Source: Piromyces finnis finn
Taxonomy: Eukaryota > Fungi > Neocallimastigomycota
Direction of reading: 5' to 3'
Assembly (NCBI GenBank): GCA_002104945.1
Contig: MCFH01000093.1
Coordinates: 1 to 64,000 of the forward strand
Length of the DNA stretch: 64,000 bases
Shown in pieces: positions 1 to 64,000 of this stretch; position 1 is the first letter of the stretch; each line of letters begins with the position of its first letter. The translations under genes were made by a program, and so were the position numbers. A model generated the notes under the pieces. The model saw only the letters and a list, made by a program, of their open reading frames with translations, was not told where the DNA came from and made no database searches.

Positions 1-210
1 TTTTATTTTCTTATCTATTAATATTTTCAATTTTTACCATACCATACTGAATAATTTTTGATGCCATTTTTTTTTTTTTTTTTTATTGCTAAAAATAGTT
101 TTACTTTAAAAAACTTAAATTTTTATTTATGTAGGGTTATGAAGAATAGTTTATGTTTAAAAAAAAAGGTCAATTATTAAAATTTTTTTAAACAATAAAT
201 AAATTCCATT

Positions 211-2858
211 ATGAATTCATCATTTCTTTTAATTACTTTTATTATAATAATAGTATTGAAATGTATTTCTACCCAAAGTACTATTAATGAAGAATGTTCT
301 TTAGTCAACAGATTAATGAGTATTGACGAAGTATATAACTGTTGTAGAGAAGATAAAATTACTTGTTCTAATGATGGTCATATCACTAAACTGTAATAAA
401 TTAATCATTTTATATTATTTTCTTAAAATTAATCAAATTTTTTTTTTTATTGTATAAGGTATTACTTTTTTTTTATGAAATATTAAAAAATAGATATATA
501 TTAATAATTTTATATTTATATTAAAAAAAAAAAAAAAAAAAAAGACATGCATCTTCGGATTATATGAAATCTTCCTATTATTTTATACCACCAGAAATCG
601 ATATATTAACAAATTTAAAAGATCTGTAATGATAGAAATAATTTATTATTTTAAATAAGTTATTATCATATGTATGGCGAAAGAGTTTATTTTTAATATT
701 AATTATTTTAAATTTTTAAATAGAAATTTATTGGGAAATGGATTAATTGGTTCTATACCACCTGAACTTGGAAATTTAACAAATTTAGAATATTTGTAAT
801 AATGATCGAAATAATTTATCACTAATCTTTGTAAATAAGTTTTTAAGACGTTTATTTTTAATAATTATTTAAAATAATAGACGTTTATTTAATACTAATT
901 TAACTGGTTCTATCCCACTGGAACTTGGAAATTTGATAAATTTAGAATATCTGTAATTTTTTCTTACAATAATAAACATAAAGACGTAATTTAAAGATAT
1001 AAAGGATTAAATATATTTTATTTTATTTTTTAAAACAGTGAAATAGATTCAAATAAATTAACAGGCTCTATACCCTCTGAACTTGGAAATTTATCAGAAT
1101 TGGGATATTTGTAATTCTTAAAATATAAATAAAATTAAATAAAAATTATTTAATAAAGCTTTTATTCCAATGTTTTTATATTTAAAAATTAAAAGAGTTA
1201 TAGCTAAAAATCATTTAACAGGCTCAATTCCTTCTTCATTAGGAAATTTAACAAAATTAAAAGATTTGTAATGAATTAAAAAAATACCTACTATTTAATA
1301 ATAGTTATATAAAATAATTATTTTTATCTAATTTATTATTATTATTTTTTTTCAAAAGAGGTATATTTAATACTAATTTAACTGGTACAATTCCACCGGA
1401 ATTTGGAAACTTAATAAATCTGGAATATTTGTATTTGTTTAAATTTATATTATAGAATATTATATATATATATATACATTTTTATGACTTATTGCTTTTT
1501 TTAATTATATATATTTTTATTGTCACTTGAAATAGAAATTTATGTAATAATAAGTTAACTGGCCCTATATCACAGGAAATTGGAAAATTAGTCAACTTGA
1601 AAAAATTGTATTAAAGTTATAAAGTGAAATAATTATTTATTTATTTATTATCTTTACTTATTTTTTATTTTTTTTCATTTTTTATTTACATATCAAATAG
1701 ATATTTATTTAATAATGAATTCACTGGTTCCATACCAAAAGAAATTGGAACTATTTTAAAGCTAAAAACTTTGTAATACATTTTATAACATTTTACTTTT
1801 ATATATTTTATTATTACTATTATTTTTATATATTATATTATTTACTATCAAAAAAAAAAAAAAAAATTTTTTTTAATTATTATTTAAAATAGAGATATAT
1901 CCTTAAATAAGTTAAATGGTTTGATTTTGCCTGAACTTGGAAATTTATCAGATTTAGAATATTTGTAATTTATAAATAATTATTATATAATAATATAATA
2001 TATATATAATACTAAATACGAGGATTATTAAATAAAATGAAATATTTTTATTTTATTACTTTTTAATATGAAATTAGAGATTTATCTAATAACAATTTAA
2101 CTGGTTCTATACCCCCAGAACTTGGAAAATTAACAAAATTAAAAACCTTGTAAATTAATATTTTATTATTTTTTTAAATAGATATATATATTTATTTACT
2201 AATAATTTTATCATTTTAAATAGAATATTATCTAATAATAACTTAACTGGTTCTATACCCCCAGAGCTTGGAAAATTAACAAAATTAAAAACTTTGTAAT
2301 TAATATTTTAACTTTTTCTTAAAGAGAAAAATTAGAGAAAGAACTCTTTTTTTTCTTTTGTTTATATTCCTATACTAATTGTTAATTATTAATAATTTTA
2401 TCCTTTTTTTTATTTTAAACAGAGAATTATCAAATAATAACTTAAGTGGTTCGATTCCAAAAGAAATTAAGAAATTAAATATAAAATTGTAATTTATCTC
2501 TTTAATTTTACATATATCCTATTAAAAATTTTATTATATATCCTTTTAAAATTCCATTATTTGAAAAATATTTATAATTTTTTAAATTTTATAAATTCAA
2601 TAATAAAGAAATACTTCTAATAATCCTTTATTAGAAACAAATGAAACTAAGAGTAGTAACTATAAATTAATAATTATAATAAGTCCGATTATCCTATGTG
2701 CATTATTTATTATTTTGGAAATAATACATTTACGTATAAAAAATAATAGAAGAAATAGCAATTATAGTGAAGGTGATGATACAGTATCTTCAAAGCAATA
2801 TAAAACTAATGACAATGATATAACGTGTAGTAATATTATTATTGGATCGAATAATTGA
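211..2858 (+). CDS. Leucine-rich-repeat receptor-like protein (signal peptide, Cys-containing N-cap, about 12 plant-type LRRs, single TM helix, short cytoplasmic tail), about 432 aa, 14 exons
   Basis: Manual splicing: 211-392, 545-625, 724-795, 881-952, 1039-1110, 1196-1267, 1359-1430, 1536-1607, 1701-1772, 1893-1964, 2078-2149, 2224-2295, 2423-2488, 2609-2858. All introns are GT-AG and phase 2; total 1299 nt with an open frame. Repeats read L|xLxxNxLTGSIPxELGxLxxLxxL (e.g. DLSNNNLTGSIPPELGKLTKLKTL). N-terminus MNSSFLLITFIIIIVLKCISTQ is signal-like; last exon has LIIIISPIILCALFIILEII followed by basic RIKNNRR. Confidence 0.9.
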
Positions 2859-5800
2859 AATAATAAAGAAAAAATTTCAAATATGGTAAATAAAAAAATT
2901 TTTTTTTTATATATTTATTTTTATTTTAGGACCAGATTAGAAATTATAAAAGACAATTTTAGCCTGGTTCTATCCTCATTAAACTTATTTATATGAATTA
3001 ACTCTATTATTATTATATTATTATTATATAAATAAATCTATAATTAATCATTATAAACTAAACCTATACCCATAAATAAAATATAGAATAATTCATAATT
3101 CAATAAATAATACTCAAAAAAATAGATAAATATTAAATAATATTATAAATTAATTGATAACTATACAATCTATATATTATCTATGAACTTTTATGAAAAC
3201 CTTTATTGAATACATAGAATTTAGATATAGAATACAATACTACTATTTGTAAAATATATATATATAAAAACTTAATAAAATTAATAATTATCCCTTTCTG
3301 TCACAACTTAAAGTTCTGCTTTTGAAAAGTTAAAAATATACTTTTTTTACTTTTTTTATTAATTTATACTTTTTAATTCCACTTTAAAAAACTTAAACAT
3401 ATATCTATATATATTGATATTTTTTTAAACATTTATTTTTAATTAATGTACCGAATAACCGTTTAATTATTTATGCACATTTTTCAAACTCTTTTTTTAA
3501 TCATAACAATAAAATTTACTAATGATCCCTGAGATACTAAAGATAATATTCAAAATAAATATATATGTATATTCTTTTTTTCCATAAATTATGATAATAG
3601 AAATATTAAATATGAAAGATAGCTTTTATTAGTTTCTATTTCTATTACATCACTGTAAATTATATTCAGAAAATATATATAATGCATTCAAAAAAAAAAA
3701 AAAAAAAGATTAGCATATATTATTTAATATTTAAATTAGCTGTTACTCTCCATTATCCGCAATCATTTATAAAAAAAAATATGCAAAAGCTTAATATAGA
3801 ATATTATTTAATAAAAAATAAGCCTTAAAAAATATAAGGGCAGACATACAATATTACTTTATAATAATTAATCCGATATTTTTCTATTAAAAAATTTAAA
3901 GTTTTATTAAACCTTAAAAATATAATTTTTAGCAAAAGATGGTAGGAAATTAATAGGACTGGCTACCTTTTAGTCTTTTAGTCCTATTTAAATTAATTTT
4001 TTTATTATTTAAAATATTCAAATTTCTGTTGAAGAATTTATATATACAAATAGTTTATAGTAATACTAATAAATATTGTATATAATTGTATATATATTTA
4101 TATATTGAAATTGAAATATAATTAAAATAACTGTAAATCTGACTTAAATCTAGAAGATTAGTCATTAAAAGAATAAGAGTAAACCAGACGAGTTTCTAGT
4201 TTTAATTGTTGAATAATTGATCCAAATGAATAGGCATATTTAATAGCTTGTAAATTTAATATTTATTATTCATATTCATATTCAATACCAAACCAAATAA
4301 TTCTTTACAGAGAAATTAGGTTTGAAGGAGGAATGTCAGAATATGTGAAATATATGAAATAACAAAGCTGAAAGGATTATAAACCATATTAAGATTATAT
4401 CTAATGTTTATTTATTTTAACTTTGTATTATTCATTTTTTGTGACCTTTCTCCTTTCTTTATTTTTTTAATTAAATAAGATTCAACTTTTATTTATTCGT
4501 AATAGAATTACTCATTTTAAGGTTTCTTTTTTGAATTTGAATTTTAACAAAGGAAGATCAAGAAAAAAACATATAAAAATTAAACTATAAAAATATATTA
4601 TAATTATTTTATGATAAATATATATAGTATTATATTGGTACTTCAATGATATATTCAATAATCGCTTTCTTGCTGATAAATGAACAAAATTAATGAAAGG
4701 ATGAAATAAATGATTAAAAACAATAAAATTTATTTTTTTCTTTTACTTAAAAACCATCATTCAATATACTTTTTAATAATAATAATTAGTAAATAATTAC
4801 TTTTCTTTATTCATTTAAATAATAAAAAAAATACAACTAGTCAGAGTAATTTTTATATTTCCTGGTTAGTTTACAAGAAAAGAAAATAAATTCCTATTAA
4901 GTTGTTTGTTAAATAAACTTTTTTTATTTTAAACCTACAAAAAAAGGTTGCATTTGTTTGACTTTAATGACGATCATTTAGAATATTAAACTTTATTTAT
5001 TATAAAATAAGTTATAAATGGAGGATATTAATAAATTTGTGGGAATATTATAATAAATAAAGTTTAAATTAATTTCCATTAATATGAATTAAAGTTTACT
5101 ATTATTGCATGCTAAACTTTTTTTTTTTTTTTTTCAAAACCATTTGGTTGTAAAGAAAATCATATTATGGAGAAAGACTTTTAAAAATATTAAAGATATT
5201 AATATACTGATTAATTTTTTTTATAATTAATTATTATAATATTCATTAGAGTATAAGAAAATGTAAGAAATGAAGATGTTTATATATTTAAATCTAATAA
5301 GAATTAAAATAAAGAAATTGTATTGTTGTGATAAAAAAAAACATTCTATGTATAGTATATAAAAAATAATATATTTATTATAGTGTATTATTAAAATAGT
5401 AACATCAACTATTTTAGCTTCCTTAAAAAATAATATAAACATTTTTTTTTCTCTCAATCTAAATAAATGAAAAAAAAATAGTCTATTACAGATATAATAA
5501 AGATATTTAATTCAACATTGATTATATAAAGTTGTGAAAGATAGTAATTAAAAAATAACACTATTAAGTAATATTACTTAACAATAACTTTTAAATGTTA
5601 AAAAAAAAACTAAATCATATTAAATACTAAATAATAATATTAATATTAAATAATTTGTGCTTTTTTCTTATTTGCATATTTATAAACGTATTATTGTATA
5701 AACTTTCATATATATTTTTTTATAAATTATAAAATACTAAAAGATATTTAAATATTTATTTTTTAATTTAAACCTTTTTACCCTAAAAAAAAATAAAGTA

Positions 5801-8800
5801 TAAATGAAAGTATTAATAAAAAAATATTTATAAAATCATCAATATATAATTTTAAAACTGTATATCTTTTATTATTACTTTTTTTATAATATTGCTGTTA
5901 TCATTCTTCCCTTTTCTCTCTTTTTTTTCCTGGCAAAATAAAAGAAAAAGAATATTCCATCTATAGATATTTTCTTTTATGGGAAAATCACTAATTTTTC
6001 TCATAATTTCTATTTTTAAAAATTTTCAAAAAAATTTTTTTATTAATTAAAAAATTTTAATATTATAATTGACTAATTCAATAGGCTAAAAGAAATAGAA
6101 TATATTTAAATATAAATAATATATTAAAAAGTATATGTAAATATTAATTTAATATATATTAATTAACAATGGTAAAATAATATATAAAGTTTTCTATAAA
6201 TTAATAAATTATATTAAAACGTTTTATATCAATGTAACACAAAGATGTTGATCTATTGGGACAGTTTAATATGAATAAAAAAGTCACCTTATTATCAATT
6301 CTAAAATAATAAAATGATATTTATTCTTTCTCTAATAACAGAAGATATGAAATTTATCTATTCAAAATAAATTTGAATTAATAATGATTTATATTTTTAT
6401 ATAATATTCTATGACTATTAAATTTATCACTGATGCTTTCATGATTACAACAATATTGTGTAAATAGAAAATAGAATTTGAAATTTAATTAATTTTTTTT
6501 TTCATTTTGCTAAGATATCTGTAACCTAAAAAAAAAATAAAACAAAAAATAAACCAAGAAACTAAAAGACAAATATTATATTATATATTATAGCATATAT
6601 TATTATATTACTTATTAATATATTATATCTTGAAAAATAACAGAAATTAGAATAATTTAATAAATAAACAAACTTAAACTTTATTTATATTTTTTAATCA
6701 CAAAAAATTAATTTATAATTAATATATAATAATATATTATATAACTTATTGAAATGAAATGTTTGATATCAAATTTTAATTAGTATGGCTATTTAAATTT
6801 AATATATTTTAGATTAATTTGACTTATTTTAACATTTATTTTATATTAAATTTTATGAATATGAACTTTAATAAATAATATTTTATAAAGATTTGTAAAA
6901 AAAAAAAATCAAATTTCCTAAAAAAAAAAGGTTTTAATTAGTAAAAAAAAAGGTATTAATAAATAATGAAATTACAACCAAAAAATTTATTTTTAATTCT
7001 TTTTTACCAACTTTTTACCAATAAATAAAAAAATAATATTACTATTGAAACGCTAAGGACTTTGATTCATAAATAGTATTTATTTTAATAATAAGTATTT
7101 TGGAAAATAAAAGTATTGTATGGAAAATAATAATTATTTAATATTAATATTTTAATTTATTATATTGAAATAAAATATATAAATCTAGTGAAAGAATTTA
7201 TTATTACTATTTATTATTATTATATATTGTTATTGTTATTATTATCGATTAGTATTATAGTAATAAATCTATTATTGTGATTCTACCAACCAACATTAAA
7301 AAAGTAATCATTACTATTAATAAAAAATAATATATTTAGCATGATCAATCATAGTGTATAATAATACTAGTTTGTTTTATTTTTGTTACTATGTAGTATA
7401 CTCTTTTTTTTTTGAATTTAAAAAGAATTCATCTGAGATTGTGGTAAGATGGCAGGCCAAAGAGAACTTTGTATAACTTTAGCAAAAAAAAAAAAATAAA
7501 TATTTCTTCCATTCTATTTTCAAATAATATAAAATAAAGTTTTATTGATAAAGAATACAAATCTTATTTATTATAATTTTATAAATTACTTAATTTATAT
7601 TGTGATAGATTCATTTATTTTCGATATATTTATTTAATATAATAGAATATAAATTAATATATAGGGTTTCTCTATTTTTTAAAAAAAATTTATTATTTCT
7701 TTTTTTGTAATATAAAAATCCATTAATTTATTTTTATATTGTTTTTGAACCTCTATTTATGAGTAATATAAATTATTAGTTTAATCTATAATATATTAAA
7801 CGGTATTTTTTTTATCTTTTAATTTATTTATTTAATATATAATATATTAAATATTGTTATATTTATTAAATTATTTAATATAATTATTATATAAACTAAA
7901 AACTTAGGATATATTAAAATATATTCTAATATATATTAAACTTTTTTATTTTTTAAAATAATAATAAATAAACTTTTTTCTTTTGTATTACTAATTCTAA
8001 TATTAAATAAATATTTAATTATTGAGATTAGATTAAAAAAAAAAAAAAAAACATTTATAATTATTAATCATCTTTTTTTATTTATTATTATAATAAATAA
8101 AAGATTGCGTTATTCATTAAAAAAATTTTTTTTTATTATATTATTAGAAAAAAAAATTTTTTTTTTTTTCTTTTTATTTAAATTCTTTAAATTTTATTTT
8201 TTTTTATTTTGTTTTTGGTTAAAAGAAAGGATTACCTATTTCTTTTATTAATAGAAATAAAATATAAAAGAATAAAAGGAAGAAAGAAAGGGATGAATAA
8301 AAATATAATATGAATATAATTTAATTTTTTTTTTCACTAAACCTGGTTTTGATTTATATTAAAATATTCATTTTAATAATAAATAAAAACACCATCTTAC
8401 TATCTCAGTAATATTATAAATAATAATAAAAAAAAAATCCAATCAGTGGATTATTTATATAAATCTTGTTATAGTTTAAAGTATTTCCTCTCTATTTATC
8501 TTTTTAAAAAAAAAAAAAAAGAAAGAAAGAAAGAAAGAGAAGAAAAAGAAAATAAAGAAAAGAAGCAGGAAAAACAAATAACATTAAAAAGAAAAATTAT
8601 TTCAAAATAAAAATAATAATAAAACAAAAATAAATCCTACTATTTTTATTATCATAAAAATAATTTTATTTTTGTTTTATTGTTATATGCTTAAATATTT
8701 ATTCTATTTATTTGACGAATAGTGTTTGTTATCATCAATACTTATTCAATTAAAACAATAATTAGCAAAGAAATCAATATAGATTTAAAATAAATAAATA

Positions 8801-9482
8801 TTTAAACAAAGAGTAAATTACAAACGAAAAATTAGATTTAAAATAAAGAAAGAGAACAGCAAAATTTTGGATAAAAAATAAAGGTTTTAAAAAAAAATAA
8901 ATTATTGAAAAGAAAAGTCTTTATATTTGTAAATTGTAAAGCATATCAAATAATGTTTTATATATAATGTATTAATAAATTCTGTAAAACAAAACTAATT
9001 TTTTAACAAAAAAAAAAAAAGAAAAAGAATAACATTTGAAAATTTTTTAAAAAAACTTATACACTATATATAAAGAACAATATAAAAATTAGCAAAAAAT
9101 TTAAAATAAGAAAATAAAGAAAAGTAAAAGTATTATTACCATATTTAATAATAATAAAGAAAATAATAAAAAGGTTTAATTTTTTTAATTAAAAGTTTTT
9201 TCATTAAAAAAAAAAAACAATAGATAGAAATAATAATATTACTTTGAAAAAAATATAAAATAAATAAACCCAAATTATTTTTAAAAAAATATATAATTTA
9301 TATATTATAAATTAAATCTTTTGTATATATATACAAAATATATGTAAAAGTATAAGAGGTAAGATAAATAATTATTTTTACATATATTTATTATTAATAG
9401 AAGAATATAATTCTATTTTAAATCAAAATAATCATTAAAAGTTAAAAGAAAAAAATAGAAATATATTAATAAAAATATAATC

Positions 9483-11765
9483 ATGGGGCAAGTATTTGGT
9501 AAATCCGAACATATCGACTTTAATTCTGAAGGTTAGTATTAAAAAAGTATAATATAAAATAATAAATATTAATGAAAAAAAAAATTAATTAATATTAAAC
9601 TTTTGTAAAAGGAAAAGAAATTAATAATTTATTTTTTTATATGCGTAAATAACATAGTCGAACTTCGTCACTTTAATTTATTAAGATGTGTTGGAAAGGG
9701 TGCTTTTGGTAAAGTTCGTATTGTTGAACATCGTGATTCAAAAAAATTGTATGCATTAAAATATATCAATAAACTACAATGTATTAAAATTAGAGCAGTT
9801 CAAAATATAATAAGAGAAAGATATATTCTTGAAGAAATTGAGCATCCATTCATTGTAAATTTAAGATATGCTTTTCAAGATGATGAAAATATGTTCATGG
9901 TTATAGATCTTATGATGGGTGGTGATTTACGTTATCACTTAGATCGTTTAGGCGGTTTCAGCGAAGAAATGGTTCGTTTCTTTGCTTCTGAAATTTCATG
10001 TGCCTTAAATTATTTACATAATAAAAATATTCTTCATCGTGATCTTAAGCCAGATAATATCTTATTAGATACAAAAGGTCATTCCCACATTACAGATTTT
10101 AATATTGCTACAAAAATCGATCCAAAAAAATTACCACGTTCACAGTCAGGTACATTAGCCTATATGGCTCCTGAAGTTTTTAAAGGAAAGGGTTATTCCT
10201 ATTCTGTTGATTGGTGGGGTCTTGGTGTTATTTTATATGAATGTTTATATGGTAAACGTCCATTTAAGGGCCAAAATAATGAACAATTAACAATGAGTAT
10301 TATTTCTCCCCAAGATATTAGATTCCCAACATGTAATAGTTTAACTAAATACCCTGTCAAAGTATCTCAGGATTGTATTATGTTTTTAAAGGGATTACTT
10401 ACAAAAGATCCAAATCAACGTTTAGGTTGTCGTCCAGGTATTGAACTTGATGAACTCTGGGAACATCCTTGGCTCATTGGTATCGATTGGGATAAATTAG
10501 AACGTAAAGAATATGTTGCACCATTTATACCAGATTCTGATCGTGCTAACTTTGATGCAACCTATGATTTAGAAGAACTTCTTTTAGAAGACAATCCATT
10601 AGTTCACAAGAAGAAGAAGAAGAAGGAAAAGAATGAATCAAAACAAAAGAGTCATAGTACTTCAGTTCATTCAAAGCATGCTAATCATAAATCTAAGTTA
10701 GAAACTGAATTTGAATATATTGAAAAGCATTTTAAAATTTATGATTCCTCTATGTTTGATCGTTGTAAGGAATTAATTGAAAAAGAAAATCTTTTTAGTC
10801 AATTACCACCAGAAATTCAACAAATTGCTTCCCAAGCAGCCTATGTCAATACAAATTACAATGGTAAAGGTCCTTCTGGTATAGTTGCTGCTAAATTAAG
10901 AGAAAAGAAATTACAGGTTATACTATTCCAACAACACGTAGAGCTCCAACGACAAATGGAACAAAAGGAAATAAATGGTAATGAAAATATGAGTGACAGT
11001 AATGTAAGTAGTAATGGTAGTGCTAGTAATAAAGAAATAAATAATATGAATGATTTACAAGCCTATTACAAAAAGCACATTAAAATAAATCCAAATTTAA
11101 TTAATACAAATACCAATGCTGCCACTTTAAATTCACCTACACCATCACAATCCCCATCCACTCCACAGGGCTATACTCAAACGTTAGCTCACTCCAATTA
11201 CGCCACATCCATAAATACATCTGAATCGAAAAATCAAAGTCCAACCACAAATAAACAACCTTACACCGCATCCATTTCCCCTGTCATGAAATCACCAATT
11301 CTTAAAAAATCATCCCCTCCATTAAAATATAACAATCAAAATAACAGTGAATTAGAACTTCAAGAAATTACTATGGCATTAAAAAATATGAATCCAGATT
11401 CACCAACCAAACCAAGTAATCCTAAAATAATAAGTGTTCCAGCAAATGCAACTGGACAACCTGTAACCAAAGTCTATTACAATAAGAGTCCAAAATTAAA
11501 TAATGGTTCACCCTATAATCGCTATGCTATTCCTAGTGGTAGTAAAACACCAACTCTTGAAGTTCCAGTGTATCTTTCTAATCCAAATGAAATGGATGGT
11601 ATGCCACCACTTGTTAGTCAAGAACTTCAAGATATTAATAATCCAGGATACTATCTTGGTCGTTCCAATTCACCACCACTTGTAGATACTCCACCAAGAA
11701 CTGCAAGTGTTGGTGTTCTCCGTGAAATTATTCCAAATCCATATTTAAAAAAGAATCCACGTTAA
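9483..11765 (+). CDS. AGC-group Ser/Thr protein kinase, STK32/YANK-like, about 718 aa with a long low-complexity C-terminal tail
   Basis: Exons 9483-9531 and 9658-11765 give MGQVFGKSEHIDFNSEVELRHFNLLRCVGKGAFGKV...YALK...HRDLKPDN...DFN...GTLAYMAPE...DWWGLG and an AGC C-terminal segment (APFIPDSDRANFDATYDLEELLLEDNPL). DFN in place of DFG and the LEELLLEDNPL motif are typical of STK32/YANK kinases. MG start is a possible myristoylation site. Confidence 0.88.
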
Positions 11766-12812
11766 TCTTTTTTTTTTTTCTTTTGTACTATTCAAAAAAA
11801 AAAAAAAGAAAAGAAAAATAACATTATAAATTAAGAAATTTAAATTTTTTTTTTTTAATTTTAAAAAAAAAAATAAATTTTAAAAGAAATAGAAATTATA
11901 TTTATTCTCAATACAATTAGTAATTAATATACACTATAAAAAAAAAAAAAAAGGAAACTCAATAATATAAAACATTAACATTGGAAAAAAAAAAAAATTA
12001 TATTTTTTTTATCATTTTTACTATTATAAAAAGAAAGAAAATAATAATAAAAAATAATTATATAATAATTGAAAAAATATATATATATAATAACAATTAT
12101 TTAATATCACACACTATGTCTTAACAACAACAACCATTATATATTATTTCATTTATATTATCTAATATAATTATAAGCTAAATTTTAGTACTACAAATGA
12201 TAAAGAAAAGGAAAAAGAAAAAAACAATAATAATAATATTTATAAATATATATGAATTTAAAATAAAAAATAATAAAAATAAAAAAAAAAAAAAATAAAA
12301 AATAAAATTATACACAGTGTTTTTTTTTTTTTTGTTTGTTTTTTTTTTTTTTTGGTATTTTATGCTTTATATTTTTTTATTTATTATTTTTATTCTTTCT
12401 AAAGGTTAACCACTTTTTTTTTTCTTTAAAGTTTTTTGAAGGTAAGAAAATATATAAATAAATAAATAAACAATAATAATTTCATTAGGTATAAGATTAC
12501 ATAAATAAATTTTTTAAATTTATAGAAAATTAAAAAAAAAAAAACTATAAAAAATTGAATAAATGATAGTAAATGTATATTTTTTTAAAGTTAAAAATAT
12601 GAATTGACTTTTACATAATATATATTATTATCAACTAATTAGTTATTTCTATTATTAATTATTAATTTTTAATTATTATTATTATTATTATTATTAGTTC
12701 TCTCACCCTCTTTTTTTTTTTTTTTATTTATTTAAATGAATGAATAATATGAAAAATAAAATAAAAAAAAAAAATTTAAACTTTGAATGATGATAAGAAA
12801 AAGAAAGGGTTA

Positions 12813-14092
12813 TTAAAAGAAATAGAGTAAAATAATAAAAAATAAAGGAAGAATATATTGAAGAATAGGTTTAAAAGAAACCATAGAAAAAGCACTATCT
12901 GGAATATCCATAGGATTAAAAATTGGGAGTTCAGTATTATCAACGATATAAAATGGACGTGTGGAACCTGGAGCGATATCACCATCTTGATAACATTTAA
13001 GTTCTGGATTTCTTTGAATATCCTTTCCATCACCACTAATTCTTAATTTGTATTTTTCATTAGTTTTTATAGATTTTTTGTAATTTTGGGTATCTAAACC
13101 ATTGTTATTGTACATCACTTTCCAATCCCATTGATAAGATTTAACATTGCCTGTAAGAGTTGGACCTTCACTAATTTCATTCATAGGTATTGTTTGTTCC
13201 CATACTGGACTCTTCCATGCACTAGAATTAATTATTTTTTTTAAGAAAAAAAAAAAGTCATATATTAGCACAAATAGTTTTTTTTTTTTTTTATCTATGA
13301 TAGTCATAAAGTATTAATTATATATATATACTATCGTGTAAACCAATAAATAAAAATGAAATTCAATTCAATAAAAAAAAAAAAAAGGAAAAACTTACTT
13401 GGACCAATCATCGGAATTAGCATCTTGTTCAAAGTATAAACCAATGGTGATATTGTTTGTTGGATAGAAATAGGTTCCACTTTCAAGAATATTATTATAA
13501 TACCAATTAATGGTAAAGTTTGAGAATATAGGAACAACACTTTTATAAATAATTAATATTATAATTTATTATATATACATATATTGTTTTTTAATTATGT
13601 TTTCATGAATAGAAAGTAAATATTTAATAACTATATTATTATTTTTTTATTATTCTATCGATATCTATATAATACTTTTACATTTTATTCAAGTGAAAAA
13701 AAAAAAATAGTTTACCTTTTAGAAATTGGTTTAGCAAATGAAAAAACACCAAATTGTCTACTGGTATGACCACAAGCGTCAAGAGTAGTATTAGTATTAG
13801 AAGCATTTTCAATAGGTGTATCTAATGTTGTTGTTGTTGTTGTTGTTTTATCTTCATTAGGATTATTTTTATTATCATTTTCATCTGTATTAGTGGTTGT
13901 TGAGGTATCCATAGTATTAGAGGTATCGGTTGTTTTGACATTGTCATTGACTGTATTATCCATAGGAGTGGTAGTACCTACTTCATTTCCTCCTTCTTCT
14001 TTTGTTTCTGTTTCGACTGCCTTTGCTATTAATACAAGACAAAGGAAGAAAAATAGAATATAAAGTTTTGTATTCATTTTTACAGAATTCAA
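12813..14092 (-). CDS. Secreted, probably GPI-anchored surface protein (tandem paralog 1), about 308 aa, 3 exons
   Basis: Exons 14092-13716, 13539-13399, 13221-12813 splice in frame. Signal peptide (KLYILFFFLCLVLIAKA), Thr/Asn/Asp-rich linker, conserved domain from LDACGHTSRQFG to KCYQDGD..STRPFYIV, and hydrophobic C-terminus (SAFSMVSFKPILQYILPLFFIILLYFF). Same intron positions as paralog 2. Confidence 0.8.
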
Positions 14093-15402
14093 TTCAATTT
14101 TATTTTTTATTTTTTTATTTTTTGTTTTTTGTTTTTTGTTTTTTATTTTATTTTTATAATTTTTTTTCTAAAAAGATTTTTAAAGGTTTCTTTTTTTTTT
14201 TAATTTTTTTAATTTTTTTTAACCAGATATTTTGGTTTTAGTTTTCTTGTTTTTTTTTTCTTGTTTTCAAAATTAAATTTTATTTCAAAATCTTGAAATG
14301 AACAAAAAAAAAAAAAGTTTTTTTTATCAAGTTTTTTTTTTTATTTATTTAAATTATATTTAAATTAATCGTTCAAATTGGTATAAAATTAAATTCGAAA
14401 AAAATTTTTTTTTTTAATTAAAAAAGAAATTTTGAATAAAAATGGAAAATGTACATTTAATACAAAAATATATATTACATAATATATTAAAATATAATAG
14501 ATTGTATTTTAAAAAGTATTCTATCATATATTATTTTAAATTACACTGATCGAAAAAAAAGAAAAGTTGTGGTGATATGAAAACGGAAAAAAAGAAAATA
14601 AACCCACTAAAAAAGGAAGAGAAAAGATGTACGAAAGCGTAAAAGTGTTTAATTAAAACGGGAAAAATCTCAAAGGATTCATGAGTTTACAAAGTTATTA
14701 TTAAATATTATTTCAACTAGTATTATTAATTATACATGTTTAATAGTGATAAACCGCATAAACCGCATAATAAGGATCAAAGAAAAGCAATGGCGTTTTT
14801 ATTATGATTTTATTATTACACTATATAATAACTGAAAAAAAAAAAAATGAAAGTATTTTATGTATTTTCTATTCAAGATAATATAATAATGAATAATGAA
14901 TAAAAATATATAGAAATATACAAAGTATGAATTTTATTCATAATAAAAAAAAAACTATTTTCATTTTATTTTTCAAAAATAAATATTAAACTTTTTCCGT
15001 TTTGTTTGCTCATTTTTCTTTATGAAAAAAAGAGTTTCTATTATGCATTAAAAAATTTTTTATATAATAAAAATCAACTCTGAAAGTTATAATCAAAACT
15101 TTTTACTTTTTAAAAAGTTTATGAAAAAAAAAATTGGCGTTTATAAAGGTGCGTAGATGGTGTTTAAATTTAAAAAATAAAAATATTAAACTCTGAATAA
15201 CATTGATTAATGAATTTTTTTCTGAAAGAAATTATATATATAAGGAAAAAATTACACTATGCTACTTTATTATTTCTAAAAGTATATTTCTTTATAAAAC
15301 TTATAATATCATATACTATGTATAATTATCTTTTATATATAATTGGTATTAGATTATTATATATTATATTGATGCTTGATAACTCTTATATTAAATTTGA
15401 CT

Positions 15403-15437
<35 letters not shown>

Positions 15438-15785
15438 TTCATATATTTGTTTTATTAATTTTAAATTAATTTTTATTAAAACAAACATTCAAGAAATTCT
15501 TTAATTTATAATCTTAAATATATTAATGGATGATACCTAATAAAACGAAATGAACAAAACTATTAAATTTCCAAAATAATAAAAGAAATAGAAATAAAAA
15601 AGGAAACTAAAATATATATATACCATTATTCCTAATAAATAATTAAATAAAAAAAATTTTTTTTATAAATAATTTATAGGGCTACATCAAATACACTCCA
15701 AAAAACGTAAATTCATATGTAGCAATCCTACGGAAACTACCCTCAAAAAGAAAGAAAAAAAAAAAAAAAGTACAAGTAAAATTGT

Positions 15786-15997
15786 ACAAATCAAAAAACA
15801 ATAGGCTTAATCTCAGTAGATCGTAGCAACAAGGCTATTCTACTGCTTACAATACCTCGTTTTAAATTTAGATTGTCTGCAAAGAATTTATCCTCATTAA
15901 TATTTAAAGTTATCCTTCAAGGAATAAAATAGGACACACTTCCGCGTCTAACCAAGATCTAAAGGATCAATAGGCTACACTTTCATAGCTGAAAATA
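15786..15997 (-). pseudogene. Degenerate, internally deleted 28S (LSU) rRNA fragment, mostly the 3' terminus
   Basis: Minus strand reads ...GAGGATAAATTCTTTGCAGACAATCTAAATTTAAAACGAGGTATTGTAAGCAGTAGAATAGCCTTGTTGCTACGATCTACTGAGATTAAGCCTATTGTTTTTTGATTTGT, recognisable as the conserved 3' end of fungal LSU rRNA. Upstream ATGAAAGTGTAGCCTATTGATCCTTTAG matches a more internal LSU segment. Confidence 0.85.
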
Positions 15998-16774
15998 CTT
16001 ATATAACCTTTAATTTAAATATATATATAACCAATCTCTTTTTTTATTTTACTAATGGGAAAAAAAATTTTTTTTTTCTTATTGATAATTTAAAAGTATA
16101 AAAGGTTTCAAGCACATACACACACATATATATACCTACCCAATATATATTAAATTAATGGTATAGATAATAATAATAATAAAAAGCAATAATAAATATT
16201 ATATAAATTTATCTTATTAAAAAACAATTTATATAGATATATATAAAAATAGTATAACAATAATAATCGTAAACACTTTTTTAACATATTATTAAATGAT
16301 TTAAAAAAAAAAAAAAAAAAATAATAACCTTTATTTGAACTATAAAATATTAGGTTATCATTAATATTAATATAATAACAAATATATATATATTATATTT
16401 TAATAGATTTCTTTTATTATATCATTATTGTTGTAATTATTATCGATTATAAATTGTAATAAATAAATATAAAAATATATAAAAAAAATAAAATATATAT
16501 TAATGATTTATTAATGTATTTACTAATGTATATCGTTATTATAAACTTTTTAATATACTTAAATAAAAAAAGAATACTTAAATACTACAGATAATAATCA
16601 TTATAAAAAGATAATAATAATACTAAGGCATATATATAATAGATATAAAGAGGATACTAACTAAATATAATTTTTCTCTTTTTTTTAAATATATATATAT
16701 ATATATAGAAAAATAAATTATTTTGATAATTATAATACTTAAAAAATTAAACTAAAAAGGTAGGGGAAATGGAA

Positions 16775-18371
16775 TTAAAAAAAATGAATTAAAATAATAA
16801 AAAATAAAGGAAAAATAAATTGAAGAATAGGTTTAAAAGATAACATTGAAAAAGCACTATCTGGAATATCTATAGGATTAAAAATTGGGAGTTCAGTATT
16901 ATCAACGATATAAAATGGACGTGTGGAACCTGGAGTAATATCACCATCTTGATAACATTTAAGTTCTGGATTTCTTTGAATATCCTTTCCATCACCACTA
17001 ATTCTTAATTTGTATTTTTCATTGGTTCTTAAGGATTGTTTAAAATTTTTGGTATCTAAACCATTTTCATCATACATTACTCTCCAATTCCATTGAAAAG
17101 ATTTGACATTGCCTGTAAGAATAGGTCCTGTTTCAACTTCACTCATAGGTATTGTTTGTTCCCATACTGGATTTTTCCATGCACTTTTATTATTTTAATG
17201 AAAAAAAAAATTAATAATTAAAAGAGAGAAAAAGAAAAAATTAGTATATGTTTAGAGATTTTTTTTATAGCCTTATTATTATTTAATCATGAAATAAAAT
17301 TAATAAATATGTAATAATTATCATAATATATAAATGGGTAGAAATTGAAATTATAAAAAAGAAAAATATTTATATTTAAAAAATTAAATTATTTTTTAAT
17401 TTAAAATAATAAAATATTGAAAAAAAAAAAATCAGCTTTTCAATTTATATTCATATTTGAAATAGTATTTTAAAAAAAAATTATATTTCAAACTATTATT
17501 TCTTTTTTTGATATTATTATTATTCAAAAAAAAATAAAAAAAAATAAAAAAGATAATAATAATAATAAAATAAAAACTTACTTTGACCAATCATTAGAAT
17601 TTGCATCTTGTTCAAAGTATAAACTAAAAGTAACATTATTAGTTGGGTAGAAATAGGTAGCATCAAGAATATTATTATAATACCAAACAATAGTAAAGTT
17701 TGATAATATTGGTATAACACTGTATGCATAGCAAAAAAATTTTAATAACATAAACGAATTATGAATTATATTAATTATATTATAATATAGGGTTATGGAT
17801 TATTGAACATAATTTAAATTGAAAAATTAAATAATATATAAAAATAATTTTTGTTAATTTGGTTAACTTTTTTTTTTTAATTACATAGATATATGTAAAA
17901 ATAATTATTTTTATTATATATTAATTCTATTAGGTAATATTACCTTTTAGAAATTGGTTTTGAAAATGAAAAAAGTCCAAATTGTCTACTGGTATGACCA
18001 CAAGCATCAAGAGTTGCATTTGCAACATTTTCAATTGTTGAATCTAAAGTTATTTTATTTTCTTTGGTATCCTCATTGTCTTTTGGAGTATCAGTAGTTT
18101 TAGCATCGTCGGGTTTTATGGTATCCTTTGAATCAGTATCTTTAGTAGTTTTTTCTTTTTCAGTATCTGTATTATCCTTATCTGTGGTATCTTCTTTTTT
18201 TGTTTCTTTTGTTTCTACTTCTTCTGTTTTAGAAGCAACTTCTTCTTTTTTTTCTGGTTCTTCCTTTTTTGTAGCTGCTTCTTTAGTTTCTGGTTCTTCT
18301 TTTGTTTCAGCAGCCCTTGTCATTAGTATTAGGCATACAAAAAAAACTATTAAAAAATATTTCAATTTCAT
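16775..18371 (-). CDS. Secreted, probably GPI-anchored surface protein (tandem paralog 2), about 324 aa, 3 exons
   Basis: Exons 18371-17944, 17719-17582, 17183-16775 splice in frame (975 nt). Signal peptide MKLKYFLIVFFVCLILMTRA, Glu/Lys/Thr-rich linker, conserved domain closely similar to paralog 1, hydrophobic C-terminal tail. Confidence 0.8.
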
Positions 18372-19889
18372 TTTTCCTTTTTTTTTTTTTTTTAATTAGA
18401 ATAATAAATTTTTGTGGTGTAAAACGTTCTTTTATAAAATTAATTTTGATAAAATAAAAAAAACCCTTTCACTTTAAATATGATATAAGCTTTTTATAAT
18501 TAAATAATTATATTTTTGTTTTTATTTGTTGTAAAATACACTTGTAGTTATAACTTTTATTTTTCTAAAATGAATAATTACATAACTATTAATAAAATAT
18601 AAAGAGAAAAAAAATTTTAATTAAACATTTTTAATTATTTTTTATTTTAATATAGCCACAAATTTTGATGATCCACTCTTTACATTAATTAAAAAAATAA
18701 AAATTAAAAAATAAAAATGTTTAAGCTTTTTTCTTAAAGGTTTTTAATTTCTTATTTTCATTTTATTCTTCAACTAAACAATAAGAATTATACCAATAAT
18801 AAATAAATAAAAGAAAAAAAAAAAGAGTTTTTATCTAATTTTTTTTTTTTTTTTTTTATTAGTATCTTGGCTCTGAAACTTTTTTGTAATACATAAAAAA
18901 AAAAATTTTTTTATTATCTATTTTTTATTTCTTTTACATGATTATGAAAATAAAAAATGTATCAAAAAAAAAAAAAGAATATATATATAAATGTAATAAT
19001 GGAAGGGAAAAGTTGAATTATTTCTCTTTTATTTATTTAATGATAAATTTATTATAATAAATATAACTAATTAATAAAATGTATCTATTCTATATATATA
19101 GATTTTCTTTAGAATCTATTTTCATTCTTTTTGTATTTGAAACTTTTAAAAATAATTTTTTTTTTTAATACATTGATATAAATACATATACATTAATAAA
19201 CAAAAAAAAAAAAACAAAAAAAAAAAAAAAGGAAGAATCCTCAACAGCAGGTAGTGTTATCGTTACTACTACAATACCATTACATATTATTAATCTTGAC
19301 ACATCTTTGGCTTAGTGGATTTACTTTTTTTTTTTTTTTAAATTTAATTTTTTTACTACTTAAATACCAAAAATGGATGAAAAATACACCACTTTTTTAA
19401 CCATACCAACCAAAATATCAATTTTTGTTTCTTTCTATCACTCATTCCTATTCTTTGCTATTACATTAATAAATTAATTTTGCAATAATAAAAAAAAAAA
19501 AGTAAACACTGACATTTTAACAATTTTTTTTGTATGTTTTTTTAATTTTTATTACTTTATTTTATATTACTTAAAAATGTTTCTTTTTTTTTTTTTTTAC
19601 AAAAATACTTAATATCACAATAAGTTTAAAATAAAAAAAAAAGTTTTTTTTTATTTAGATTCTTATCAAATTATTATTGTTGTTGTTGTTGTTTTCTTTT
19701 TAATTTTGAAATTTCAAAATTTTTATAAAATTTTACCTTAAAATATCATTAATTTATATATTAAGATAGAAAAAAAATTGAAAAAGAGTATATGTATATC
19801 ATATATAGTTTCGGTTCATCAAATTATTTTGTTGAATAAAATTAATTTCTTTTTCAATAGATTCTGATAGCATAAAGGTTTGAAGGAAT

Positions 19890-21725
19890 TTACCATTCTA
19901 ATTCAAAACCATCCTATTATAAAATAATTTATAAAAAAGTTTGATATTAATATCGATTAAATACAATAATAGATTATATATAGTTTAAATAACGGTTCCT
20001 TCTTAAACACAATTAAAATAACTATATATATAATAAATTAGTAAGTTCTAAAAAAAAAAAAAGGAAACTTACTCTGTGGATGAACTTTCCGTTTAAGGAT
20101 TGTGGATCTTGTTCGTATTTATCTAAAACCTTAATCATACAGGCAACAGCTTCATCTGGTGTCTTGTCACCTTCGAAGTTAGTCATCTTAGATTGAACGG
20201 TACCTGGGTGTCTAAATGTATTAAATGTATTCGAGAAAAAAAAAATTATTTATTTATTTATTAATTATCTATCATCTTAATATTTTTAATAGTCTATATA
20301 ATAAATAATACGAACAATTGTAAAACTGGGTGTGGAATATCGTGCTTTAAGGAAATAGCAATAGCATTTAAGGCAGCCTTGGAAGCTCTGTAGGCGTAGT
20401 AACCACCACTACCGTTGTCACCAATGGAACCCATTCTAGAGGTGATGTTAACAACACGGGAGTTCTTACCAAGACTTTAATAAAGAAAATTTAAATGTAT
20501 ATACATATATATTATTAGTAATTATTCATAATTAATATTATTCATGTCATTACATCTATATGGATATGTACATATATATAATTATATACATATTTGTAAA
20601 AACAAATGATTTACAAATAATAATTAATATAATATCATATTTAGAAAAAAAAAAAAAAACTTACGCTAAGTTTGGTAATAAAGTCTTGGTAACGAAAAGT
20701 GGACCAACACAGTTAACAGTGAATTGTCTAATCATTTCTTCTGGAGTGATTTGTTCTAAGTTACCGTCATTGTAAACTAAATATTTATTAAAAGTATTTT
20801 AAATGAAGTTTTCATTGATTAATTTTTTACATACAAACATTAAAGAAATAAATATTGTGAATATTTATTATACTATTATAAATAAATGATTACAATTTAA
20901 TTTATTTATTTATTTATTGACATATAAAAAAATAAATAAATTGAGCAGTAATCTATTTATAAAAAAAAGAGAAAAAAAAAAAAGCTCACCACCAGCGTTG
21001 TTGATTAATAAATCAATCTTTTGATCCTTTAACTTATCGGCTAAAGAGTAAATGGATTCCTTATTAGCAACATCTAATTCAATAACCTTGGCACCAACCT
21101 TGGTTAACTATTAAATAGTTTTATTGTTGTTGTTGTTGTTGTTTAAAAAAAAGGGGGGGTTATTATTTAATTCATCTTAAAAAACAATTAAAAATTAAAT
21201 ATTTAAATTTTTAACTTACTTCGGCAGCATTGGCAATATCACGAGTGGTACCAATAACTTCATAACCTAGAGTTTAAATTTATTTTTTATTTTAAAATAT
21301 ATATATATTTAATAATTCTTTCTTTTTTATTAACAATAAATTTTAAAAAAGATTAAAAAAAAAAAATACCTCTCTTGGCGAAAAGAGTAGCCCAAGCTAA
21401 ACCAATACCTGTTATAAATTTGTAAGGTTTATAAAAAAATAAAATATTATTTCCAAAAAATCGTTAGTATTACTATATTTTTTTTCTTTCCTTTTCCTTT
21501 TTTTTTCTTCAATGAATATTAAATTGAAATTTATCATCCATCAATTTTATATTTTATTTGATGATAATATTTTTTTTTTTTAAGGTAAAATGGTTTATTT
21601 ATTTTTATCCATTCTTTTATTTATTACATAAATAGCTTATAATAATTAAAAAATAAGGTATAACATTATTAGGGATAATAACCTCTGTTGGCAGCAGTAA
21701 TTAAAACAGTTTGAACGTAAGACAT
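19890..21725 (-). CDS. Classical short-chain dehydrogenase/reductase, CsgA/C-factor-like, 8 exons
   Basis: Spliced translation MSYVQTVLITAANRGIGLAWATLFAKRGYEVIGTTRD...DLLINNAGVY...VNCVGP...VVNITSRMGSIGDNGSGGYYAYRASKAALN...LHPGTVQSKM...GKFIHRDGFELEW*. Contains the Rossmann motif (TAxxRGIG), NNAG, catalytic Ser and YxxSK; SRMGSIGDN..GGxYAYRxSKAALN is the CsgA-like signature. Confidence 0.88.
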
Positions 21726-22406
21726 TTTTAAATTATTTAATTTCTTTGTAGAAAAAAAAGTAAATTTAAGAAAAAGAAAAAAAAAAAAAAAAAAATTTTT
21801 TATCTATTGATTTATACACTAATCAAAAATTTTAGGAATTTTATTTTATTTAAAAAAAAATTTTTAATTAAATCCTACAAAAAAAAAAAAAACCTTCCTA
21901 AAAAAAACAATACAAAAACAAAAAATAAGCAAAAAATAAGCAAAAAATTTCTTTTGTTCATGGCAAGAAAGATTTTAAAGTTGAGAATTATAAAAGTTTA
22001 ATCTAGAGTTATTAAAGTTTCTTATATTTTAGGAATCATTATAGTGGAAAAAAAAGAAAAAAGAATTACTTTAAAATGATTTTTCTTATTTTTTTCTTTT
22101 TTTAGGATAGAATGAAATGGAAATGAATATACATTTTATTATTATTCTTTTTTATTCAAATGACTTTTTCTTTTCTTTTATTTATTATCACTTTTCTTCC
22201 TACCCGAAAACTCTCAACTATTTTTTTATATATATAAAGATAGAAAATAGAAAATAATATATTAGAATATAAAGTAATATATAGAAAATAAAGTTTAATT
22301 CAAATGTTAAAATGAAAATGAAAAAAAGGAAAATTTAATAATGAAATGAAAAGGTTTTAAAAAACTTAGTTTTAAGGATACTTTTAAAAATAAAACTTGG
22401 ACTAGA

Positions 22407-23147
22407 AATAGTAATAGTAATAGTAATAGTAATAGTAATAGTAATAGTAATAGTAATAGTAATAGTAATAGTAATAGTAATAGTAATAGTAATAGTAATA
22501 GTAATAGTAATAGTAATAGTAATAGTAATAGTAATAGTAATAGTAATAGTAATAGTAATAGTAATAGTAATAGTAATAGTAATAGTAATAGTAATAGTAA
22601 TAGTAATAGTAATAGTAATAGTAATAGTAATAGTAATAGTAATAGTAATAGTAATAGTAATAGTAATAGTAATAGTAATAGTAATAGTAATAGTAATAGT
22701 AATAGTAATAGTAATAGTAATAGTAATAGTAATAGTAATAGTAATAGTAATAGTAATAGTAATAGTAATAGTAATAGTAATAGTAATAGTAATAGTAATA
22801 GTAATAGTAATAGTAATAGTAATAGTAATAGTAATAGTAATAGTAATAGTAATAGTAATAGTAATAGTAATAGTAATAGTAATAGTAATAGTAATAGTAA
22901 TAGTAATAGTAATAGTAATAGTAATAGTAATAGTAATAGTAATAGTAATAGTAATAGTAATAGTAATAGTAATAGTAATAGTAATAGTAATAGTAATAGT
23001 AATAGTAATAGTAATAGTAATAGTAATAGTAATAGTAATAGTAATAGTAATAGTAATAGTAATAGTAATAGTAATAGTCAAAGTAATAGTAATAGTAATA
23101 GTAATAGTAATAGTAATAGTAATAGTAATAGTAATAGTAATAGTAAT
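22407..23147. repeat. (AGTAAT)n hexamer array, about 740 bp (about 123 units), one interruption near 23079
   Basis: Directly visible; produces the spurious ITITIT ORF. Confidence 0.97.
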
Positions 23148-24202
23148 AAATTTAAAAAGGTATAATACTAAATAAAATTATAAAAAAAAAAAAAAAAAGT
23201 ATATTACATTGAAAATATATTAATATTTAAATATTTAAATTTTATTTTTAAATATTAAAAGATTGATAAAAAGTTTTTATTTTTTTAACTAAAATATGCC
23301 TGTCTATTCCTTTATTTCTTTCTTTTTTTTTTTTTTTTTTACTTTTTCTTTTATCTATTATATCTTTCCTTTATTAAAAAGGATTGTAAATTTTGTTCTT
23401 TTTTAATAAAAATGATATATTATTTTTAATAGTTACATAATTTTATAAAGATAAAAAATACTGATTTAAAAAGTAGGTAATGATGATCTATTTTTATTAT
23501 TCACTCTTTCTATTATTATAACGTTTTTATTTCTTTTTTTCTCTTTATTACTTTCTTCTATATTAACAAGGTTATAGTTTTCAATTTTTACATATAAATG
23601 ATATATATAATAGATTTTTTTTATATCAATTTTTTTTTTTTTTTTCATTAGTTTTAATACAATTTTAAATATATAGATTATTCTGTGATACTTTTCTTTA
23701 CAATTATAAAATAGTATAATAAATGTTTTAAAAAAATAATTATATATATATATATATATTTATTTATATAATAAAAAATAAATAAATATTATTGTGATTG
23801 TGGTTGTTGTTTATAAACCTTTACAAATATTTGTATATATTTACAGTATTACCTTATGATGGATTAAAAAAAAAAGGTATGTAAAAAAATTCTATATTGA
23901 AAAATAAAAAATATATTGAAAAAAAAAAAAATCTAGAATAATAAAAGAAATATTAAAAGGATAATGATTTTTTTTTTTTTTTTTTTTTTTCATTTTTCAT
24001 TTTTGTCTGTAAAAATTTTGATTTCTATGCTAATAGAAACCATATACAACTTTTCCCCTTTTTACCAATATTATATATAAACACAACCATATCTTTGTTG
24101 TATAACTTTTCACATAATATAATAGCTTTTTTTTCTTTCGTTTTTGGTACTACTTTTTTTCTTTTTTTTTTTTTTTTTTTTTTGGAAATTTATTGGAATA
24201 GA

Positions 24203-26803
<2,601 letters not shown>

Positions 26804-28644
26804 TATTTTTATTGTATTTTAAATTTTTAAATTTAATTTTTATTAATATATTATTATTTATCTATTGTTTGATTGACTGCAATGATAAAGGTTCAAGACA
26901 GATTAAACTTTATTGTTATGATATATGGGTATTTTAACTTTCTTTATTACTATAATCATTTATAAATTTTAATCCATTTTCTATGATGGGATTTAATATT
27001 ATTACTTCAAAACAGTAATGATACTAAAAAAAATTCTAACAATTTGTAAAATTGATACTTGAATTAATATTCATTGAAAGTAATTAAATGACAAAAAACT
27101 ATAAAAAAAAAGTAACAGTTTTATATAATAAATTTCTATAATCCCTGATTTTTGCAATAGATGATATACTTTTTCTAATAATGTATTCTTTTTAACACAT
27201 TTATTTATCTTTTAAACCGATAAATATTAATTTTCTTTTAAAAGAAATTAAAAATTAAAAATTTTATTAGAAATATATATGATATTTAAATGGTTTTGAA
27301 AAATAGTTAATTTATATGCATATATTTAATATAATTAACTAATAAATAAATCTATATACGTACCAATTTCTATAGGGAATCACTTTAATTGGTTAATACA
27401 ATATTAAAAGATTATCTTTGATTCCAAAAAATATAATTTTTATAAAAATATATTTAAATAATGTAAAAGAAACAAAGTTTTACAAAGTTTTGGTTTTTAG
27501 TTCTATATTTATATAAAAGTCTAATACATTTTAAGCAAATGTTTGAACAGTTTCCTTTTTCTATTATAAAAATTTTTTTGGTGTTTTAGCTTGTTGTCGA
27601 AAGGTAAAGTTGATGTTTTTCAAACTTTCAAATTTATATTTAAATTTATTTTAAATTTAAAAGTAAACTTTATATAAATGGTAATTTTTTTAAAAAAAAA
27701 ATGGTTTTTATTATTAATAATATTATTGTTTAATTGTTCAAAGTAAAGATATTTCATTAAAAAGTTAAAATATATTTATATTGTCTTTTATAAATATATT
27801 TATCTAGGTAACAGTAAGTAAAAATGTTCAAAAAAATAGGTTTGTATCAATATAATATTAAATATAATATTTTTATTAATAAGAATGAAATTTGTTAAAT
27901 TTTATTTTATTATTATAGCAACTAAATATATATATTAACTAATAATTTAACAAAGGAACATCAATTTTATCAAAAAAAAAAATTAATTTGTTTCGAATTT
28001 TTACATTTCTTTCATTTCTGTTGAACACTATTTTTGTATATATATATATTTATCCTCGATTTTTTTTTTTTTTTAATAGTTAGTAATAGTGTGAAATCAT
28101 AAGGTATTCCTTACAAAATAAAAAAAGTTTTTTTTTATCATTAATTGATTTTATTAATAGTAGATTTAATTATTTTTTTCTATTAATTATTGGTGGTGGT
28201 GGTGGTGAATAATTAAAAAAATTTTAATACCTCACTCATACCAGTGTGTAAGCCATAAATATAAAATACCACAATAATTATTAAAAAAAAAGTATAATTA
28301 TAGTATATTGTCAATACTATTAATATGAATATGTATTATATATTGAAATGATTTGATATATTTTTAATTATATATTAAATTAGGGTTATTTTATATATAT
28401 ATTATATATTTTAATTTTGAGTTTATATACATAATTATATAATTATATATAGTTGATATACTTAATATATATCTCCGTATAATATATCTATTTATATTAT
28501 ATAAATAAGGTTTTTAAATTGATATACTTTATATAATTCATATATTATTTTTACATTGTAATATATTATAGTATTTATTGACATATCTAATAATAATACT
28601 AATTATATAAATTGATCATAAATTATTATTAAGTTATATTCTAT

Positions 28645-28999
<355 letters not shown>

Positions 29000-31039
29000 A
29001 GGTAGTAAAACAGTTATTGTTGTTATTATTATTACTGAAGTATCGGAAGTTTTAATATACTACAATTAATATTATTTCTATTTGTTCAACTATATTTTTT
29101 CACTTTATATAAAATTTATTTACATTTTTTTCAATTACTTATTTATGATAAATAAATATAACAATTATTCATTATTGTCATTATTATAACTGATATTTTA
29201 TATTAGTATATTATTTTGACCACCACCCTTTATAATTATTTTTATTTCATTTATTTTATTTTTCTTTTATTATTTGTCATTATTATTATTATTAGTTTTT
29301 TTTCTTTTTTAAATCTTTAAAGACTATATGCTATTTCAGGTCCAACTATATTTTAAATTAAAGTTTATAATATTGTTTGATAACTATAAATAGTTCAATT
29401 TCACTCTTTAATAAATATTGTTTTGGCTAATAACATTTAGTGATTTTAAATAAATATTACTTGGTTTAACTATTTTATACTACATATACAACTATGAAAA
29501 TTTAAATTTTATTTTATATATTGAAATGGGTATAATTTCATATTTGAAGTGCATTCTTTTATTTCAATATTAAAAAAACTAAGTTCTATTATTTTATAAA
29601 TATACAGTTATAATAATTATGGCATATTTATATAAAAATAAAAGTATTGTAATTGTCACATTCATTATTACCTATTTCATACTATTACTATCATTTTAAA
29701 TAATGGCTTTTACTATTAAAAATGAAGGTATCTTTTATTATTATATTATCAAGCAGGAATTGTATTTTGTTATGTTTTTTATTAATATAATATCGTAATA
29801 TTAATGATATTTTTTATTCTATTTTAAAATCTTTTAAATTAACTAAAATATTACATACAACCATTTTATTCTACAAAATAAATATATACTTCAATAATTA
29901 TTTTGTGTTATATATATATGACAGTATTATAGTATTTTTCCTTCATTCCTTTGTTATTATCATTATTTATTTCTTTTATTAAACAAATAAAGTAATGGTC
30001 AAATCTTAGATAATTACCTCTTTTCTTTTAATAGAATGTCATCAAAAAGAAAAAAATAAAAAATAAAAACTTCTTTAATATTTATATAGATATTATTTAT
30101 ATAATACAACAATACAATAAAAAAAACGAAATCTTTTTTAATTATAATTTTTAATGTGAAATATATTAATTAATATATTGATCATTCATATTCTAATTTA
30201 TTATACATATATATATTAATATTTATTATAATGATATAGAATACAATAAGAATCAGTTATGAACTGATTTTATATATATAATTGAAAAGATTACTTTCTA
30301 TATATTTATGATATATTATTATATATTAAATAAATTAAAATATTGACAACTTTTTTAAAAAATAAAAAAATGATAAAAAAAACATATGATAATTTTTTTA
30401 TTTATATATAATATATTGGAATATAATTATGATATATTAATTTAGTATAATTATTTTTTAAATAAATATTAAATTTATATTAAAAAAAAACCATATGGAT
30501 GTTTTTTGAAAATAATGGATATAAAAAGTTTAAAAAAAAAAAAAGTAAACTATAGAAAGTGGTGGTGTTAAAGTAACGCTATAAATGGAAATATTAATAA
30601 GAGAAAAAGGAAAGGTATGCTGAAAAGAATTAGCATTAAAATGAAAATACAAAGAAAAAAATAGAATAAAATTTAATATATTAAAAAGTGTAATTTATAG
30701 TTATATTATTTAATTTAATATAAAAATGTAAAATATTTTTTTTACTATTATGCTTATTATGCAAAAAAAAAAGATGATTCTATAAATTTTACTATAATAT
30801 TATAAAAAAAAAAAGATGCACTTTTATATATCTCTACAATAGTTAGACCAATTCTCTTTAGATTTTTCTTATCTTATTATTTATATTAAATTATTACCTT
30901 ACTCCCATAAAAATATTAAATTATAAATTAATTACTCTTAAATAAAATTAATAAATGTATTAGAAAAAAATTATAGTTTTTTTTTGTTCTTATTATTTCT
31001 ATTGCAAACTTTTAAGATCCTTTTTTTCCAAAATTCTTA

Positions 31040-31256
31040 AATAGTAATAGTAATAGTAATAGTAATAGTAATAGTAATAGTAATAGTAATAGTAATAGTA
31101 ATAGTAATAGTAATAGTAATAGTAATAGTAATAGTAATAGTAATAGTAATAGTAATAGTAATAGTAATAGTAATAGTAATAGTAATAGTAATAGTAATAG
31201 TAATAGTAATAGTAATAGTAATAGTAATAGTAATAGTAATAGTAATAGTAATAGTA
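31040..31256. repeat. Second (AGTAAT)n array, about 216 bp (about 36 units)
   Basis: Directly visible; same unit and orientation as the 22.4 kb array. Confidence 0.95.
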
Positions 31257-34200
31257 AAGGTTATAGTTTTATAGAAATACTAATTACTTGACATACATTA
31301 ATATAAACAAATGTTATTTCTAAAGACTTTGAATGTTCATAATATTATTATTTAGTAAGAATAAATTTATATTAAATCAAATTTTAATATATTATAATAT
31401 ATTATAATATATATAGATCAACATAGGAAAATTGCTTGGTATTTTTTGTAATTTTAATAAAAATATATACCTTGTTTCATTATTTAAAAATCATATGCAT
31501 TATTAAATTATATAAGTTAATGTAATGTAATATATTTAACTAATAATAGTAGAGTGTTTTATGTATAAAGAAAATAGTATAAAAATATCTATGAATAGGA
31601 ACAAAAAAACTTTATAAATATTCAATTCATATATACAAAAAAACGTATAAATTTTTTATATTAATATTTTCTTATAAAAATAATATGTAATAAAATTGAA
31701 AAAAAAAATAGGACTTTAATAATTAATAACAAAAGAACTATTCTTGGAAAAATAGTATTTAAAATATTCAAAATGGTTATATAAAAATCAAAACTGTATA
31801 AAATTATACTTTATATAAACAAAATATAAAGATAATTAATAAAATATGAACTTGAAATTTTTTATTAAAAAAAATCTAAATTAAAAGATAAATAAGTTGG
31901 TTGCTGCCTTTAATTATATTACTATTTGATAATTAATTAGTTTTAGTATTTATGTTCATTATATTGAAAACGATGATAATTACACTTTTTTCTTTTAAAT
32001 AGATTATTTCTACTTTTATTACTATCATCATTCTATTTTTATTGACATTAGATGTCGTTTTATTGGAGAAAATAAATCATCATCATTATCATCATTGGAT
32101 AATTAAATTTTTCATTTTCTATTTATAAAAGAAAAATTTACATATCATTGAACTGGGAAAAAAAATTGAATTTCAAATTAACTTTTTAATTACAATCTAT
32201 ACTAAATTAATAATAAAATTTATAACAATAAATAATATGTTTATAGTAATGATATAAAAACTAAATAAAAAAATTTTAAAAAAATAAGGTAATAGCAAAA
32301 TAAAAATAAAAAATAAAAAAAAGAAAAAGAAAAAGGGAAAATTTAATACTTTTACTTTCGTTTTATTTAGTAGATCTAATTTTATATTTTATAGAGTTTC
32401 TATTCCTCTGTAATGCCAAGATAAATAAATAAATTCAAAAATTGAAATTTTCTCCAAAATTTTTAAAAAAATCATATGAATCCCATATTTATGAAAAAAA
32501 TGTTATTATTAATTTATTTTTCCCATAAAAAAAATTTTTTATTAGATATTTGATAAAAATGAAAAAAAAAAAAAAATAGCTCAATTACGTTCTAGTAAAA
32601 GTTAGTTTAGTAGCATAATTCAATTTAAAACTATAAAATTTGTCTTTAGGATAATAAAATAAGTGGCCTAGATCTGAATTAGAATATTTAATAATATTTA
32701 ATAATTAAAAAAGAAATATATATATAAATATAATATTCCATACAATTTCATTTATAATTCCATATTTAACTACAAAAATATATATAATTTGACATGAAAT
32801 TATAAATTATATGTCAGATAATTAAAATAACTATATGATGACTATGTATTAAATAATAAAACTATTAAATATATTTTTAAATTTAAAACTTTTATTTGTT
32901 CATTGATCTTAGTACATTATATAACCTGACCATATATTTTCGGTTAGAAAAACTAAAAAAAAAATTAGTTTTTATTATTATAGAATCATTTCTATAGTTT
33001 ATTACTATAGTGCTTTAAAACAATATTCATTTTTATTTCATAAAATTAAATTGTATAAATTTTTTAGAAGTAAATAAACTAAAAAAAAAAAAAAATAGAA
33101 TTATTGAACATGAGTATTATAGTTATTGAAACGATTATTACTTAAATAATACATATAATACTAATTAATCATAATATTCAAAGAATTTATATTCATTATT
33201 TCATCGTTTATCAATACATCAATACATTATAGATATTATTTTTGAATACAACTATTTTTTAAAAGAATTTCTAATATGCGTTTTAACACCAGAAATAATA
33301 TTTATTTTTTTTTTTTTTTTTTTTTGAATCGACATTATAACAACATTTTATATTATTTATATAATTAACACAGAAAAAAAAATTAAAAGAATTTATTCAA
33401 ATACTACCTGGTAAAATTATCTTTTTCTAAAGTAACATAAATATATAAATTTGGTTTTAAGAAAATTCATTTCTTACCTTTATCCTATTTATATTTTTGT
33501 TTTTGTTTTTACTTTAATCTAGAATCAACTAAAAGTAATAAAAAGATTTTCCTTCACACCTTCAAATAATAGCATTGTTAATAATATATTGGCTATGATA
33601 ATTTCTTCTATACTTGCAATCCCATTAATATTTATTTTATTTAAAAAAAATAACAATTGGAATTATTTTTTTGAAAGGAACCTATTCATTCTTGATAATT
33701 AATATGATGAAATATATTTACTCATAATTATATGAATCTGAATTCCAAAATTTTGAAAACAATCCTCTTAATAAGCAAATCATTAATACCAAAATGAACA
33801 AAAAAGAATAATTCAAAATATCAAATTACCTTTTGAAAAAGTTATATTAGTTGCACTTGTATTTTGGTGATATATTTGGTATATTAAATTTATTTTACTG
33901 CAATAATAAACTTTATTCTTTATTTTTTATAGGCACTTTTGGTTTGTACTAACCACGTTACCTGTCATGTGGTCTATTACAATTTCAACTCTTTTAATTA
34001 AAAGTATCATGTGATTAGATTATCTGTAACATTATTTTTAAAAAACTCTATTCATGATAAAGTATTAATTATTAAGTTGGTTTGCTTTATCAAAAAAAAA
34101 AAAAAAAAAACTAAAAATAGTACATGCATGATTACATGTAATTGGAATTGGAGTTGGAATTAAAAATATAAAACAAATTTATTATTGATTTATTTAATAT

Positions 34201-34772
34201 TTTTTAGACTGATATGTATAAATATCAATTCATATAATTATTAATAGATTAGTAAAGTTTTTTTAATCTTTTACAGCGAAAATTAGCATTAATAAAAAAA
34301 AAAATAAGCTTTATTATAAACAGATCAAGCCATATCAAAATAAATATACTTGTATTTGTCTATACGTTATTCATTAAGAATACTTTTAAAAAGTTAGGAT
34401 TGGTCAAAAAACTTAACCTTTTACAAAATGTAATTTATTTTCAATGTATCATATGACCAACTTTTCATTTAATTCTGATGATTTAATTGGATCAAAAATT
34501 TGAATTTTTCCTTTTGAATTTTTTTTTTTTTTAATTTAAAAAATTAAAATTTTAATACAAAATTTTATGTGAAACATTTAATATAAAATGTCAGGAATTT
34601 TTCAAAGTTTTTTTAATTATAAAATAAAAAAATTATTTTTTATATTGATTATAAAAAATAGTTTAATACTATTTAATAAAAAATAAAATAATAAGATATA
34701 AAAACTAAAGAAAAAAAAAATATATATATATATATAATAAATAAACATTTATATTCCATAAAAAAAATAAAA

Positions 34773-36865
34773 ATGATTAGAGCATTCTTATTCTTAATAG
34801 CTTTAAGTAAGTAGGATAAAAATATATATTCATAAATTCTAAATATTAATAATATTTAAAAAATTATTCCTTTCTTATTAAAAATTTTAATATTTTTCTA
34901 GTTTTTGCTGTTGAAGCTAAATTCCTTGATAATCTTGACAGAACTTTTAGTACTGGAGATGATAAAGTTCTTGTAGTCAATATTACTCTTCCAGATGAAG
35001 ATTATGCCCAAGTTTTAGAATATGTTCAAGTTGGCTTAGAAGACATTGAAAATGGTACTACTAAAGATTTCAAGACAAAGTCCGCTACTGTTATCATTGC
35101 TGATAATGAGTAAGTCTTTTTTTCAATAATTTTAAAAATAAAAATAATAAAATAAAAGCGTATTTATAATACTGATTTTATTCCAAATATCTTATCATTA
35201 TCATTATTATAGAGATGTTAAAGTTTTTAAAGATAGTACTTTTAAGATTGGTGGTAATTTTGCTAGAACTTTCAGTAAGCCAGGTTTTAATATTAATCTT
35301 AATGAAGAATATAATAATAGAAAGAGTTTCCGTCTTCGTGCTGATGTTAATGATAAATCTTATTTAAGACAAAAGCTTCTTACTGATATTACTAACAGAG
35401 TCGGTTTACCTTCCATTCAAAGTACTTTTGTTACACTTACTATTAATGGAAATTACTATGGATTGTAAATATTTCTATATAGACTAACTTTATATAATAG
35501 TTTTCTTAAAAGAAATAAATGATTAATAGAAATACTATTATTTGATTATGTTATTTTATTTTTATTTCCTTTATTTTGTATAAACAACTTATTTAATTAT
35601 TAAATGTATATTTTATTTTTATTTTTTTATCTTATATAAATATATATATATATATTAAAGATACAAATTATTAGATACCATTAAACCAGTGAACATTAAA
35701 AAACTTTACGATACCAAAACAAACAAAAAGGAATTAGAATTATATAATTGTAAATATAGCTTTACTTTTACCGAAGAATCCTCAAATGGTTGTGTTAATG
35801 ATTCTAGCGATGATGAAAATGATATTGCTGAATTCCAAAAATTCATTGCCGCTGCTGATAAAGCTACTACCATAGAAGAATTAGATGCCATCATGAATGT
35901 AGATATTATTTTAAAGTATTTTGCTATCGATTGGCTTGTTGGATCTTTTGATCATTTCTTAGTTTTAGGTCATAATTTCTATTTCTACAAAAATGAAATT
36001 AACAATAAATGGGATATTATCTATTATGATTATGATAATACTCTTGGACAAGGTCTTGGTGGTTGGGCTTGGTACAATGGTAAAAATATGAATGTTACCG
36101 ACTTCACCAAACTTTCCTTCCAACAATTTTCTAATGATCAAAAGATTCTTGATATTCTTGTCAATAATGATGATAGTAGATTTAAGAAAAACTTAAAGGA
36201 AGTATTAACTTATGGTTTTAATCCAGTTCTTTTAAATGAACATATTGATGATCTTAAATCCCTTATTTCACCTTATGTTAAAAAAGATTTCATTCCAATT
36301 CACGATGAATTACCAGGTAGAGTTAATAAAAAAGAAAAAAGGTTTTCCAATGGATTCTTCCTATGAACTCTATGAACAAAATTCAGAATACGAAACTACT
36401 CTTTACATTGAAGTTGATCTAGAATATACTCCAGGTATTAAAGCATGGATTAGAGATTCCTTTGAAAATGCTTGTGCTCAATATGGATTTGATAAGGAAG
36501 AAATTTTAAAGGATACTGTCTCCTTAACACCAACATCATTCTTTACTAAAGTTAAAAATGGTATTTTACCCTATGATAATATGAATAATGATGGTCATGT
36601 CGAAGATCAATGTTGGGCTTCAGAACAAGGTTATTCCTGTTGTCAAAGATGTAATGTTGTCCTTATCGAAGAAAATGGCCAAAAATGGGGTGTTGAAAAT
36701 AACCAATGGTGTGGTATTCAAGACAGTGTTTGTGAAGCTGAAGAAGATGTTTGTCAAAGTAGTGACTATGGATGTTGTGAAACTTGTAATCAATACTATG
36801 TTGATTACACCGGTAGATACGGTTATGAAAATGGACAATGGTGTCTTGTCAAGAATACTTGTTAA
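34773..36865 (+). CDS. CotH-family protein kinase with signal peptide and two C-terminal fungal dockerin (CBM10-type) domains, paralog 1; +1 frameshift near 36328-36340
   Basis: Exons 34773-34806, 34902-35109, 35213-35464, 35661-36865 total 1699 nt, one more than a multiple of 3. CotH motifs: KPGFNI, FRLRAD..D.SYLRQKL, DWLVGSFDHF..GHNFYFY, DIIYYDYDNTLG. Dockerins: CWASEQGYSCC...WGVENNQWCG and GCCETC...YGYENGQWC. Confidence 0.85.
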
Positions 36866-37401
36866 AGTAGTATATCAAAAAAAAAAAAAAATAAATAAAT
36901 AAATAAATTTTGAAAACATTAAAATTAGTGTATGTAATAGTTATATTTAATAAAAAACTTAACACCTATACATAAAGTTTTTTTCATTACCTAAAAAAAT
37001 ACTAATGAAAATAAACTATTTAAAATTAACAACATAATATATAAAATAATAATTTATTATGAAATAAAATAAAATAATAATAAAAATAATAATAAATTAG
37101 TATAAATTAAAGGTTGTGTAACGTTTTATAATTTTTCAAAATTTTGTATATATACAAAGATGAATTTATATATTAAATATGAGTAATAATGTATTAAAAA
37201 AGTGTATAACACATTTTGAAATGATTGGTGGAATGAAATCCATAATTTATTTTTCCTGAGAAAAAGACATATCAATTGACTAAACATTAAACCAAACAGT
37301 TTCGTCGTAGGACACAATTTAAAAGAAATTTGAATTTTATTGTTAAAAAAAAAAAAAAATAAAAATTTAAATTGTATAGCAAATTAAATTTTAAAAATCA
37401 A

Positions 37402-38597
37402 CTCAGGTTAGATGTTTTAACAAGTGGAAAAACTCAAATTGTATTATCTCATAACTTGTCAATTACATTACTAAATTTAGAAAATATACATGGTACAAAT
37501 CAAATAGGACTCTTGATAAAAAATTAAAAAAGCATGGTAATGTTACAGCAGTTAAAAACTTTTATTGGAAAAATCTCAAAGGAAATTCAGTCAAAGCACA
37601 ATACTATGACGATAATAAATTTATTGAAACTATAGATTTTATTAAATTATGTTAAAAGTTCCTAGAGTTTGCTAATGGTTTCTACTGGCTATTGAAAGCA
37701 AGAAGAGGATAAAAGTTGGATGCTAAAGTTGTAAAAGCTGCTATATTTGTTAATCCAGTTTGTCCTAACTACTGTCCATGTTGCAAGAATGGAGATCAAA
37801 GTATTAAACATTGGTACCTTGGTTATTAGATTGTCCAACTTTTAGAGATATCCATATTAAACATTACAATTAAATTACATAGTCCAGCTATTAAATTTTT
37901 TCAGTCAACGTAATTTCAACAATCCCATCAATAATAATGAAAATATTTACATTAGTAAATTTAGCAATAATAACAATAGTAATAGTAACAATAGTAATAA
38001 TAACAATAATAGAAATAATAATATTAGTAATGATAGCAATAGTGAAGATAATAATTCTAATTTAGATAGTTATTTAGTTAATAATAGTAATAGTTCTAAT
38101 AATCTGGTGAATATTAATGTGTATGATTATTCTAGTGCGCCAGTGTGTGCAATAAAATATTTAAATTCCTTCCTAGGAGAAAAAGTTTTAACAATATCAA
38201 TTACAATTCAAGGGAATGGAAAGAACTTTGCAAGTATTAGATTCAATTGAGCACTTACGAAGGAACACCATTCTTGATGGTAACAGCGGAACTTCTTACT
38301 AAAATCATGCCTTTTTATTATTGGCCAGCAATAGTCAATGTTTAAAAGATTTGAAACAACAACCATGAGCATCAATGCTGAAGGAACAGTAAGACAGGCC
38401 AGGAGGGCCAGCATTACCAACGGAAATCATAATTTTATCCTATAACAAAATTTTGATCTTTGACTCGGTGTCCCATTAGAAGTCAAATACAATTATTATA
38501 CTTAAGTATAATAATGGCTTTCTTTCTTTAATTAAAACTACTAGAATACATTATACCCAATTTCTATTCATTTGTGTTTATTTGAATATATTTTTTT
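37402..38597 (+). mobile_element. Old 5'-truncated, degenerate LINE remnant (3' end of ORF plus 3' UTR) of the family found at 54.8-64 kb
   Basis: Aligns by eye to the reverse complement of 60.3-61.5 kb (CTCAGGTTAGATGTTTTAAC..., GTCCTAACTACTGTCCATG, CTTTGACTCGGTGTCCCATT...) with stops and frameshifts. Confidence 0.88.
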
Positions 38598-41057
38598 ATC
38601 ATCAAAATTAATGCATAAGTAGAAGAAGATTCTTTTTTAAACGAAATTTTTGAATAATATATAATCATTACATGATTTAATTATCAATATAGCCAAGGGA
38701 AACAATAAGTTTAAATAATTCTTGAATTCAGTTTAAAAGATATTTCAAGAAAAAATTCTGATATTATTATAATGTATTATAAATACTTTGAAATACTAAA
38801 ATATCTTCTCGTCCTACCTTCCATTAATGGAAAATTTAATGTAAATGTTCTTCCTTCCTATAGAATTATTATGATATCATATTAGGTCATGGTATAAATT
38901 AATATTCATTATTCTATAAACTATAAGAGTTGATAGAAGGAATAGTTTTCATTTCTATAAAGAAACAGATAATAATTATATTTATATATAATATGAAATG
39001 ATGTGTTAATATAAATATAAAGAATATATTTTAATTGAAGGAAACAGTTAATAAATATAGATGGGAAACTTTAATAAAAAAGTACTTCTAATATAAAAAA
39101 AAAAAAAAAAACATTTATATCTTCTTTATAAATAATATAATATATATATATATATATACTATTTTATATTAAAAAATTCTATAAAAGAAATTTAATTATA
39201 GAAATGTCAATCAAAAAGTAATTAAAATATATATTAAATATAAATATAACATATAGCATAAATAAAACCACAAAAACTTTTTTATATTATCAGATTTTAT
39301 AATATGAAAAAAAAAAAAAAAGTTAATCATTTAATAATAACATGAATATAAAACTATGAAAATGTAAATCTACATAGATATATATATACTTAACATTATC
39401 TATTTTATAAACATTGATTTTTATTTCTTAAATCTGACCCTATTTTTCTAAGCACAAAAAGGAGAAGTTTCTTGAAACCAAAAAAATGAATATATTAAAT
39501 ATTTATTATAAAAGTGTTGAATTAATAAAAGTTATTATACATAAAATATTTAAAAAAAATAAGCAAACATAAAAGTTAAAATTTTTACAAATTTAATATT
39601 AACATAATAATAAAAAAACTTTTTCTCTCTAGCATATATTTAAGAAATAATAATAATATAAAAAAAAAGAAAGAAAACTTGCCTTTAATATTTCTTTTTT
39701 ATTTTTCAAAAAAGTCTTCTTTACAAACATGCTTAGTCACCTTTTAAAAAAAGATATTTTTTATAATAAATAAAGTTTATGACTTTATTAATTTTAATAT
39801 AAAATTTTTTTGTGATTCATTTTTTGAAATGGCCAATCATCTTTAAATTTATTTTCCTTAATTTACTACCATAAACAAACCATACAAGATCTTACAACGA
39901 AAAAAAAAGTTTAAAAAAAAGAAAAAGAGAAAGACAAACAAAATGAAAAAGAAAATTGTAGTTACTTAAAATACTAAAAAGTAGTTCTTTTATTTATTCA
40001 TTTATTTAAAAGTGTTATTAAAAATAGAATTAATTAATTATTTTTAAAAATTCATCATTTTATTTCTATTTTAAAAAAAAAAAATATTTCAAGTTTTTCT
40101 CTTTCTCTTTCTTACTTTAAAAAAAAAATTTATTTAATAAAATAAATTTAATTTAATTTTATTATTAAATAAAGTTTATTATATAATATTTCATAAATTC
40201 ATTATAAATAAAAATACTTGAAAATGAAGTAATAAAGAAAAGATTGAAAAGGCTGAATATTAACAAAACAAAATAAAAAATAAAAGTTTTTACAAATTTT
40301 TATGTATTCATAAAAAATGATATTTTTTTTTTAAAAAAAACGCATATACTATTATTATTTTGAAACATAATTTTACTATTGTTCTTACCTACTTTTAAAC
40401 TATTTTTTATTAAAAGTATAAAACTTTAACCAACCTTTTCTTTATGCAACCTTTTTTTAGGCTAAACAAATAAAAAAAAATTTTTTACCGCCAGTTCACA
40501 CCAATTTATCTGTCCATATATTAATGAATAAATAATTCAATTTTTATAAATAACCAATAATAAAAAAAGAAATTCATTTTATTATTATTTAAGGTTTAAA
40601 CGATCATAAATTTAAAAATTTATTAAATTTTACAAAAAGATGAGTAGAAATGCTTAGCTTAAAAAAAAAAAAGAATATAAAAACTTATAAAGTTAAAATA
40701 ATAATAATAATAAATAATAAAAACATGTTAAATAGTAATAATAAAATATTACTGCATTCTTTACATATTCACTAAATACTCTATACATTATATTAATTTA
40801 CATTATGATAATTTATGAAACTATCATATTCATTACATTTCATATCATTATTAAATTAAATGTTAATTAATGCGTCATGATTTTTTTTTGTTTTACCTTT
40901 TCTCAAATAATAAATTAAAAATTTCTTTTTTTGGTATGTGAAGATAAATTAAAAAAAAATTTTGGTATAAAAAGTACTAGAAATACCTCGCTTTCTTTGA
41001 GACTTTAAAATAAAAAATAAAAAGGTTTTTTATTATTATCTATATTGATTATAAATA

Positions 41058-43212
41058 ATGATTAAAGGATTGATAATATTTCTTTCTTTGAGTATGTTTC
41101 TTTTGTTAAAATAACATAAATATAAATATAGGATAAAAAAAAAAAAACAATTGTTATTACTGGAAAAAAACTAATAGCATTCTACTATTTTATTCTTATT
41201 TAGTTTTGATAATCAAAGCTAAATTTTTAGATAATTTAGATAGAACTTTCAGTAGTGGTGACAATAAGGTTCTTGAAGTTTCTATTACTATATCCGATGA
41301 AGACTATAATAAAATTGTAGAATGTGTTCAAGTTAGTCCAATGGAAGTTTTCCAAAATAATGCTAAAGAACATGAAGCTGTTGCTAATATCACTATTACT
41401 GATAATGAGTAATTATAATAGCTATTAAATATTATTATACTATTATATCAATATCATTTATAAAATAAACTAATTATTATGATAATATTATAATTATTCA
41501 AATTATTCAAATTATTATTTTATCATAAAAAATATATATATATAAACATATTTATATTATCATTATTTATTAATAAAGTAAAGTAAAGTCTTTTCCAGGA
41601 AGTAAATTAAAGACTTCTGGTAACTTTTCAAAATCTTTCACCAAACCAGGTTTTAATATTGAACTTTCTGAAAAATATAAACAAAGAAAGATTTTCCGTC
41701 TCCGTACCGATTCAAGTGATGTTTCTCATATAAGACAAAAGGTTGTTTGTGATATTGCAAACAGAGTTGGTTTACCATCTATTCAAAGTACTTTTGTTAG
41801 ACTTACTATTAATGGAAAATTATTTGGTTTGTAAGTAGAATGGAAATATTTAGTTATTTATTAAGAATAGAAAAGGAATTAAAATAATATTTAATTCATA
41901 TAAAAAAATTATATAAATACGGAGTAAAATAAATAATTATTAAAAAAAACTATAACTATTATTAATTAATTACATCTGTAAAATAAAATTTATTCTTAGA
42001 TTTGGTCTTATGGATTCTCTTAAGCCATACAATATTAAAAGAATGTATAACACAAAGACTGATAAAAAAGATTTAAAATTAATTCAATGTAAAGATATGG
42101 GTTTCAGATTCACTTCCGATACTGTAAATATTTGTAGTAGTGATGGTGGTGATGAAAGCGCCTTTGAAGAATTTAAACAATTTGTTGCTGAAGTTGAAAA
42201 AGCTAATTCACTTGAAGATTTAGAAAAAATTATGAATGTTGATATATTTTTAAAATATTTTGCTCTTGAATGGGTTATTGGTTCATTCGATCACATGCTT
42301 GTATTAGGTCACAATTTCTATTTCTATAAAAACGAAATCAATAATAAATGGGATGTTATCTATTACGATTTTGATAATACTCTTGGTCAAGCTCAAAGAG
42401 TTGATTGGGCTTGGTCTTCAGGAAAAAATCAAGGTGTTGAAGATTACACTACATTAACTTTTGAAGAATTTACTGATAACCAAAGAATTTTCGATATTGC
42501 TGTTAACAAGGATGATACAAGATTCAAGAAAAACTTAAAGGAACTTTTAACTTTCGGTTACAATCCAGTTCTTTTAAACGAACACATTGATGATCTTAAA
42601 TCATACATTTCTCCATATGTAAAAGAAGAATACACTCCAATAAACGGAGAATATCCAGGAAGACTTAATAAACTCGGTTATCCTTTAGATGGTCTTACCT
42701 ACGAATCCTATGAATTAAATTCTGAATATGGCACTGTTGGACACCAAGAAATGATGGGTGAATTACGTGTCCCAGGTATTAAAGCATGGATTAGAGATTC
42801 ATTTGAAAGTGTTTGCGCTCAATACGGATTTGATAAGGAAGAAATTTTAAAGGATACTGTCACTTTAGCTCCAACATCTTTCTTTACTAAAATTAAGAAT
42901 GGAATTTCTCCATATGATGGTTCTATTATTCCAAACAACAATAATGATGATGATGAATGTTGGGCTTCAGAACAAGGTTATGATTGTTGTGAAAGTTGTA
43001 ACGTTGTCTTTGTCGAAGAAAATGGCCAAAAATGGGGTGTTGAAAATAACCAATGGTGTGGTATTCAAGACAGTGTTTGTGAAGCTGAAGAAGATGTTTG
43101 TCAAAGTAGTGACTATGGATGTTGTGAAACTTGTAATCAATACTATGTTGATTACACCGGTAGATACGGTTACGAAAACGGACAATGGTGTCTTGTTAAA
43201 AATACTTGTTAA
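41058..43212 (+). CDS. CotH-family protein kinase with signal peptide and two fungal dockerin domains, paralog 2, about 567 aa, intact
   Basis: Exons 41058-41091, 41204-41408, 41579-41830, 42000-43212 total 1704 nt, open frame. Same intron positions as paralog 1. Motifs EWVIGSFDHML..GHNFYFY, DVIYYDFDNTLG, and two Cys/Trp dockerins. Confidence 0.9.
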
Positions 43213-44129
43213 ACTACCTATAACTGTAATTTAAAAAAAAAAAAAAAAAGTTTTAATTAATTAAAATAAGTATTAAAAAATCAAATAATATTAACTTATA
43301 TAAATTATATATTTATTCCTAAAAAAAAATAAAAAATAAAAAACTAAAAATTAATTTTAACAATGTAAATGTACGCACACAAAATAAAATAATAAAAATA
43401 AAAAATAAAAAATACATAAAATATATAAAATATATATAAATTTATTTTATCATTTTAAAAATTAATATTTTCATGATTTATCTCTTTTTAAATGAAATTT
43501 TATTTTAAGAATTTGAAAGAAAAAAAAAAGTAGATATATAGATTAAAATTAGTGCATTGATGTTTATCTTCATTGAAAATTCAAATATATTTTATAATTT
43601 TCATAATTATAATATTAAAATCTTAAAAAGAATAATGAGTAAATCTTTAAACAAAACATAAAGACATATTTTATTGTTTAAAAATTAAAAGATTTCAAAA
43701 TTAACACAAAATATATTTAAAAAAGAAAATGCCTATATATATAATTTATATAATTACTATAAAAGTAAAATTATATAATAAAATATATGTATATCAACCA
43801 AAAAGTTATCCGTTTTATGTCTATTTCAATAAAAGATTTCATTTTCTATAAAAAAAAAAAATTAAAGGATTAAAAATAATAAAAAAAAGCTATAATAATA
43901 CATTTCTGTAAATTTACACAAAACAACCAATGATATTAATTTTATATTACAATATATATTAAATTATATATTTAGTAATTAATATTAACTTTATTTTATA
44001 TTATTTTTTTATAGTTTTTCTAAAAAACTAAAGGATTAGTTTATTGTTAAAAGGTTAGTTTATAATAATTCTATAATTTTAAAAAATTATATTTTATTCA
44101 TTTTTTAATTTTATCTTTTATTTAAAATG

Positions 44130-44364
44130 TGTCAGATAAATTTAGTTTACACTTAAATTTATTTATAAAACTATTTGGGTTTTTATAATCTTTTATTTAT
44201 TTATATTTATTTTATAATATAAATATTGTAACTTTCTTAAAATCTTTTTATTAAAAAATAACCAAAGAATAAAAATGTAGTACAATATTAATTTATAATT
44301 TTATAAAATACAAATACATAAAAAATACATAAAATATTATTTTGGAATGTATTTTATTTTCACA
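44130..44364 (-). repeat. 3' LTR of copia element (235 bp)
   Basis: No differences from 49891-50125 found by eye. Confidence 0.95.
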
Positions 44365-44371
44365 CTCCCCC
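44365..44371 (-). promoter_or_regulatory. Polypurine tract (GGGGGAG) of copia element
   Basis: Immediately precedes the 3' LTR on the element's sense strand. Confidence 0.85.
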
Positions 44372-44386
44372 AAAGTTATAAATTCA

Positions 44387-47300
44387 TTATTTGTATTTAT
44401 ATAATAAACTATCTCTAAATATTTTCATTTTATTTTTATTCAAGTATTTAGTAAAACCATCTGCTAAATTTTCTTCTGATTTTATATATTCTAGACTGAT
44501 TTTATTTTCTTTAATTAATTCTCTTACTTTATGGTACTTAATATCAATATGTTTTGACTTTGGATTAATCGTTTCATTATTTGCGTTGTAAATAGTTGCT
44601 TGATTATCAATATTGATTTTTAAGCATTCTTCCTTTATTTTTAATTCACTAAAAATATTTCTATACCACAGAGCTTGCTTTGAGCATTCACAAAGTCCAT
44701 AATATTCTGCTTCGGCGGTTGAAGTTGATACACATTTTTGCAGTTTTGAGTACCAGCTTGTTGGTCCATTTCCCAATAAAAATACAAATCCAGTGGTAGA
44801 TTTTCTTGTTTCTTCATCTCCCCCATAGTCTGAATCTACAAAAATCTTCAAATTTAAGTTTCTTTCAAAACGGATTCCATAATGAGGATTTTCTTTCAGA
44901 TATTTGAATATTTGTAATACATTCTTCCAATTTTGGATAGTAGGATTTTGTGAGAACCTAGATGCTTTGGTTACTGAAAATAAGATATCTGGACGAGTAC
45001 CTATGGCTAAATATAAAAGACTTCCTATTGCAGCTCTATAAGTAGTAGGGTCAAAAGGCTGATTGAGTTGTTCATCATTCTTGATTGGTGTAGTTGTCTT
45101 TGATCCTCTGCAGTTTTCTAAACCAAATTTGTGTAATATATCCTTTAAATACCTTTCTTGATGTAACAAATACCCATCTTTTAACGTTTCTACTTTGATT
45201 CCTATGATGAAATTTGCATCACCAACATCCGTGATAACATATTTCTCTTTAATTAATTTAATAGTTTTATCTATTTCTTCCTTTTTACCAGTTATTAGGA
45301 TGTCATCAACATATATTCCAACTAAACATACTAATTTATTGTTTTTGGTCTTTATAAATATGCATGGTTCGCTAACTAATTTCTGAAATCCTAGTTCAAT
45401 GAGAGTATTGCTGATGTTGTTATTCCATTCTCTTGCTGCTTGTTTTAAGCCATATAATGCTTTATTTAATTTCCATAATCCTTTTTTATACATTTTATCT
45501 CCTTCAGGTGCTTTCATATATATATCTTCCTTTAAATCTGCATACAAATATGCGGCCTTAACATCTAATTGATGGATTTTATAGTTATTAATTGCAGCTA
45601 TTCCTATTAGGATTCTTAATGAGTCTTGTTTTAGAGTAGGAGAAAAGGTCTCATTGTAGTCTTCTCCATATTCTTGTGTAAAACCTCTGGCTACAAGTCT
45701 AGCTTTGTATTTTTCTATCTCACCAGTGCTATTCCTTTTTATCTTAAATACCCATCTTGAATCAATAATATTGGCGTCTTCTGGAACTTCATCTATTCTT
45801 TTGAACACTTTTCTTTCTTTCATATTTAGCAATTCGGCTTCTATTGCTTTTATCCACTTATCCTTATCTTTTCTTTTAAATATATCATTATAGGAATTTG
45901 GCTCCTTGATTTGTGCTATAGTTAGCGCCACTTCCTTAATTTTCTTCTTTTCTGGTTCATGTTCATGTGGCTTACTAAATTTTTCTTCTATGACATCTTC
46001 ACTTGGAACAAGTTTCCGCTTTCTTGGGAATTTTTCTTCCTTTGGTGGATGATTTTCATTTAATTTAAAATTTTTATTGGATTTTAATTTTCTATTTAGA
46101 TTTCTCTTATTCAAAAAATTTTGTTTTGATAATAACTTTTTCTTATCAAAAAATTTTTTCTTAGATTTATCTTTATTGATTGGATCTTTAATTTCATTTT
46201 TATTTTTTAAATTTCTCAAATTATATTCCTTTTTATTTTGATTATTTAAATTACTTTCTTTTTCATCAGAAATATTTTTAAATTTGGACTTTTCTTCAGG
46301 AATATTGATATTTTCTTTATTCAAATTTCTTCTTATTTCATTCTCATTAATAGGTATGTAATTTTTCTTATAATATTCTTCATTCTTATAATTTACTTTT
46401 ACATTTGAATAATTATTTTCTATTTCTTTTCTATTATTTTTATTTATATTATTTTTGACACTCTCAATATTTTCAAAATCAATTTTCTTTCTTGTTCCTA
46501 AATCAATGTCAGGACTCAGGATATTTAAAAAATCATTATTGTCAATTTCTCCAGTTAAATCATTTATCTCCATTTCTGATGGTGTTTTTAATACTTCTTC
46601 AATTAATTCATTTTTATTTACAATGTCTGAATTTTCTTCTATAAAATAAACATTTCCTTTTGCATTCAGGTATTTATTATTCCTTTTATTATCCTTTGAT
46701 ATATTTGAATTGTCTTTACTGTTTATATTTTTATTTTTCTTGTCGTCATTTCTCTTTATATTCACTTCTTTAATTTCACAAATTTCAGTTTCGTCAGCAC
46801 TATTATATTTTAAATTATTATATTTTAAATTATTTTCTTCCAAGGTAAAGTTATTTATATTGCCGTCGTTACTTCCTGAAATGTCATTATTGTTTTCTTT
46901 TTCTTTATTGGTTTCACTTACAGATTCCATTGAAGTACTTATTTTAATTTCTTTATTTTCTTCCATTTCTTCAATTTTCTGGTAATTATTTTTGTTCAAA
47001 CGTTCTTTTTTCTTTTCTTTTAGTTTAATATAGTCTAAGAGATTTAAGTCTTCTTCTTCTGAGTCTTCTATACTCATATTACTATCATTAGTGTCCTCGC
47101 AGACTTGCATAAAACTTTCAGAACTATTATTTTTTTCTTTATTTAATAGTGACGTGAGCTTATCCAGCTTTTCTTCTATATTTCTAAATTTTTCTTCATA
47201 ATTTACTTCTTTTAAGTCTTCTTTATTACTAGTTTTATCATTGAGTGTTTCTAGGTTTTCATTCATTAATTTATCATTTTCATTTGAAATGTCCTTTTCT

Positions 47301-49840
47301 TTTTTGTCTTTATTGTTATTGTTTTCATTTTCTTTATCATACATATAATTAAAGTTCCTTACTTGAAAAGTTTCTGTATCTTGACTATATGTTTCATTAT
47401 TATTTTCTTTTTCTAAATTATAATTGTAGTCACCAGGTTCTTCTTCTAAAAAACCTACGACTCTTTTCACTTTAATTTTCCTTGATTTTATGTCGAATAT
47501 TCTGTATCCTACTGAAGATTCATCATATCCGATAAAGATTCCCTCCTTAGTTTTGTCTTGAAATTTTGGAATGTTACTGTCATCTAAATAATACACTTTA
47601 CATCCAAATACTCTTAAATTTTTATAATCAACTTTTCTGTTGTACATTAATTCAAATGGTATTTCACCATTAATTCCACTGTGCGGAACTCGATTATGAA
47701 CATAGTTCGCTGTTTTCACAGCATCTTCCCAAAAGCGACGACATAACCTTGCGTCCATTAACATTGCAGTAGCAGTTTTTATTAACTTTCCATTGAATCT
47801 TTCTGCTCTTCCATTCTGCTCCGGATTTCCAGGGACGGTGAATTGTTGAGTTATTCCATATTCGTTACATAACTCCTTGAAGTTATTAGAAGTGAATTCA
47901 GTTCCATTATCGCTTCTAAGATATTTTACTTTGGATGATAATTCATTAGTAGTTTTATTCAGCCAATTTCCAAATTCTTTGAAAACATCACTTTTATTCT
48001 TGACAAATATTACCCATCCATATCGACTGTAATCATCTAAGATACTTAAAAAATATACGTTGTCATGAATTGATGGTGTGATTGGACCTACCAAATCGAT
48101 GTGTACTAGTTCCAAAACACTTGATGCTCTACTATCTGACCTTTTATGAGGGATTTCTTTCATTTTGCTTCTCATGCATATTGTACAATTGTGAATATTG
48201 TTCTTTTCATCATTATTGTTGAAATTCAGATGCCCTATTCTTCTATGCCAGTATTCACCATTGTTTCGTACATTATCGCACATTGAGTAATTATTAACTA
48301 CATTACCTTCTTTGATGTACAAATTGAATACATCATATTCATTTGCTTTAACTTCGTATACATTATCTGTTTTCTTATCTTTTATATATGCAAATACATT
48401 ATTGTTCTTCTCATCAAAGATTATTTGGTAGCCACTTTTAACTAACTTGGCAACAGAAATTAAATTTCGTTTTACATCTGGGATGTACATTACATCTTCT
48501 AATTTTATTGGTTCTTCATTAATAGATCCATTTACTTCACCCATATGTGTTGACTTTGTAGTCGCTCCATTTGCATAATTGATTGGTTCTACATGTTCAA
48601 AAACATTTTTGAGAATTCCTATATCTTTGGTAATATGATTAGAAGCACCAGAATCTAAAGTCCATGTAGTAAAACTTGTAGGTACATTTTCACAAGATAC
48701 GTAATTGCATGATTTATTATTACATTCATCATTGTTATTGTCAAATAATGTATTGTAATCAACTGTAAACAAATCTTGATATCCAACTTCTGGTTCAAAG
48801 TCTTCAGTGGTTTGTTTATTTACTATTTCACCTGTTGCTAAAAATGCTTCCTTGCCTTTATTTTTCTCTTTTCTTAGCCTTCTTGTAACTTCTTCTGAAA
48901 GTTCTTTTTGAATACGACATTGTTTTACAGTATGTCCTTTTTGATGACAAAAATAACATGTAATGTTTTGTTTATTTTTGTTATTCCAATTTCTTTCTTC
49001 ATTGGACTTTTCTTTTCCTTTATTTGTATTTTTATTATGATTATTACTTTGTTTGTTGCGGTAGTATTTAGTACTTTCCTTTCTTTTATCACCTTTGTAA
49101 CTACCTTCAACACTAAAGATATGTCTAATTCCGAAGGTTTCAGATTTCTCTTTCGGATCAAATTTGTTCATCTTATCTATCATTCTTGCTGTGTCCTTTT
49201 TGCATTCTTCCCAGTCTTCATGCTTAAGGACTGTGACTTTCCTATATTTTTCTGGTAAGGCTTGATACAGTAAACCAATTTTTTCTTCATCATCTATTTT
49301 CACATTTAGTTGTTCTAACTTATTAAAGTTGGAATTTAACTTATTTACAAATCTTGAGAAACTTTCTTTCGGGTCGTATTTTAAGGAGTTTGTTTCCTTA
49401 ATAAGCCTATTCTTTCTTTCTATTTTATCCCCTAAATAAATGTCTTCTAATAGTTTCCACATTTCGTAGCTTGTTAAAGACCTATCTTGGATATCTTGTT
49501 GGCAGTTTGGGCCTAAAGTATACCTAATTAAAAATTGGATATTCCTATCTGTTTTTAAGTCATCTTCGGTTACGTTCTTATCATAGTAGGTATTGATTTC
49601 AAAAGGTGCCTTTAGATATTCTTCTCCGTCGATATCCATTCCTTCGTCACTTTTGATCTTTGGGGTTTTGTTTTCATCAACCCAATCTTCAAGACCATAA
49701 TAATTTAAAATATTCCTCATAAACATTTGCCACGTTATGAAATTTTTATTGTTCAATTCATAAGTGACCTTTCCTAGCATAACGGTAGGATCGAATATAG
49801 GGATTGATCCAGTATCTCCGTTAGATTTTCTTTTTGACAT
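44387..49840 (-). CDS. Copia Gag-Pol polyprotein, 1817 aa
   Basis: Zinc knuckle CYFCHQKGHTVKQC; protease WTLDSGASNH; HHCC WHRRIGH..CTIC; integrase LVHIDLVGP..SDNGTEF..NGRAER; RT IYVDDILI; RNase H FVDSDYGG. The order PR-IN-RT-RH defines Ty1/copia. Confidence 0.97.
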   Translation of the reverse strand: MSKRKSNGDTGSIPIFDPTVMLGKVTYELNNKNFITWQMFMRNILNYYGLEDWVDENKTPKIKSDEGMDIDGEEYLKAPFEINTYYDKNVTEDDLKTDRNIQFLIRYTLGPNCQQDIQDRSLTSYEMWKLLEDIYLGDKIERKNRLIKETNSLKYDPKESFSRFVNKLNSNFNKLEQLNVKIDDEEKIGLLYQALPEKYRKVTVLKHEDWEECKKDTARMIDKMNKFDPKEKSETFGIRHIFSVEGSYKGDKRKESTKYYRNKQSNNHNKNTNKGKEKSNEERNWNNKNKQNITCYFCHQKGHTVKQCRIQKELSEEVTRRLRKEKNKGKEAFLATGEIVNKQTTEDFEPEVGYQDLFTVDYNTLFDNNNDECNNKSCNYVSCENVPTSFTTWTLDSGASNHITKDIGILKNVFEHVEPINYANGATTKSTHMGEVNGSINEEPIKLEDVMYIPDVKRNLISVAKLVKSGYQIIFDEKNNNVFAYIKDKKTDNVYEVKANEYDVFNLYIKEGNVVNNYSMCDNVRNNGEYWHRRIGHLNFNNNDEKNNIHNCTICMRSKMKEIPHKRSDSRASSVLELVHIDLVGPITPSIHDNVYFLSILDDYSRYGWVIFVKNKSDVFKEFGNWLNKTTNELSSKVKYLRSDNGTEFTSNNFKELCNEYGITQQFTVPGNPEQNGRAERFNGKLIKTATAMLMDARLCRRFWEDAVKTANYVHNRVPHSGINGEIPFELMYNRKVDYKNLRVFGCKVYYLDDSNIPKFQDKTKEGIFIGYDESSVGYRIFDIKSRKIKVKRVVGFLEEEPGDYNYNLEKENNNETYSQDTETFQVRNFNYMYDKENENNNNKDKKEKDISNENDKLMNENLETLNDKTSNKEDLKEVNYEEKFRNIEEKLDKLTSLLNKEKNNSSESFMQVCEDTNDSNMSIEDSEEEDLNLLDYIKLKEKKKERLNKNNYQKIEEMEENKEIKISTSMESVSETNKEKENNNDISGSNDGNINNFTLEENNLKYNNLKYNSADETEICEIKEVNIKRNDDKKNKNINSKDNSNISKDNKRNNKYLNAKGNVYFIEENSDIVNKNELIEEVLKTPSEMEINDLTGEIDNNDFLNILSPDIDLGTRKKIDFENIESVKNNINKNNRKEIENNYSNVKVNYKNEEYYKKNYIPINENEIRRNLNKENINIPEEKSKFKNISDEKESNLNNQNKKEYNLRNLKNKNEIKDPINKDKSKKKFFDKKKLLSKQNFLNKRNLNRKLKSNKNFKLNENHPPKEEKFPRKRKLVPSEDVIEEKFSKPHEHEPEKKKIKEVALTIAQIKEPNSYNDIFKRKDKDKWIKAIEAELLNMKERKVFKRIDEVPEDANIIDSRWVFKIKRNSTGEIEKYKARLVARGFTQEYGEDYNETFSPTLKQDSLRILIGIAAINNYKIHQLDVKAAYLYADLKEDIYMKAPEGDKMYKKGLWKLNKALYGLKQAAREWNNNISNTLIELGFQKLVSEPCIFIKTKNNKLVCLVGIYVDDILITGKKEEIDKTIKLIKEKYVITDVGDANFIIGIKVETLKDGYLLHQERYLKDILHKFGLENCRGSKTTTPIKNDEQLNQPFDPTTYRAAIGSLLYLAIGTRPDILFSVTKASRFSQNPTIQNWKNVLQIFKYLKENPHYGIRFERNLNLKIFVDSDYGGDEETRKSTTGFVFLLGNGPTSWYSKLQKCVSTSTAEAEYYGLCECSKQALWYRNIFSELKIKEECLKINIDNQATIYNANNETINPKSKHIDIKYHKVRELIKENKISLEYIKSEENLADGFTKYLNKNKMKIFRDSLLYKYK

Positions 49841-49876
49841 ATTAAAAAAAAAAACTTACTTAAATATAAGAGCAAT

Positions 49877-49890
49877 TGAGACTCTTAATC
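49877..49890 (-). promoter_or_regulatory. Primer-binding site complementary to the anticodon arm of tRNA-Lys(CUU)
   Basis: Abuts the 5' LTR. The plus strand reads (GAGCAAT)TGAGACTCTTAATC, matching the eukaryotic tRNA-Lys(CUU) anticodon arm sequence as recalled; there is no TGG start. Confidence 0.7.
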
Positions 49891-50125
49891 TGTCAGATAA
49901 ATTTAGTTTACACTTAAATTTATTTATAAAACTATTTGGGTTTTTATAATCTTTTATTTATTTATATTTATTTTATAATATAAATATTGTAACTTTCTTA
50001 AAATCTTTTTATTAAAAAATAACCAAAGAATAAAAATGTAGTACAATATTAATTTATAATTTTATAAAATACAAATACATAAAAAATACATAAAATATTA
50101 TTTTGGAATGTATTTTATTTTCACA
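49891..50125 (-). repeat. 5' LTR of copia element (235 bp)
   Basis: Identical to 44130-44364 by eye. Confidence 0.95.
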
Positions 50126-50980
50126 AAATGTTAATACAATTTTTTGTTAAGGCATTATTATTTTTATTAAAATCAAAACTTTCTCAAAGAAAAAAGAAAT
50201 ACAATTTCATTTTATAATTTTTTTTTTTCATTATATTTAATAATTCAAATTATTTATAATGTTTTTTTTTTTATTATGAACTTTATTATTAAAAATATAT
50301 TTAAAACTAAAATCTATAAATGTTACATATATATATAAATAACTTTTATTATAAAAATAAATTTTTAAAACTTTTTTTTTATAACTAAAATTAAGAAAAA
50401 GAAAAGAAAAGAATATAAAAAACATTAAGAAAAGGTTGATAATCCTTTTTTCATCATTAGATTTGGAAAAAATATATAATATATTTATTAAAGTACTTTA
50501 TTCATTTTATTTTTACATTATTACTATAGTCCTGTAATTAATATAATTCTTCATTTTATTTTTTACATTATTACCATATAATATTCAAGAAACTTTATTA
50601 AAGTAAATGAATAAAATAATATAATAAAGAAATTAAATAATAAAGTCAATATATAATAAATGTAGATTTCTTTATTAAAAAATAAATATTATCAAAGTTT
50701 TTTCATAAAAGTACACCTTCGAGAATATATATATATATTTCATAATTATATTATTATATTTAAATGAAAAAATCTTGAATTTATATACAATACAAATATT
50801 TCATAGTTTTTGACTTTATGCACTAAAATTAAAATATATTTATAATTATCATAATATCCCAAATATTAAAATAAAATAAATAAATATTTGAGTATAAATG
50901 CTAATTATTATTAATAATATTATTAATCACCTTTATAAACATATCCCTTCTTCATTTCAGTATATAACGACTTTAACATA

Positions 50981-53654
50981 ATGAACGTTGATGAAGGAAA
51001 TGAAGCTTTGTATCCAATTGCTGTGTTAATTGATGAATTAAAAAATGATGACATTTCTTTAAGATTAAATGCAATAAAAAGACTTTCTACTATTGCTCTT
51101 GCACTAGGAGCTGAAAGAACAAGAGAAGAGTTAATTCCATTTTTAGATGGTATATACAACATAAAATAGTCTTTTTTTTTTATTATTATAAATATTAATA
51201 CTTATTTAAGTTATAATATTAGTAATAATTGAATAATAATAATTGTAATTAAAAAAACTTATTAAATTAAATATTTATGTATAATTACTTATAATAAATT
51301 TTTGTGTTATTAAAAGAATCAATTGATGATGAAGATGAAGTGCTACTTGCTTTATCAGAAGAATTAGGTAATTTTATTCCTTATGTTGGGGGTGCACCAT
51401 ATGCTCATTATCTTTTAGGGCCTTTAGAAAATCTTGCAGCCATTGAAGAAACGGTTGTTAGAGACAAGGTTATTATTTAAGTAGTTACATTTTATTGATT
51501 AATTAATCTTTGGATATATATATATATCATTAATTGAGTATTAACACTAAATAATTTTTATTAAAAAAACAAAAACAAAAAACAAAAAAACACTTTAGGC
51601 TGTTGAATCGTTGAATAAAATTGTCAAAGTTTTATCAGACAAACAAATTGAAGAACATTATTATGGATTAATTGGAAGATTAACTGCCGGTGATTGGTTT
51701 ACAAGTAGAACTAGTGCTTGTGGGTTATTTACATCAGTATATCCAAGATGTACTCCAGGAATTCAAGAAGAGTTAAGAAAGTATGTAATATAAAATAAAT
51801 TTATTAATTTTTGTTAATATTTTAAATAAAAATTAAAATATTAAAATATTATAAATTTATTTTATTTCATATCATATTAAAATATTACAATGAATTGAAT
51901 TTATATTAATGAAATAAAGATTATACCGTCAATTATGTAGTGATGATACACCAATGGTTAGAAGAGCTGCTACTACTCACCTTTCTGTAGATATGAAGAT
52001 TTATTCATCTCTAATATATATATTTTGAATATAATTTAATAATCAACCATTCTTTATTATACTTTTTAAATAAAATATTTACAATTTATATATATATATA
52101 TATAAATAATTTATCAAAATATGTGTTTTATCTAGAAATTCGCTAGAGTTATACAAAAAGAATATATCCAGAGTGATGTTATTCCAATATTCAGTAATTT
52201 AACTCAAGATGAACAAGTAGGATTTCATTAAATTAACATTTTATTTCATTTTTAATAAAAAATATTATTAGAGTTTTCATTTTTTTTTTTTTTTCATATA
52301 TCTTTATTTTTCTAATAAATATTTTTATTTAATATTTTAATAAAACACTACAATCATTTTTTTATTATTAATATTATTATTAATTCTATAACAACAACAA
52401 TTATTTTATTACTACTAATCAGGATTCTGTTCGTCTCTTAACTATTGAAGTAATGGTATCAATTGCGGAAACTCTTGAGAAAGATGAATATAAAACTAGT
52501 TTATTAGAAACATTTAAATGTTTATGTAATGATAGATCATGGAGAGTTCGTTATATGGTTGCTGATAATTATACAAAAGTAAGTTGAAAATTTATATATA
52601 AAAACAAAAGTTGTTAAATGTTATAACATTAATTTAATCTTTTTTTATTTTGTTTTACTAAATATATATTTATACTAGATATGTAAAGCTTTTAATTTAA
52701 ATGTAATAAAAGATATTATTGAATCTGAATATAATAATTTATTAAGATATTCAGAAGCAGAAGTTAGAGCAGCAGCTATCGGTCAAATTCCAGGTATTCT
52801 ATTTATAATAATATATATATGCTATTTATTTATTTAATAATAATACATATATCCTATATTTTATATGCTTTATATTTTTTTATTATTTTATTGTATTATT
52901 ACTTTTATTTATTTATTCTTTATTATTAATATAATACATATACTATAAAATGATAATAAAAAAATTAGATTACTTTAAACTTATTAGCGCAGATACAATT
53001 ATTAATGATCATATTCCAGTTCTAAAAGATTTAGTTCAAGATCCTTCACAACATGTTCGTTCTTCATTAGCAGAAAAATCAACATTTATTTGCTCATTTA
53101 TTGGAAAAGAAAAGTAAGACTATCCTATTTTTATATATATATATATTTTTTTATATATTTTTATATATAACTAACAATAAATACATTATATCTTTTTTTC
53201 TTATAAGGACGGTTGAACTTTTATTGCCAATATTTTTACAATTATTAAAGGATGAAGTTCCAGAAGTTAGATTAAATATTATTTCTAATGTTGAACAAAT
53301 CAATAAAGGTGAGCTATAAAATAATTTTTTAAATAAAATAAATCAAAATGAGATAGTTCAATTATTAACATAATATCTATAATATCTATTATATATATAT
53401 ATAATATAATATATAATATGATATGATATATAATATAAATTTCTATTATATATAATGTTTCTATTGATTAAGTTATTGGTGTTGAACTTCTTTCTCAATC
53501 TATTTTACCAGCAATTGTTAGCTTATCTGAAGATAAGCAATGGAGAGTAAGAATGGCTATTATTGAAGTAATTCCAACTATTGCTAAACAACTTGTAATT
53601 ATTATTAACATATAATATAAACATAAGCATATATATTATTTATATTATTTTAAA

Positions 53655-53697
<43 letters not shown>

Positions 53698-54531
53698 ATT
53701 AATTCATTAACTAATTGGTTTTTCCCCTAATTTTTTTTTTCATTTAAACTTGAAAAGGGTGTTGACTTTTTCAATAAAAAATTATGTAATTTATGTATGT
53801 CATGGCTTAATGATAGTATTTATTCCGTTCGTGAAGCTGCTATTAATAATCTTTGTGAACTTACAAAAATTTTTGGTTCTGACTGGTCAAAAACCACAAT
53901 TTTCCCTCAATTATTAACCTATTCAAAAAATTCGAATTATCTTTATCGCTTAACTATGATTTTTGCTTTAACTGTAAGAGAGAATATATATACTATATTT
54001 ATTATTATGTAAAAAAAAAAAAAAATATAATATATATATAATTTAAAAATTTAAAATATTAAACCATTTATTTTATACACCACTATATTTTAATATTAAT
54101 TATTAATAGAAATTTGCTTTTAATGTATCCCCAGATTTAATAAAGGGTGTTATCATTACTACAATCAATTCATTAGCTTCCGATCCAATTCCAAATATTC
54201 GTTTTAATGTTGCAAAATGCTTTGAAATTTTAGCTCCATTAATGACCACTCCTGAATTAATTACTATGAAAAATGATATTTTAAAACCAACTTTAAAAAT
54301 CTTAAATGAAGATCCTGATAATGATGTTAGATATTATGCAAGTCAAGCTTTAGTCGTTGGTAAATTTCTATAAAAAAAAAAAAAAAAAAAGAAAAAAATA
54401 TAAAATAATAAAATTATTGATTTATTATTTAAATTAATAATAGAAAAAACTAATTATTTATATATATATATATCTTTTATATATTATGCTATTGCTTATT
54501 TAAATAAATAATCTTTATAGTTTCTCAATAA
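50981..54531 (+). CDS. TPD3: Protein phosphatase 2A scaffold (A/PR65) subunit, HEAT repeats, about 13 exons
   Basis: [46 protein letters not shown]; [14 protein letters not shown]; [11 protein letters not shown]; [10 protein letters not shown]; DEQDSVRLL; SWRVRYMVA; [13 protein letters not shown]; [12 protein letters not shown]; [12 protein letters not shown]; [10 protein letters not shown], all characteristic of PPP2R1A/Tpd3. Confidence 0.93.
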
Positions 54532-54788
54532 TATAATTAAAATATAATAATTGTTATATATTATAAAAATAGTGTTAGTAATTTTGTTTTATTTTTTTTT
54601 TTAGAGCATTATATATAAATTGTATTTTTCTTTTTTTGTATTATATATATTATTTAATAATAATACTTGTATAGAAATAGAAATAAGCAATTATTAATAA
54701 AATTAGATAAAAATATATTTAAAAAATATTATGATGCATAAAATGAAAATTTTTTAAATTTATAGGTTTTAAATATTTTTTCATAACT

Positions 54789-57700
54789 CAAAATTTTGTT
54801 ATGGGACAAAATTATGGTATCCATTAGTTGCGCTGGCCCTCCTGGCCTGTCTTACTATTTCTTCACCATTGAGGTTCTTGGCTGTTGTTTCAAATCTTTT
54901 GAACATTTACCATTGCTGGCCAATAATAAAAGGCATAATTTTGGTTAAAAGCTCCGATGTTACCGTCAAGAATGGTATTCCTTCTACAGTACCCGATTGA
55001 ATCTAACACTTGCAAAGTTCTTTCCATTCCCTTAAATTGTAATTGATATTATTAAAACTTCATCTCTTCAAGGAATAATTTAAATTTTTTATTGCACACA
55101 CTAGAATAATCATATACATTAATATTCACCAGATTATTAGAACTATTACTATTATTAACTAAATAACTATCTAAATTAAAATTATTATCTTCACTATTGC
55201 TATTACTACTATTATTATTAATATTATTAAAATTATTATTATTAATACTAAAGTTACTATTACTACTACTACTACTACTACTACTATTATTATTATTGCT
55301 AAATTTACTAATGTAAATATTTTCATTATTATTGATGGGATTGTTGGAATTACGTTGACTGAAAAAATTTAATAGTTGGATTATATAATTTAATTGTAAT
55401 GTTTAATATGGACAATCTAATAACCAATATTTAATACTTTGATCTTCACTCTTGAAACATGGACAGTAGTTAGGGCAAACTGAATCACTTGTGAGTTAAG
55501 TACTAGCTTTTTGAAAGGAATAGGAATATTAGGATTTCTTAAGAATTTGCTGACAGAGAAAAGTCCTTTCAAAACCTTGTTATTAAGAGCTTTAATAACC
55601 CTAGTTTTCCTGCTAAGTAAAATGTTGGATCTTTCTTGCTCTGATTTTCTAATAATTCAGGACGAACCACCATCGTTGAACATTTCTGGATACTAAATTC
55701 CATTTCATTATACAAAGTCTATTCATTAACTCTTTTTAGCATCTTTTTTTTAAGCATCCTCTTGATGGAGCACAAATAACTATATCATCTGCAAAAAGTC
55801 CACCACAGCATCAAGTGCCACCTAAACTGACTCCGAGATCTTCGCACTCTTTAAAAATATCATTAATAAAGAGATTAAAGAGAATAGGAGAAAGAGGGCA
55901 TCCTTGACGGACTCCTTTCTTCACATCAAAAGATTTCGAGAATTGTCCATCTAATTTGACATTAGCCTTAGATGTTAAATATAAATTTTTGATAAATTGT
56001 AGACTCTTACCTCGGATTCCTAAACAATCTAATTTATGGAGAATATTACCGATTGGGACTGAATCGTATGCTTTCCTGAGATCTAAAAAGGCCAAATATG
56101 TCTCTTTATTATCTAATTGACGTCTACGGCATATTTCTTGGATTGAAATGAAAAGACTAATACTTTCTTCCTTTTTTCGAAAACCAAATTGTTCAGGTCT
56201 AATGAAATTATTCTTTAGACCATATTCTGAGATTCTAGTGGTGACAATTTTGGAAATCAACTTAATACCATTATTGATAAGTGATATACCTCGATAGTTA
56301 TCACAATCTGTCAAATCTCCCTTCTTAGGAATAGAAACAATACTGGATTCATTCCATGAGTTGGGGAAATCTCCATCCCAAATACGGTTGAATAATTTAA
56401 GAATAAAATTTAAACCATGAGCATCATTATCTGAAGTAGTATTACCAGAAGAATTATTATCTGTAGCATTATTAGAATCATTACTTGATGGAACTAATGC
56501 TTTGTAAAATTCAATTGGAATACCATCCGGACCTGATGCTTTATAATTTGGAGTAGAGAGGATAGCTGACTTGACTTCATCAATACTAATATCTTGGTTG
56601 ATATCCCACTCATCAAGCATAGGAAGTGAAAAACGTTTATTCGTTGGTTCTTCATACCAATGCTCCAAATCAAGACTTACACCACTTGGATCTGATGCAA
56701 GCTTTTCGAAATGATCATGCCACACTTCTAGTTGTTCTTCCGTAGCAACAACTAATTCTCCATTTTTATTTTTAATTGGTTGAGCAATAAAGAAAGAATC
56801 TTTTCCAATTTTTGCAGTTTTCTTGATCCATTTCCAGGCCTTCTTAGGATTATGACTCTTCATATACTCACATCCTGTTTTAATCCAATGAAGATATTCT
56901 TGCTTCCTAAATTCATTACATCTTTTGTGGATGTAATCAATGAGTTTACGGTAGATTTTAATTCTTTTAATAAATTCATCTATATCATAAATTCTTTCTT
57001 TTTTAAATCTCTTATACAACTTCATTTTGATTTTTTGAAGATTAAAAATTTGTTGTGAAATATGAAATGAAGACTTTATAACATTATTTGCTGAAGTAAT
57101 ACTGAGCTCGTCTGCAATTGAAAAAGCAGTTGAAGTAAACTCTTTGGAAAGTTCATCTGTAGAAACATTAGGATCGTTGAATTTTGCTGAAAGTATTTGG
57201 AATTTATTATGACTGAGAATAGATTCCTTTTCCTCAATACATTTTAATCTATTCCATTTCAGAATTTTCTTAGGAACATTAAAGTCATTAGAAAAATCTT
57301 CCATAGGAATAATTTTACCATTAATAAGAAGTGGCTTATGGTCTGATACTGGATAAAAATTATTTATAAATGATCCTGAGTGAATAAGATCTTTCATCTT
57401 CGAATTGATAAGAGCATGGTCAATGTCGGAAGATTGATCACCTCGAGTCCAAGAGATAGTAGACCCTCTAAGCGGAAGAATTTCCCGATCTCCTAATCCA
57501 TTAGTTGATAACCAGTTGGATAATTTTACTTTAGACATATTAAAATCACCAACAAGAATCGATGGATGGGATGAATGAGTTTGTAACCACAAGCGAACTT
57601 CTAACTTTGCATGATCAACATAGATGTTGTGATGACTATGAGGCATATAAACATTTCCAATCGAGCATTTAAATCTATTCCAGAGACTAAAAGTATAAAT

Positions 57701-59380
57701 AGAAATAATATACTTTCCAGAGAAGTTTTCAAGTGAGGCTTGACACGAATTGTGAAAACCTAAATATAAACCTCTCATTCCAGGAACTGATTCGTCAGCT
57801 TTCTTGAAAAAGTGTCTATAGTTTCGCAAAGTAACACGACAAGGATAATCTGTATTCGAACCAGAACCATTACCAGTTTCTTGGAAACATAAAAATAATG
57901 GTTTGAAAATAGCTGTGAAATAGCTAATACTATCTCTCTTTTCGTGATTCCACCCATTGGTGTTCCAACTAAGACAAAAAGAAAAGTTATCAGGCTTGTT
58001 GGATGAGGAAGAATCGTTGCTATTATTATTATTATTAAAGTCATCGTTATTAATGGATGATGCATCAGAGGAATAAGTAGAACTATTACTAGATGGCTGT
58101 GAAACTGAAGAACTATCAACTATTGAACTTTTATCAGAGTTGATAGAACTATTAGAATTAATTGTTGAATGTTGAGATTGAAATTGTGTTTGTTGTAGAT
58201 CTGGAATATTTTCATGATGGGAAACTTGTTGAAGATCTTGTTGAAGATCTTGTTGAAGATCGGATTGTTGATGAGATTGTTGAACTGATTGTTGAAATGA
58301 TTGTTGAATAGAATGTTGATGTTTATTAGAAACTAAAATTTTACGTTTGAGAGTGGAAAAAGTGTATTTGTGATTCCTTCTACTACGAGCTGAAAAGGAA
58401 ATTGAGGTAACTGAAAGTTTCTTCTTTAACATGTGTAAGATTTTAATACAATCTTTTGATGAACCATGAACCTTGACTAAGAAAAAGTGATCATTGAAAG
58501 TCTGAAAATATTTAACACTAATAATTGAATTAAATTTATCTTCTAGAATAACCTCGAGTTTTTCCCATAGCATATTTACTGACCATGATCGAATACCACG
58601 GATAAAGAAGGAGCGAATATCATCTAAGGGGATACCATAAGACCGGGTACCACGTCTGATATAATTCTTATCTTTAATATAAAGGACTGACATGATAATT
58701 AATTCTAATTAAAAAATATTGAATATAAAATAAATACTAATAAAAATTATAAATATAACGTATATGGAAAAAAATTTGTCTCTCTCTCTCTTCTTAAAAG
58801 TACTGGATAGTACAAAAATTGTTACGATGCTTTGTTTAAAGTTTCTTTTTTTTTTTGAATTCTAGTTGTAAATTTTCTTTAAAAATTCTAGTTTTGGTTT
58901 GTTGTTAGTAAATTCGATTCGCTTTTGACACTAAACTTGTTTGACTTTACTTTTCATTAAATATTTAAATTGGTAAAAAATTTGAATCAAGAATGTCGAC
59001 ACCAGAAAGCTTGTGAATAGTATTTTTACATGATGTAGAGTGAATCAGTCTCTTACAAGAACAATACAACAATAGCTACATGAATATAAAAATACAATGC
59101 AAATGCTAAAGTTGACTACATTGGATTCTTACAAGAGAAGAGTAGTACTACATGAATACATGAATAAAAGAAAAAATACAGCAACAAAATGTATTACTCT
59201 TCTAATTAAATACTATACAAACTTACCTGAATATCAAACATTCAACTTATTCATCAAATACTTAAATTCGATGAATAAAATGTTTTTTAATCGCTCAGTA
59301 CCATGAGCTTAGTCCTAATAATTTTCCCTTAAAGACTAACCAAGCATCCATTGCGCAATACTTGGATTTAATTCTTTCTA

Positions 59381-59383
<3 letters not shown>
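54789..59383 (-). mobile_element. Near full-length APE-type LINE (copy 0): about 690-nt leader, open 960-aa 5' ORF, then nonsense codon and decayed, deleted 3' part; lacks 3' UTR and poly(A)
   Basis: Endonuclease motifs WNTNG, FQET, VGDFN, DIDH, SDH and RT motifs up to GCPLSPILFNLFIND. TGA at 55811-55813 where the young copy has CGA. Deletions of about 540 bp (near 55482) and about 70 bp (near 55600) relative to the young copies. Assigning the whole leader to the element is inference. Confidence 0.88.
55811..58693 (-). pseudogene. LINE ORF (N-terminal basic region, Gln/Ser tract, APE endonuclease, N-terminal part of RT), truncated before the FADD motif
   Basis: 960-aa ORF from the track; motifs ASGPDGIP, PKKGDLTDCDNYRGISL, FLDLRKAYDSVP, GVRQGCPLSP. 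Confidence 0.9.
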
Positions 59384-59423
<40 letters not shown>

Positions 59424-59984
59424 GGCATCAAATATTTTAAACTTTATTATTAATTTAATTAAAATTATAATACATGTAATATAAAAATTAAAATAAAATA
59501 AAAATAAAAAAAATATGTTTAAATAAACACAAATGAATAAAAATTGGGTATAATGTATTCTAGTAATTTTAATTAAAGTAAGAAAGCCACTATCATACTA
59601 AAGTATAATAATTGTATTTGACTTCCAATGGGACACCGAGCCAAAGATCAAAATTTTGTCATGGAACAAAATTATGATCTCCATTGGTTGCGCTGGCCCT
59701 CCTGGCCTGTCTTACTGTTTCTTCAGCATTGACGCTCTTGGATGTTGCTTCAAACCTTTTGAACATTGACCATTGCTGGCCAATAGCAAAAGGCATGATT
59801 TTGGTTAGAAGTTCCGCGGTTACCGTCAAGAATGGTATTCCTTCGTTAGTACCAGATTGAATCTGACGCTTACAAAGTTCTTTCCATTCCCTTGAATTGT
59901 AATTAATATTATTAAAACTTCTTCCCCCAAGAAGGAATTTAAATATTTTACTGCACACACTAGAATAATCATACACATTAATAT
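59384..59984 (-). mobile_element. Young 5'-truncated LINE (copy 1) with 37-nt poly(A)
   Basis: T37 at 59384-59420, followed by a 3' UTR and ORF end near-identical to copies 2 and 3. Confidence 0.92.
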
Positions 59985-60007
59985 AGGTGTGATTTGACTC
60001 GGTAGGA

Positions 60008-60194
60008 TTTTTTTTTTTTTTTTTTTTTTTAAACTTTATTGTTAATTTAATTAAAATAATAATAAAGCTTATAAAAAATAAAATTAAAAATAAAACACCG
60101 AGGCAAATATCAAGGAGTTAAGAATATTTTAAATAGGTATTATTTACATTTTTTTTTTTTCGTGCTTTTGTACTTTTGTAAAATGAAATAAACC

Positions 60195-60198
<4 letters not shown>
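60008..60198 (-). mobile_element. Short poly(A)-tailed retroposed segment sharing the LINE 3'-terminal motif (related family 3' end or SINE-like)
   Basis: T23 at 60008-60030, then AAACTTTATTGTTAATTTAATTAAAAT (LINE: AAACTTTATTATTAATTTAATTAAAAT) and CACCGAGGCAAA (LINE: CACCGAGCCAAA); the rest is divergent. Confidence 0.55.
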
Positions 60199-60240
<42 letters not shown>

Positions 60241-61734
60241 GGCATCAAATATTTTAAACTTTATTATTAATTTAATTAAAATTATAATACATGTAATAAA
60301 AAATTAAAAATAAATAAAAATAAAAAAAATATGTTTAAATAAACACAAATGAATAAAAATTGGGTATAATGTATTCTAGTAATTTTAATTAAAGTAAGAA
60401 AGCCACTATCATACTAAAGTATAATAATTGTATTTGACTTCCAATGGGACACCGAGCCAAAGATCAAAATTTTGTCATGGAACAAAATTATGATCTCCAT
60501 TGGTTGCGCTGGCCCTCCTGGCCTGTCTTACTGTTTCTTCAGCATTGACGCTCTTGGATGTTGCTTCAAACCTTTTGAACATTGACCATTGCTGGCCAAT
60601 AGCAAAAGGCATGATTTTGGTTAGAAGTTCCGCGGTTACCGTCAAGAATGGTGTTCCTTCATTAGTACCAGATTGAATCTGACGCTTACAAAGTTCTTTC
60701 CATTCCCTTGAATTGTAATTAATATTGTTAAAACTTCTTCCCCCAAGAAGGAATTTAAATATTTTACTGCACACACTAGAATAATCATACACATTAATAT
60801 TCACCGGATTATTAGAACTATTACTATCATTAACTAAATTACTATCTAAATTAGAATTATTATCTTCACTATTGCTATCATTATTAATATTATTATTTCT
60901 ATTACTACTATTGTTATTATTACTATTGTTATTATTACTATTGTTATTATTATTATTGTTACTATTACTATTACTGTTATTGCTATCTCTACTGACATTA
61001 TCAATTTCATTATTATTGATAGGACTATTGGAATTACGTTGACTGAAAAAATTTAATAGCTGGACTATGGAATCATAATGTTTAATACGGATATCTCTAA
61101 ATGTTGGACAATCTAATAACCAATGTTTAATACTTTGATCTCCACACTTGCAACATGGACAGTAGTTAGGACAAACTGGATCAACAAATTTAGCAGCTTT
61201 GGCAACTCTAGCATCCAACTTATATCCGCTTCTTGCTTTCAATAGCCAGTAGAAGCCATAGGCAAACTCTGGGTACTCATAACATAATTTAATAAAATCT
61301 TTAGTTTCAATAAATTTATTATCATCATAATATTGCGCTTTGATTGAATTCCCTTTGAGATCTTTCCAATAAAAGTTTTTAACTGCTTTAACATCTCCAT
61401 GCTTCTTTAGTTTTTTTTCAAGTGTCCTACTTGATTTGCACCACGTGTATTTTCTAAATTTAGGAATGTAATTGACAAGGTGTGAGATAATACAATTTGA
61501 GTTTTTCCATTTGTTAAAACATCTAACCTGAGCTAACGCACATTTGGCTGACAATGGAGGAATATTCAAATCTTTTGAGATAGAGTATAAAGATATAAAC
61601 GATACGGCTTTATGAACTCCGGCAACCCATCGTATTCCTTTGTTAACATGCTTCTGAGCAATCCTAGACCTAGCTTTGTTGGATCCAAGTAATGGTGCAA
61701 AGTATGAAACTCTGCTAATCACTTGAGAGTTAAG

Positions 61735-61737
<3 letters not shown>
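60199..61737 (-). mobile_element. Young 5'-truncated LINE (copy 2) with 39-nt poly(A)
   Basis: T39 at 60199-60237. Encodes the post-RT region, the C-terminal zinc motif CPCCKCGDQSIKHWLLDC and an Asn/Ser tract. Confidence 0.93.
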
Positions 61738-61777
<40 letters not shown>

Positions 61778-64000
61778 GGCATCAAATATTTTAAACTTTA
61801 TTATTAATTTAATTAAAATTATAATACATGTAATAAAAAAATTAAAATTAAAATAAAAATAAAAAAAAATATGTTTAAATAAACACAAATGAATAAAAAA
61901 TTGGGTATAATGTATTCTAGTAATTTTAATTAAAGTAAGAAAGCCACTATCATACTAAAGTATAATAATTGTATTTGACTTCCAATGGGACACCGAGCCA
62001 AAGATCAAAATTTTTTCATGGAACAAAATTATGATCTCCATTGGTTGCGCTGGCCCTCCTGGCCTGTCTTACTGTTTCTTCAGCATTGACGCTCTTGGAT
62101 GTTGCTTCAAACCTTTTGAACATTGTCCATTGCTGGCCAATAGCAAAAGGCATGATTTTGGTTAGAAGTTCCGCGGTTACCGTCAAGAATGGTGTTCCTT
62201 CATTAGTACCAGATTGAATCTGACGCTTACAAAGTTCTTTCCATTCCCTTGAATTGTAATTAATATTGTTAAAACTTCTTCCCCCAAGAAGGAATTTAAA
62301 TATTTTACTGCACACACTAGAATAATCATACACATTAATATTCACCGGATTATTAGAACTATTACTATCATTAACTAAATTACTATCTAAATTAGAATTA
62401 TTATCTTCACTATTGCTATCATTACTAATATTATTATTTCTATTATTGTTATTATTACTATTGTTACTATTACTATTGTTACTATTACTATTGTTATTAC
62501 TACTATTGTTACTATTACTATTAATGTTATTACTATCTCTACTGATATTATCAATTTCATTATTATTGATAGGACTATTGGAATTACGTTGACTGAAAAA
62601 ATTTAATAGCTGGACTATGGAATCATAATGTTTAATACGGATATCTCTAAATGTTGGACAATCTAATAACCAATGTTTAATACTTTGATCTCCACACTTG
62701 CAACATGGACAGTAGTTAGGACAAACTGGATCAACAAATTTGGCAGCTTTGGCAACTCTAGCATCCAACTTGTATCCGCTTCTTGCTTTCAATAGCCAGT
62801 AGAAGCCATAGGCAAACTCTGGGTACTCATAACATAATTTAATAAAATCTTTAGTTTCAATAAATTTATTATCATCATAATATTGCGCTTTGATTGAATT
62901 CCCTTTGAGATCTTTCCAATAAAAGTTTTTAACTGCTTTAACATCTCCATGTTTCTTTAATTTTTTATCAAGTGTCCTACTTGATTTGCACCACGTGTAT
63001 TTTCTAAATTTAGGAATGTAATTGACAAGGTGTGAGATAATACAATTTGAGTTTTTCCATTTGTTAAAACATCTAACCTGAGCTAACGCACATTTGGCTG
63101 ACAATGGAGGAATATTCAAATCTTTTGAGATAGAGTATAAAGATATAAACGATACAGCTTTATGAACTCCGGCAACCCATCGTATTCCTTTGTTAACATG
63201 CTTCTGAGCAATCCTAGACCTAGCTTTGTTGGATCCAAGTAATGGTGCAAAGTATGAAACTCTGCTAATCACTTGTGAGTTAAGTACTAGTTTTTTGAAA
63301 GGAATAGGAATATTAGGATTTCTTAAGAATTTACTGACTGAGAAAAGTCCTTTCAAAACCTTGTTATTAAGAGCTTTAATTACTGGTTTAAGGGACAGAT
63401 TCTTATCAAATGGAACACCAAGATAAGTATAGCAATCAGTAGTTGGAATGGGTTGTCCTGCTAAGTAAAATGTTGGATCTCTCTTGTTCTGATTTTCTAT
63501 TGATTCAGGACGAATCACCATCGTTGAACATTTCTGGATACCAAATTCCATTTCATTATACAGTGCCCATTCATTAACTCTTCTAAGCATCTTTTTTAAG
63601 CATCCTCTTGTTGGAGCACAAATAACTATATCATCTGCAAAAAGTCCACCACAGCATCGAGTGTCACCTAAACTGACTCCTAGATCTTCGCACTCTCTAA
63701 ATATATCATTAATAAAGAGATTAAAGAGAATAGGAGAAAGAGGGCATCCTTGACGGACTCCTTTCTTCACATCAAAAGATTTCGAGAATTGTCCATCTAA
63801 TTTGACATTAGCCTTAGATGTTAAATATAAATTTTTGATAAATTGTAAACTCTTACCTCGGATTCCTAAACAATCTAATTTATGGAGAATATTACCGATT
63901 GGGACTGAATCGTATGCTTTCCTGAGATCTAAAAAGGCCAAATATGTCTCTTTATTATCTAATTGACGTCTACGGCATATTTCTTGGATTGAAATGAAAA
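61738..64000 (-). mobile_element. Young LINE (copy 3) with 37-nt poly(A), open RT-to-C-terminus ORF (62016-63941+), continues beyond the window
   Basis: T37 at 61738-61774; RT motifs FLDLRKAYD, QGCPLSP, LFADD, YLGV; C-terminal CCHC-like motif. Confidence 0.95.

Follow-up and report, generated by a model that had tools for sequence, protein, structure and literature searches.

The window analysed here is a 64,000-nucleotide stretch of Piromyces finnis DNA, and positions 211-2858 of its forward strand hold an intact gene of 14 exons and 432 codons, upstream of which the contig ends after only 210 nt. Splice sites were assigned from the GT-AG rule, the reading frame and conservation among paralogues, and local translation of the joined coding sequence (1299 nt) is in frame. 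All 13 introns are GT-AG introns in phase 2 that split the same Leu codon; they measure 74-152 nt and have a GC content of 7-16%. The exons, with the evidence on which each was placed in brackets, are as follows.

211-392, + strand: exon 1, with the start codon, a signal-peptide-like segment and a four-Cys N-cap (C29, C44, C45, C52), ending in a phase-2 donor (paralogue alignment)
545-625, + strand: exon 2, 81 nt, an irregular first leucine-rich repeat (LRR) of 27 codons (AG/GT flanks; in frame with these bounds only)
724-795, + strand: LRR2, 72-nt exon (pattern scan)
881-952, + strand: LRR3, 72-nt exon, 83% identical in DNA to 1359-1430 (pattern scan, exon comparison)
1039-1110, + strand: LRR4, 72-nt exon (pattern scan; weak Pfam LRR_1 match)
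1196-1267, + strand: LRR5, 72-nt exon (pattern scan; single-exon Pfam scan)
1359-1430, + strand: LRR6, 72-nt exon, paired as a duplicate with the non-adjacent 881-952 and sharing 89% identity with exon 4 of the C91 paralogue (pattern scan, exon comparison)
1536-1607, + strand: LRR7, 72-nt exon (pattern scan)
1701-1772, + strand: LRR8, 72-nt exon (pattern scan)
1893-1964, + strand: LRR9, 72-nt exon (pattern scan)
2078-2149, + strand: LRR10, 72-nt exon, 90% identical to 2224-2295 (pattern scan; Pfam LRR_1 above cut-off)
2224-2295, + strand: LRR11, 72-nt exon, a tandem duplicate of 2078-2149 (pattern scan, exon comparison)
2423-2488, + strand: exon 13, 66 nt, the last LRR (LRR12), an exon type conserved family-wide (paralogue comparison)
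2609-2858, + strand: exon 14, with a Cys-free C-terminal cap or stalk (NNPLL motif), a transmembrane (TM) helix, a basic stop-transfer stretch, a 43-residue tail and the stop codon (hydropathy, paralogue comparison)

A sequence-only reading of this DNA had described ten consecutive 72-bp exons at 724-2295, each encoding one 24-aa LRR and each split in phase 2 at a Leu codon, and both coordinates and counts were confirmed by a pattern scan (AG + 72 nt + GTA, stop-free in frame 2) that returned exactly ten such exons, all consecutive. Each consists of 23 whole codons and the split Leu codon (TT/A, CT/A or CT/T, the slash marking the junction), and the flanking 81-nt and 66-nt exons follow the same split-Leu rule. 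No other 72-nt LRR exon of this pattern was found on either strand of the 64-kb window, and the design is therefore not a background property of AT-rich DNA.

The product comprises 12 plant-type LRRs, i.e. ten units of 24 residues between the irregular first and the shortened last repeat. In an exon-by-exon scan, Pfam LRR_1 and LRR_4 matched individual exons, mostly weakly. In the N-cap, M1, C29, N33, C44, C45 and C52 are the same in all 27 first exons compared (exon 1 and 26 paralogous ones), and the cap aligns with the NCC.W.GV.C motif of Quercus RLP12 (hhalign E = 3.6e-5, probability 71%); Pfam LRRNT_2 gave no match in exon 1 even at E = 10. Hydropathy (Kyte-Doolittle), the sole basis on which the signal peptide and TM helix were predicted, peaks only at residues 1-22 and at about 369-389, the latter followed by a basic stretch. 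The stalk before the TM segment reads NTSNNPLLETNETKSSNYK; no Cys occurs from residue 210 up to the TM segment, so that the last LRR is not followed by a C-terminal Cys-pair cap. The ectodomain carries 11 N-x-S/T sites. No kinase or other Pfam domain was found above cut-off in the last exon, which closes with a stop codon at 2856-2858 after the 43-residue tail. The receptor-like-protein architecture proposed earlier for this fungal gene (predicted signal peptide, one TM helix, short kinase-less tail) is thus borne out by hydropathy and by the lack of a Pfam kinase. The nearest kinase ORF, at 9747-11765 and 6.9 kb downstream, is a separate gene; a link between the two was considered and rejected, since in every paralogue a tail of this kind is closed by a stop codon. 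Within the tail, a motif SS-Q/K-QYK ... CS-D/N-I-I/V-I conserved in the subclade is kept in five paralogues whose tails are otherwise only ~57% identical, which suggests that the tail may serve signalling or trafficking through partner proteins. Surface location, ligand binding and signalling are predictions for the product, and so would be a receptor or immune function.

The P. finnis protein ORX48690.1 matches the genome that carries the gene at 96-100% identity, in line with its species assignment. The gene is not single-copy in kind. The P. finnis genome contains about 50 paralogues bearing the N-cap (50 N-cap matches and at least 150 LRR-exon matches), a census that is a lower bound and leaves out the first exon of one C156 paralogue. 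Many of them lie in tandem clusters, one of which, at C177:206-272 kb, holds ~20 genes on the same strand. The paralogous loci scanned, 183 kb in all, contain 327 stop-free AG-72-GT candidates, and 301 of these have at least 6 of the 9 LRR scaffold residues, so that the 72-nt phase-2 design is common to at least 300 LRR exons there. The gene at 211-2858 shows all marks of the family (the cap motif in exon 1, 72-nt LRR exons, a 66-nt penultimate exon, and a last exon with NNPLL and a TM helix) and is one ordinary member of the gut-fungal N-cap LRR family. LRR number varies among the nearest paralogues, with 10, 8, 7 and 5 exons of 72 nt. The ends of the proteins vary too: one cluster member has a hevein-like Cys-rich module in place of the TM helix, database relatives have EGF-like Cys-rich modules and hydrophobic C-termini, and one relative has a MATH (TRAF-like) domain behind its TM helix. 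Gene models of the family are already public under uninformative names (NCBI 'L domain-like protein').

Every LRR exon unit is symmetric (phase 2-2), and any exon can therefore be lost or gained in frame, as the sequence-only reading had pointed out. Its further proposals of ongoing exon exchange and of alternative splicing found no support here. Close paralogues are collinear exon by exon; among exons with a close relative, the nearest neighbour lies in another gene at equal rank or one rank off for 82%, is off rank by 2 or more for 10% and lies in the same gene for 8%. Within genes, identity reaches 85% or more in just 3 of the 977 exon pairs (median 65%), and most exon units are accordingly old. 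Two exon-unit duplications are present in the gene under study (881-952 with 1359-1430, and 2078-2149 with 2224-2295). The introns beside the duplicated exons are no more similar than random intron pairs, so the duplication of whole exon-plus-intron blocks is deduced from the exons alone. From the prevailing collinearity it follows that the family has grown mainly by whole-gene tandem duplication, with an occasional duplication of a single exon unit. Among transcript-like contigs of relatives (5, 2 and 2 cluster members compared, a small sample that represents other genes than 211-2858), there were no isoforms differing by a 24-residue indel.

Variation along the repeat is unevenly distributed. 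Across the family LRR exons, entropy is highest at positions 2, 4, 5, 7 and 24, in agreement with the earlier claim that the most variable residues lie on the concave face, and N6, G10, I12, P13, G17, L19 and L22 are nearly invariant in the family logo. In 32 mutual-best exon pairs, a small sample in which gene conversion and extreme AT bias may play a part, dN/dS was 1.24 for concave, 0.34 for convex and 0.52 for scaffold positions. The substitution patterns of concave and convex positions differ (Fisher p = 6e-4), and the excess of the concave value over 1 is not significant (binomial p = 0.34). Evolution at the concave beta-sheet residues is about neutral or a little faster, and the scaffold and convex face are constrained; such a pattern would fit a diversifying ligand-binding surface.

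The N-cap profile had only 129 matches among 1.84 billion representatives, and those with names came from Piromyces, Pecoramyces and Neocallimastix, together with one chytrid and one weak plant RLP; a metagenome scan with exon 1 alone gave no match. The same 72-nt phase-2 layout is present in Neocallimastix californiae, and in the chytrid Phlyctochytrium bullatum (KAJ3110216.1) 22 of 30 introns are in phase 2 and fall on or beside the same Leu. Judged by these matches, the N-cap LRR family appears to be restricted to anaerobic gut fungi, with a layout loosely shared with a chytrid. For full-length comparisons, database relatives (P0090 and others) were used as proxies, and the exons of the 211-2858 gene were searched singly. 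The solved structures that best matched the LRRs of a relative were the plant GSO1, MIK2 and FLS2 ectodomains (E = 1e-160). When the ectodomain of a relative was used in a word search, long bacterial, plant and diatom LRR proteins swamped the result; no usable signal of a nearest relative emerged, and neither a plant gene of the SERK/ERECTA type nor the annotated protein of the 211-2858 gene itself was returned. With plant LRR exon structure taken from the literature (PMC3050792), the 72-nt phase-2 layout is no special device of the 211-2858 gene: the whole family inherited it and has it in common with plant LRR-kinase genes.

The explanation that we consider probable, taken whole, is that of a type-I membrane LRR gene from an expanded gut-fungal family, with an inherited layout, growth mainly by whole-gene duplication and a diversifying concave face. 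The product would be a type-I membrane protein with a plant-type solenoid of 24-residue LRRs, a four-Cys N-cap and a short, kinase-less cytoplasmic tail, from a family of perhaps 50 members per gut-fungal genome, many in tandem clusters. The 72-nt, one-LRR exon with its phase-2 split Leu would have been inherited along with the family; unequal recombination may add or remove the symmetric units in frame over evolutionary time, and the gene at 211-2858 would have undergone two such unit duplications in a family that expanded mainly by duplication of whole genes. The concave face of the solenoid would form the diversifying, ligand-binding surface, and the conserved tail motif could couple it to signalling or trafficking via partner proteins.

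It has been reasoned instead that the symmetric exons are exchanged as cassettes, the repertoire being diversified by frequent shuffling between genes or by regulated skipping and alternative splicing. Uniform 72-nt, phase 2-2 exons, whose loss, gain or swap keeps the frame, would suit such a mechanism, as would the different exon numbers of the nearest paralogues and the 18% of exons with a close relative that have it in the same gene or at least two ranks off elsewhere; brown-algal ROCO genes with 72-bp LRR exons reportedly combine shuffling with alternative splicing (PMC11378527). The collinearity of close paralogues, the scarcity of similar exon pairs within genes, introns beside duplicated exons that are as dissimilar as random pairs and the small transcript sample lacking 24-residue variants all speak against it, and we regard it as very unlikely. 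If an LRR-RLP or LRR-RLK ectodomain gene had passed from plants, introns included, by horizontal transfer, the plant-type repeat, the cap and the identical intron position would all be accounted for at once. Intron position and phase are indeed those of rice LRR-kinase genes, plant ectodomains are the best structural matches, the N-cap can be aligned to that of a Quercus RLP, and plant tissue is the habitat of gut fungi. However, a free-living chytrid has the same cap type (DCC...G-I/V-x-C), with phase-2 introns that fall on or beside the same Leu, which argues for older vertical inheritance in zoosporic fungi. Pfam LRRNT_2 is undetected and the C-terminal Cys cap is absent, and 24-residue LRRs abound in bacteria and diatoms as well, so that LRR similarity says little on phylogeny. 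Brown algae too have LRR exons of 72 nt or in phase 2, and Tetrahymena and vertebrate hormone receptors have LRR exons in phase 2. Transfer from plants is accordingly highly improbable.

A different function for the same protein is that of a surface adhesin or scaffold, in which the solenoid acts as a general binding module for plant particles, the fungus's own wall, cellulosome parts or partner microbes and the tail is an anchor only. Chitin-binding-like, EGF-like or MATH modules are present in relatives, so the role of the LRR module may lie in adhesion or scaffolding and not in signalling. The tail without a kinase or other signalling domain, the cluster member that ends in a hevein-like module with no TM helix there, and the EGF-like modules and hydrophobic C-termini of database relatives would all be at home in such a protein. 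An inert anchor, though, would not need the motif that five paralogues have kept in otherwise divergent tails, and the MATH domain of one relative suggests signalling in some members. Plant RLPs likewise have no kinase of their own and signal through partners. We therefore hold an adhesin or scaffold to be unlikely, and prefer the reading as a duplicated family of membrane LRR proteins with a diversifying face.

In a 2010 survey of 49 fungal genomes, proteins that combine LRRs with a single TM helix numbered only five, and its authors considered LRR receptors almost absent from Fungi; no gut fungus was among the genomes surveyed (PMC2939053). With ~50 genes for predicted plant-style LRR surface proteins, whose putative binding faces evolve fast, P. 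finnis is a clear exception, and the family provides concrete candidates for the sensing of plant particles, bacteria and methanogen partners by rumen and hindgut fungi. One LRR receptor-like gene of Pecoramyces is among the ten most down-regulated in methanogen co-culture (PMC6414434). A bolder conjecture, to which we give little credence as yet, is that gut fungi possess a clustered, expanded repertoire of plant-like LRR receptor-like proteins whose concave faces diversify under selection and recognise bacteria, methanogens or plant-derived ligands, with gain and loss of 72-nt units as a germ-line diversifier. If true, fungi would have in this diversifying recognition repertoire an equivalent of the pattern-recognition receptors of plants. 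The family also touches on the age of the LRR exon unit, as its intron position recurs in plant LRR-kinase genes and, loosely, in a chytrid.

Several known systems share parts of this design. A system built on a 90-bp LRR exon unit has equal-length LRR exon arrays, phase-2 introns, clonal expansion and genomic gene clusters, but differs in having thousands of genes, an expansion linked to retrotransposon-associated recombination and another LRR class. The brown-algal LRR-ROCO genes of Ectocarpus and Saccharina, proposed as a recognition-receptor repertoire, also have one LRR per 72-bp exon, uniform intron phase and variable exposed positions (PMC3341825, PMC11378527); they encode cytoplasmic LRR-ROC-COR GTPases, for which alternative splicing and shuffling that breaks collinearity have been reported, whereas the gut-fungal product is a predicted surface type-I membrane protein with mostly collinear paralogues. 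The P. bullatum protein has the same cap type followed by plant-type LRRs, and its introns are mostly in phase 2 at or next to the Leu codon. It differs in having eight cap-LRR-Cys-rich modules in one protein of 2258 residues, with exons that often hold two LRRs, intron positions that shift by one codon and some introns in phase 0.

In rice, LRR-kinase genes have 72-nt exons with phase-2 introns cutting the first Leu of xxLxLxx, and the growth of the intron-rich ones has been attributed to exon duplication (PMC3050792). Such intron-rich plant genes (rice group 5; SERK/ERECTA-like) share the 72-nt one-LRR exon and the split Leu with the fungal gene (PMC3050792), but the fungal arrays are kinase-less and almost uniformly 72 nt, whereas rice mixes exons of one and two LRRs. 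The 211-2858 polypeptide differs from LRR-RLKs in having no kinase domain, and from plant LRR-RLPs, PGIPs and the ectodomains of LRR-RLKs, taken as one group, in lacking the C-terminal Cys-pair cap, the island domain, the acidic juxtamembrane domain and a GxxxG in the TM helix, in its undetected Pfam LRRNT_2 and in its fungal host. With the same group of plant LRR-RLPs and PGIPs (Cf-9/RLP type) and LRR-RLK ectodomains it shares a predicted signal peptide, what may be the same type of N-cap (motif CC...G-I/V-x-C), tandem 24-residue LxxLxLxxNxLxGxIPxxLGxL repeats, a single predicted TM helix, a short kinase-less tail, many N-glycosylation sites, tandem gene clusters and a concentration of variation in xxLxLxx.

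A plus-strand gene lies within the opening 3.3 kb of the window, where GC is 17%. A mechanical scan (AG, 72 nt of open frame, GTA) located ten consecutive 72-nt exons in it, each comprising 23 codons of a plant-type LRR and ending in TT or CT; a Leu codon is completed by the base with which the following exon opens. No other 72-nt LRR exons were found in the remaining 60 kb, both strands scanned. A total of 14 exons were joined into an open frame of 1299 nt:

211-392, plus strand: exon 1
545-625, plus strand: 81-nt exon
724-2295, plus strand: ten 72-nt LRR exons
2423-2488, plus strand: 66-nt exon
2609-2858, plus strand: last exon

All 13 introns are GT-AG, in phase 2 and 74-152 nt long, with a GC content of 7-16% against 24% in the exons. 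The product has a hydrophobic N-terminus, a four-Cys cap, 12 LRRs, a short stalk without Cys, a hydrophobic segment at about 369-389, basic residues and a 43-residue tail; its ectodomain has 11 N-x-S/T sites. As the exon scan, joined frame, intron phase and product features, including hydropathy, agree, the description of this gene in the sequence-only reading proved exact to the base.

The rest of the window includes the following genes and elements:

9747-11765, plus strand: Ser/Thr protein kinase, 6.9 kb downstream of the LRR gene and on the same strand
35689-36366, plus strand: CotH-domain gene
42010-43212, plus strand: CotH-domain gene
44387-49840, minus strand: retroelement
55811-58693, minus strand: retroelement
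60475-63941, minus strand: retroelement

The kinase frame begins within the kinase profile, so it has upstream exons; a link to the LRR gene was considered and rejected, since every paralogue closes with a similar tail and a stop codon. CotH and CBM10-dockerin genes are a hallmark of gut fungi, and one of the two CotH genes here carries a CBM10 fungal dockerin (cellulosome-associated protein). The retroelements are of two kinds: a single long open frame of a copia-type LTR retrotransposon, with gag, integrase and RVT_2, and LINE-like elements that combine an endonuclease with RVT_1.

Searches used individual exons of the window gene, with full-length relatives from the databases standing in for the whole protein. 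Family members were searched for in the P. finnis assembly (56.46 Mb, 232 contigs). A single LRR exon gave at least 150 scored matches, each within an open frame some 26-28 codons long, and exon 1 gave 50, from which a family of roughly 45-50 members was estimated, some of them on duplicate contigs. Contigs C93 and C75 share identical match patterns and scores with C177:45-54 kb, as do C23 and C63 with C197:123-139 kb; these duplicate assembly pieces (haplotigs) raise the raw counts. The GenBank protein ORX48690.1 (P. finnis) aligns exon by exon to contig C152 at 96-100% identity. In 183 kb from family clusters, exon length peaks sharply at 72 nt in a single common phase, and 301 of 327 stop-free 72-nt candidates have at least six of nine scaffold residues; arrays of 72-bp phase-2 LRR exons are present in many paralogues. 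The cluster at C177:206-272 kb comprises about 20 genes in head-to-tail order on a single strand, and each contains between 2 and 16 of these exons.

Common to the paralogues are the cap motif, a penultimate exon of 66 nt and a last exon that encodes NNPLL, a TM helix and a tail. A divergent cluster member at C177:242847-245313 (minus strand; fetched loci L034/L035) has sixteen 72-nt LRR exons and a different first exon, and a hevein-like Cys-rich module (CG..W..C....CCS..G.CG....C) replaces its TM helix and tail. No near-identical copy of the window gene was found in the genome; its nearest relatives are two genes on C156 and one each on C91 and C196, whose first exons are 51-71% identical to it and whose last exons are 44-58% identical, and the window gene has ten 72-nt exons against 7, 5 and 8 in its nearest relatives. 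In the tails of this subclade (window 2609-2858 and the four relatives) SSQQYKTN ... CSDIIIK is kept, and the remainder is poorly conserved.

The sequence-only reading had proposed that these symmetric exons could act as exchangeable cassettes, shuffled or alternatively spliced for diversification. Exon order is collinear between close paralogues, whose 3' exons are the most alike; at C177:45-75 kb identity is 97-100% in 3' LRR exons against 78-88% in 5' exons, a gradient suggestive of 3' gene conversion. Nearest relatives lay at the same or an adjacent rank of another gene in 82% of cases.

Location of the nearest relative for 170 exons having one at 80% identity or more
Same rank, other gene: 64%
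One rank off, other gene: 18%
Two or more ranks off, other gene: 10%
Same gene: 8%

Of 977 exon pairs within single genes, only 3 are at least 85% identical. Within the window gene, identity is 90% between the adjacent exons 2078-2149 and 2224-2295, and 83% between exons 881-952 and 1359-1430, which lie three units apart; introns beside duplicated exons resemble each other no more than random introns do. Among relatives, the few transcript-like variants are distinguished by start codon or point changes, never by 24 residues. Judged from these comparisons, the family appears to grow by tandem duplication of whole genes with occasional gain or loss of single units, not by frequent cassette exchange. 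The expanded family and the variable concave face of the proposal stand; frequent exchange of exons is not supported.

Per-position LRR entropy is highest at 2, 4, 5, 7 and 24 (2.95-3.5 bits), placing the most variable residues on the concave face as predicted, and close to zero at N6, G10, I12, P13, L19 and L22. Selection was estimated by Nei-Gojobori counts over 32 mutual-best exon pairs from different genes.

dN/dS by LRR position class, with binomial p against neutrality
Concave x of xxLxLxx: 1.24; p = 0.34, not above 1
Positions 7, 9, 11: 0.76
Scaffold: 0.52; p = 0.01, purifying
Convex x: 0.34; p = 0.001, purifying

The non-synonymous to synonymous ratio differs between concave and convex positions (Fisher p = 6e-4). 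Concave dN/dS exceeds that of the convex and scaffold classes without rising significantly above 1; the binding face is therefore either relieved of constraint or diversifying mildly, on a frame that itself stays constrained.

Plant LRR ectodomains bind ligands on a concave sheet lined by xxLxLxx residues, and by analogy with solved structures the same residues are read here as the binding face. No domain was found in the cytoplasmic tail of the window gene, in which a motif, SS-Q/K-QYK ... CS-D/N-I-I/V-I, is kept across five paralogues. A family relative on a JGI contig (P0037, 447 aa) joins cap, LRRs and TM helix to a cytoplasmic MATH_2 (TRAF-like) domain, an unusual pairing that hints at signalling. 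The main rival is a purely adhesive role for the LRR surface protein; given the concave-face analogy, the kept motif and the MATH-bearing relative, we favour a ligand-binding surface protein that would signal or be sorted via partner proteins.

A cap profile built from 27 first exons had only 129 matches among 1.84 billion representative proteins (E up to 0.001), the majority exon-sized ORFs on metagenome contigs. Named matches belong to Piromyces, Pecoramyces or Neocallimastix, there called 'L domain-like protein', except two: one from the chytrid Phlyctochytrium bullatum and, as a weak match, a receptor-like protein of Quercus. Several matches are full-length frames on JGI contigs of 1.0-2.5 kb; one such contig is probably a transcript, judging by its untranslated, AT-rich flanks and the short run of A at its end. 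In that case the family is expressed, with LRR exons spliced into continuous arrays. A distant member in Neocallimastix californiae likewise devotes one exon to each LRR and splits the same codon. The P. bullatum gene (KAJ3110216.1; L053:501-9543) encodes eight tandem modules of Cys cap, 4-5 plant-type LRRs and Cys-rich end, its caps reading DCC...G-I/V-x-C; 22 of its 30 introns are in phase 2, those within LRRs falling at the same Leu codon as in the gut-fungal genes or at the next. These occurrences make the layout an old one within zoosporic fungi.

Among solved structures, the plant ectodomains of GSO1, MIK2, FLS2, PEPR1, ERL1 and BRI1 far outscore all others for a full-length family relative. 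The Quercus RLP has an NCC.W.GV.C cap to which the cap profile aligns (E = 3.6e-5), but Pfam LRRNT_2 was not detected. The intron cut of the window gene, ..K-T-[L]-D-L-S-N.., is exactly the one published for rice LRR-kinase genes, in which phase-2 introns between 72-nt exons interrupt the first Leu of xxLxLxx (PMC3050792). A word search matched many bacterial, diatom and plant proteins, the 24-residue LRR type being widespread; bacterial proteins that combine a T9SS sorting domain (PF18962) with 24-residue LRRs of the plant type make up many of the best matches to a gut-fungal LRR ectodomain. Brown-algal ROCO genes have 72 bp LRR exons too, and have been proposed to undergo shuffling and alternative splicing (PMC3341825, PMC11378527); Tetrahymena has 90 bp exons with phase-2 introns (PMC6564038), and vertebrate gonadotropin receptors are also described as having phase-2 introns. 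No description of the gut-fungal N-cap LRR family was found in the literature searched; its only mention is a Pecoramyces gene annotated 'LRR receptor-like serine...', which was among the ten most down-regulated in methanogen co-culture (PMC6414434). Across 49 fungal genomes, gut fungi not included, Soanes and Talbot counted just five proteins that combine LRRs with a TM helix (PMC2939053). Since layouts of this sort are described in plants, brown algae and, with 90 bp exons, Tetrahymena, and the 24-residue LRR is widespread, the design is of an already known kind; what is new here is its presence as a large family within a fungus.
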